A model generated the notes under the pieces. That model searched no databases and was not told where the DNA came from. It worked only from the letters and a program-made list of their open reading frames with translations. DNA of 64,000 nt from Azolla caroliniana (lineage: Eukaryota; Plantae; Polypodiophyta). The translations under genes were made by a program, and so were the position numbers. Positions 1 to 64,000 of this stretch are shown piece by piece (positions within the stretch are counted from its first letter, which is position 1; each line of letters starts with the position of its first letter). Where the stretch lies: assembly GCA_043228905.1 (NCBI GenBank), contig JBHGNT010000011.1, positions 18,166,001 to 18,230,000 of the forward strand. Direction: 5' to 3'.

Positions 1-275
1 ATGTTTTTAGACTATCTCTGAAGAGGTCCAAAGATGTGTCCAATGAGATGAAGACTTTGGAAAGCCAAGGACAAAGGGAGAAATTTTAGTGACAGTAATT
101 AGTTATTTAGGATCCTCATCCCTTCCATTTTAACCACTTTAACTAAAGATTAGTGACACTAATTACATGGGATTACACATGAGCAGTCAGTCAGTCATGC
201 TCTCCCCAATCTAACATTTTAAACCAAATGTTAGAACATCTTCATTAGTTCTGATCCGTTAATTAGTTGCTGGAA

Positions 276-3200
276 TCATCTGTCTGAGTCTTTATTACAA
301 ATTATATTTCCGGGATGTAATTCCTGTATGTCAGGATTTCGAACAGAAACCGGCCTCCTGTAGTTAGCCTTGTCATTAAGGATTTCGAAACGCGGATTAG
401 AGGGCCTGACACTGCGATTGGCATTGTAATTAGGCTTACTCAACATCTCCAATCTCAGCCCTGCCTTGGTGTAATAATGCTCTCTGGGAACGAACACAGG
501 GGAGCAGCCTGCTGATTTGCAGCCATAGTTCGTGCTAATGGTATCGCTAATGACAGCCGGCCTGCTTATCGTATCTAAAGTACTGTGATCCTTCTTGGAA
601 GTGTCGCGGCGATTGTCGTCATCATACTTCTTCCTTAAAATGATTGAAAGATTTTTAAATCAGGAATCATAATGAACCAACGAATTATTTGTCCACGGTA
701 CGAGTTAAAAAATTACTTGAGATATTTGTTACTGAAAAAATTCACTAATTGGAAAGTAATTAAATTAATAGCGAGGCGGCATTTAAATTTTAAAGTTAGA
801 GAACTTTCCTGCAAAATTTATTTGATTTTACCTTAGCTATTTACATAAAGAGCTGTACTAAAAGGAATTCAATTAAAATACACAAATTTAAATTAGATAC
901 AATTCAATTTAATGCACATAACTAATAGATTTAATTACTTGTTAGAGTGGGTCAATAATTTAAGAGTTTTTTTATGGCTGGATGCACGATCATGAATTGA
1001 ATGCCGGAATATTTATTATTAGCATGTGATTCGATCATTAATCCTGGTGAGGAATTCTTATACCTTTCCGATTGATGTCGATTGGGAGCAGCAACCAAAT
1101 TAGGTTTAGCAGTTGGATTAGCAGACATTTTATTAGTAATCATAAGTTTAGACGATGAGTGGTTGACGTTGTCCACATTAATATTGTAAACAGCAAAATC
1201 GTCGTGCACCATGATTCGACAAGGATCAGTAGATGGCCCCGTCTGCCTGCTGCCAAATCTAAAGGTGCAATTAGCATGATTAGCAGCAGCATTAATCCCA
1301 CCATTAACGGAAGCATTTGTCCCACTCGATAGATTCGGAGGGGTTAACTTCCTCTGAGTGTGACGATTGCTTTGTTCTTTTACATCTAGCCCCCCTATGC
1401 CGCTGCACGAATTAAGGAACCGAATGAAACTCATAGCTCCCGATTGGTGTTGCCTTAATGACGAAGTAATAAAGTTACTTCTGTCATGATTAGAGGTGTG
1501 ATTATCATTAATCGTAGAGTTAATGGTGGGATTAATATGTTCGTCGTCATCATCATGAGCCAGAAGAAGCTCATGAAGGTGAACTGAATTAGTGCTAGGA
1601 TTAGTTGTCTCTTCGCAGGCCGGGTTGATGCCATTACGATCATTAGTGCTATTTAATTGAATGGCCTCTGCTTCAATGTATTTGGTATTGCAATGTATCT
1701 CTTCTTCTTGTTCGGATTCAATATTCTTCCCTGCCAGGTGATTATCTTCTTGTAGATTGCTAATTGCATCGTCATCTACTTCTTCCTTCACTGTAGCTTC
1801 AATGCAGACCTTGGGCCTGCTTGGTGAGACTCTAGCTCCACAACTATAAGAAGACCTAGAAATGGCATGGCTGTCAGTGGATGGGGAATAATTAGGGTTA
1901 GAGGAGATGGTGGAATTGGAGGATGAAGGAGGGGAAGGGTTCAAAAACAATTCAGATTTCATGTCTATCTCTGTAGCAGGATTCTGATCAATAATTATGT
2001 TGCTCTCTGCTGGATAATGAAAGCTATTATTCTCTTCCACTGAACCTGCTGTTTGTGTGGCCACATCTACAGAGCCTTGACGTAGATTAGGGTAATTAGT
2101 GGGATAAATGACTTTCAGATCCCTCGCCATGATCAAACCAGATGAGGCTGAGGACACTTTGGAATCATCACTTATTTCCCGATCCTTCAATGGTCCTCTG
2201 GTATCTTGATGATGAATCGCAGGAGCAGCCTCCTCCAGCCTACTACTTTGCCGTGCATCGATCACTAATGGTTCTGCAGAAAAACAATTTGATAGAAATG
2301 AGACAAAAAGATTCATTGCTTGTACTGCTGCAATTCCGGCAATCGACTTCAAATGTGTGAAGGAACACTCAATTACGATGAAGTAATATGGTGATTAACG
2401 CAGGAACTCTTACTGATCGCTAAATCGTTGGCATGGATGTGACCATCTCCTGTGATTTCAGAGCCTTTGAGAACATATTCTCCGCCGCCATAACAGTAAC
2501 TGATCCCTGAAGGGAAGATGATGTCCTCATCATCGCTCAAATCTTGCCACACATACCCATTCCTGTAACTCCTGCGATTTGAGTAAATTCAGATGAGCAG
2601 ACCTGAAAAAACTATTCGTAAAGATTCGGCAGGTAAACATATAGATGAAGCACGCAGAATCATTTGTAGAGGAGCATTCATACATGAGGAGGCACTAACC
2701 CTAGATCAATCAGGCATGGCGGCTAGTTAAAATTCAGGGCGTTTTAAGGGAATGGAAAAGACGCAGAATCATACCGCTTGTAGGACCATGCGAAGGCGGA
2801 GGGGAATTGGGAACCTCTGATCATGGACAAATGCTGCTTCACATCTGTGTCAAAGGGTAAAACACAAGAATGGTAATCAGAACCAGGGGAGTCAGAAATG
2901 AAAAGGGGGAGAGGGGAAGAAAATCGCAAAAAGAATTCATCGAGAAAAGAAGAAGGATAAAAGAATGGGGATGGGGTAAAACGAATCCGGAGGCACGAAG
3001 ACAGAACCATAGACAGAGTAAGAGATGGATGGATGGATGAGGAAAGAAGAGACCTGTGAGAAGGAGGTGGCGATGGCGGGGACGGGGGAGGCGGAGGAGG
3101 TGGGGGTGTTCCAGGTGGCCGCCATAGCTGCTCCGGCAGAGGTAGTAGATCACGTGCAGAGATCCTCCGGCGGAGGCGTCTGGCGGGGTAGGCGGAGGAG

Positions 3201-3324
3201 GAGTAGCGATGGAATGTGGGTGGGGATGGCCATGGCCATGGCCATGGGCAGAGGCAGAGGCAGAGGCGAGGTGGAGATTCAATGGCTTCTTCTTCTGCTG
3301 CCCCTCCTCCTGCAGCATGGACAT
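276..3324 (-). CDS. SOK: SOSEKI-family (DUF966, DIX-like domain) polarity protein, 5 exons, ~688 aa
   Basis: Exons 3324-3054, 2844-2775, 2571-2414, 2273-1064 and 633-276 have GT..AG boundaries with compatible phases (2067 nt total). The spliced N-terminus reads [76 protein letters not shown], the SOSEKI DIX-like signature. The exon 4/5 junction is the least certain. Confidence 0.88.
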
Positions 3325-3389
3325 TCTCTCAGCTCTGCAGGTAGAGGGGAGGAGACAGAGAGAGCAGAGAGTAAAAAACCACAGAGAGT

Positions 3390-3963
<574 letters not shown>

Positions 3964-6900
3964 GCCTTCATATCGTGGAGATATCGTATAGTAAGTAATA
4001 TGGCATGTATGTATCGCATTATATGTATGTACACACATGTATGTATGTATGTATGTGATTGATTATGGGCCATCCTTTGGTCAGTCGGTCGGTCGGTCGG
4101 GGCCACCCATCTCTCCAATAAGCTCTTGTGATTCATGGTGTACGATCATAGACCACCAAAACGGGTTTCTTACACTTTCTTCTTCTCCTTCTTCTTCTTC
4201 TTCGATAGCGGCTACTCGACAAGTTCTTGTTCGGTGTGCTCGTTGAGTTGTTTTATTGTCAAGCCTCATAGAAGTGGACACAGGTTTTCGATTCTCTCCA
4301 TTCATGTTGGTGGGAACGTAGACCATGCAACGGGTTTTCTGGCATCGTTTTTCTTCTTTTTAAATCTTTCTTTGAGCCGGCAAGTTCTTGTTCAGAAATG
4401 CTCCTAGATAAGTTTTTTTTTTCCATAAAAATTATGCTCCTAGATAAGTTGTTTATGTAACAATGAGAGAAAGAATATATAGGTAGGGTTTTTTTTTAGA
4501 TTCTCTCCTCCCTAAAGGTGCTCGAGAAGTGACGCAATTCCCACCTATGAGCTCGCCTACTTTTTCCATGCTTGTCGTGATAGATAGAGATACATATAAT
4601 TTACGTCACCCTAGCGAGTGCCTCGATTATCGCCGATAAAACCAGAGAACTATTGATAAGATTCCTCTTCGAAATGCTCCTCAACATCATTGGGCTACCT
4701 ATACTTCTACTTACAAGTCCATCGGATAAGCTCATGATTAGTAACTGCCCACATTCCCATCGTTTTCAACATTTCCATTTTGTATTCCATGAGGATATGT
4801 GCACCTAGAAAACCGTGATTTGTTTTGTCGTAGAGGCCTCGCTAGAATGATCGCGTTCTCTGTGGCGTTTGTACCGAGATTAGCAGAACAAGGCCCCACT
4901 GAATGCAAAGTCATTTGGATTGTTGGTTAAATTTGAGTTTTGCACTTTCTCGATGTAATTTGTCTATATTCATGTAACCACAACTCCCATATTTTTGAGA
5001 GTTTTCCATTTTGGATTGTATCACTTACTCCTCCGACCAAGATTGTTGGTAAAATTTGGGTTTGCAAGTCCTCAGCATTAATTTTGTCCACTCATGTAGC
5101 CATAATCCCATAATTTTGACCAAGTTTTATTTTCAATGTTGGTTTTGTCTACTATGGAGTTTGTATTGTATTCATATATGTATAACCTCTTTAAGGTTCG
5201 TGAAACATGATAATTAGTTACACATCCGTCAATATGTTTCCACAGAACATAGAAAAATTCCATTTTGGTATAAACAGTTTGTCTAAAGCAAACGATTGCA
5301 AAGTCTATACCACAATATAAAATTTACAACTTCGTATGTAAATTGATGAGTTGGGAACAATTTCACTTGGTCACTCGTGCTTTCATTTTATCCTTCCCAT
5401 TCAAAATTGTTTTACTCGTTGTCAGTAAGTTCACTTACAAGGTCGAATCCATGCCATTCAATTGTTCATCTAATGTACATATGCTTCGAGAATGTAGCAT
5501 AAGGAGCAAAGTTAATATTCTTTTAGTTGTTCCTTGACATTTGGTTTTAAAAAACCTATGGATTGAACAAAGAATGCTTACTCTTGGAAGTTTTAATCAC
5601 GATATTCGTTGTGCATGTAATAGAAGTGACAACCAAACTAGTTTGTCCATTTATTTCCTTGTTCAATTATATCTGAAGGTTCCAATCGATGTATACATTT
5701 GAACAACTACTCCAATTATCGTAAAGGATGTCATCTCAAACACTTTTTTGTATAATACACGAGTCTGTGCCCATGTTGCTAATAACTATTGTTATGCTTG
5801 AAGCTAATTTGTATTAGCTTTCTAGGTTGTTGTTGTTGTTGGCATCATTCAACTTTGAGTAAGAGGGTTGTAGCGTGTGTGTAGCTTGAGCCATGTCATG
5901 TTTGTGAGTAGCACAAGAGATACAGATCATCGAGCAATTAGGTGTATAGGAGAACAAGTATAGGAGGAACAAGTTCAACCCTAGCACAAAAGTAGCTTAG
6001 CTCAATACTAAACATGATACCTTTTGTCTCTCAACTCCATAAAGAATTATCTCAATTCATTGTTCCAGAAAATGTTACTTAGAAATACTATATGCCCCAA
6101 CTAAATCAAGGAACGTCATTAGGAGATCATACAAACAAGGCCACATTATTTTTAATATACGGGAACTTTATACATCATTTTAACAACAAGCATCCTCACT
6201 AGGATTATTGAATGAATGTTTTTTGTATTATAACAACATGCATTTGGAGAATGATTTTGTTTTGTAACCTATGAAACATAAGCTCCATTCTTGTTGTTTC
6301 ATAAATCTCAAACTCTATGTCAAATTGGTGCAACAACCAACTTGTATTGTAAATAGCATCGCAAAGGCTATACCAAAGTGGTAGAACTTTATTCAAGACT
6401 AGTGCCAATGTTTTCAAAGGAAAATCCTAGAGAGTGCATGCTCATTTGGCATATATTTGACAACCCTCTGTAATGAAATGGAAGCCAATATATAATTATT
6501 CTATTTAACTTGGTCTAATTCTCTTCATGTTTTTGTATGTTGTAAATGTGTGGTTGGTGAACTAATAATTCCACAAAAATGATAAACAAATTACATGTGA
6601 TAGAGACTTGTAACATTGGTTAGGATTTTGTTGGGTTCATTGACATTGTTGAAGCCATAGCAATGTAGATAGACCCTCTTGTGTGCATCTTCTAGGGCCA
6701 TCTTGATTTAAGATATAAGAAAAAGCAACTACTCACCTCTTATTTCAAAGTTACGGAATATTTAGTTATATACTTTCACTATGTACCTAAAAATTCATGC
6801 CTACTAACCAAGAAGCCAAGGGAGCTCAACTGACTTACACATCAATGCTTTATTTGTTGTGTTGTCAAATCTATGAAATGGTAGCGAAAGTTTTTGGTCC

Positions 6901-9900
6901 ATGTCAACATATTACGTTGCTCAATAAGGCCCATCATACTAGCCTACATGTATGTGTGGCTATCTCTTTGCAATGATTCACATATTTATCGTGAATAGAA
7001 CCTTTACCTTAGGGGTATCTTGACTCAAATCAGTTGTTCATGTCACACATGGGTGTTGTGCATTCTTCTCGTTGGTACTCAAACTTTAGCTAAAATCTCG
7101 ATTCTCACGTCTATTGAGTTATGGTTCGTAAATTTATGTTTTGGACATCATTGGATGGAGAAAGAGGACAATCAAGAAAGGTGTGGCCGAATACAAATTC
7201 ATCATATATTATTTCTTTTTAGCATAAAGTATTCTTAGAAAATTTTCATTAACAATACCGAGTAGAAATAAAATCCAATAAATATATATTGGACTAAATT
7301 GAATTGACGCGATGAGAACACTTCGAGTTTTGGTGTTTGGGCAAATGTCCGAGGCATTGCAATCATTGAGATTATAGTAAGTGTTATAATCAAATATTAT
7401 GTTTGAATACCGATTATTCTATTTTGTAAACAAGACATTTTATGTGTCACGCAATGTGAAAACTTTGCCTTATTTCTACATTGGAACAAACTTTTAACTG
7501 TATTGCTTACATAGCATTGCAAAAGCTTTAACGAGATTGAAGTGAATTCACGTAGAATGATTAGAGAGGGGTTTTCTAGTGATTACCCATGTGATACCTA
7601 TTAGAAACATTGAAATTTTTGAGAGCGTTTTACATGTTTTCTCTCTAGTAGTTTGTGCAATGAGTGGCAATCATGGAGGATTGTGTTGGGGCAAACTTGA
7701 AGCTTATTTTTGGATTTCCAAACCATCGTTGATGTTTGTTATCATAGTATCTAGAAGGCCTAAAAGTGGACTCACATAAAAAGAACTGTAACTCTCTTTG
7801 TGTTGCCATCCCGATTCCCATGCAACCAAATGTCCAAATTGCGAGTACATGATCAGGTATTGGTATACTCAATTAGTACATTGTTTAGTGACCAAATATG
7901 TTTTTTGCATTTGAACATAATCACCACCAAGTATCACTACAATGAAGGTTTTGGATGAGTTCCATCCAAGTGCATATCAAATCATCTTATGGTTTAATGA
8001 ATTAACCTTCTCTATGAATATGTAGGTAGATTTGTAATAATTTGAAAAGCTCAATAAATAGTGTGACCGACCATAAATATGTACAATATTCACTAGAATA
8101 AAAAAATAGATTTGATGCAATTTACCTTAGCATACACGACCATATATGTATGTTGTAAGCCAAAACTCTACAATTAGACAAGCATGGGTTGCACATTCTC
8201 ATTCCGTATTATTCCTTACCCCAACACAAAAAACTTGCAAGAGAATGGATGAACATGAGCACGGAGTGTTTTGACATTTTTTTGCATCTCCTGACACCTA
8301 ATTCAATCACTTTTCCGATGACTTGGAAGATTATTATACATACCAAATGAATTCGACATGAATAGGGTTTAAAATTAACATTCTAGTGTACACTACAAAT
8401 GGTTTTTGGTGCATTCAAGTTTTATGCGTACATTACGTGGTGGTAGTCGTGATATGATATGTCAATCTATAAGCAAGCAAGGACATTTGGAGACCACCCT
8501 ATGATCATGAAAGGTAAAGTTGGGTTGTAAGGAATATGCTACTATTATTAGTTTTAGAAATAAGTATTTTATTTGAAAATTACTAAATATCTCTTAGTTT
8601 TGGTGAAAGTGCTTACACTACTTCGCAAGGTTTGGCATCATTATCACAACGTACATAACTAGTTTGAGTGTACGAAGTGTCACAAATGTCCAGCTTTAGC
8701 ATAGGTGTCGCATCGACCTTTGATGTTAAATCACGATTGTAACTCTACGGCAAGACGTATGTTGTACATTACATAGACAATTGTCAATGTCCTATCCAAC
8801 AATAATTGAAGAATGGCTTGCTTTTGTCGACGTGTTCCTCATTCATGAAGAGAGGTGTTTCACAAGGAGAAAATGTGGACATGTGGCAAAACAAACAAAC
8901 CAACCTCGACGATAGTGATAGATTGAAAGGGGTGGAATTGGAACCAAATAGAATGGAGACATGAATTCGAGGGTGCATGGGTTTATACTAGGTGTAATTT
9001 GTAAAGGAGGAAATGGAAAGATGGATCTAGGGCTTAAATGAAAGGAGACATGTATATGTATGTAGATGTAAAGACTCAAGAGGGAAATATATTTGGGTAT
9101 ATAAATAGTCTTCACTTTTTGTTCATCTAAATGTTGCCAATTTGGAGGCACAACTAGAGGGGGTGGGGGGGAGGGCTATCTTGAGGTCCATTAAATTGTG
9201 GGTGCAGGTTCCATGATGTTGATGAAGTAATAAAATCCTCCAAATCTTTCACTTAAATAGATAGTGATGAATGAATATGAATAGAGGGAAGTGTGCATGG
9301 CCCGACTGAATTTAACTAATATTGGATACTCTACTACTACTCCTCCTCTTGGCAATCAGCATGACACATTCACATATCCTAATCAATCACTCATTTATTG
9401 GGAAATCTTAAGATTTAGGTCACGACCCCCAAGAAGCTTAAGATTGAGGTCACATACATAGAGAGATAGATAGATAGATACATCTATGCTACCATCTATT
9501 GTATCTTCCATCCAAAAACCTACAATCTCTTTTCCTTTTGCACTGAAGTTAAGATGCTTCTCAAACATGTTTAATGTCTACTCGAGAGTCGACTTCATGG
9601 ATGCATTGGCCCCTTTTTTGGTGTGACGTGTGTTTCTCACCGCTTTTGTCTTTGATGTCGACCCCTTTGCCAAGGCCTCGATGTGGATGTAAAGTGAAAC
9701 CTTTAGGAATAACAACAATTCTTGAGCGAGTCCGAAGTTTTAGGGTTTGGTAAACATAAACCTACATACCCTAGACATACAACTCAACTTCTTGTTTCTA
9801 TGCCAGATGTATATATTAAATTGACGTCAGTGGTCACATGTGTTTTTGTGGTCCCTTGTTTTTCGATTTTATGTATAGCACATATCAAGCTTGGTTTTCA

Positions 9901-12900
9901 CAAACCATATGCACAAGCTTGAATGAAAAAGCTCCTTGAGATATATTTATTTGTTTGCATAAACTTGGATCCTATTTAGACACCTTTAAACATGTTGTTT
10001 CTAATATTTTTTGTTTACATGTTCTCACCTTCAAATGACCCACATTTTCACCAATCAATATTTTCATGTCATATAAGCACCATGAGTTGTCCTTTGATTG
10101 CTTTGCTCAACATCTAACATCAAGGACACAAATTTGGTAGCTATTTAATGGCTTTGCTTTGGACATTGGCTTTGTTGTGCCAAAGAACCTTTCACTCATA
10201 GGTTGTGCACACATTCAAGCAACAGACCACTTTGGGATCTAGACTCTTGATTGATCTAAAGATTTGTCTTGATATAGAAAATCTTTGAGGGCCTAATTTG
10301 TGATCCACCCCTTATGATGAGTTTCCTTCCTTTCCTTTGAAGAAAGATTGTTTAGTATCTAAGAAGTTCACTACAAAGTTCAAATGTTTTTTGAAAGGAG
10401 ATGGTTCATTGAATGTTTTTGAGAGCATTAAAGGCTCACATTGTCCGCATTGATTTTACACTCTAGTTATAGGCTCTACTTATGATTGAGCATTTGTTCT
10501 GCACCAAGTGGGTGAAAGGATCACATGACGTGAAAAACCTCAATGGATGGAATTTCATGTATCCAACAGAAAGAAGAAGAAGATGAAGGCAATGATAAAG
10601 AAATGGATATTTATCTCTAAAGAGAGACTGAAATAAATAACCAAACATAGAAGGCGGATTCTAAAACTATCACAACTGGTAACCTCTCTGGTGCAAACAT
10701 ATATAAATTAATTTCTTCCATCAATGTGAAATTTTGGCATCCTCTTGCATATAAATATCTCCCTTCCTACATTTAGCTTTTCATGTGTATTTGGTCATCG
10801 TTGACGTACAAGTTGCATGTGCAATTCGTATTATCGATAGGGTTTAGGACAACCCTTTTGCTAGCTATATGGGCTCTACTTGTGTGCGATATTTGATATG
10901 AGAGGCATCCTCTTTAACCTCCTTGGTTGTCATCACAATCAAACGATAAGCCATCTCGCCACATGAATGAGGTTTGCCAAATAAATGTAGATATACTAGT
11001 ATAGATAGCCTTGCCCTTGTTTTCTTGGAAATAAGATATTCAAAATCCAAGTTTTTAAGATTGTTTAGAGGCCCATTGAATGCCTAAATTACACCATCAA
11101 TTCAATCCTTGCTACATATAATGGCTTATGGATTGATTCAATCCATTTCATCTTGGAAATGGGCTTGAATATATGTGATACAAGAGCACATGCAAACAAC
11201 ATATGACATTGGAAAAGTTGGTGGAGTAGGACCTAGTAAATAGTGTACTATTGTATTTCGCTCCATACACACCTGTTTCTTTGTAATTTGACAACAATCA
11301 TAAATTTAGTGAAGTAAACTTCAATTCTTCAAACCACTCTCCATCAAATTCTAAGGATGATTGGACAAGGAAAACTAGCCAAACCTAAACTCTTATGTAT
11401 TTCATGATAAGTAAGGTCAACGTCGTTACCCACTCATGTAAAGGTGTACTTCATCGAATCCTCGAGAATTTAGATACAATAGTACTAAAACAACTTTAAA
11501 TCAAAGAAGAGCCCTTAGAGAAATGTTAAATCTAAATTATTGTGGAAACTTTTTGTTATATTAGATTTGGGCATTAGTGCATCCACGGATTTGTCTTTCA
11601 AAGAAAAGTGTGAAAAAAAATCGAGTGGTAACAAACCTTTTGTGGCCTTCCTTGTATCAAATGCAAAACATTCCTATAAATGATTGTTTTTTTTTTTCCA
11701 ATAAAAACTCCTTCCATTAGTTATAGATAAATGATTGTTTGATTATACATAATTATACCTTACTAAAATGTTTTGAATTAAAATATGAACATGATGATGT
11801 AGGTGTAAAACTTATCTTTGTTTGACAAAACTTTGAGGATGAATTCAGATGAGAGATGTTACAATTTTTTGAGGTTTGCTACTTACATGTATATTGTATT
11901 ACAATGTTATAAAGTCAGTAGTTGATCAGTGCACATTTTCTTCTATGTTGATTTTCTTAGGGCATATTCCCTTCTCCACTAGTTTCTTAAGCGTCACTTT
12001 TAAAAGGCACATTCTCTTCAAACTTGGATTTAATTGAAGCTAAAAAGCTTGAGAATGGTTTCTTATGGAAGATATACATTTCATTCTAATTTTGTTTGCT
12101 CCATCTTTTGAATAAATAAGGATGTTGCCCTTTTCAACAACCCATTTGTTGTGTAAAGTGAATTCATAAAGTGCCGTTTTTAGGTGTACATTTCGTAAGA
12201 TTGTGATGCAAAGAGCGAAAGTCTAAAGGCATTTATGAGAAGAATATTTATGAAGTGAGTATGATCTCAAAACAAAAAACAGGATTTCTTTTTGCAACAA
12301 AATGTAACATTGGGCCTACCACTTTAGATTTTAACGCAACCTCACAATAACAAAGCTTTACCTTTATAATTACATTATCACTGTAAAATGTATATATAAC
12401 CTCTTCATGGCCCTACCAACCATGTTTGAGATTGCACAACAACTAAGGGCAAGATTTTGATATGTCACCAGAAGGAATCAAAATAAGGAAATGTTCGGCA
12501 TAAGGTGGCAAAGTTATTTTCAACTTCCACCCTTTTCATCTATTTGTAGATTATTAACAAACTACGATTGCTACACATACATTTGGATAACCCTTCCAAA
12601 GAAAATTCATCGGCAAGATAGTGAAGGTGTCACCTATCTAATCTAGATTGTTGCATTCACACACTACATTGGATCCATCCAACTAGATTGTCCATCTTAT
12701 GTGCATTTTCTGAAAATGTGAGATTCAAGGAATAATAAAATTTAGGACGTTTACTATCTATGACATAAAATTTAGGTCGGTCTCTCCCTCGTAATCAGTT
12801 TAATTCATGTTCAAACATGCACAATGAGATGGAAAACAAATAGCTTGAGATGAGCATACTTCCACAAAAGTTCTAATTGCACATAAGATACAACAAACCT

Positions 12901-13152
12901 TCATAGGAACATCGAAAAAACATTGTGATTAGCAACAGTATGAAGCTTCTAAAGACGAAACTTAAAAAGCTGACCAAACATACAATAGAGGCACCCATTT
13001 AACATTAATGATTAATGATCTATGATGACCATGACGTGCAATAATACATTAGACAACGATGTCTTGTTGGAAAGGTGGTAAGAGTATGTTGCAATATTGA
13101 TTGTGAAGCAAAGAATATCTCACTCTAAGTAAAGGTCACGTTATTGGAAAAA

Positions 13153-16100
13153 ATGGACTCTATAATGTCACATCTCTTCATACTTCACTCTTCTACTTCT
13201 CTTCCTCCTCCACCTTTGGGGTCACCTTGCTCCATACTTGCCATGGCTCCCGATCTACCAAACGAGTTTCACCTCCACCGAGAAGATGTCTTAGCCACCT
13301 CTCAAAGCCCCTTGCTCACTAATAACCAAATACTGCTTGTCCATAGTGATGGTAACTCGGAATTACTCGCTAGTGATCAACGGGACACTTTAATGAATAT
13401 CTACGATAGCATTCATGTGCCCCCCCCATGTCCCCGCAAGAAACACTCCCTTGTTCGCAATGCAACTAGAAGGTTTCGCTACACAAATGACACGCAAACA
13501 GGTGGAAATGTCCGGGATAACAGGCTGCTACCCGGTCATAGACTACGCATTGCTACCCATGCCATTCGAGCCATAGCGAGGTTCCAACAACCTGTGCTCA
13601 ACAACATTAACCATGACACTTTCCATGGTGATGTCCCAAGGAAATGCAGCCCTGCTGCTTCATATTCAGGAATAGAGATTTCTACATTTGGATACGGGGG
13701 GGTGTCGGCCCCATCATCGAGGAATTGCACACATACATGTTCGATTCACAGCTTAGGCGGATATGGTCTAGATGAACCTCATGAGATTAGTCAAGTGGAG
13801 AAGGAGTCTAAGACCCAGTCCCGGTCACCATTATCAACTCCTCCGATACCTACAACACCGGCCATTTTGGTAGATAAATTAGCTTCCCTATTGCAAAATC
13901 GGAGCCAGACTGAGCTCTCCACTTTAGGGGGGGTCCAAGGAGTGGCTGCCCTTCTCCAATCACGAATCGACACCGGGATCGACGATGATCCCGACCTCAT
14001 TCGCGAGCTTAAGCACAAGTATGGATCCAACACTTACATTCGTCGGCCTCCCAAAGGCTTCTTCAGTTTCCTTTTTGATGCATGCAGGGATCCCACCCTC
14101 ATTATATTGATTGTGTGTGCTTTGCTTTCGCTCGGATTCGGCATCAAAAGCCACGGCATTGCCGAAGGCTGGTATGATGGAGCCAGCATTCTGTTCGCGG
14201 TGATGCTTGTAGTCCTTGTGACCTCCATCAGTGATTATAGGCAATCTTTGCAGTTCTTGGTGTTGAATGAAGAGAAGAGGAACATTCAAGTCCATGTGAT
14301 AAGGGGAGGAAGAAGGATGAGGGTTTCCATATTCGATCTCGTGGTTGGGGACAAGGTCTATCTAAGCATTGGTGATCAAGTACCTGCGGATGGACTCTTT
14401 GTGGATGGCCACTCTTTGCAACTAGATGAATCAACTATGACTGGGGAGAGCGAGCCGGTGCACATAAGCGATACAATGCCTTTCCTTATGTCAGGTTGCA
14501 AGGTAGAAGATGGTTATGGCACAATGCTTGTCACGTCGGTCGGAATGAGGACCGAATGGGGTAAGATTATGGCACAGCTCGAAGAGGATATGGGTGAAGA
14601 AACTCCGTTACAAGTGAGATTGAATGCCATTGCCACTTTCGTAGGTCAAATCGGTCTGTCCGTGGCACTCATTGTATTTGTCATCTTGTTCGTCTTCTAC
14701 TTCACTGGGCACAAGGCGGGATCCAACGGTACTGGTTACTTCAAAGCTCACAAGACTTCAATTACCAGTGCATTGAACAGTGTGGTCGACATCTTTGCAA
14801 TCGCTGTCACAATTGTGGTTGTGGCCGTTCCCGAGGGGCTACCGCTTGCTGTTACCTTGTCTCTTGCATATGCGATGAAGAAGATGATGGTGGATAGAGC
14901 ATTGGTGAGGAGATTGTCAGCCTGTGAAACCATGGGGAGTGCTACTACAATATGCACCGATAAAACGGGAACCCTCACTCTCAATTTGATGACAGTTGTG
15001 AAAGTTTGCATAGACGAGAGAGTCTGGAATGCTGAACAAGTTGGTGCGATGATCGGTTTCAACAGTCTTTTGTACGGTTTGCTTCTTGAGGGCATTTCAC
15101 ATAATTCTGCAGCCAGTGTGTTTATGGGTGATGGCGGTAAGGAACCAGAGGTGTCAGGCTCAGCTACTGAGAAAGCTGTGCTGGTGTGGGGACTCAAACT
15201 TGGTATGGACTTCTATAAGGAGAGGTCGGGTTCGAGGATTTTACAAGTGGAGACCTTCAATTCAGTTAAGAAGAGGGCTGGTGTAGCCTTGAGATCTGTG
15301 GCGAGTCGCGATGTGCACGTGCATTGGAAAGGAGCAGCTGAGATTCTACTGGATGAGAGTGACAAAATGCTAGATTCAGATGGATCTACAGTCATCATCA
15401 CTTCAGAGAGAAGGCAAAAACTTCTGCGAGTTATAGAGGCCATGGCTTCTGAGAGCTTAAGGTGCATTGCATTCGGTTACATGGAGCTGGACCCAGATGA
15501 AGTTCCAAGCGGAGAGCAATTGGAAGTGTGGAAAATCCCAGAGGGACCTCTCACACTTCTGGCTATAATCGGCATGAAGGACCCTTGCAGACCTGGTGTA
15601 CCGGAAGCGGTTCACAAGTGTCAACAAGCTGGCATTATGGTCCGTATGATTACTGGCGATAACCTTGCAACAGCCAAAGCAATTGCGACAGAGTGTGGCA
15701 TCTTTAAGCAAGAATATCAAGCTGTGGATGGGCCTACATTTAGAAGCTACTCCGATTCTGAGAGAGAGGCTCGAGTTCCCAATATATGCGTAATGGCACG
15801 ATCATCACCCTCTGATAAGCTTTTGATGGTGCTCACATTGAAGAGAATGGGGGAAGTGGTGGCTGTGACGGGTGATGGGACGAATGATAGCCCCGCTCTC
15901 CATGCAGCCGATGTTGGCTTGGCTATGGGTATTCAAGGAACCGAAGTAGCAAAAGAGAGCTCAGATATCATCATATTGGATGACAATTTTGCAACCGTGG
16001 TCAAAGTTGTGCGTTGGGGGCGATCGATATATGTGAATATACAGAAGTTTATCCAATTCCAGCTCACAGTGAATGTGGCAGCCCTCACGATCAATTTTGT

Positions 16101-16719
16101 GGCAGCGATTGTCACCGGAGATGTTCCTTTGACAGCTGTTCAATTACTTTGGGTTAACCTAATAATGGATACATTGGGTGCTTTGGCATTGGCCACAGAG
16201 CCACCAACTGATGAGCTTCTTGAAAAATCACCTGGCCGTCCCACTGACCCGCTTGTTACAAATGTTATGATAAGAAACCTACTTCTACAAGCCATCTATC
16301 AAGTCACTGTGCTCCTCACACTGCAGTTCAGAGGTAAAGAGTTGCTGAGACTGAAGGGAAATGATGCAAGTGACGTTAATAACACTGTTATATTCAATGC
16401 CTTTGTTTTGTGCCAAGTATTCAATGAAGTGAATGCAAGAAATCCAGAGAAGGTGAACATATTCAAAGGACTTCTGAAAAATAGGCTCTTCATCGGCATA
16501 ATTGTGGGCACTGTTGTGCTCCAAGTAGTGATTGTAGAGTTCCTCAACAAGTTTGCCTCCACAGTGAAGCTGAGTTGGGAGCTGTGGCTAGTGAGCATAG
16601 GGATAGGGTTTGTAAGTTGGCCACTTGCCTTTCTAGGAAAATTCATTCCTCTACCCCAAAAGCCTCTCTTGCTGGGGCTTCATCGTTTCAAGCCTTGTTG
16701 TGGTGAAGATGACACATAG
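13153..16719 (+). CDS. ACA: Autoinhibited P2B-type Ca2+-transporting ATPase, intronless
   Basis: One uninterrupted ORF with TGES, PEGLPL, DKTGT (phospho-Asp), KGAAE, TGDN and GDGTND motifs and a 10-TM pattern. N-terminal calmodulin-binding-like segment ATRRFRYT..RLRIATHAIRAIARF. First ATG at 13153; an alternative with better context (gccATGG) at 13243. Confidence 0.95.
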   Translation: MDSIMSHLFILHSSTSLPPPPLGSPCSILAMAPDLPNEFHLHREDVLATSQSPLLTNNQILLVHSDGNSELLASDQRDTLMNIYDSIHVPPPCPRKKHSLVRNATRRFRYTNDTQTGGNVRDNRLLPGHRLRIATHAIRAIARFQQPVLNNINHDTFHGDVPRKCSPAASYSGIEISTFGYGGVSAPSSRNCTHTCSIHSLGGYGLDEPHEISQVEKESKTQSRSPLSTPPIPTTPAILVDKLASLLQNRSQTELSTLGGVQGVAALLQSRIDTGIDDDPDLIRELKHKYGSNTYIRRPPKGFFSFLFDACRDPTLIILIVCALLSLGFGIKSHGIAEGWYDGASILFAVMLVVLVTSISDYRQSLQFLVLNEEKRNIQVHVIRGGRRMRVSIFDLVVGDKVYLSIGDQVPADGLFVDGHSLQLDESTMTGESEPVHISDTMPFLMSGCKVEDGYGTMLVTSVGMRTEWGKIMAQLEEDMGEETPLQVRLNAIATFVGQIGLSVALIVFVILFVFYFTGHKAGSNGTGYFKAHKTSITSALNSVVDIFAIAVTIVVVAVPEGLPLAVTLSLAYAMKKMMVDRALVRRLSACETMGSATTICTDKTGTLTLNLMTVVKVCIDERVWNAEQVGAMIGFNSLLYGLLLEGISHNSAASVFMGDGGKEPEVSGSATEKAVLVWGLKLGMDFYKERSGSRILQVETFNSVKKRAGVALRSVASRDVHVHWKGAAEILLDESDKMLDSDGSTVIITSERRQKLLRVIEAMASESLRCIAFGYMELDPDEVPSGEQLEVWKIPEGPLTLLAIIGMKDPCRPGVPEAVHKCQQAGIMVRMITGDNLATAKAIATECGIFKQEYQAVDGPTFRSYSDSEREARVPNICVMARSSPSDKLLMVLTLKRMGEVVAVTGDGTNDSPALHAADVGLAMGIQGTEVAKESSDIIILDDNFATVVKVVRWGRSIYVNIQKFIQFQLTVNVAALTINFVAAIVTGDVPLTAVQLLWVNLIMDTLGALALATEPPTDELLEKSPGRPTDPLVTNVMIRNLLLQAIYQVTVLLTLQFRGKELLRLKGNDASDVNNTVIFNAFVLCQVFNEVNARNPEKVNIFKGLLKNRLFIGIIVGTVVLQVVIVEFLNKFASTVKLSWELWLVSIGIGFVSWPLAFLGKFIPLPQKPLLLGLHRFKPCCGEDDT

Positions 16720-17974
16720 CAAAATTTCTTTGCTCTGTTTTTCCCTTTCTTTTCCATACATACATACATACATATATATATATATAAGGATGGTAGTTGT
16801 AAGCTAGTTTCATTCTTTTTCTTTTTTGCATTGATACATAAAAGCACAACCCCAAGTGTTTGCATAAATGGATGTATTATTTATTAAGAAATTGAACTAT
16901 ATCACAGATGTGGCCCTAAAATGATTTTTCTAGATATTACAAATATTTGTTGATGAGAAGATTTAGTACTGATTTAGTATTGACAAGACCTGCATGACCT
17001 AAACAGTTTTCTCTCACAAACTTGTTCAGAGTGTGTAACAGACACGCTACTTCAATTTACTGAGGGCTGAATAATGTGTGATTCATCAGTCTTGCAAATT
17101 TCCTGTATGCTATTATGCATGTTTGGCTCAAAGACACCTTAAGCTACCATGAAACCAATTCCCCTCCAATATCTAAATATTGCCGTCTTCTTACTCGGAA
17201 AGGTATCTGGAATGGTATGGAGTCTATGTTTGTCTTGAATGTCTTGTGCAAAATTGCTACTGTGAGGTGAATGTCAGTTTAGATCCCAACCTTTTTGGTG
17301 GTTTGTTACTTTCTTCTTGAAGATGGTCTTTAATGATGTTGATACAACTACAGTACACGAGCAAATGGTTCACCTTTCAAAGACAACGAGGGAAGCATAG
17401 TCAATTTAGTATTCCTTGTTAACCTTAAACAAATAGGTCCCCTCAAATAATACACATCTATGCTCTAAGAACCTTTGTTTCTCATTTAATCTGGATGTTC
17501 AGCTCACCTTGACTGTCATGCCATGGGAATGTTGTCATTAGTGTTCTGTCACAGAAAATATACTGTTATGCATACCAACCATGTTTTCTTGCAGATTCCT
17601 TCATTTCAATAGGCTGATTTGTTCTTCATGTCAGTTGTTTATGTCTTATCTTATCAACTGATGAGTTTTGCTCCACTTTGTGGATACATCTTTCGTTAAC
17701 ATGTGTCATGATTTGCTGATATCAATATACTGATAACTGACAACTTTGAGATGTCAACAAGTTTCCTGCATATTATTTATTCAAAAACTCCAACCCAGGC
17801 ATTTTACAATGAGGAGTGCATTTTCTATCAATGACCTCACAGATATTATGTACATGATTGTGCTAGAATTTTGTGACACACGATTTAAACACATCCAAGA
17901 TCAATAAAAATACCACGGAAAGATATCATCTAAATGCAACACAATGTCACTTCTCTATCTATTCAGCACATGAG

Positions 17975-18290
17975 ATACAGCTAAACTGCAAAATAACTAG
18001 GTATGGAGCGCTGTTCATTTTACATGAGATTATTTTCTTCCTTCCACCAAATAAATTTGATTTTTGGTGGAAATCCAATTTGATTTAACATAACAAAGCT
18101 CTTGAATAACGTCTCCAGACTTTGTACATTCGAGATTACAGTCAGATGAACTGCAAAATAAGTAGATTTGGAGCAGTGCTCATTTTGCATTAGATTATTT
18201 TCTTCCTTCTTTCTACCAAATAAATTTGATTATAGGTGAGAATCCAGCTTGATTTCATATGACAAAATTCTTGAACAATGCCCTTAGAGT
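17975..18290. repeat. Diverged ~150-bp direct duplication between the ACA and ADT-like 3' ends
   Basis: 'aactgcaaaataa..ggagc..cattt..agattattttcttcctt..ccaaataaatttgatt..' occurs at ~17975-18120 and again at ~18141-18290. Confidence 0.8.
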
Positions 18291-18466
18291 CGATTAAAAT
18301 AGCCATATAATGTAGACACAAAAATACTGAACTAAAGATGTTCAGACAGTTGTAAACAGAAAAACTTAGGTAAAGATGTACAAATAATGGCTGCTATGTG
18401 ATCATGAGCAAAACAACCAACTCTTTGACATGGGATGAATATATTGTGTGCCATATTGACAAACTA

Positions 18467-20985
18467 TCAAGACCTAACAAACACAGGGCGAGGTGATGCA
18501 AGGGGTGCCATGTGAGCAGATGGGAAGTCTACGGGGGCAGATTGTGTGATCGTTGGATAACTGCCAAGAACACGCATGAAGCATGAATGTTGTTGAAGTT
18601 GAGAAAGGGCATTTTGTGCATTTCGAGTAGCTGTGGAGCCTTTGAAATCAACAAAGACCACATATTGGAATTTGAAGTTAGAAGAAGGGTTGGTCTTGAT
18701 AAGGGGCTGGTTCCGCCATGGTCGACTCTCAACCTTACTAACATGGATTCCACGGAAAGCAAAAGCTGCCATTACTTTGTGGAGCGATCCTAGACCATCG
18801 GGAAACACTAGGGCGACAGTGGTCTTGTATGTAGAATCATCTCCTGGGGTGGTTGATAAAGAGGAGTCTGTACCGCTTGAAGAGAAGGAGGCTGGTGAGG
18901 GGAGAATGGCATCTCTAGCAAGCACCCAAAAGCGTGATGTGATAACCTGCATAGACAAGGTTTCCAGGGTGATGATAATTTCAGAAAAGCTGGAACACAG
19001 ATTTCTCAGTACTTTTCACATCGATTCCCATAATACTGGGTTGAGGCTAACATTGCTCAAACTTTTACACTGATTCCCACATTGCTTGCCATTTTCACAT
19101 CGTGATTCACAGATTGCTGATTCCAACCTAGCACTGCTATTTCCATATTGTGTTTTACACATTGTGAAATCCAGCAATACCATTTTCACAGTGTGATTCA
19201 TAGGCTGCAGCATTGAACCTAACATTTCCACTTTTACAGAAAGATTCCAACATGGCAGATTTGGATCTAGAAATATGTTCTTTTGTAGGTTTGGGCAGGG
19301 GGGTCTCACCTAGCTCTGTATCTGCATGCTCTGCCTCATTACCAATATCACATTACCCTTGATATACATGATATAAGATGTTGATAGGATAAGGTTTTAT
19401 TGTTCTGAAATCGACTCAAACCTAGATGAAATTTACCTCGAATATAAAAGGGGTTTCTCTGCTGGTGCTGCACAAAATCTAATCCTATCAGAGTCCAAAA
19501 ATTGTTCCAAAGTGCAAAACTTCCTATTTTTGGACTCTGATAGGATTAGAATGAGTAAGCAAAACTTTTGTAGGAAATAGGAAATTTTTGCTTACTCATG
19601 CTAACCCACATACATATTCTACAATTTATATACCACCTTATAGAAGAAAGTCCATTGCTAGATTGAATTCCTATCTCGATGAAATCTTCGCTTAGTCATT
19701 CCAAGTCATATGAAAGTTTGGCCACCTCATGGAAACCAATATGATTATTCTGCTAACCCATATAATTTGTTCTCTCACTTATTTGATCCATGTTATCTCA
19801 ATCCAATGGTTAACCTAATCCATGTTTCTCATGCCAATGTCCATGAGTTTTGGCTACCCGTAGATCAAATTTGTTAGTTGATCCAACCCTTATGAAAATA
19901 TTGCTAACTGATCCAATCCATGTTAAACACATTCCAGTGGAAATGTTAAATAATTCTAACCCATTATTATGTGTTATTATCTATACGAAATCTCTACCAA
20001 CCATTCCAACCCATAGGTAACTCATTATAATTGATATTCCAATCCATGGCTAACTCATTGCAATGGGCAAGTACTTCTTTCTGGCTGACACATTCCAACA
20101 CACAGGAAATTTCTTGCACTATTCCCATGATTCCGATCTATAGAAATTATTTGCCCACCTAAATTTAAACCCATTTGAAATTTTTATTGAACCTCATTCC
20201 ACATACTAAATTTGTGCTTACTCATACAAAACCATAACAAGTAACTCAACAGATAGAAGATGCAAACAGTGGAATTTAAAGGTTCAAAAGGAGATGCATA
20301 AATGACTTGCCTGGTCAGTCGCCGATTCGAGGATATGGTCATGAACTTGGATGAGCTCGCCAACAATATGGAACTTGTTTCGGAGGAGGAGATCATAGGT
20401 TCGGTGTCTCGTTCCATTCATAGAATTCTCGACCGCAAGAAGCGCCCGATCAACTTTCCCTGATTGGAGCGCACCGAGCACCGCCTCGGATTGCGGATAC
20501 TCTATCGAAAATGACTCTGGAAAAAAATAGCTTTTTCCCAGTGCTTTCGTGACAGTAGGGGTACTTGCCACATTACAACCTTGCTTAATAAAAGCATCTT
20601 TGGACATAATTGAGGGCCCAAAGTTCACAGAGACTTGCAATTGCTGTTCTTTTCGAAACTGTTCTAGTTTCCATATGTGTTCTTTCCCTTCTTCTACGAT
20701 CCAAGGCAGGCGAGGGGTCTTCGCTTCCTCGATGATAGATCGGAGGATCTCGACAGCCGGATTGCTTGTGGAGGCAGAAATTCCACGGGGGGTCGCAAAG
20801 GGGGCATTACTGAAAGTATTCATGTTGTTGCTATTGTTCGAAAGGGGTGATCGTCCATGGCTATCTCGAGCTATGTCAAGGTGAGCCAAGTGTGGCTTTG
20901 TGCTTCGCTTCAAATCCTCTTCGGCATCCTTGGATAGCATAGCTGCAGGTTGGGATGGAGAAGAAAAATCAGGGCTTGGATTCAT
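18467..20985 (-). CDS. ADT: Arogenate/prephenate dehydratase-like protein with an internally deleted PDT domain and intact ACT domain, 2 exons, ~384 aa
   Basis: Exon 1 (20985-20311) contains DRALLAVENSMNGTRHRTYDLLLRNKFHIVGE. The donor is AG|GCAAGT (GC type) and the acceptor is TATGCAG|G at 18947/18946, both phase 0. Exon 2 (18946-18467) contains SRFWVLARD..KTTVALVF..LHKVMAAFAFRGIHVSKVESRP..FQYVVFVDF..AQNALSQLQ..FMRVLGSYP. Confidence 0.8.
19478..19599. repeat. Two adjacent perfect inverted repeats inside the ADT-like intron
   Basis: 25-bp arms at 19478-19502 and 19526-19550; 14-bp arms at 19551-19564 and 19586-19599. Confidence 0.85.
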
Positions 20986-21015
20986 TCTTGCACAACAGAG
21001 AGAAGATCAAAGAGA

Positions 21016-21207
21016 GGAGGATCAAATGGAAGAAGAAGAAGGGGTGAATTTTCAAAAGAAGAACACTTAACCAAACATGAAGGGGCAGGGCAGGGTCCTG
21101 TTATAGTAAGAAGAAGAAGAGAAGGGAAGGATCAAATAGAAGAAGAAGAAGAAAAAGGGGTGAATTTTCAAAAAAGACAGCATGAAGGGGCAGGGCAGGG
21201 CCCTGTT
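21016..21207. repeat. Tandem ~100-bp duplication in the ADT-like 5' leader/promoter
   Basis: 'ggatcaaat..gaagaagaagaa..ggggtgaattttcaaaa..catgaaggggcagggcaggg.cctgtt' occurs twice. Confidence 0.85.
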
Positions 21208-24200
21208 TTAAATACATAGTATAGTAAGGATTCCTCTTTGACAAATTTCCTGTCTAGTTTTGATGGAGACCAGTCACAATTTGACTATGTCAAATCTGTG
21301 AGTGTAGTGTGTTCACATACATAATATATATCTGCTATATTGGCACAATACTACTTGCTTTTAATTGCCCACTTAATTACTTTAATTAACACCACATCAT
21401 ATTCATCAATTTCATAATTGTTTAGTTTGCAAACAACAAGCTAACTTATTGATCAATGTTGATCAGGGGTAAACATGTGTTGTAACACGATTCGTTATTT
21501 AAGCCACATGAGTTGTGAACCGATCCATTAATCAATAGACATACTTAAACCTTGGGGGTACTCTAGTTAAAAATGGAATTTTTACCACAATATGGTTTAT
21601 ATGTGTGTTAAGAAAATAGCCCACCATGGCTCAAAATGACCTATATATACTTGGTCATACCTTGGCATGTGAAAATTAAGATTAAAACACATTGGTATAG
21701 ATGAATTGCCCTAATTGATCAAATATTTACATATACGATTAGAACCTCAACTTTCACAAACCATGGCCTTGGGTATGTGCGTGTGTATGCAAAAGAACAA
21801 AGATATGTTGCGTTTTACCCATTCAAATGATGCGTTGAGAAACTACCGACTTTGGTCATTGCTTGTCTTTTCTAATTGCCATCAATGGCCAATGCTCATA
21901 AGAAATAACTTTACCAATGCTAATAATCCCTTGTTGTCAAAATGTTTTACTAACACATGTCAATGGATTTAAAGGTTTTTTATTTCATTAGAAAAACGAA
22001 TTAAGGACAATATTTTAACGAGCAAATGCAATGCTCCCAAGACATCTCTGAAAAGCCTAGTGTAATGTTGAGGAAAGGGAGTGTTGTTTGCATGTATTTT
22101 CTGTCCAATGAACTCATGAAAGTGTGTTAAATGTGTATAGATAAAGTTATGAATAAATTGCATACAATAACAACACGAGTTTGAATAGTTTTGGTACCAA
22201 AAAATGGAATTGATAATTGAATCATAAAATCGAATTCAAAACTTCTAAGTTGACAATACTTCTAGGGGTACATTGCAGGATTAGTTTCACATTCATCTAT
22301 CTATTATTAGTTTCAATGAACAATCCTGAATGGATGACCGTGTTTTAGTTAATAAACATGATGTTGTCATGGAGAAATTGAATGCTAATACACTAAACTT
22401 ACATGCTGAATGTTTCATAAACTTAAGCTTCTCAATGTCACAAGCAAAAACACTCTTCAAATTTTAGTGTGAATTCGAGTTAGTAAGTTGGGAATCGAAG
22501 TACTCAAGGCACCAACTACAATGATTATAGTCCAAGTGTGATATTCTTAAACAAACAATATGTATATCTTTTTTAAGGTATGGTTGAGGCATTAATTCAA
22601 TGATTTGATTTTTAGGGGATATCTTTAGCGAGAGTAAGCAAATCCCTTTGTAGTTAGACTTGGACCACCGTAAAAGGGATTGGTGAACCACAAAAGATAT
22701 TAAAGTGGCATTGTTTTAATTGAGGCAATTTTATTAAATTATCACTCAACATAATTAGATAAGCTAATTAATTACGATGCATACTAATTAGAATGAGCTA
22801 TAAGAAACTACAATGCTTTGTTTCCAACCTTATTATTATGATGTATTCTAAGAAAATAATTCTAATGAATTACAACAAACTAGCCAATTATGATGAAATG
22901 TAAGTAGAGGCTAGCAAATATTTACCTTAACGAACAAGCAATGATGAAACCTAACTTGATTTTTTATGCAATGTAATTAATGAAGACCGATTAATTGCAA
23001 TTATCCGAATTGAAATCATGTTTGTTATTTAAACCTTTTTATTTTTCACTTTTAGTGTAGTTCCCAACCTTACTCACACATATCGACTTTAGTATTATGA
23101 AAAATGTTTGGGATTATCAACACATATTATCCTTTGTTTGGGGAATTATCCATGTACAAGTGGATGCAAACTATTAAATTATTAAGATATCTTAGTGATT
23201 ATAAATACATGGATAGAAACAGACTCATTGGGCAACCCGCATGTTACTAACTTAATATGTACACTACCTTTTTTTATTTATAAAAGTAGTTTGTCTATAT
23301 ATTAAGCGATAGTGACAATATGATAAAGCATTTAGAGTCTACTAAAATAACGAGGACTTGATTGCAAAGCAAACCCTCTAAAGTGATGTAAGACCACCTG
23401 ACAAAAAGTTAACTCCTTTAGAGATAAGGTACCATAGAGTTCAATTACAAGAACTACCTTATCGATTATCTTTTAAAGCTATTGGAACTAAGACCATAAA
23501 ACAAGAACCTCATTCTCATACTACAATAGCATAGATCCCAATATCTAAGTATGAGTCTTTGAGCAATTATTGAAAGGGGGACTTTATCCCAATTATTGAC
23601 ACCCAAAACTATCCCCAAGGTTGTGGGGTAAGCATTTGAATGGCTTGAGCAATTGGGCATGTAAGGAATCTCTCTCAATCACACACTCTCCCTCTCTCTT
23701 GTAACTCACACTTACACTCATCTTTGTCTCTCTTAATCCATTTTCTCCCAAACAATATCTTTTTCTGTTTGATTTAAACAAATTTTCATTCTCAATTTGC
23801 TCTCTCCCACACATATATCATGTTTCTACTTTATTGACAATGTTAAAATTTGGTATCATCACTATTATCATATGGAGACTCTCTCGTTTTTTTTTGTAAA
23901 AGTAATATGTGTGTGTCTCTATATATATGAAAACATTGTGACAATGTAATAAAAAACATGTCCCCACTAGAACAATGAGGATCTTATGACAACTTAAAGC
24001 CTATGGGGTGTTGTGAGATCAACAGACACAATGATACTCCGTTTAGGACAAGGTACTTGTAGAGCTTAGTTGAGAAAATTGCCAAATAAAAAAGAAGTAT
24101 TTTTTTGGGTACTCCATGGGAACCATAAAGCAAAAGCCTATTTCTTATACTCCATAAGTACCATCTAATGCAATCAAATACAACCTTATACGATGGATTA

Positions 24201-27200
24201 TGGAATAGGTAACGCTTAGGCTATCTGAGCAAACAAAAAATCTCTATCTCAATTCTCTTTTTCACATATCAAAGAAAAAGTAAAAAAGACTGAAGGGCAT
24301 AGACATCAAATAGAGGGAGGGAGGGAGGGAGGGAGCCTGGAGAGAGGGGAACCTAGACAATTTGTCAGTTAATTGGTAAGGTTGTCTTGTTGGGAAAATA
24401 AGGTCTTGTGTTGAACCCCTACAAAAATTGAATCTCCACAAGTTCAAGAATCACACATTTCTCCAAATCATGACGATGTACATGCGTACCAACAAATATG
24501 AATAGGTGTTGCTAGTTGATCTCATATACTTTGAGCTCTTAGTTGGCCCCGGAAAATTTTAGTTGGGGTTGCCTCCCAAAAATAGTTGATGGATACTTTG
24601 GCGTGTTTGTTGCATATGCAAAAGTCATTGTTTGCTTTTTTCGTGTTATTTCTAAATGGGATCTCACTCATTGGTGTTTCACTAATATCAAGCCTTAGGA
24701 TAATTTTTCTGCCCACTTGTAGGCGCTTTGGCCAAGCTGATGAAACCCTTCTTCATATATTCTAGGTTGATCGTTGTTGAGAATCAAACTCAACTTCCCT
24801 AATGTGGGAACACACTCTAGTATCCTCAAGTGTGAACACCCCACCTTCTAATATAGTAACTAATGTGTCCTAGAACCTTAAAGTTCTATGACACATATTT
24901 AGTGTAGTTAAGTCTCCACCACTCTTTAGTAAGTGGTAGTTGTATAAAGAGAAGGTGACTACATAAGCACCTCTCTCCTCCTCTTTGTAATAGTTAGTTG
25001 TGTTCTCTCTCTCTCTCTCTCTGGTTCGATACATGTTAGAGCCCATCCCGTTATCTGTCATTCAAACCATTACTTCCATGTGACTTAGATCACATGCATT
25101 GTGATGTGAGACGGGGCATTGGGGCACAAGTGATGAGAGTGGCCGACAATGTACACTTTTCCCTAAACAAGTTCGAGAGTCTGAGTATCACATTTTGATA
25201 CAATGCTCTGCCTTTGATCATATTCAACCATGCTTTCCACATCTCTTCAACTGAGCCCAATCCCTGCACGAATTTCTCTCACAACCACAATGTGCACTCT
25301 CGGTTGCAACATTCATTGGCAAAGTTCTTGAACATCGAGAGTCACTACTCACTTTGTAATATTTTTGGTCTCATAGGTCATATTTGACCTCCGAAGACGA
25401 ATCGTAATATAATCTGTCTATCTATCTATCTATCTGGACTACACACACACACACACACACACATCCCTTCCACTGGACAGAATCCTAATTCTTTACATGG
25501 TATTAGAGTGATTGGTAGCTTGATCCAAGCTCATCGCCTTTGCATGTGTCGTGTCCAGCCTATGTTCACGAAGAACAGGCCGACCATTGTAGCAGCAACT
25601 TGCACAGTTCGTATCATAGAGAAGAAGAAGATTCAACATGAACACTAAGATGGGAAGCACTCTTCCCACCGAGAAACTCGACAGAAACAACTTTGCATCT
25701 TGGGAATACAAAATGCACCAATACCTTTTTGGCCAAGGCTATTGGGGTTATATCAAGGGAGCACAAGAAGCACAACCCAACCCAACACATGCCGACTACC
25801 CAGCTTGAGAGCAAGCGGCGAGTCGTGTGTTGTACTGCCTTGCATCATGCGTCCATGATCACATCCTTGGCTACATCCAAGAGGGCAGAACGCCAAAGGA
25901 GGCGTGGGGGAATCTCAAAAAGATATTCGTGGCCAATATGACCACAAGAAAGCTTCAACTCCGTCAAGAGTTGAACAACATACAACAGAGGGACAATGTG
26001 TCAATTGAGAACTACACCTTGAAGATCAAGGAGGTATGTGATGCCCTAGGGACAATCAAAGTCAACATCAACGACGATGAAATGGTGCACATATGCCTCG
26101 GTGGCTTAGCACCTCAGTTCGGAACGATAAGGTTAGCTGTCCTCAAGAGGGAGAATCCTCCCTCCTTCGATCTCCAGTCGATGCTACTAGTCGAAGAAAA
26201 TCATGTTCGGACAAGAAGCAATGTGCAAGAAGGACACATGTTCGAATTTCGATGGAGGAAGAGGACAAGGTCGGGGAAGAAGAGGCCGATTTGGCCAAGG
26301 CCGACATAACTAAGAACAAACCCGAGAACACAATTTCTACTACCAACAAGATGTGTCAAACGTGCGATGCGGAGCGTCTGGAAGAAGGGGGAACAATTAT
26401 GCCGGCCCCAACAGACAAAACAATTCCACCCCATGCGGATACTGTGGCAAATTTGGCCAGTATGAGGCAAAGTGTCACAAAAAGAAGAGTGAGTCGGCCT
26501 CCACTAAACCTCAAAATCCAACTACGACAATCGTGGCGGAATGTTCGTGATATGACATAGAGCGAATTCAATGACGACATCATGCCCGACAAAGCACGTC
26601 CAACTCAGAAAATGTATGGTCGATTTGGGTGCATTCAATCACATGACATCTCATAAAGATTGGTTTTGAGAATTGTGAAACCCCAAACAACCCAACTATG
26701 TGGAAACAGGGGATGACACAATCCACCCCATTCAGCATGTCGGAAATGTCCCCTTCAGCGAAGAAGGGAATCAGACCTACATCAGAAACGTCTGGCATAT
26801 TCCAACTATAACGAAGAATCTATCTCGGTCGGCCAGATCGTGGAACAAGGCATGCAAGTTCGATTCAACAACAATGACAACTTCATAAAAAAGGAAGGCT
26901 GAATTATCGCTCGAGGTCAAAGAGAAGGTCGAATATTCACCCTCGATTCTCATGAGATGAAATTGGCAATGTATGCCAAGGGCCGTAAGGCTGACACCGA
27001 CATAGAGTTGTGGCACAAATGAATTGACCACATCAATCTATAAAAGCTCAAAGGAATGCAATCGAAAGGAGTCATCATCGAACGACTGACTTTTACCGAA
27101 AAGGAGATTGCAGGCGTATGCGAAGCTTGTCAGTTCGGCAAACATCATCGTCAATCGTTCCTGAAAGAGAGAAACGTGTGCAAAGGTATCCTGGATGTAG

Positions 27201-27498
27201 TACATTCAGATGTATGGGGACAAGTCCAAACGGCTACATTCAGCGGATGCCGATATTATGTGACGTTCATTGATGACTTCTCCAGGTACACCTAGATCTA
27301 CCCTATGTGGCAGAAGAGCGAAGTGTTTGGAAACTTCCAAAAACTCAAAAATGAAGTCGAAAAGGCAACAGGTCGGCATGTCTGATGCCTTCGATCAGAC
27401 GGTGGTAAGGAGTATTTCTCCAATGCCTCCACAACATACCTTCGACAAGAAGGAATTCAATGGGAGTTCACCTACCGACACACACCTCAGCAAAACGG

Positions 27499-28137
27499 TG
27501 TCGAGGTATTCCTCGCGGATGCGTGGAATGAGGCGGGACCTCGGGGGTCCTGTACCGAAGAGCAAGAGAGAAAGGAGAAGAGGCCCACTACGTGCGAGCG
27601 TAGATTCACAGGGACACGGCCCTTCGACACAAAGACGCAAGTGGGACAGCGACACAGAGAGACACGAATGTATGTATGTATATGTTAACAAAGACAAACA
27701 ACAAGAAGCACGAAGTCGGTTACAACCGAATAGGCTGGCGAATAGATGCCGATGCCTGTTCGTGAATGCTCCGAAGGAAAGGAGTAGGTTGGAGGTGCTG
27801 CCGGAAGCACTCGGGCATTCCTCAGAGCAGCGCGAGCCTCCCGAAAACCTGCGCAGAAAGAAGCTATGGAGTATGGAAGAGAGAGAAGCCTTCGGCTGAC
27901 AACCTGACAACACTTCGTCCTCTCTAACCGCGATCCCTTCCTTCTCCTCGTCTCCCTCCTTTTATAGGCAAGAAGGGAGCCGTTTCCTATTAACTTCCTA
28001 CCTACCGAATCTACCTACCTAGGATCTTCCATGTCCCTAATTCTCTCTTATGTACAACACAAGGCGTACGTGCATGAAGAGCCGGTTCCTATGCTCCGGC
28101 GCACCGATTCCGCTCGTGGACGGTTTTCTTCACGACA
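27499..28137 (-). repeat. 3' LTR of the Trp-primed gypsy element
   Basis: Direct repeat of 33875-34513, with about 11 substitutions by eye. Preceded on the - strand by the PPT GGTTAGGTGGGGGCGGA (28154-28138). Confidence 0.95.
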
Positions 28138-28210
28138 TCCGCCCCCACCTAACCGCGCATCCACCGGCATGCGCCAAATTGAGTTGGGACGGAGAAAACC
28201 GGTCCAGCCT

Positions 28211-31200
28211 TCATTCCCCGCCCGTCGGTTCTTCCTCGGTTTCAGATTGTTCGTTGTTCCGGTCCAGGTTAACCGGATCCGGCTCGTCGTCGTGACGCTT
28301 CTTGAACGCTTTGATCCGCTTCCTAGCTACCGGTATCGCCATTCTCGTGCCGTTGAGTTCCGCCAGATGGTACGTCCCGTTGTCGCTGGCGCTTTGTACC
28401 ACGTAAGGCTCGAACCACCTTCTTGCGAACTTCCGTGTTGCTCGGTGCTGGTTGTCGAGGCTGCTGTCATAGACTAGCACCCAGTCGCCTTCCTCGATCT
28501 TCTTCGGTCGGAGCCGACGCGTCCGGTCGAACTGGGCTTTGTTCCTCGTCCTTGCCACCCGAAGCTTTTCCATAGCCTGCTCTACGTCCTCCGGTCTTCG
28601 CTCGAGCTGTCGTATACGCGCTGTCAACAGTTCCTCCCGGCTCATCTCGTCTCTCTAGTCCATGGTTGCCCACGAGGAGATCGTACGTTCCATCGGCATG
28701 ACCGGCTTCTGCCCAAACATGAGCTCTGCCAACATGAATCCGGTTACCGAACTGTGCGTAGTTCGGTCAGCCCACAACGCGTAAGGCAGCAGTTGCGACC
28801 AGTTCCCGACTTGCCCCCCGCATGCCCGAACTAACGCCTTGACGATCGGTCCGTGTCTGCGCTCCACCTTCCCATTCGCCTCCGGATTGTACGCAGTGGT
28901 AAGCGAGAGCTTGACTCCTAGCCGATCGAACAGCTCCTCGGCCTCTTCGGCGTCCAACTCCCCGCGATCAGGCACGATCGTCCCGATGCACCCGTACCGG
29001 CATATCACGTCCTCGATCAGGAACCGACATACGGCCGCGGTCCTTTAGTTCTGAAGGGCTCGGCCTTCCACCTGGTTCGTCAGATCTTCCCGAGCTAGGA
29101 CCAGATACCGCATCTGTCCTACGCCCATCGGCATCGTCACCAGATCTACCATCCATTTGAAGTGGATGGTCGGAGGGTACGTAGGGTGAAGCTCGTCCCG
29201 ATGCCGGACTATGGAGTGCATCTGACAGCTCTCGCAAGTTGTCACGAACCGATGCACGTCCCGGTACAGTCCCGGCCACCAGTACTTCCCTTTTATCTTC
29301 TCGAACGTGACCCATGTTCCACGGTGTCCAGCCCAAGGGCTGTCGTGGTAGGCCGTCAGCAGCTCCTCCTGTTCTTCCTTCATCGCCACCACCCGGAGCG
29401 GGACGCCGTTCCTCTTCTTCGGGTGCTTCCATAAGTATCCGTCCCGGAGAAAGAATCGGTAAGCTTTCTTCCGGATCCGGTTGGCCTCGTCTCTCGTCCA
29501 CGACGCATCCGGCGTCATTGTCCTCAAGAAACCACCGATCCGCAACCACTTGCCGTCGTACTTGCTCTCGTCGAAGCCGTTAAGTGCCGGAGTGCTCGTC
29601 CCATCGGTCGTTGCGTACGCCGCCTTGAAGAAGTCCACGCCGACTTCTTCGTCCTCCGAAACCATGCCGCCCTCGTCATCAAACCTCGCCCTCGAAAGCA
29701 TGTCGGCCATGGCGTTGTCCTTTCCGGAAATGTGCCGTATTTCCAGGCCCAGGGACTTGATGTACGCTATCCACCTGAGCATCGCTAGGTCCGGTGTCGC
29801 GCATTCGGAAACCATGCCGAGAATTGGCAGGCAATCCGTCTCGATAATCACTTCTGTCCCGATCAGGTAGTCTTTGTCGGCCTTTACTGCCGAAACGATA
29901 CCCCAGAGTTCGCGTTTAACCTGGGCGTACCCTCGCTGTCGCTCACTGAGGACCTTTGCGCCGAATCGGATCGGGAACCGGGTGCTGTCCTCGTCTTCTT
30001 GGTTGATGACCCATCCGATCTCGGTCGGGCTCGTATCCACCGTTATGTATACCGGGGTACCCTTCTCGTAGATAGCCTTCCGGAGCGCCGGTGTTGCCGC
30101 AAGAGCTTCCTTTAGCTTCCGGACCGACTCCGTGTGCTTGTCTCGCCACTTGAATTTTCGCCCCTTTTTCAGCAACCTGTATAGCGGCTCCGCAACGTGG
30201 GCGTAATGCGGGATCCATATGTGGTAGAACGTGCATGCCCCCAGGAACCTCCGAACTTCCGTAACCGAGCTACAATCGGTCTTCATCGCGGAGATGGCTT
30301 CTACTTTTGCCGGAGACGGCTTCCGGCCATACGGTCCACACAGGTGTCCGACCACCAGGATTTCTGATTGCCCGAAGGCCGATTTCTCCCCGGAGAAGGT
30401 GAGCCTCGCATCCTCTAGCCTTTGTAGCACCTTCTCGCAGTCGTCGATGTGTGTTGCCACGAATCGCCGGCATCCGCCCGACCCGACTATCTCATCCTTC
30501 TCTTCCACCGGGCACCCCTTTATCGGGATGTCGTCCAGAAATGGCATGGTGATGTCCGGGATGCAATCCCTCAGTACCTTGTTCATTGCATTCACCATGT
30601 GGGCCACCGAGTTGGTCCCTCCTTGTGGCAGGGTACACATTCGCACTAGGCCGAGGGGAGTTCCCATCGTCGTAATGTCTTTGCTCTCCACGGCTAGCTT
30701 GAACTGGTCGTACCCCGAGTACAGATCACCGACCGAGTAAATCGACCTTCCGGCGAAGGCCTCCGTGAACTCGTCTATGGTCGGTCCGATTCCTGCGTTC
30801 CGAATGGTCACTCTGTTGACCGGTTGCAGGTCCTGAATGAAGCGCAATGTTCCGTTTTTCTTTGGTACGGTAAACCATCGGTTCGAGTATGGCGTGCTCG
30901 ACGGTTCGAGAATACCCATATCGACTTTCTGCCTCAGTAGCTCCATCAACTCCGGGATGTGAGCTCTCGGTACTGGAACCGACTTGAGATTCCACGGCAC
31001 ATGCGGTACCGTGAATATCACCATCGGCTCCACGATCGTCGGGTCTACGCACCCGATCTCTTCCGGTGAGAATGCGAAGGCCTTTCCGTGCCTTCCGAGC
31101 ATTCTCCGAAACCGGTCTTCCTCCGCCGGCAGTAGGAACCCGCCCCCACCGATCTTGAGCTCCCGGAGCGTCCCGTCGGTGAAGGTGTGTCCTATGCAGG

Positions 31201-33858
31201 CCGGATCTCGTAAACTGGGGTCCGACGCAACCCCTCCGATTCGGGACTCGCTGCCCTCCGGTAAGGGTGCCGCGACTGGCCTTACCTTCCGGTCCACAGT
31301 CTTGTACTTCGTGCTAACTCGGGCCGCCCGATCCGACCGGAGCCCCTGACTGAAGTTCGCGATGACTTCGTACATCTCTTCGGAACATACCGGTATCGTC
31401 CGGTCTTCGTTAAGGTCTTCTTCGGCTACCTTCCTCAGCATCCCCAAGGTGTCGTCGAAGGAGACCGCCTCCACGGCCCCGCTGATTTCCTCGTTCGGGC
31501 CGAGAACTCCGCACGCTCGAAGTCGCTCCTCCGCCCTTGCCCTTTCTCGGCCAACGATGCCGACTATCATACACCCTCCGTTGTTGGAGAAGCAGAATTT
31601 TCTACCTATCATACAAGGTTTCTTCGGTTCCGGTTCTATCATACAGCTGTGGGGTCTTTCCCGAGTGTCCGGGCTGTCTCGGCCCCACGCCTCGGCAGCC
31701 CTCTCTAAAAATCCTCTCGGTTCTCGCCACCGAGGGATTCGCGGTTTCGCTCGTGGTTCGGTCGTACCATCAGAAATTGGACCGAATGGCGCCCGTCCTG
31801 GCTTTTGACCCTCACGTAGGCCGAACCGTTGTTCAACACCTTGGTCTCCATTCGCGCCGCCGTGATGTATGGTTCCCCTAATATGACTGGGTGCGAGGAC
31901 GTCTCCTATACGAAGAAGTGCTGGTCAATCTCGACGTCGCCGATCTTGACTCGCACGTTCGGGCAGGCCCCGTGCAGTTCCTCGATGGCGCGCGTCGCCG
32001 TCCGTATCTTCCACCTGTGCTTGGTGTTGATCGGCCACTTTCCCTTCTTATAGAAGTCCATGGACATTAGGTTTATTTCCGAACCGTGGTCCACCAGTGC
32101 CACCACTGGTTCCTGAACATCTCCGATCTTTACCGGGGTCTCCATGGTCGCTCGGGCCCAGTGTGGCCTCGAATAGTGGCTCTCCGCCCACTCATCTTCC
32201 AGCGCCAAGTCGTCGATGTGCGTCGTCCGCACCTCCACCGGTCTTTCCGGTTCCGTCTCCGTCGACAGCCTCTTCCGTTTCACCAAGTCCACAATGGAGT
32301 CGTGGAACTCCTTCTTGGCGATCCCTAGCACCTCCTGTAATGACAACTCCACTTTGCTGTCGAGGATCCGTTCTTCTAGGACCTTTCGTAGGTCCGTGTT
32401 CCTTTCTATTTCCGTCCCCAGTTGGTATCCACCCTTCCTGGGGTTATCTTGCGCGATGGTCCCATCGGCTTCGTTCCGTCGTTGCCCGAATCGGGTCTCG
32501 TATCGTTGTGAGGGCCCGGCCGCTCCGGCTTTCCCCACTCATTTGTCCTCTACCAGAGCCTCGTAGTTCCGGTAGGCGGCTTCTACGAAGCCCGTCTTCT
32601 CCTCGACCGGGTCGCTCCACCCGGTTATTTCCCGGACCCGTCTCTCGGCGCGGTCCGCTTCATCTTTCCTCAGTCGTGCGCCAGCGAGGCCTTCCAGCAT
32701 TGCCGACCAGAACCCGTCCTTGCTCTCCTTTCGGGCCTCGCTGCCCCCGACCCGAATACCGGCCGACGCCGAGTAGTGGATGGCCTCCACGTGTCAGGCC
32801 GCTGCCTCTTCCATCAGTCTCTTCATACCTCCTCGCCCGTCGTTTCGGTTTAGGGCCCTTCTGGTATCGCCGGCGTGCACCCGGCCTTCCCACAGGTACA
32901 CCACCCGGTTCCTCAACGCCTCAGCGAAATCGCCGCAGTCCTTCCGAATGTGGCCGACCTCGTCGCACCACATGCACCTGTTCCCGGCTGCCGGCCGTCG
33001 GTCACGAGCCGGTTCGCCGCCTTCCCTTCGAGCCTGGGCGATCTGGAGATCCTTTATCGCCCGCGTCAACTCCTCCAGCGCTGCTCCTCCGGTCGAGCCA
33101 TTGACCACGCCGGTCGAAGCCGAACCGGTCTCGAGCCACTCCCGGGCCTCTTCCCTTCGTCCTTGCGGTGCCAGTTCAAGCCTCCTTGTTGTGACAGAGC
33201 CCGCACCGGCCGTGCCGTCATCAGCCCATTCTCGCCGTTTGTCGAAACGACCACAGACTCTCTTAACCGCAGCCCAGTCGGTCGTCAGCCCGTCTTCGGT
33301 TTCCAGCAAGGAGCCGACTTGATCCCGGTCCCGCTCGTCCACCGACTTGACGAACAGTAGGACCCGGCTCGTATCCAGAACGGTTCGATCAAGCGCCGAA
33401 AGGCGCGCAAAGCGTTCCTCAAACTCCCGGAGGAGTGCCGACGCGTTTCTTCCCTTGCCGAGGGACTCCACCCACTCCATGAAGTCCCGTTTCGAAAGCC
33501 GGAGCGCGTCGTCCAGCCCGTATTTTTCTAGGAGTCGACCTTCGAACTCCTCCCAGGTACGGCTCTCCGCTTGCACCTCGAGCACCTCCGCATGGATGCT
33601 CGGCATCGCCACTCGAGGGAACCCGACAAGACGCCTCTCTTCCGGAATGTCCCGCATCAGCATTTCTGCCCCGTAGGACGCCAAATACTTCGTGGCATCC
33701 TTTCCGTTGAACCGGCCGATCGTACCGACGACCACCTCAATGGCTCTGTCGAGGGCACCGGAGCCCTCGCGTGCGCTCAATATCCGATCCACGGCCGAAG
33801 CCATGGCCTCCGCAAGATCTGACCCTTTCATCTTCTGCTCTTCTGCCGCCTCCTTCAC
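28211..33858 (-). pseudogene. gag-pro and pol of the Trp-primed gypsy element, with premature stops
   Basis: gag-pro stays in one frame from 33858 to 31705, with in-frame stops at 32796, 32541 and 31908. pol is in the -1 frame from ~31714 (ORF 29045-31642), and integrase continues through further stops to ~28211. Confidence 0.9.
31649..31714 (-). promoter_or_regulatory. Putative programmed -1 ribosomal frameshift signal (G GAU UUU heptamer plus pseudoknot)
   Basis: G GAT TTT (31714-31708) directly precedes the gag-pro TAG, and the -1 frame runs open into pol. After a 6-nt spacer there is a GGGCTG/CAGCCC stem, and loop GTGGGG can pair with downstream CCCCAC. Confidence 0.7.
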
Positions 33859-33871
33859 GTCGGGTTCACCA
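33854..33871 (-). promoter_or_regulatory. Primer binding site complementary to the tRNA-Trp 3' end
   Basis: TGGTGAACCCGACGTGAA lies 3 nt after the 5' LTR and complements the plant tRNA-Trp 3' end TTCACGTCGGGTTCACCA (recalled sequence). Confidence 0.85.
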
Positions 33872-33874
33872 AGA

Positions 33875-34513
33875 TGTCGAGGTATTCCTCGCGGATGCGT
33901 GGAATGAGGTGGGACCTCGGGGGTCCTGTACCGAAGAGCAAGAGAGAAAGGAGAAGAGGCCCACTACGTGCGAGCGTAGATTCATAGGGACACGGCCCTT
34001 CGACACAAAGACGCGAGTGGGACAGCGACACAGAGAGACACGAATGTATGTATGTATATGTTAACAAAGACAAACAACAAGAAGCACGAAGTCGGTTACA
34101 ACCGAACAGGCCGGCGAACAGATGCCGATGCCTGTTCGTGAACGCTCCGAAGGAAAGGAGTAGGTTGGAGGTGCTGCCGGAAGCACTCGGGCATTCCTCA
34201 GAGCAGTGCGAGCCTCCCGAAAACCTGCGCAGAAAGAAGCTATGGAGTATGGAAGAGAGAGAAGCCTTCGGCCGACAACCCGACAACACTTCGTCCTCTC
34301 TAACCGCGATCCCTTCCTCCTCCTCGTCTCCCTCCTTTTATAGGCAAGAAGGGAGCCGTTTCCTATTAACTTCCTACCTACCGAATCTACCTACCTAGGA
34401 TCTTCCATGTCCCTAATTCTCTCTTATGTACAACACAAGGCGTACGTGCATGAAGAGCCGGTTCCTATGCTCCGGCGCACCGATTCCGCTCGTGGACGGT
34501 TTTCTTCACGACA
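33875..34513 (-). repeat. 5' LTR of the Trp-primed gypsy element
   Basis: 639 bp, TG..CA ends, adjacent to the PBS. Confidence 0.95.
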
Positions 34514-35920
34514 ACGGAGTAGCTGCACAAAACAACCGACACATATTGGAGGTGGCAAGGGCAACGATGAACCAGAAACATCTACCGAAATTATACTCGG
34601 CTGAAGCGGCGATCACGACCGTCTATCTAATGAATCGCTGCACAACATTCAAAGTGCACAATATTACCACCCACGAGAAGCTCTATAGAAAAGAAGTTGA
34701 ACTTATCCCACGTCAACATATCGCCTTTGTACACATTCCCAATGAAAAATGGCAAAAGCTTGATCCGCTAGGATATTCGGTTCTATCGCCTTTGTACACA
34801 TTTCCGATATAAGTGCACATTCCCAATGAAAAATGGCAAAAGCTTCATCCGAAATCGGAGAAGTGTATCCTTGTGGGGTACTCGCTCGAACAAAAGGGGT
34901 ATAAGTGCTTCAATCCCACTACCAAGAAGGTACGAAAGAGTAGCGATGTCGTATTCGACGAATCGACATCTTGGTACATGGTCGACTCAACTCCATCTGA
35001 CCTAATCAAAACCGATTTCGATATAATCGACCTGGAGGACGATGATCGACAAAGGCTTACAACAAAGGAAAGTCCAGTCTCAACTAGGTTCAATGGAGCA
35101 TAGGAGCCTCAAGCGACCAAAGCACGTCACGGACGAGTTTGAAGAAGGACAAAGGAAAGGCCAAAATGCTTGAATATGAAGACTCAGAAGAAAATGAATC
35201 GGATCACTCACCCGATAGTGAGTATGGTGGATTGGATGTGCCTAGCATGAGCACACCAGAGGCACCACGTCCCTCCACCTGAGAGAAGAACGTAGTCAGC
35301 CAGTTTGTTTATAATTTCTACAGGACATATCATTATGCATGCATGATGAAGGTGGCGATAGTCCGAGAGCCGGAAAATTGTTTTGAAGCTGCGAAGGACC
35401 CACGATGGGTGGAAGCAATGAATGAGGAGACGCAAGCACTCTCCAAAAACCAGACATGGGATCTTGTTCCCTCTTCACCCCATCAAAAGGAAATCGGATG
35501 CCGATGGATATACAAGGTGAAGCACAATGCCGAGGACACCGTCAATTGGTACAAGGCCTTGCTTGTGGCAAAAGGGTATGAACAGACACACGGGGTCGAT
35601 TACGAAGAGACCTTTGTCCCAGTGGCAAAGATGACTACCATTCGAATCGTGATTGTGCTTGTTGTAGCAAAAGGGTGGCACCTCCATCACATGGACGTCA
35701 AGAACGCCTTTCTCCAAGGCGAATTAGATAAGGAGGTGTACATGGTACAACCACCTAAATTCTAGTCGCGTACGCATCCGACTGCTGTCTACCGACTCAA
35801 AAATCCTCTCTATGGCCTCAAGCAGGCACCTAGAGCCTAGCATTCGAAGATAACCCAATATCTTCATCAAATCAGCTTTAAAATGGCGAAGTCCGATAAT
35901 TCTCTTTTCATTTGTAGCGA

Positions 35921-36519
35921 CATGTGAGAATACCATATGAGAATACCTTTCATATGAGAATACCTTTCAGTTTCTTTATATAGGCTTTCACCCCATGCCT
36001 ATTATCAAACATGAAAGCATTACACATATTCCAATTGTGTTGTAGTCCCCAATAACGTAAAAATTGGAACAATATCTCCATTTCATCATTTGAACCATTT
36101 GGAACATATTGAGAAAAAACCCATTGTTGAGGTCTCAAACAATAACGGGTTAGAACTTGCCAAATATCTGATAAGTACTTCCAAATGGTACAACTATAGG
36201 ACATTTAATGAACATATGTGTACTATCCTCCAATGGAACAGTGCAAAACAAACAAGTGCCAAACCCTAGTCCTCGCCTCTTTCTCTCTCTCTCTCTCTCC
36301 AAGATATGTTGATATACTAAGAGGAGTGATAGCTTAAGTGCCATACTTAAGACACCATTGAGAAGGTTGAGCTCATATGTATATGCTTTATTCACACATA
36401 GAAACTTTGTGCTGCAATGTATGAATACCCCTTCTTAGGAAGGAGACACATATCAAGAACACATGTATACTCTGGTCCCATAGGTCAAAATTGGCCTCTT
36501 TATGGACGATAAAAATTCT

Positions 36520-36520
<1 letters not shown>
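35921..36520 (-). mobile_element. LINE (L1-like) 3' remnant with zf-RVT motif
   Basis: GLGFGTCLFCTVPLEDSTHMFIKCP matches the CxxC..E..H.F..C zinc finger of plant LINE ORF2 C-termini. It ends in a tandem 'catatgagaatacc(ttt)' repeat where the copia RT is truncated and is broken by (CT)n tracts. Confidence 0.55.
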
Positions 36521-36572
<52 letters not shown>

Positions 36573-38536
36573 GGTGAAAACACACAATTATATTAATAAA
36601 TGTGTGTAAAAAACACTACTTACAATAAGTGTGACAATGAAGTATGGTCACCCACTAACGACACACTACATGGGTAGTGGAACATGTTGAATTGCCAATA
36701 GGCCAGACGAACACTCTACCGAGGAAAGAATTTTCACTTGCTCCAATAAAGAAAATTGTCACATTAGTACTCCCTTCAACTTTCGTAGATATGCTTTCAC
36801 TCCATGTCTATTGTCGAATACAAAAGCATTGCGCATATTCCAATTATGACGCAATCCCCAATATCTTAGAAATAAAAAAACGATCTCCATCTCTAATTTT
36901 GGGTCAACCTATGTAAATTGTGCAAACATCCACTGTCTAGGTGTCAAATAACTCCATGATAAAACTTGCCAAATTTGAGAAATGTAACTCTAAATCTGAC
37001 AAGCAATCAAACATTGTATAAATCTCTCTCTCTCTCTCTCTCTCTCATTCCCGATTCTTTACAATCATCATACTATACTTATCTCACATCAAGCCGCCCA
37101 ACTTTCTCTCATTATATTTCCATACTCTTGGGTTTTGAATGTTCTAGAGACAATTTTGCATTTATCCCAAAACCTTCATCTTCATGCATCTTTTTTGCAA
37201 AGTGTTTGATATTGGGTTCCATGGACACTCTAAACTATTGGTAATTAGCAAAACACTAGGCGATCAACTTTTGATCCATAATATGGTATAGGTTTTTCAC
37301 TTTTCACAATCATCATATTGGTGGGCATATTCATGCCCTGTTTTGAGTGTTTCTAATGAAATGTGTTATAATTATAAATATTCTTTGTGGATTTTCACCT
37401 AACTTTTAGGCCTTCCACCACTAATATATTGAATGTCGAATAATAAAATGTGTGTATGTGGCACACATACACATACATATGAAATGTGTTTAAAAAGATG
37501 AAATAAAAAGTATAATTTTATCTATAGATGACGACGATGGATGCTTTATTTCAAAACTCTAAGATGTAAGGAAATGATGGAAATTTTATTTGTGTTGTAA
37601 CAACAACTATATTAACTATATTGCAACACTCACATTTGAATACTCTAATAGCTACAAAACCGAATATCATTTATAAAATAGTGATTGTATAAATTCGATG
37701 TGGTGCCTCTTGACTTGGAGTACATACATGTACACCACCGTTTTTTAACAGTTTGTGCTCATTACTTCACACGATTTTGCTTATAGTTCTTGGATGTGTG
37801 GAATTTCTTTGCCTCGTGGGTGGTTCACAAGCGGAAGCACTCACGGAGTAGATAAACGTATAAATGTATTAGGAAACACAAGGGTGAAGAAAAGAAATTG
37901 ATAACAAGCGAACACTTATCATATAAAGAGTTAATATCGCATAAGTGTGCAACGCAAAAAGACTTGTGTGCAATTGGCAGCCCATGAAGGTCTTTCTTCA
38001 ACGTCATAACTCAATCCATTGACATGAGTAGGTAATGACACGGTATAATCAAATGGAAATTTCTCTTGTAAGTTAGTTAGAAAGTAACAATAGCTTGAAT
38101 GTGACGAGATCCTGGACAAGGATGGCATTCAGATGTGTCAATGTGAAAAGCCATAGAAGAAAAGGAAGGTAGATTTCATGAGGACGAGTTCTATAGTGAG
38201 CTAAGCATAGGCAAGAGAGGTTATAATGATCGAATTTCTTCACATTTGACATTCAGAGCACTGAGAAAAACCTCAAATTCGTGTCGAGACATCCGAAAAG
38301 GAAAAGACACAATGATGGGATGTGTCAAAGTTAGTGGGAGTGATCTTAGGAAGAGAATGAGGGCATAAGTGGCTTGATCACTAGGAGCACAACTGAGCCC
38401 AAATAGGTATGGAATGGGCACGGAAACTCGTCCAAGCCGGAGGAGATGAATGTATATGGTGTATGTGGTGGCTAGGGTGGGGGCTATTGGGCCTTGTATA
38501 AAGGAGAACCTTATGTGTGGGAATGAATTGGGGAGG

Positions 38537-39046
38537 TCAACACCAACATTGGTCACTTTCCCAACTTCTTCCTCTAGATGTGAAGGAGAAAGAGGAGGAG
38601 GAGGAGGCCTTTGGAGGTGATGCCCATATAGTGGAGGTGGATGCGGACGATGGTGGCCAAATCGAGGAGGCGGCCAGGCGGAGCTTGTGGTCGTATTCGG
38701 CACGAGCATCGGCATCAGAGAGGAGAGTGTAGGCGGCATGGATCCGAAGGAATTGCTCGGTGGTGGTGGCTTTTTCGTGTGCGGGGACTACGTCCGGGTG
38801 GAAACGCCGAGCCATGCGACGGTAGGCCATCTTGACATCAGACGCGGACGCTGACTGTGGGATTTCCAGCACTTGGTAATGTGTGTGGTTCCGATCGGAC
38901 CCAATTTGGAAGGCGGTGATGTTGGGCCGGGGGGAATGGGCGGCGGTAGATTGGCCGGGGGAGTGGCCGGAAGTAGGGCGGAAGTTGGTTGCATTGGATG
39001 AGGCTCGGAAGGAAGAGGTAGGGGAGGAGGGGAGGATTGTTGCCAT
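38537..39046 (-). CDS. Small chloroplast J-domain protein (DnaJ11/DJC type), intronless, 169 aa
   Basis: Ser/Pro/Thr-rich transit-like N-terminus; J-domain HYQVLEI..VKMAYRRMARRFHPD..FLRIHAAYTLLSD..RAEYD; C-terminal RSWESDQCW, matching the family motif (R.WETDQCW). Confidence 0.93.
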   Translation of the reverse strand: MATILPSSPTSSFRASSNATNFRPTSGHSPGQSTAAHSPRPNITAFQIGSDRNHTHYQVLEIPQSASASDVKMAYRRMARRFHPDVVPAHEKATTTEQFLRIHAAYTLLSDADARAEYDHKLRLAASSIWPPSSASTSTIWASPPKASSSSSFSFTSRGRSWESDQCWC

Positions 39047-39147
39047 TTGGTATGTTGGGATGCAATAAGAAAATGATCGGTTGGGTTAAGGATGAGGCTT
39101 GGAGAGGAATGGAAGAAGGTTGGATGCCAATGTCTTATATAGACATA

Positions 39148-39380
39148 CACATGTGCATGTGTACGGTGGTTACATGTGTATATGCAATGGGTTATATGTG
39201 CATGTGTATGGTGGTTACATGTGTATATGTGCATGGGTTATATGTGCATGTGTATGGTGGTTATATATGTATGTGTGGGTGTATGTCCATGTGTATGGTG
39301 GTTATAAACTTATATGTGTATGTGTATGTGTATGTGTATGTATGTATGTATGTATTTGTATCTATGTGCATGTGTATGTG
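39148..39380. repeat. Degenerate (TG/TA)-rich minisatellite upstream of the DnaJ gene
   Basis: Repeated 'atgtgcatgtgtatggtggttac/tat' units followed by (TATGTG)n and (TATG)n. Confidence 0.85.
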
Positions 39381-42300
39381 AACCTTATCTATGTGTAGAG
39401 GAGATAAGGTTGTCTTTTGGGGCCTACCCCTTCTTGTCATGACCAATGTAGCAAGATAAGGCTGAGTTGGAATTACTCTTTTTCAAAACCTCCGTCCTCC
39501 ATCCTCTACTCTGGAACACCAACTACATTATTGATTGGGCCACTCTAACGTCATCAAAATTCATGAATTTGTAATATCTCGTTGTACATCCCAATACTTC
39601 ATATCGAACCTTTGATTTACTTTACTGTTTTGCTTACTTTTTTTCTTTACTAAAGAATCGTACGATGTTTCAAATTCGAAACCTATTGAGACGTTTTTCC
39701 ACTATCAAGATTTTGCACCAACTTAATCTCTTGTGTTGATTTAAGTTCCAACGTTTTAATCTACAAATTTTCAGTTGGGTTGTGGTTTCAACCAAGGTTG
39801 TCATAAGGCATCTTCTCATTTTGATTTCTGGCAAAACTTAATCTTTAGCTTTGATTTGCATCGACATCGTATCCAAGAGGGAACCATGCCACCAAATGTA
39901 CTATCGTCTCACTGATTGATAATTGTTGACAGCAAACCTAAACATTTAATGCCTCATGGAATTCAAACTCATGCAATGCTATTATAATACTTCTCGACAA
40001 TGATTATAACCAAGCTTAATGCCCACAATAGATATATGTTTTGTCATATTGGAGAAAATTATATCAAATTGGACACAAACAAATTCACAAGACATATTCT
40101 CGCCATGGTCCCTGCATTACTAATTAGGATTGAGATTTTTTGCAAGACAAGGGCGTGAATACCCATCTAGATATGATGGGGGAATGGGGTTGCTAATGGG
40201 TTCATTTTATTTTCTAGATGGTTTTCCAAAATATTGATGATTAGGGCCTAATTTGGCTATCATTTGAGACATACAAGATCCACCTCAATATTAACTAATT
40301 TAGGTTAGTTATCACGTACCTAGGAAAGTCAAGTAGATTCAATGTAATGAAGTTTCGGAGGTGAACGAGTCTCTACATACCAATATGCTATATATCATTA
40401 GTTCATAAACCCCTCACACTTATTCCACCTTAAAACATTTTCTCCATCACTCATGCACGGGAAGTGGGGTAAGTTGCACATGGTAAATTTGTGTATAAAT
40501 TCTTCTTGACCCCACCACATCAATTTCTCCTCCAATTTATCTCATTTCCTAATGGAAAAGAAACAAATCATTAGTTTTATAATGGAGTTTAAAATTCTAC
40601 TATAATATTCTCCCACATTTGAGCCTCTAAATTTTAAATACCTTCCCATTGAAAAAGCTATGACTCGACATTTTGCCAACATATAAGTAATGGATCATGA
40701 TCACTCCTCGGTTTTAGGAATTAAAACAATCCAAGGCACGTTAGTGTTTTGGAATTCTACATTATGTCAACAATTAACCATTTAATAGACTCTTTTCATT
40801 GTACTAGCATCTCAAAGAGAGCAAACTAGGTTTGAAAAGAACAATGACACAATGATTAGATGAGACTAACACTAATATTAGAGATTGCATGGCCTGCATC
40901 CATGAGCTTGGAAAGAGTTCTGCAAGGTATTGTGCCATTCATGGGTTGCGATAACATGATCATTAAAATGTTGAGGTGTCGAGGTGTAGTGTTCCCTTTA
41001 AAGAGGAATTTTGTTTTGAAAACAAGTTGCCAACTTGCTAACGTAGGTATCGTAATTGTCCTAAAAGAAGAGAAGAGAAGAGATTTGGCATGACATGCTT
41101 AAAGTGTTTGTATTGTTTTCTAGAATGTAGTGGAACTTTTGCATATTTTGTCCCCTACATGTGTACATAATTATAGGTTTTTTCCCGAAGGTTTTTATCA
41201 ACTATTTGTTTTCTTCTTTAAGATAGTATTGGGCTTGTAACCAATAATCGGTGATCGTTTTCCCACTCTCCATAATAAGTTACCTTACTTTTCACTTTTA
41301 AAATAAAATAAAATAAAGATTCACCTTGGTATTAATGGAAAGATGCCCAAAGGCATACAACGAATTCATGCAGTAAATTATAACCCTCATACCCACATCA
41401 ACCAACATGTTGAGTATCAAAAGTGCTCATGTCGAGTACCCTACTTTGCACTTTAGTAAGAGATTATTGTTGATACTTTGTTTGTTCATTATACATATAT
41501 CTTTGTAATCCAATTATGTCGTTCGACTACCTAACAATATGACTTCTGAACAATTTTGCAACATTCTTGCTATCGCTTTTAGTGGTTGTATTGGTTCTAC
41601 GGTCTCTCTTGGTTAATTGTAATGTTGTATGGGCTCCATCTATCTTCCATTGTTGCATCTATTTATGTGGATGTGGGTGGTGGTATTTATACTTATACAA
41701 CTTTATGGTTATTTACATACATAGCCCTCATGGGGCACATTTCGACTATTTACAAATATAGTCTGCCGAGTTGGCTATATCCTCGATTTCGGCTTCGGCT
41801 TCGGCCTATCAGCCTCGACCGAGTTACTCATCAACTCGGGTCTTCTCTTCCCATCCGGAGTATTAGAGATCTAAGTACTAAAGTAAGCTTAAGATAAGGA
41901 TAAACAAATGATAGATAGAAAGGAGAAAGAGAAAGAAGGGTGCCGATCCACCCGACCACCCCTGAGCGAAGGGATCGAGACGGACTCGAGCCTCGATCGG
42001 CGTCCCATACCACCACCGTGGCATCGAGTCGTACCTGGTGCTGGCGCGCTCGCTACAGGAGTTGACCCACCACAAGAGCAAAGTCTCAATGTAGTCAAAA
42101 AGATGATGAAATGAGGGTAGTTAGGCCTCTTATTTATAGCGATAACTTAGCGCACTTACCCGTAGACAATGTCTTAGAATTGTGAGGTACACGTAAAAAT
42201 ACCTTCTGTCCAGGTTTGAATACACGAGGTTGCCTATGATGATCTGCATAAAAACGCGCTCTATCTTGAGCTGTTTTTATATTATCTCGTGCAATATGCA

Positions 42301-45300
42301 ACATATCTTGCATATCCCGAAGAAAGTTTTGTGTACTTCGCAACTCATCATGATGTATATTAACATCAATCGGGGCTCGTGGCTGAAAACCATACATCAA
42401 CATAAAAGGACTATATCCCGTCGACGTATGCTTGGAGCTGTTATAAGCAAACTCCAAAATTGGGAGATAACGTTCCCATTTTGTTGGTTTTGCACCAACG
42501 TATGCTCGAAGCATGTCCTCGATAATTTGATTTACTCGTTCTGTCTGTCCATCAGATTGAGGATGATTCGTGGAGCTCATGCTCAACGTAGTTTCTAACT
42601 TCTTAAAGACTTGCGTCCAGAAGTCACTAGTAAACTTTGGATCTCGATCACTCACGATATCCATCGGTAACCCATAAAAACGAAACAATTCGTCAACGAA
42701 TTGGTAAGCCAATTCAGGAGCTGTTACCGTGGTTTTAGTAGCAATAAATCTGGCCATTTTAGTTAGTCGATCAACGACAACCTAGATGGCATCATGACCT
42801 TTTTGGGTGCGAGGAAGGCTAACAATAAAATCCATGGATATACTTTCCCACTTATTATTGGGAATGTCCAAGGGATGTAAAAGTCCTGCGGCTTTAAGTC
42901 GCTCGGCTTTGTTAACCTGACACTGGTGACATTTAGTCACATAGCTATGTATGTCAGGACGCATCTTAGGCCAATAAAATTGAGTGGAGATGAGAACGAG
43001 TGTACGATGTATTCTAGGGTGCCCTGCTGAGGGTGCATCATGGCATTAAAAAAGAATCCTCTTTTTGACCTCGGGTAAATCTGGAACACAAACCTTCCCA
43101 TTACGATAGAGTAAACCGTTAGCAATGTGGAAGTATTCCTTCGAGGATGTGGTGATGTCTGTTCCAGACTCAACTCTTGCCCAGTATTTTGCAAAATAAT
43201 TGTCATCAGGATACTTTCCTCGAAGGTGATCATAAAGATCTGATGTTATTTCAGTGAAGCTAAGCATGTTAACTTCACGGATGCGACTTAGTGCATCAAC
43301 GACAGTGTTCATGGAACCTTTACGATATTGTATGGAAAAATCAAAGTCCTGGATGAGATCAGCCCATCGTGCCTTACGACCTTTCAGGTCTTGTTGGTCA
43401 CAAAAATATTTCAAGGACTCGTGGTCCGTAGTTACCACAAAGCGATTTCCATAAAGATAATGGCGCCATGTTTTGAGCGCATGTATAACTGCAAATAATT
43501 CCTTTTCTTGAACGATATACCGACATTGAGCAGAATCAAGTTTCTTACTCTCGAATGCTATTGGTTTACCATCTTGATACAAGACAACACCTATCGCATA
43601 ATCGCTTGCATCAGTTTCAACCTCAAAAGGTTTTGAAGGATCAGGTAAAAGAAGTGAAGGAGCCTTGCAAACCAGGTCCTTGAGTTCCTTAAAGGCGAGG
43701 TCTAGTGTAGCATTCCACACAATAGGTTTTGTAGACTTACGCATTTGACCTTTTAAAAGATCAGTAAACGACGTCGTTAATTGGGAGTAATTACGAAGAG
43801 ACTTTCGCAAAAACCCGACAAAACCAAGGAATGATCGAACTTCTCGAATATTCCGAAGAGTGGGCCAAAGCTTGATTTTCTCAATGCGAGAAGGATCAAT
43901 TTCAACTCCTCGTTCGGTTATGAAATGTCCAAGATAAGTAATTGATTTCTTGAAGAACTCACATTTTGAGATCTTTGCATAAAACTGTTTGTCACACAAT
44001 GTTTGTAAAACAAAGCGGACATGTCTCTAAGCATGTTCTTGTAATGTACAACTATAAACTAAAATATCATCCAAGAAAATAACGACAAATTTTCCAAGTT
44101 GTTCTCGGAAAATGTCATTCATTTCTTGTTGAAAAGTAGCCGGAGCATTGGTCAAACCAAAAGGCATAACCAAAAACTCGTAATGACCATAGCGCGTACG
44201 AAATGCCGTTTTAGGAACATCGTCCTCACTTATTTGTATTTGATGGTAGCCAGTACGGAGATCAAGTTTCGTAAAATACCGAGCTCCTTGGAGACGGTCA
44301 ATTAGATCGTCAGCCCGGGGCAATGGGTACGAATTCTTGATCGTCACTTTATTCAAGCGTCGGTAATTAATACACATACGCCATGTGCCCTCTTTCTTTA
44401 TAACCAAGAGAACTGGTGCACCCCATGGAGATTTACTATAACGTATATAACCCATTCGTAAATATTCCTTGAGTTGCTTAGATACCTCATCTTCTTCGGA
44501 TCGACTTAAGCGATACGGAGGTATAGTTATTGGTGCAACAACAGGTACAATATCTATACGATGGTCTATATTACGTTTAGGAGGTAACCCATCAGGTAGT
44601 TCACTTGGAAAAACATCATGAAAATCATTTAAGATTTCATCAAGTTGTTGTTGTTCAAAATATGTTAATTGAACCGGGACATTATCGATATTGTAAACTT
44701 GAATGTCCGGATCAAGTACACAATAAAATAACGTAGAACAAGACAACTCGGATATTGATGGACACGAGGAAACAATCGAGAGGGATTGTTTTTTTACACA
44801 TTGAATAAAATGCGTACAATCGTTCAGTACAAAAGAAATGGAATGGCGAACCCAATCAATAAATAAAGAAGAGTTTTTATTATAAAACCAGGGATAACGC
44901 AGTATTACATCAGTGGTACAAAGATTCATTACATGGAAGTCTACTTCCTCTATATAAGTATCAATAGAAATTCCTAATGAATGAATCGCCCCGTTGATGT
45001 ATTGTACTCTTCCATCAGCCAAGTGCACTGTGTAGGTGTGATCACTTACGGTGGGTTGGATTCCCCATATCTGAACCAAACGATCATTCACAAAATTGTG
45101 TGAGCTTCGCGAATCAAATAAAAATTGTACGGGAGATCCATTGATATACCCGTTTGCACGTAGTAAATCATTGGGACCCAATACATAGTGAGGGAAAGAA
45201 CATTGACAATTACTTAAATGATGTGTATAGACCTGAAGGACATTAGGAATCTGACCTTTATGGTCTGTAGCTTTAGCTTTGTTGTCGTGCTCTTTCCGTT

Positions 45301-47360
45301 GGAGATTTCGACATTGATATTTTGTATGACCCTTCTTTTTGCAGAATACGCAAAAAGGATGTTGTCGCTTACAATCGCGATCCAGGAATTCGTTGGGTGT
45401 CTTGCGTTTCCCAACAAATTGCGACTGCTTAGTCCCGGGCGCTTCGTTGGGTTTGTTGTGGCCCTTCTTCGAAGTGCGTTGATAGCGAAGATCTATTTCA
45501 ACGGCCTCTTCGAAGGATTTTGGATCCTTATCGTGCACTATCCAGTGATAGTTCGAATTGGGGATGCCATTGACAAAACAAGCTATCAACCAATTGTCCC
45601 CTTCTAGACCCGATTTTTGGATTTGGGTTCTAGCATGGTGAACATAGTCTTCTAGCAAGGAAAATTTCCTGCTAGAGAGGTTCATTAAAGCTTGTGCTGC
45701 CTCGGTTCGAGAGGGAGGTTGCAGAAATTGGCCCTTAAAAACCGTGACAAAATCTGTCCAGGTATCGGGCAATTTCCCCATAGTACGGAGCCCACGCCAC
45801 CAGGCAGCGGCCTTACCCCCGAGTTCTCGGCCGACATATGCAATCTTCGTACTATCTGGCGTGGGATAGAGCTCAAAATGAGACTCCCATCGTCCCAGCC
45901 ATGTGCAGATTGCTTCTTCGATTCTTTCCTTTTTGTCTCCCGCAAATGGCTTAACGACAAATGATGGTTCACCTTGTCGCTCATCAGGTCTATTAGTCTC
46001 ACGTTGTAGACTAATGACACGTGTCTCAAGAGCACTCTGAGATTGCCGAAGTTCGGTCATTTGTTGAGCGGTGAAACTAAGGTATTGGGTTATTTGTGCC
46101 AAATACATCTCAGTGGACATTTGTCCAGGAGGATTCCCTTGAGTTCCTTCCGCTTGAGCGGATGACATCGGATCGTTAATTTGAGCCATTAAAGATTATT
46201 TCTGGAAAAGAAATAGGATAAGGTCAGAGAGATAGTCATAACATCATGTCGTGATGTAAACATATCATGGGCAAACATTAATCGATATCATGATCTCACG
46301 TCAATACCCCTCTAGACGTATGAGATGAGGTTCAAGATCAGGTTACTATAGTAACACAAAGGTGTTTTAAAAACCATGGGGGTGACAAATAAATGTCTTT
46401 CCCTGATCTCTATATCGATTTTTTCATGGTGGCTCCCTGAGGCTCAACCATGTATGTTCGCGTCATGAATAGTTTATACACGAAAAAAATGTAAACAATA
46501 AACTATGTTTCGGTGCCCACATATGTGGTTTCGGCTCTTTAAGTCCTATTACGAGGACCCCGAGGTGCACTTAGACCTTAAGTCTAAACATGTGTTATAG
46601 TCATATGTATCAAGGATGTTGTATGGTCTTGGTCATATTTGAACTCGAGACCTCGAGAACAAATACATTAAACACTTGAACCAACCAAGTAAGTTGCTCG
46701 TCTTGAATGCTTAATGTTTGATGTGTATAAGAGATATGCGAGATCATATTTGCTTTTTCTAAAAGAACATATATGTCAAGGGTCCTTATTTCGCCCTCAT
46801 TTACCAAAACTATGTTGGAATGTTACCTAACCTCAAGTCTCGTAATTACGATGGCATACGCCAAAGTGCAACCTAATTGTCAAGCCAAATGAGCCCTCGT
46901 TTCGTAGTAGGCTCACGTGGCCCATCACATGGTCACGTCATTACGAATGCCTCTCGTAAGAACGAGCTCATGGTGGCATCGTATCCATGTAACGAGGGAG
47001 GGATGTTGGATACGTGTGTCATTGGAGCGACCTCACTTGAAATGGGTCAAGCCCTACGTACTCAACATCATTATGGCTATAGGTGTTTCTTTACGTAACG
47101 AAATCGAGGTCATCAACAGGGTTGTCAACAATAAAAAATTGTTGAAAAAGGGATGGTGACAACGCCATTCTCACAAAAATGTGAGGACGGCCACCAACAT
47201 CCTTTTCCTGACAAGGACAACTTTCGATATAATCACGTAATAACGAATATACACATATGTTTACTTATCACATATATACGACCAAATACGTATATACGTG
47301 ACCACATATGCCTATATTAACATATCGTTATATTAAATAGCCACAAATGATGTGATCGAG

Positions 47361-47620
47361 ATACGTAATCGAGGTATATACCTCTACGCACACGAAACAT
47401 CCACAAATAAGAGATCATCGTAATACGCAATTGAGGTATTGACCTCTTACGCATACGAGACCAACCGCATATCGTTTACAACAAATCAAGGTATTAAACT
47501 CATACGCAAACGTAACATATGTTCGTGAACGTAATACGTAATTGAGGTATTAACCTCGTACGCAAACGTCACTCATCACATATTATTAATATGTCAAACG
47601 AGGTATTGACCTCGTGCACA
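47361..47620 (-). repeat. Array of five palindromic GAGGT-N4-ACCTC units in the retrotransposon leader
   Basis: Cores at 47371, 47433, 47488 (degenerate), 47544 and 47600, spaced 55-62 bp apart. Confidence 0.75.
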
Positions 47621-48269
47621 TATGTAAACGTTTTAGATAATCAATTAAAGACCACTACAACATCATTGACTTAATGAAAAAAAATGACATATAAACTAAA
47701 CACATGATTAGATGGGAGAAGAGGGAATAGAAAGAAAAATTATGGAAAGAGTTACCGAAGTTCTTTGTTGATCATTGTCTGGATCAAGGCCGATCGCACA
47801 ACGATCGATTAGCATCAATCAAAAGACAAATGAAAAACAAAGAAACATTAGTACATAAATCTGATACCAAATATTAGAGATCTAAGTACTAAAGTAAGCT
47901 TAAGATAAGGATAAACAAATGATAAATAGAAAGGAGAAAGAGAAAGAAGGGTGTTGATCCACCCGACCACCCCCGAGCGAAGGGATTGAGACGGACTCGA
48001 GCCTCGATCGGCGTCCCATACCACCGTCGTGGTGTCGAGTCGTACCTGGTGCTGGCGCGCTCGCTATAGGAGTTGACTCACCACAAGAGCAGAGTCTCGA
48101 TGTAGTCAAAAAGATGATGAAATGAGGGTAGCTAGGCCTCTTATTTATAGCGATACCCAAGGCCCCTAGGCAAATTCACACTTTACCTAATGGGTTGTCT
48201 CAATCCCGAGGATTAAAAGTAATCCTCCCCTTCTTTACACTCTCCTTTAACCCTCACACTTATCCACGT

Positions 48270-48815
48270 TGTCGCGTTGCTACGCGCGTGCGTGGAGAAA
48301 CGAGGCGGGACCACCGGGGTCTCGAACCGAAGAGCAGGTGATAGGAGGGGAAAGAGAAAGAGAGAGACGACCGGTTACGTGTGAGCAAAGAAACACAGGG
48401 GCACGCCCCGTCAGCGCAGAAAAACACGAATGGACACAGAGACAGAGAGACACGAATGTTTGTATATTAACAGATGACACCAAAAACAACAGAGCACGCG
48501 AGTGGTTACAACCAAACAGGCCGGCGAACAGATGCCGATGCCTGTTCGTCTGCGCACGAAAGGGGATAGGATGGAGGTGCTGCCGGAAGCACACGGGCGT
48601 TCCTCGAAGCAGCGCGAGCCTCCCGAAAACCTGTAGAGAAGAGCAACAGAGAACAGACAGAGGGGAAGCGTTCGGTTACGGTCCGACAGCACTTCGTCCT
48701 CCTCAATGCGTCAAGAAGGGAGCCGTCTCCCTCCTTTACTTCCTACCTACCGAATCTAACTACCCGGATATGCCTTTGTACTTAATTCCCTATTATATAC
48801 ATTAAATTCACGACA
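48270..48815 (-). mobile_element. Solo LTR related to the Trp-primed gypsy family
   Basis: TGTCG..CACGACA ends and 4-bp TSD ACGT (48266-69 and 48816-19). Shares the blocks 'ccggcgaacagatgccgatgcctgttcg' and 'ggaggtgctgccggaagcac' with the 27499 LTR. Confidence 0.9.
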
Positions 48816-50198
48816 ACGTGTATAGAATACTACGGTAAATTCTCACCACGGGATATTATATGGTCATGCCCGTAACACGGAGGGACCTGTTTCCCAACAA
48901 ATCATATGTCGGCTTTGTAGCCAACCTAATTGGAATTGGTGTACCCTTCGAGTCGAATCGGTGTGACCGATTTGTAGAGGATGTCGTAATCCATGGTCCC
49001 ACTCACATACCTTAGTAGTCGCTTAACACAATCGTGATGAATGGCACATAGAGTCTGCATGAACTAGTTAAGGAGGCCGACAGAGTAATTGAGATCAGGT
49101 TGGGTAACAGTGAGATAAATAAGGCTTCCAACTACTTGACAATACGCAGGGACTCGACATCTAGCTTTAGGTTTCATTCGAGAGGGGTAGCGAGGCTCAC
49201 ACTTTGTCATCCCAAATTGAAAGAACATATTGAGGATATAGTGTCGTTGGGAGATCATGATGCCGCCAAGAGTCCGAATTACTTCTATGCAGAGGAAGTA
49301 ATGTCACTCCTCCATCTCTTTCATTTCGAATTGTCTGGAGAGTAGTTGTTTGATATGTTCGATATTTGCTAAGTGCTCTCCTCCAATGACCAAGTCATCC
49401 ACATATATTATGATGAATAGCTGTCCTCTAGGGTCGTTCCGGATGAAAAGAGAATCATTCACATATATTATGATGAATAGCTATCCTCTAGAGTTGTTCC
49501 GGATGAAAAGAGAATCATCCACATATATTATGATGAATAGCTTTCATGCTTTCTGGAGTCATTATGACATTTTAAAGCTGATTTGATGAAGATATTGGAT
49601 AATCTTTGAATGCCAGGCTCTAGGTGCCTACTTGAGGCCATAGAGAGGCTTTTTGAGTCGGCAAACAGCAGTTGGATGCGTACGCGACTTGAATTCAGGT
49701 GGTTGTACCATGTACACATCCTCATCTAATTCGCCTTGGAGAAAGGCATTCTTGAAGTCCATCTAATGGAGGTGCCACCCATTTGCTACTGCAAGCGGAA
49801 TCACGATTCGAATGGTAGTCATCTTTGCCACCGGGGCAAAGGTCTCTTCGTAATCGACCCCGTGTGTTTGCGCATACCCTTTTGCCACAAGCGGGGTCTT
49901 CTACTAATTGGTGGTGGCTTCGGCATTGTGCTTCACCTTGTATATCCATCGACATTTGATTGTCTTTTGATGGGGTGAAGAGGGGATGAGATCCCATGTC
50001 TCGTTCCTGGAGAGTGCTTGCATCTCCTCATTCATCGCTTCGACCCATCGTGGGTCCTTCATGGCTACGGAAAAATTTTCCGGCTCTCGGACTGTCGCCA
50101 CCTTCATCATAAAGGCATAATGAAATGCTATATAGTCATTGTAGCCGAATCGACTAATTACATTCTTTTCTCGGATGGAGCGACATGGTTGTTCACTT

Positions 50199-51018
50199 TG
50201 TTGGGAGACAGGTCCCTCCGGATGGGAAGGGAGAAGAACAGTGCTGATGAACATACTCGGCCGAGACCGAAACCGTGTGAGGAGTACCCAGCTACGGAGA
50301 GCTGGATGGTGCAGACCCGGTGAGAACCGGATGAGGAGTACCCGGCTACGGAGAGCCGGATGGTGCAGACCCGGTGAGAACCGGATGAGGAGTACCCGGC
50401 TACAGAGAGCCGGATGGTGCAGACTCGGTGAGAACTGGATGAGGAGTACCCGGCTTCAGAGAGCCGGATGGTGCAGACCCGGTGAGAACCGGATGAGGAG
50501 TACCCGGCTACGGAGAGCTGGATGGTGCAGACCCGGTGAGGAGTGCTCACCGGATGAAGAGACATATTCGTAAATATGTTTCTGAGAGTCCATCATGGCT
50601 ATATTTGTAAATAGCCGAAAAGTCATATTAGTATAAATATGACTTAGGGCAAACTTTTAGTGGTTTTTTTTAGGTTGTTAATTCTTGTTGGTGCAAGAAG
50701 AGAGAGCGCGTAACAGTGTACAGAGAGTGAGAGAGAGAGGAAGAGGTCGTTGCCTCTGTTGTAACCGCCGCCTGTGGCGAAGGTCGTGAGCGCGAGGTCG
50801 TTGCCTTCGTGAGCTCACTATTGTAATCATTGTGATATAGTGATAGTTTGGAGTCTGTGGACTCCCGTGGTTTTTCCCTCTCAGGGTTTTCCACGTTAAA
50901 CATCCTGCATTTTTTTTTCTCTCCTTTGTGTCGTGTTTTTCGCTTCCCGTTTTCTGGGTATGATTCTAAGCTCGGTTGTGGCCGAGCGTTGCGTATAGGG
51001 AGCGTGCAGTTCCTGTCA
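50199..51018 (+). mobile_element. Solo LTR (copia-like), 820 bp
   Basis: TG..CA ends; TSD CACTT at 50194-98 and 51019-23; TATAAAT at ~50632; 'gggttttccacgtta' U5-type motif. Confidence 0.9.
50279..50543. repeat. 54-bp tandem repeat, ~5 copies, within the solo-LTR U3
   Basis: Unit gaggagtacccggctacggagagccggatggtgcagacccggtgagaaccggat at 50279, 50333, 50387, 50441 and 50495. Confidence 0.95.
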
Positions 51019-53210
51019 CACTTGTCTTCATGAACGCTTTCTTGGCTCCTGGTGTCCTCATGATAGGAACATCCAATCCACCATACTCATTGTCGAGCGA
51101 GTGAGCCGATTTGTTTCCATCTTAGTCTTCATGCTCAGGCATTTTGGCCTCTCCTTTGTCCGATTTTAGACTTGGCCGCGACATGCTGCGATTGCTCGGT
51201 GGCTTCTGTGGTCCACTCAATTTGGTTGAGATCGGACTTTCCTTTGGCGTGAGCTTTAGTCCTCCGAGGCTATATTGAAGTCTGTTTCGATTGGATCAAA
51301 TGGAGTTGGGCCGAATAAGACATCCCTACTCATGCATACCTTCTTGATGGAGGGGTTGAAGCACTTATACCCCTTTTGTTTGAGTGAAGACCCCAATGAT
51401 ACACTTCTCCAATTTTGGATCAAGCTTTTGCCGCTTTTCATCGGGAATGTGTACAAACGCGATCAACAGAATATCATGACGTGGGATAGATCCGACTTCT
51501 TCCCATAGAACTTCTCGCGGGGGGTGATATTGTGCACCACAGATGTTGTGCATCAATTCATCAAATAGACGATCGTGTTCACCTCTTCAGCACGGTATGA
51601 TTTTGGCAGAATTTTCTCATTCATCATTACCCTTGCCGCCTCAAGGATATGCCAATCTCCTTCTCGGTAAAGGTTGGGAGTTCAATGACGACTCCTTTCG
51701 ATTGCATTCCTTTGAGCTTCTAGAGATTAATGTGGCCAATTCTTTTGTGTCATAGCTCTATGTCGGCATTGGCTTTATGGCCCTTGGCAAACATTGTTGT
51801 TTTCATCTCGTGAGAATCAAGAATGAACATTCGGCCTTCTCTTTGTCCACGATCGATAATTCAACATTCTTTTTCGATGAAGCACCCTTTGTTGTTGAAC
51901 CGAACTTGCATGCCTTGTTCCACAATCTGGCCGACCGAGACCAGATTCTTTGTTATTGTTGGAACATGCAGGATGTTCTTGATGTAGGTTTGGTTGCTCT
52001 CTTCTCCAAATGGGACATTGTCGACATGCTGAATGGGGTGAATTGTGTCATCCCATGTTTCCACATAGTTGGGTCGTTCGGGCTTTTGAAGCTCTCGAAA
52101 CCAATCTTTATGAAACGTCATGTGATTGGATGCACCTAATTGGACAAACCTTACATCTTTTGAGTTAGAGGTGTTGGTTGGGTTGGAGGTCGACATTGAG
52201 TTCGCTCTGTGCCTAATTACAAACATTCCGCCACGATCGTCTTAGTTGGAGTTTGAGGCATAGTTGGTGAGTTGTTGGCCTGTGGAGGCCGACTCACTCT
52301 TCTTTTTGAGATACTCTGCATCGTAGTGGCCGAATTTGCCACAATACCCGCACTAGGCGGAATTGTTTTGTCGGTTTAGTCCGGCATGATTGCTCCCCCT
52401 TCTACTAAACGCTCTGCCTCACGCGTTTGAAACGTCTTGCCGATAGTACAAGTTGTGTTCTTGGGGTTGTTCTTGGTTGTGTCAGCCTTGGCCAAATCAA
52501 CCTCTTCTTCCACGACTTTGTCCCCTTCCTCTATCCAAGTTTGAATTGAGCATTGTAGAAAGTAGCGTGCGGAAGCAAGTATGAAGACAGAACAGAGGAA
52601 GGAAACTCAGGTTCAATGGAGAGCTTAGGCTTACACGGTATACGCGGGAGAGACAGAGAGAGAAACACAAAAAACTATATTCAACAATAATACTCAATCT
52701 CTGTACATAAGACATGCTCAGTGAGCACTTTTATACAAGTCCTAGAAGGACTGACCGAAGTACTGACAGTACTTCAATGCTCATCAAGAGCCCCTACACT
52801 AACTCCCAAATATATTCCTCACGGAATATCTTTCCTAACGACCTCCCGGTTTATGTACTCGGCCTAACCGATCGGTCCCAACCGATCCGGTCCTCGGCTT
52901 CTTTGTTAACTCTTAGGGCCGGACAATGTCCTAACACAGGGTGTCTACGGAAGACACTTCCCCAAAGGGTGTTACGGCAACCGGATTAGACTTCAACGCT
53001 TAATCCTACTTGATTAAGTTACTTATTATGATCGTCTTTCAATATAACAATTAAGACAGAATGGCAATTAACACAGAGAGATAACAACGCTTAAGCTTTC
53101 ATTAATTAACCGCTCCTGATTACATTGTATCCGGACTCCTTTGCCGGCCAGTAACACATGGCACGCCCGTGGGACAGTACCTTGTACGTCGAATCCACAA
53201 CCGACCCTTG

Positions 53211-56200
53211 CTATTCTTCGTCCAAAATGTCCAGAATGCTTTGTTCGAGAGGCTCCAATGGTTCATTTGGAAGTGGTTGTTGTTGTTGTTGCTGCTCTGT
53301 TGATGTCTGCTGCGGCGGGTCCGTTGGTGCTTGTTGCGGCTGCTCCTCCGTTTGTGGCTCTGACACCAGCGTCTCCATCGTTGCTCCCTGCGTCGTAGTG
53401 GTCTCCGGTTGACTGGTTCCCAGCTGGCCCTCAGCCGGCGATGGTTCCTCATCACTAAGGTTAACCGTTGCCGCTTCCCATGCTTTTTCTTCCCGAACCC
53501 GGGACCGCTCGTAGCTTTCAAACTGGATTTGAGCGTCCAACCTATCATTGTCTAGCTGAGCTACGAGCTGCCTGACCTGCGCCAGTTGTTCATCTACCAA
53601 GACTTGGAAGTCGTCGGCCAGCTCGTCCCGTATGGCGGTGAAGTCCTCGGAAGTCAATGTATAACAATCATCTCCTTCCTTCCGCCGGTTTGCCACATCT
53701 GCCCGTAGCAACTGGAGTTCCGCCGCGTTTTGTGCCCACTTTGTCCACCATTTTACGGAGCTTTCATCAATTAAGTGTTTTGTCTGATTCAGCCATGCCC
53801 AGAGGATGGACTGAATCCGGCTCGTTCCCAATTGCGATTTGGTTTCCGCCGCTTTGCCGTTCCTCCTTCAGTTGTTTGATGATTTTGACGTTGTCCTCCG
53901 CCTGCGCCTTGTAATGCGTCAATTGCCTTTGATATGTGCTTTGTAATTTCTGCAATACTGTTGACGCTCTCTCTTTGTCTTCCTGCTGCTGCCTCTGGAG
54001 CTCCATCCGGACCTTCTCCACCTGGTCCAAGCGTCTTGTATTTTCCGCCCGTTCGTCGGCAATCGCCGTCGCGGCCCGATCAACTGCTTGCTGGAGCTCG
54101 ACCATCCGTTCTTTATGCTCCGTTTCCAACCGTTTCTAGTCCTGGTGCAGGTGCTCAAAATCATCCGTCTTTTGCTTGAGCCGTGCGTTGATCTGACGAC
54201 AGGCCCGGTCCTCGCGGTCCTTCTGCTAGCGGAGCTCTTCCTTTAGCCGTTCAATCTCTGTTTCCGCCGTTTTCCGCAGCTTGTCCTTTTCCTGCAGCAC
54301 TTTGTCTTTCTCCTCCTTTAGCCGGTCGTACGCTTGATGGCCTTTCCGGAGGTTCTCAGCAGTCTTCTTTAATTCGGCTTCGGCCGCCGTCTTCAATTCT
54401 CGTTCACGGCTCCTTAGCGCTTCTTGTGCGACAAGTTCATCTCTCAATTCCGCAAGCTCCTGGGCTTGCGCCGCATCTCTCGCCGGAACGGTTTCCGTTG
54501 CCGGGGTCTTATTGCTATGTACAAGTCGTTCCGTTTCTTTATTCTGTACACTTACCGGAGTCACCGGTGATTGGATCCGTATTTTGGCCATCTCTGTCGT
54601 GACCTGATCCAAGTCTTTTTCAAGGCACCGGATGCTGGACCGGGCCGTCTCTAGTTGTTCGGTTGTGACGAGCAACCGTTCACTTTGCGCTCTTTCTTCC
54701 GCCTCAATATACCCCACTGCTTCGGCTATCTGTTCGCCTATCCACCGGAGCCACAGGCTACCGGTGCCTTGTTGTGCTTTCACGGAGGTTTGACAGATGG
54801 GCTCACTTATAGAGGGGTGGTCCCGCCTGGTTGCGCCGAGTTGCAGTTCCGTTTCTGCCCGTGGACCACCCTGCTGTCCTGGTTCCCCTTGCGCTTCTTC
54901 TTGGATGACCGAGGGAGGCTGCATTGACCTTTCCGACTCTGGCAGGATGGGACTTGCCGGTGTTGCCGGTGGTGCCGGGGCTTCTGTTTCCGGTGCCATA
55001 TGCACCGGTTCCGGTTCCTTCCTTGGCGTGGGAGTCTCATTAAGGGGAGCCGGTGTTCCCTCCATCTGAGGGTCCGAACGTTTCCCGACTGTCTCAACGG
55101 TCCTTGCCGACGACCGTCGCTGGAGGTGCTCTGTGGGCTACTCCTCTATTTCCTCCTCCTGAACTCCGGCATTGAGTTTTGCCGCCAAGGGGTCCGCTTC
55201 TCTGTTCACCGGTCGGCGGAGTGTGACCTTTACGGGCCGTGCCGGTGGTTCCTCCTGCGTCTCCGTTGGGGGCTTCCGGCTGCCGCTTCCTGCTGCCGCC
55301 TATTCTGCATCCGCCGCCTTTCCCTTAGTGGCCTTAGAGGCCAACAGCTGTTGCCGTTTGGAAGCCGTCCTTGGGGTGCCGTCCGCCACTCTTCCTCGCT
55401 TCTTGGGCTGAACGGGCTGGACGGGTGGCACAAGCAAGGTGAGCCACTGCGTTACGGTGTGCCATATCCTCCGTCCGTCTTGGCCTTCTTTGCCGTCTTT
55501 GCCTCTGACGATCTCGATCGCCGCACACAACCCATCTGCGATCAATACCGGCCAATCCACCTTGATCCCTTCATAGGTGGCGATGATCATCCCTGCCCGG
55601 TTCTGCGGCATGACAGGGGGTCTAGGGTACACGTGGCCGTATTCATGGAGCACACGAGCAATTTCGCGGAACAGCATATCTCCGCCGCCCTGTGTCCGGT
55701 AGCCCTTGCTAGCTAGAGCCATATCCTCCGTCCGTCTTGGCCTTCTTTGCCATATCCTCCGTCCGTCTTGGCCTTCTTTGCCGTCTTTGCCTCTGACGAT
55801 CTCGATCGCCGCACACAACCCATCTGCGATCAATACCGGCCAATCCACCTTGATCCCTTCATAGGTGGCGATGATCATCCCTGCCCGGTTCTGCGGCATG
55901 ACAGGGGGTCTAGGGTACACGTGGCCGTATTCATGGAGCACACGAGCAATTTCGCGGAACAGCATATCTCCGCCGCCCTGTGTCCGGTAGCCCTTCTTTG
56001 CCGTCTTTGCCTCTGACGATCTCGATCGCCGCACACAACCCATCTGCGATCAATACCGGCCAATCCACCTTGATCCCTTCATAGGTGGCGATGATCATCC
56101 CTGCCCGGTTCTGCGGCATGATAGGGGGTCTAGGGTACACGTGTCCGTATTCATGGAGCACACGAGCAATTTCGCGGAACAGCATATCTCCGCCGCCCTG

Positions 56201-56467
56201 TGTCCGGTAGCCCTTGCTAGCTAGAGAGTACTCACCAAAATACCTGATGAGTTGCTTCGGGGTTGGATTGTCGATCGTGAGTATGCCTCCCTCCGGAAGG
56301 CCTGTTAACGCTCGAATCGCCTCTGCCGTTATGACCTCTGTATCAATTTCCTTGATCACTTTGTCGGCTTCTTTGTGTGGCGGTACTTTCATCATCATCA
56401 AGAAGCCCTCGAGCCTGTGTTGCTTCAGCCATGTCTTGGCGGCTTCTAACAGCGTTTGCGGGTCCAT
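53211..56467 (-). pseudogene. Extra ORF 3' of pol (unknown function, long coiled coil), disrupted
   Basis: Collinear fragments 55931-56467, 55300-56043, 54226-55065, 53767-54129 and 53211-53831; Pro/Glu-rich linker and E/K/Q/R-rich heptad stretches; ends 35 nt before the tRNA-like site. Confidence 0.7.
55461..56226. repeat. Near-identical ~250-bp triplication inside the extra ORF
   Basis: Copies at ~55461-55718, ~55749-55995 and ~55992-56226, plus a ~30-bp partial copy at 55719-55748. Confidence 0.9.
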
Positions 56468-59400
56468 GTCTGTGTCGAGGTCGGATGGCGGTGGCGAGGT
56501 TGGATGGTGATGAGAGTGAGGTTGAGAAAGAGAGAGATCAGAAGGCGGGGGTTCTCTGTGCGTAGGTTCTCATCTGATGATCTTGCAGCGTCTTGGTGCT
56601 TCTGTGCTCCTTGGTTCGCGAAAGTAGAGGGTCTCTACGCGCAGTGGTTTTTGTTTGTGCATTCTGGCGCCTTTTTCGAGTGTGTGCATGTCGTGTACTA
56701 AAATAGCATTATGTCTTGTGGTGGCGCTTTAATGGCCCACTACGTACCTTTTCGCTCCTCGCTCTTTCATCCATTCATTCCTCGCTTTTGCATGATTGTT
56801 TTTTTTTTTTTTTTTAGTTATTATTATTATTAGTGTGACGTCACTTGTCCGTTGGTCCTCTCGGACCCTTACCGGCCTCATTCTCCCCAGTTACCGGCTC
56901 GCCTTCTCTGCCGTCTTGGTGGTTGCCGTTTCCCTCACTGGTGTCGGTCCTTTGCTCAAATGGGTTCTTAGGCATCGGTCCTCTAATGCCTTCAACCGGA
57001 ATCCGTTGACCCATTTGCCTAGCACTTCGCCGGCAAGTGTCCCTAACTAGTAGGACCCATTATACTCCCGTGTTAGCCAATACGGTCCGGTCCATCTAAA
57101 CCGTAGTTTACCCGACATCTTGCCCATCCGGGTTTGGAATACTAACACCGGTTTGCCGATTGCGAACATTTTTTCGTTACCTTTCCTGTGCCGGTCGACA
57201 AATGCTTTCCGTCGCCGTTGCTCCAATTCTAAATGTAGGATGCTGGCCAGTCGTTGTTCCTCGAGCTCATACAGCGTTGTCAACCTTATTGCCTCCGACT
57301 CCTTCTCGTTCAGCCGTTCTCGTAGCTGGATCCGTAAGCTGGGTACTTGGAATTCTACCGGCATTACCGCCTCGAGTCCGAACGCTAACCGGAACGGTGT
57401 TGTTCGGATGCTCGTTTTGTATGTCGTCCGGTATGCCCAAAGCGCGCTATGTAGCTTTGTGTCCCAATCCGTCCGGTTTTCGTTGACGATCTTCCGGAGG
57501 ATATTCTGGAGCGTCTTGTTTGTTGATTCCGCTAAACCGTTCGCCTGTGGATAGTAAGGTGTGCTTCGTTTGTGGACAACGGCATAGAATGTCGTCAGGC
57601 TTTCCACTACTTGGCCAAGAAAGTGCCCCCCTTGGTCACTTATTAATTCAATTGGGCATCCGTAACGGCACCAGATGTATTCATATAGAAACTTCATCGT
57701 TGACGCAACGGTGTTATCCCGTAAAGCTTTGGCCTCCACCCATTTCGTGCAGTAATCCGTAGCAACGATAACGTATCGATTACCCGTTCTCATTGCCGGT
57801 GGCTTGAAAGGTCCTACAAAGTCCAGCCCCCACTTCTGGAATGGCTCGAGTGGTAGTACCGGCTGGTGTGGCATACGAGCCTGCTCCGTTGGCTGGCCCA
57901 TTCTCTGGCATAGGTCACATTCTTTTGCGTACCGTACTGCATCTCTTAATGTCGTTGGCCACCATAGGCCACTTTGCCATATTTTTCTGGCCGTCGCATC
58001 TCCGGCATAGTGACCGCCGGCAACTCCGCAGTGGTTTTCCCTCAGTATCAATTCCTTTTCATCGCTGCGCACCGCCCGTCTCCATATGCCGTCCGCGCCC
58101 TTGTGGTACAGTGTGTCTTGCAGTAAGCAGAAATGTCAGCTTTGCACCGCCAGGCGTTTCCGTTTGTCCCGGTTCATCTCTTCCGGAGGCAGTCCTGTGC
58201 TCAGAAACTAGTGCATATTTGTCAGCCATTTGTCTTCCTGTGCCACCGTCTCATCTGCTGCCGTCTCCGTAGTGACTCGAAACATCTCTGCATCCGGAAA
58301 CTCATCCGCTACTCCGTCACCCGTCTCTCCGAACTCTAATCGGCTTAAGTAATCCGCCACGGCATGACAGTAAGGTCCACCGGGCCAATTTTCCGGTGAG
58401 TGACGCTTTGGACACCAGGTAAAGGAGTGCCGAATGATCTACATGGAAGGAAAACTCCCTTCCCAATAAGTAATGTTGAAACTTTGTCACACTGTAGATC
58501 ATCCCTAGAGCTTCCCGTTCTGTAGTAGAGTAGTTCCGTTCTACTTGGGATAGCTTCCGGCTGGCATAGTACATTGGCCGGTACCACTTTGGTTCCGTAA
58601 GCTGCATTAGTACGCTTCCGATTGCGATGTCGGAGATGTCCACGAACACGTGAAATTCTTTACTCCAATCCGGAGGCTACACTACCGGTGCCTGCAACAA
58701 TAGTACCTTGAGGGCCCTATATGCTCTATCCTCGGTGTCGGTCCACTGGAATGGTGTCCGATGTACGGCGGCATGCAACGGTGTAGCCAGGTCGGCCAAG
58801 TATTGGAGCATCCGGTTGTGCCACCGGATCTGGCCTAAGAACCGGCTTAATGCCTTTGCCGTTACCGGCGCCGGTGCTTCTAATATGGCTTTCACTTTGT
58901 CCGGGTCGACTGCGATACCTTCCTGGCTCACAATATGTCCTAATAGAGTTCCACTGGACACGCCAAATACACACTTTTCCGGATTCAAGCTTAGCTAGTA
59001 CGCTCTACACTTTTCTAGACAAAGACGGAGATGCTAAAAATGGTCCTCCTCCCGGCTAGAGACAGCGAAATCGTCAAGGAAAACCTGCATAAAAGCCGGT
59101 ATATATTCACCAAAGATTTCCATGATGATTCGTTGAAATTTTGCCGGTGCCGTTTTGAGTCCGAACATCATCACCACGGCCACAAACACCCCCCATTCGG
59201 TGACGAATGTCGTTTTCTCTTGGTCGTCGGGGTGCATCCGGATCTTATTATACCCGTTGAATCCGTCTAGGAAGCTATAGACCTCATGGCCGGCGACATC
59301 ATCCAACACTCCATCTGTGAACGGAAGTGGAAACGCATCTGTTACCGTAGCCGCATTGAGTTTCCGGTAGTCCACGCAAACTCGAATTTTTCCGTTCTTC

Positions 59401-62400
59401 TTCGGTACGACTACGATCGGGCTCAGCCATGTCGCTTTCTTTACCGGACGGATAAAGCCAACTCTTATCAGTTTGTCGATTTCCTCCTTGACCTTGGCGG
59501 CATAATTGGGATTCATCCGGTACCGTCTTTGTGCCACTGGTTTTGCGTCCTTGCTCAAGTGCATCTGATGCTGGTATAACTGAGGGTCGAGTCCTCGCAT
59601 ATCTTCGTATGACCAGGCGAACACATCGCGGAATTCCGTGAGAAGTGTGATCATCGCCGTTTTGTCTTCGGATTTCATCTCCTTGGCAATGTGCACCGGT
59701 TTTGCTTCGTCTGTGGTGCCTAGGTTCACCTCTTCCAGTTGCGACGCTTTCACACGCTATGAAACGGCCATTTCCCGTTCCAACGCTTCCTGCGCTTGCC
59801 GTAACTCCTGGATTGCGTCTTTATCTGGTTCTGCTTCAGCCTCTTCCGGTTGCGGTAAGTATGGTGCTACTGCTTCGGCAATGTCAATTTCGAAGAGGGG
59901 TATGATCTTCGGGTTTTCCTGTAGGTACTGAGCTTCTTCTTCGTTCGCTAACCCTTCTAGCATGTTGACGCATTCCGCATACAACGGTGTACATTCCTTG
60001 CCAGTGCTCGTCCTTGGTTGTGTTGGTACCCGTACCTTGGCTTTTCCTCACCGGAAGGTAATTATATTTTTTCGCCAATTCTGTTTGATATGTGCCGTTT
60101 TCAACCATGGCCGCCCCAGCAATAGCGGGTATGCGCCTTGTGCCTGTAATTGTAGCACTACGGCCGAGATGTGAAATGTATGACCGCCGACGTTGACTTC
60201 TAATTTCTGTATTAATCCTGTCGGCCGCACTGAGCTTGTATCGGCCATCCACAACCAGAACGAACACGGCTCCCACTCGTGGATTCCTAGGTCATCACAC
60301 GTCCGGAGGCTTATTACATTTACCCCAGAGCCTCCGTCTATAACTGTGCCGGGGAGTTCTTTCCCTTTTACAATGGTAGTGATTACCGGACTACTGGTGT
60401 CCACCACCGTTGGTCCCTCCTCCGGATTCGAGAAGAGTATCGGTGCCGGTGATGGTTCTCCTGCCGTCATGGCCGTCTTCAGTCCTTCTGTGAATCTTGG
60501 CACGAGTTGTAGGAGTCTTCCTAGTGGTAACGTAATCTAGCATTCTTGCAACGCCTGCCATGTCTCGTTCTCGGAGTGACTACCGCCGGCAAGCCCTGCG
60601 GTGTTCTCCTTTTGCCGTTGTAAGTCTATGACATTCTACTCGTTTGCTTTCTTTACCCATTCCGTTGCTTGTTTCCGGATGGTCTCCTATGTCTCCCATT
60701 CTTTGGCCATGCCCTTCGACCTTGTGGTCACCTGCTGCAGATCTGCCACCTCAGGGACTACCATATTTACCGCCGGTCGTTTTTCATAGCTCTTCACCGG
60801 GCATTGGTTACTATAATGGCCTTCCTGTCGGCAGTAGTAGCAGTAGGCCTTCCGGGTATTGCTAGATTCGGCATTGTCTGTTGTACCCGGGGCAGGTCCT
60901 ACGGTACGGGCGAGGTTTTGTACCGGTTGGCTGCTTGGAGCTCCTTGTTCCGGATCCCGGGGGTAGCCGCCTTTTTTAAAATGTCGTTTTTTGTTATAGC
61001 TCTTCTTATTACGGTACTCTTGACGGGGTTGCCCGTTATATCTGCCGTATTCCTCCTGTTGCTGACGATGCTCGGGGGAGTGCTCCCGGTCGTAATGTTC
61101 GTATCGTCTATTGTAATCTTGGTACCGATCATGCCGGTCATAGTTATCCCGCCGATCACCATACCAGACATCATTTTCCCGTCGATCGCCATGCCGGACA
61201 TCCTGTGTTGATCGGTCGCAATCCATTCGCCGCCAGCGTTCGTCTTCTTCATCCCGGCTGCTGCGTGGCTCAATTTGTCGGACGAGCGGTGCTTGCCGGT
61301 TCAACAGATTATACTCGCACCTATCCGTTGTATAGCTCTTGGATTGACAGATTACACATTGCGTCCTCATAGTGCATTCTAGAGCCGAGTGCCCGGCATT
61401 CAAGCAGGTTGTGCACTGTATTGCTTGCCGAAACCGAAGGTCTTCATCGAACGGTAACGCCCGTTGAAGTGCTCCCAGTGTGAGCCAGGAGCTTGTCTTT
61501 TTCATCTCTCTCACCCGGTCAATGACCTGGTCGATGGTACTTGTGCGGAAGTCAATTACCGTGCAAACCGTGCGTAGGGGTTCCCGGAGCGCGTTTAGGA
61601 ATATAGTCCGTAATTCCTCCTCCAGGGGTGCGCGAGCAAGCTGACTATGCATCCATTGAAACTGGATGACAAATTGGGGAATGCTCTCCCCTGCCTCTTG
61701 CCGGATGGTATAAAATAAGCCTACCATTATGGTCTGATCCACCTCCTTTTGAAAAAAATGCAAGAATTTAGCTTTAAATCTGCAAAAGTGTTGATGGTAG
61801 ACGGGTCCTGCGTCCGGCGCCATCTTGCTGCCGGTCCCTCCAATGTGACGCCAAATTCCGCTATCTTAGAGCGTTCTTCTTCCTCCGGGGTCAATCGCTG
61901 GGACACATGGTTGGCTTCCCATGTCTGTTCAAAGGCGTGCACATGAGCTTCCGCGTCCGGATCATCTCTATACTTGGAGTACTGGAACGGCATGTCGTCG
62001 TCCGGTATCGGTGCGCAGGCTGGTAGTGTTGGTGCTCGTTCCAGAATTTTTTCCGGCGTCGGTTGTTTTTCCTCTTCCTTTGGTGACGGAGGCCTCTCCT
62101 CTTCGACTTCCGGTGTCAGAGGTCGCTCTTCCTCTACTGGTTCCGGGGGTTCCCGCGTTAGCACTTCCGGTTCCAGTGTCGGTAAGGTATCCGATCCTTC
62201 GTCCTCCGGTCTGCCCGAGGTTTCGTTGCTGCTACGGTAGTTCGTGTGCACGCTGAATTCCCCTTTGGAGTCCGATTCATATGCTAAAAAGGCTTCTGCT
62301 TCGCCTTCTCCGTTTGCCAACGCGTGGATAAGGGATTCGGTTTCCCGGAGGCTGCTTAGGCTGTTGTCGTCGTCCGGGTGCGATGTTTGCTGTAACCAGA

Positions 62401-62587
62401 GGGAGTCCTCCACTACTCTCCGGATTACGTTGGAAAATGAGCGATCCGTTCTAATTTCCTGCGCCGCTTGCTGGAAAGCCTCGCGTCTCCTTTGCCTTTC
62501 GGCAAGGCGTCAAGTTTGATCTGTAACCAGGTTGTGCGTTGATCTAGACATCCATCTGTGCTGTCGTTCGCTGCAAAAACAGGAATC

Positions 62588-62597
62588 GTGGTCGCCA
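62588..62597 (-). promoter_or_regulatory. Primer binding site, tRNA-Arg type (TGGCGACCAC)
   Basis: Lies 7 nt after the 5' LTR and complements a tRNA-Arg(UCG)-like 3' end GTGGTCGCCA (recalled sequence). Confidence 0.7.
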
Positions 62598-63183
62598 AAA
62601 ACTGTGTTAACTCTTAGGGCCGGACAATGGCCTAACACAGGGTGTCTACGGAAGACACTTCCCCAAAGGGTGTTACGGCAACCAGATTAGACTTCAACGC
62701 TTAATCCTACTTGATTAAGTTACTTATTATGATCGTCTTTCATAACACATGCGTAAGATATAACAATTAAGACAGAACGGCAATTAACACAGAGAGATAA
62801 CAACGCTTAAGCTTTCATTAATTAACCGCTCCTGATTACAGTGTATCCGGGCCTTTAAATAGGTTTCCGGTCTGTATTACAAAATGGTGCCATCCACACC
62901 TGTTCGGGATCGGTCCGGATCCGGAACGGCATACCGTTCCGGTCCGTCCGTCCACACTCATAGCTTAATTACAACCACATTCCTACTACTTAACTAACTC
63001 TCCGTTTCCCACTCTGAACTCCTTTGTCGGCCGGTAACATTCTTCAGCCGATCCGGCCGATGTTGAGCTTGTCTCTCAACACTCCCCCTCAAGCTCAACT
63101 TGAGGCTCTTCGGGATCTTCACAGCACCGGTTCCTCCTGGCTTCTCGCCTCGCTCACGCTCCTCGACCTGTTCGACTCCGCGC

Positions 63184-63903
63184 TGTCGGGGTTGCTACGC
63201 CCTTGCGTGTAGAAAGGAGGAGGGACCACGGGGGTCTTGAACCGAAGAGCAAGAGAGAGAGGAGTAAGAGAGAGAGAGACCCGATTACACAGAACCGAAG
63301 ATCCGATTGCGCAGAACCGACGATTGCACAGGGACACGGCCCAACAAACAGAGATCACAAATAAACGCCGACGCAGATGGACGCAACAACGAAAGATATG
63401 TACTTATGAATGCAAGAAAATAACAGACTAAAGTATTACAACCCACGGTGGGGCACGAAATAGATACTAACGAAAACGAACAGGGCGGCGAACAGATGCC
63501 GACCCCTGTATGTCGCGACGCACAGGAAGGGAAAACAGGTCGGAGGTGCTGCAGGACGCACTCGGGGCGTTCCACGGAACAGCGCAAGCCTCCTCGAAAC
63601 CTGCACAGGTACGCGATGGAGCAGAAGACAGAGAAAGCAGGAGTGAGAGAGAAGCTCCGAAATCGGTTCGGCAGCACTTCGTCCTCTCCGCGCGAGATAT
63701 CCCACTTCTATTCTTCCTCTTTCTTTTATAGCCCGTCAAGAGGCCGTTTGGCATTAACTGCATACCAACCGAATCTACCCACCTAGGATCCTCGTATGTA
63801 CCTACTTCGCCCTTAGGTACTTCTTGGCGCGTGTGTGCGTGTAGAGCCGTTTCCCCACGCCTTGTTCCTCCGATTTCTCTTGTGGGCGGTTTTCTTCACG
63901 ACA
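63184..63903 (-). mobile_element. 3' LTR (720 bp) of another member of the Trp-primed gypsy family; the element continues past the window end
   Basis: TGTCG..TTCACGACA, followed by tccgcccccacctaaccgcgcatccaccggcatgcgccaaatt, which is identical to the PPT/integrase end at 28138 onward. Confidence 0.9.
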
Positions 63904-64000
63904 TCCGCCCCCACCTAACCGCGCATCCACCGGCATGCGCCAAATTAAGTTGGCACGGAGAAAACCGGCCCGCCTTTACTCTTCGCCTGCCGGCCCTCCC

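Follow-up and report, generated by a model that had tools for sequence, protein, structure and literature searches.

In their accessible parts, reviews give the polypurine tract (PPT) as the plus-strand primer of both retroviruses and LTR retrotransposons, and the variation that they describe (a whole tRNA, half a tRNA, or self-priming) lies entirely in the first strand. Three types of primer, all for the first strand, are listed in the available sections of PMC6317226, where no tRNA site at the place of the PPT is described; tRNA-Arg primer-binding sites (PBSs) are listed there for Ogre, TatIII, and Retand. PPTs are not necessarily all-purine, as stated in the accessible part of PMC3185511. 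A search of the literature found no description of a tRNA site or a priming route such as the one presented below.

The element described here is located in a window of 64,000 nt from Azolla caroliniana (assembly GCA_043228905.1, contig JBHGNT010000011.1); all coordinates are those of this window. It resembles yeast Ty3 in its LTRs, in the order gag-PR-RT-RH-INT, in a likely tRNA site after the 5′ LTR, and in a primer end fixed just before U3 (PMC5371799 and PMC3185511, in the sections available). The plus strand of Ty3 is started from an element-encoded purine tract, whereas the window element has a pyrimidine-containing, CCA-ending tRNA copy at that place. In the bipartite PBS of Ty1 and Ty3, as in the arrangement predicted here, the tRNA is bound by its acceptor end and T-arm with a loop between the segments (available part of PMC5371799). 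In Ty1 and Ty3 the complementarity to the tRNA is on the genomic RNA, and the site serves minus-strand initiation; the window site, in contrast, is complementary only on minus-strand DNA and is located at the start of the plus strand. Self-priming Tf1 and Tcn1 likewise depart from the standard primer set within Ty3/Gypsy (PMC6317226 and PMC2864245, accessible parts), but there the minus-strand primer is changed and the PPT is kept. Helenus TRIMs are also LTR elements with tRNA-derived sequence (PMC10886601, accessible part); theirs is found within the LTR and both PBS and PPT are kept, whereas that of the window element is outside the LTR and replaces the PPT. Athila, Tat, Phygy, and Selgy share with the window element the lack of a chromodomain and a length of ~10 kb, and its 5-bp target-site duplication (TSD) and extra 3′ ORFs are as in OTA elements (PMC6317226, available sections).

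Anatomy and classification of the element

One Ty3/Gypsy insertion spans positions 52904–63039, with two direct TG..CA LTRs, a 5-bp TSD, and gag-PR-RT-RH-INT on the minus strand. The two copies of the TSD, TTCTT, appear at 52899–52903 (left) and 63040–63044 (right), and the empty site is present in loose ends in 4/4 runs. The 5′ LTR (62605–63039, minus strand) is 435 bp long and carries a TATA-like box, TATTTAAAGG, at 62861–62852 of the minus strand. The 3′ LTR (52904–53156, minus strand, 253 bp) has 6 mismatches to it in 253 aligned nt and is without 167 nt of U3, the TATA box included, and a further 15 nt; a full-length 3′ LTR is present in other copies of the element. Gag is encoded by two overlapping frames with a zinc knuckle (60687–62509). 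It is followed on the minus strand by a putative aspartic protease (60048–60536; weak Pfam match, E 0.01, below the cut-off), by reverse transcriptase and RNase H (58317–59756, interrupted by stops in the window copy), and by an integrase (57047–58135) with H2C2 and rve matches and no chromodomain match. Every domain with a Pfam match follows the Gypsy order and is on the minus strand, in agreement with the sequence-only reading, which had placed the ORFs and the TATA-like box on that strand.

An extra sense ORF region, broken in the window copy, lies 3′ of the integrase at 53211–56569 (minus strand; frames 55931–56569, 54226–55137, 53767–54135, and 53211–53867). A near-perfect triple repeat is found inside it at 55460–56215. 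The Pfam search of this region returned nothing above the cut-off, its Atlas matches are all below 0.9 and serve as a lead only, and its last frame (53211–53867) has 37 relatives. With its stops, LTR deletion, and triple repeat, the window copy is decayed.

The 5′ LTR is followed by a 7-nt spacer, CAGTTTT, and a PBS-like site, TGGCGACCAC (together 62588–62604, minus strand), which is likely the tRNA primer site for the minus strand. A normal PBS had been claimed at this point; the site is indeed present at 62597–62588, but it is 7 nt off rather than directly after the LTR and resembles a tRNA complement over ~10 nt. It starts with TGG, and 25 nt are identical in 4/4 relatives with an intact site (L001, L005, L010, and L016). 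When the site was used as a search pattern, 112 matches were obtained, 52 of them at the ends of tRNAs, which were of 11 kinds and all from sources other than the host; most were Arg(UCU) (26/112) or Asp (10/112). For self-priming of the Tf1 type, in which the sequence after the 5′ LTR pairs with the R region, no complement was found: the LTR contains no exact 5–12 nt complement of the sequence after the 5′ LTR.

No Pfam match to the chromodomain of chromoviruses (Tcn1 included) was obtained in 13 + 54 frames or in the pol frame of L320, a distant family described below. Archaeal-type RNase H was not detected by Pfam in the window or in L320, where only the RT-type RNase H was matched, and the element is therefore not a member of Tat (Ogre, Retand, TatI–III). 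As a non-chromovirus without archaeal-type RNase H but with a 5-bp TSD and extra 3′ ORFs, it has the features of OTA/Athila, and its Atlas look-alike is an ATHILA cluster (score 0.86, a lead only). The PBS of Athila is mostly for tRNA-Asp or tRNA-Asn. Phygy and Selgy, with a 4-bp TSD and no extra ORFs, were ruled out by the 5-bp TSD and the ~3.4 kb of extra ORFs. The viral collection yielded no related element by integrase, by integrase alignment, or by junction pattern.

The junction ahead of the 3′ LTR

Positions 53159–53175 read TGGCACGCCCGTGGGAC on the + strand. On the minus (sense) strand this 17-mer ends in CCA and copies the 3′ end of tRNA-Arg(UCU) with a 1-nt gap; it occupies the position of the PPT and is the predicted plus-strand primer site on minus-strand DNA. 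The CCA end is exactly 2 nt ahead of the LTR, which ends at 53156. The spacer at 53157–53158 (minus strand) is TG in the sense direction (CA on the + strand), as in 12/12 relatives, and AG in L320. As a primer end would predict, the integrated outer end is without these two nt, and TG is not found at the outer end of the integrated 5′ LTR. A small hairpin, GTAC-AAG-GTAC (53177–53187, minus strand), splits the tRNA copy into the 3′ 17-mer and a T-arm block, GTGGATTCGA (53189–53198, minus strand). A common family variant at 53194, with 25–50% of the depth in 4/4 runs, makes this block identical to the tRNA T-arm.

The final 20 nt ahead of the 3′ LTR contain 9 purines, and the closest run of at least 10 purines is ~340 nt away, within an ORF. 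The earlier description of this place as not purine-rich, ending in CCA, and 2 nt from the LTR is borne out, and the normal PPT that other copies might have had did not appear: a purine tract ending ~2 nt before the 3′ LTR is found neither in the window, nor in the junction-spanning relatives (0/12), nor in L320, with 10 purines in the 20 nt before its 3′ LTR. For the control LTR elements, a CCA end is present in 0/6, G-rich or purine tracts appear in 4/6, and 2/6 are also without a clear purine tract. A second LTR element in the window (41861–48155) has just 12 purines in its final 20 nt, so low purine content alone is not distinctive.

Relatives were collected via a neighboring protein, and the junction loci were therefore not selected for the site. 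The junction is reached in 12 of the 16 loci; L009, L012, and L013, which stop short of the site, and L006, which switches to other sequence within the T-arm block, were omitted from the count. Among these 12, most of them closely akin (65–94%) and from one set of assemblies, 6 match the junction at 19/19 nt, 4 have one change, 1 has three changes, and 1 has a 14-nt deletion. The CCA, whose conservation 2 nt from the 3′ LTR had been proposed as a check on the family copies, is retained in 11/12. L011 has TCA instead, most of the site is gone from L015, and both may be dead copies. The gap in the 17-mer is filled in 0/12.

Approximately 40 nt around the site are nearly invariant, versus ~73% identity in the neighboring ORF; flanking identity is 51–79% at the adjoining ORF end and 44–55% in U3. 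Protein coding was rejected as the reason for this conservation, given the same difference and the lack of a Pfam match in the frames that cross the site. Contig depth over 53174–53209, outside the LTR, is 4–7 times that of the next bin in 4/4 runs, and more copies therefore share the site than its flank.

The tRNA-Arg(UCU) match and the distant family L320

The best database match to the site is a tRNA-Arg(UCU) called by ARAGORN in L068, a prophage tRNA, with 17/18 nt and one gap, plus 10/11 nt upstream; it was one of 119 matches to a search pattern that was derived from the site and contained neither the CCA nor the T-arm. An end that is near-identical is also present in a phage sequence resembling tRNA-Asp. 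In the runs that contain the element family, contigs carry tRNA-Arg(UCU) genes with near-identical ends, and one clean host gene end was recovered, the pairing of which with the site would have one mismatch besides the gap. A tRNA 3′ end that matches the 17-mer with a 1-nt gap thus exists, as the sequence-only reading had stated, but the likeness is longer than it had claimed, with the hairpin (53177–53187) and the T-arm block (53189–53198) upstream. By chance alone, at least one of 100 tRNA ends would give a gapped match of 17 of 18 nt at this fixed place with a probability of roughly 1e-7. With RNA parameters, the predicted binding energy of the L068 tRNA-Arg(UCU) and the site is −33.8 versus −6.4 ± 2.8 for shuffled sequences (0/500 shuffles). 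The 53194 variant switches a pair with the tRNA between G-T and G-C.

In run X15, 0 contigs matched the tRNA bait. Rfam gave nothing at 52850–53400, up to E 10, and ARAGORN identified no tRNA within the 64-kb window. No plant tRNA-Arg(UCU) sequence was found in the published literature, and a literature search with the 10-mers of the site returned unrelated matches only.

Fourteen genome-derived loci were examined for LTRs, and a usable LTR pair was obtained in 4. L320 is 59% identical to the window element in integrase and ~66% in pol DNA, with no LTR likeness; the integrase tree is a quick tree of 40 of the 120 listed homologues, with SH-aLRT values only and no bootstrap. The gag and pol frames of L320 are open and in Gypsy domain order. 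The element has no clean TSD, and its contig joins plant and bacterial sequence as a chimera. At its junction the hairpin CATTTGTC-TC-GACAAATG is followed by CCACCAGGTGTGCCA-AG-TG. This is a different 8-bp hairpin at the same place as that of the window; hairpin, spacer, and acceptor letters all differ, and the CCA is still 2 nt from the LTR. Among tRNA-Arg(UCU)-like copies in the runs (loose ends), variation is also seen at the letters by which the two sites differ. The T-arm block is weak in L320. An 18-nt PBS-like TGG.. site appears 2 nt from the LTR at the 5′ end of L320, and tRNA ends account for 0/49 of the matches to its pattern. The TATA consensus is on the sense strand, not the antisense strand. 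ARAGORN found no tRNA in the four further stretches of the L320 contig.

Candidate starts of the plus strand

The missing purine tract and the conserved tRNA-Arg tail 2 nt from the end repeat together point to a host tRNA as the likely starter of the second strand in addition to the first. The best reading of the sequence is that the plus strand is probably primed by a host tRNA annealed to the minus-strand DNA. A first tRNA would prime the minus strand at the 5′ PBS of the sense genomic RNA. Clearance of the RNA by RNase H would expose TGGCACGCCC-GTGGGAC, the complement of the tRNA tail, on minus-strand DNA. tRNA-Arg(UCU) would anneal with its acceptor end to the 17-mer and with its T-arm to the upstream block, the hairpin being looped out as a three-way junction with 28 predicted bp. 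RT would extend the CCA-OH of the tRNA across the 2-nt spacer into U3, RNase H would cut the tRNA off at the CCA/DNA junction in a PPT-like manner, and integrase would trim the 2 nt. Consistent with this route, both families have at the primer position a match to a tRNA 3′ end that finishes in CCA. A tRNA on DNA is itself a substrate of RNase H, which counts against a tRNA primer, since the primer must survive until it is extended.

The tRNA-like stretch might instead act within the element's own RNA, folding or resisting RNase H and being cut after the CCA as an unusual PPT, with no second tRNA required. Such a primer would agree with the variation among PPT sequences (accessible part of PMC3185511), with the one window element that has a poorly purine-rich primer site, and with a predicted fold of the sense RNA (65 nt, −20.5 kcal/mol), the stem of which takes in the T-arm block and the hairpin. 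We consider it unlikely: it leaves unexplained that identity to tRNA-Arg(UCU) ends is kept over 15–17 nt in two families whose hairpins and LTRs are unrelated, and the outer stem is weak in L320. An acceptor 5′ strand is absent near the site in the window and in 4/5 relatives checked, the one candidate (L005) being 241 nt off; with the T-loop broken by the insert, no tRNA-like fold for host nucleases is therefore predicted. Other roles for the site (capture of tRNAs, action on tRNA fragments as their decoy or target, or end-to-end pairing of the RNA), with the plus strand primed by something else nearby, appear improbable. The PBS of Ty3 is split between the 5′ and 3′ RNA ends (available part of PMC5371799), and the 5′ strand of a tRNA acceptor stem is a potential pairing partner of the sense copy. 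The Ty3 segments, however, are complementary to the tRNA whereas the window site is identical to it, and the 5′ PBS resembles the end of a different tRNA, which means that the 3′ copy cannot help to open the minus-strand primer. No further primer candidate is present at the LTR edge, and such roles would not require that both families keep the CCA at exactly 2 nt from the LTR.

Copying of an antisense RNA, or of either strand, would make the 3′ site an ordinary first-strand PBS. It is the better-looking PBS of the two (17 nt and 2 nt from the LTR vs ~10 nt and 7 nt), and the ends are alike (AACA-CA in the window, AACA-CT in L320). The unrepaired gap (0/12 filled) does not exclude this, because the PBS of Ty1/Ty3 is not recopied from the tRNA (PMC5371799, accessible part), and the argument that the gap proves that the site is not a first-strand PBS was downgraded to weak on that account. 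The TATA consensus, however, is sense in 10/10 relatives and antisense in 0/10, with the same result in L320, which also has a full-length 5′ PBS-like site. The + strand is also without a PPT before the other LTR (11 purines/20), and an antisense model therefore still needs two tRNA primers. Copying from transcripts of either polarity, as the sequence-only reading had suggested, is accordingly disfavored and very improbable. Scarcely credible is a rearranged or chimeric window copy, with a PBS from a different element attached in reverse to the 3′ LTR. The decay of this copy would fit such an origin, but its TSD is clean, and the chimera is refuted by the same junction in 12/12 junction-spanning relatives, by its high depth in 4/4 runs, and by its presence in L320 with open gag and pol frames.

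With tRNA priming of the plus strand as the preferred reading, a whole plant Gypsy lineage has probably dropped the PPT and has both strands started by host tRNAs; for the second strand, tRNA-Arg(UCU) would bind minus-strand DNA at a site split by the hairpin, with its acceptor and T arms unwound by that site. LTR retroelements would then have a third way of starting the plus strand. If true, a natural high-copy lineage with a tRNA-primed second strand would break the PPT rule, and the means by which RT and RNase H select a primer and leave it intact would become testable. Annotation is affected too: programs in which orientation rests on PBS and PPT can turn the lineage the wrong way round or discard it. 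Both replication steps would be open to host tRNA levels and to tRNA fragments.

Anatomy of the element and its surroundings

The sequence-only reading of the Ty3/Gypsy element on the minus strand (52904-63039) was confirmed in the window as far as its sequence readings are concerned. The element has TG..CA LTRs (3' LTR, 52904-53156; 5' LTR, 62605-63039) and is flanked at both ends by the 5-bp target-site duplication (TSD) TTCTT; an empty insertion site is present in contigs from all four public DNA runs. Pfam matches on the minus strand appear in Gypsy order (zinc knuckle, a weak protease, reverse transcriptase, RNase H and integrase). Another 54 frames from both strands gave no Pfam match, and thus neither a chromodomain nor an archaeal RNase H was detected. 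As judged by the absence of archaeal RNase H and not by placement in a tree, the element may be Athila-like. The window copy is decayed: stop codons interrupt pol, there is a triple repeat, and the 3' LTR is short of 167 + 15 nt; outside those deletions the LTR pair differs at 6 of 253 nt. The repeat (55460-56215) lies within an extra ORF region and consists of three near-identical 248-nt copies, two of them 100% identical; it arose either by duplication in the very recent past or through assembly.

The sense strand ahead of the 3' LTR reads GTGGATTCGA-C-GTACAAGGTAC-T-GTCCCACGGGCGTGCCA-TG-[TGTTAC]. The CCA-ending 17-mer (the site, 53159-53175) is preceded by a hairpin (53177-53187) and a T-arm block (53189-53198), and purines make up 9 of the final 20 nt before the LTR. 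At the other end, a normal primer binding site (PBS) had been proposed after the 5' LTR; a PBS-like site is present and lies 7 nt off the LTR. This gap (62598-62604) is kept in four relatives, so that the overhang would be longer at the U5 end than at the U3 end.

The element is nested in another high-copy repeat (flanks 52700-52903 and 63040-63100), a probable Copia LTR with a minus-strand purine tract near 63082-63094. Frames near 49904-50455 presumably encode a Copia-like reverse transcriptase, and a host reading frame among the repeats, 38537-39085, is taken to be J-domain-like by its HPD motif. A CCA end before the LTR is absent from all six other LTR elements compared (two in the window and loci L332, L336, L339 and L381); four of them carry a G-rich or a purine tract, and the other two are atypical. 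The LTR element at 41861-48155 is bounded by TA..TA, lacks a clear TSD and is only weakly enriched in purines (12/20) before its 3' LTR. The Gypsy-type element at 27499-34513 has 639-bp LTRs, the 4-bp TSD ACGG and a G-rich polypurine tract (PPT); related LTR pieces lie at 48283-48801 and 63474-63993.

Conservation of the site

Relatives were sought in metagenome contigs by alignment of the last ORF, and the site itself played no part in selection. Among the matches listed, 16 loci were considered; three ended too early and one turned into other sequence. The possibility that other copies have a normal PPT was not borne out, since all 12 junction-reaching loci listed lack a purine tract. All 12 have TG directly ahead of the LTR, and 11 keep the CCA. 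Over 19 nt, six are identical to the window, four have one change, one has three and one has a 14-nt deletion. Identity to the window is 51-79% in the adjoining ORF end and 44-55% in U3. The 12 loci are 65-77% identical to the window and 65-94% identical among themselves, and are therefore not independent cases.

In four public DNA runs from three samples, contig depth summed across 53174-53209, which lies outside the LTR, is 4-7x as high as in the adjacent bin, although depth is not copy number. With a variant at 53194, which accounts for 25-50% of family depth, the upstream block matches the tRNA T-arm exactly. Among the variants listed at a 5% share in the four runs, none is an insertion that would fill the 1-nt gap. 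Contigs of four related loci (L001, L005, L010 and L016) carry the last ORF, the site, a single LTR and the PBS in order, three continuing into gag; they are either collapsed assemblies or tandem elements with a common LTR.

A distant family, L320, was obtained by an integrase-alignment scan of genome contigs. Its integrase is 59% identical to that of the window element, DNA likeness is confined to pol (about 66%), and its 1.6-kb LTRs are unrelated. Ahead of the 3' LTR it reads CATTTGTC-TC-GACAAATG-CT-CCACCAGGTGTGCCA-AG-[TGTTGG]; the hairpin, acceptor letters and spacer all differ from those of the window, whereas CCA at -2 is common to both. An 18-nt TGG.. site, presumably of tRNA-Arg type, lies 2 nt after the 5' LTR, the gap being 2 nt at both ends. 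The TSD is not clean, the T-arm block is weak, and about 1000 residues of the pol frame beyond integrase have no Pfam match. The 79-kb contig (G001:C10, from a bacterial MAG) joins about 22 kb of plant-type retroelements to bacterial genes and is either chimeric or contaminating. In a quick integrase tree, one 15-row clade (SH-aLRT 96) unites the window element and L320 with two proteins of Adiantum nelumboides; this helps to point to a fern-associated lineage, the Adiantum members being known as proteins.

Match to tRNA-Arg(UCU)

A search of the viral collection with a pattern derived from the site gave 119 matching stretches. The match in one of them (L068) is the 3' terminus of a tRNA-Arg(UCU) called by ARAGORN, in agreement with the earlier proposal that a tRNA 3' end matches the 17-mer; CCA then follows and GTGGGTTCGA precedes, both outside the search pattern. 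Co-folding of this tRNA end with the minus-strand site gave 28 bp arranged as a three-way junction from which the hairpin loops out, at -33.8 kcal/mol versus -6.4 +/- 2.8 for shuffles (0/500 as low; RNA parameters, with a match that is partly by construction). The tRNA copy is split at the boundary between the T-loop and the last 18 nt, beside a usually methylated adenosine of the tRNA.

Host tRNA genes were sought by aligning run contigs to a eukaryote-like tRNA-Arg(UCU) bait. Bait contigs are present in three of four runs, and in X4 the core depth is 40-50x that of flanked single copies. Pairing of the site with one gene end, common to all three runs, is predicted to involve a single mismatch in addition to the gap; at the mismatched position, other bait-aligned records share the window site's G. 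Among run contigs on L136:186-272, X5 record 17 and X2 records 1-2 have LTR-like ends (..GTAACA + 2-4 nt, then TGGCAC) that continue into an unbroken tRNA-Arg(UCU) copy of at least 40 nt. These joins may be traces of copied primer tRNA.

Likely template strand and proposed plus-strand priming

The 3' end of the plus-strand primer determines where U3 begins, together with the bases trimmed by integrase, and in the window element this position is CCA. On sense RNA the site has the tRNA's own sequence and not its complement; only on minus-strand DNA does it become a binding site. We infer that host tRNA-Arg(UCU) probably primes the plus strand there. RNase H would clear RNA from the minus-strand DNA, and the tRNA would then anneal, be extended into U3 and afterwards be cut off, like a PPT. 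A tRNA on DNA should itself be open to RNase H; a bulge or junction may, as a guess, protect it.

Priming by the element's own RNA acting as a tRNA-like primer appears unlikely. Neither a self-priming complement nor an acceptor 5' strand near the site was found. Some other role for the tRNA-like site is less probable still. An antisense RNA template would be about as doubtful, since a TATA consensus is found on the sense strand of 10/10 relatives and the antisense strand of 0/10, and L320 agrees; sense RNA is thus the likely template. The least credible reading, and a very improbable one, is that the arrangement is a chimera.

Wherever second-strand priming is mentioned in the portions consulted of PMC6317226, PMC5371799, PMC3185511, PMC10886601, PMC2864245 and PMC11963269, the PPT is the primer. 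No description of a tRNA site replacing the PPT was found in open-access full text. The feature is real and lineage-wide, in an otherwise ordinary non-chromovirus Gypsy element.
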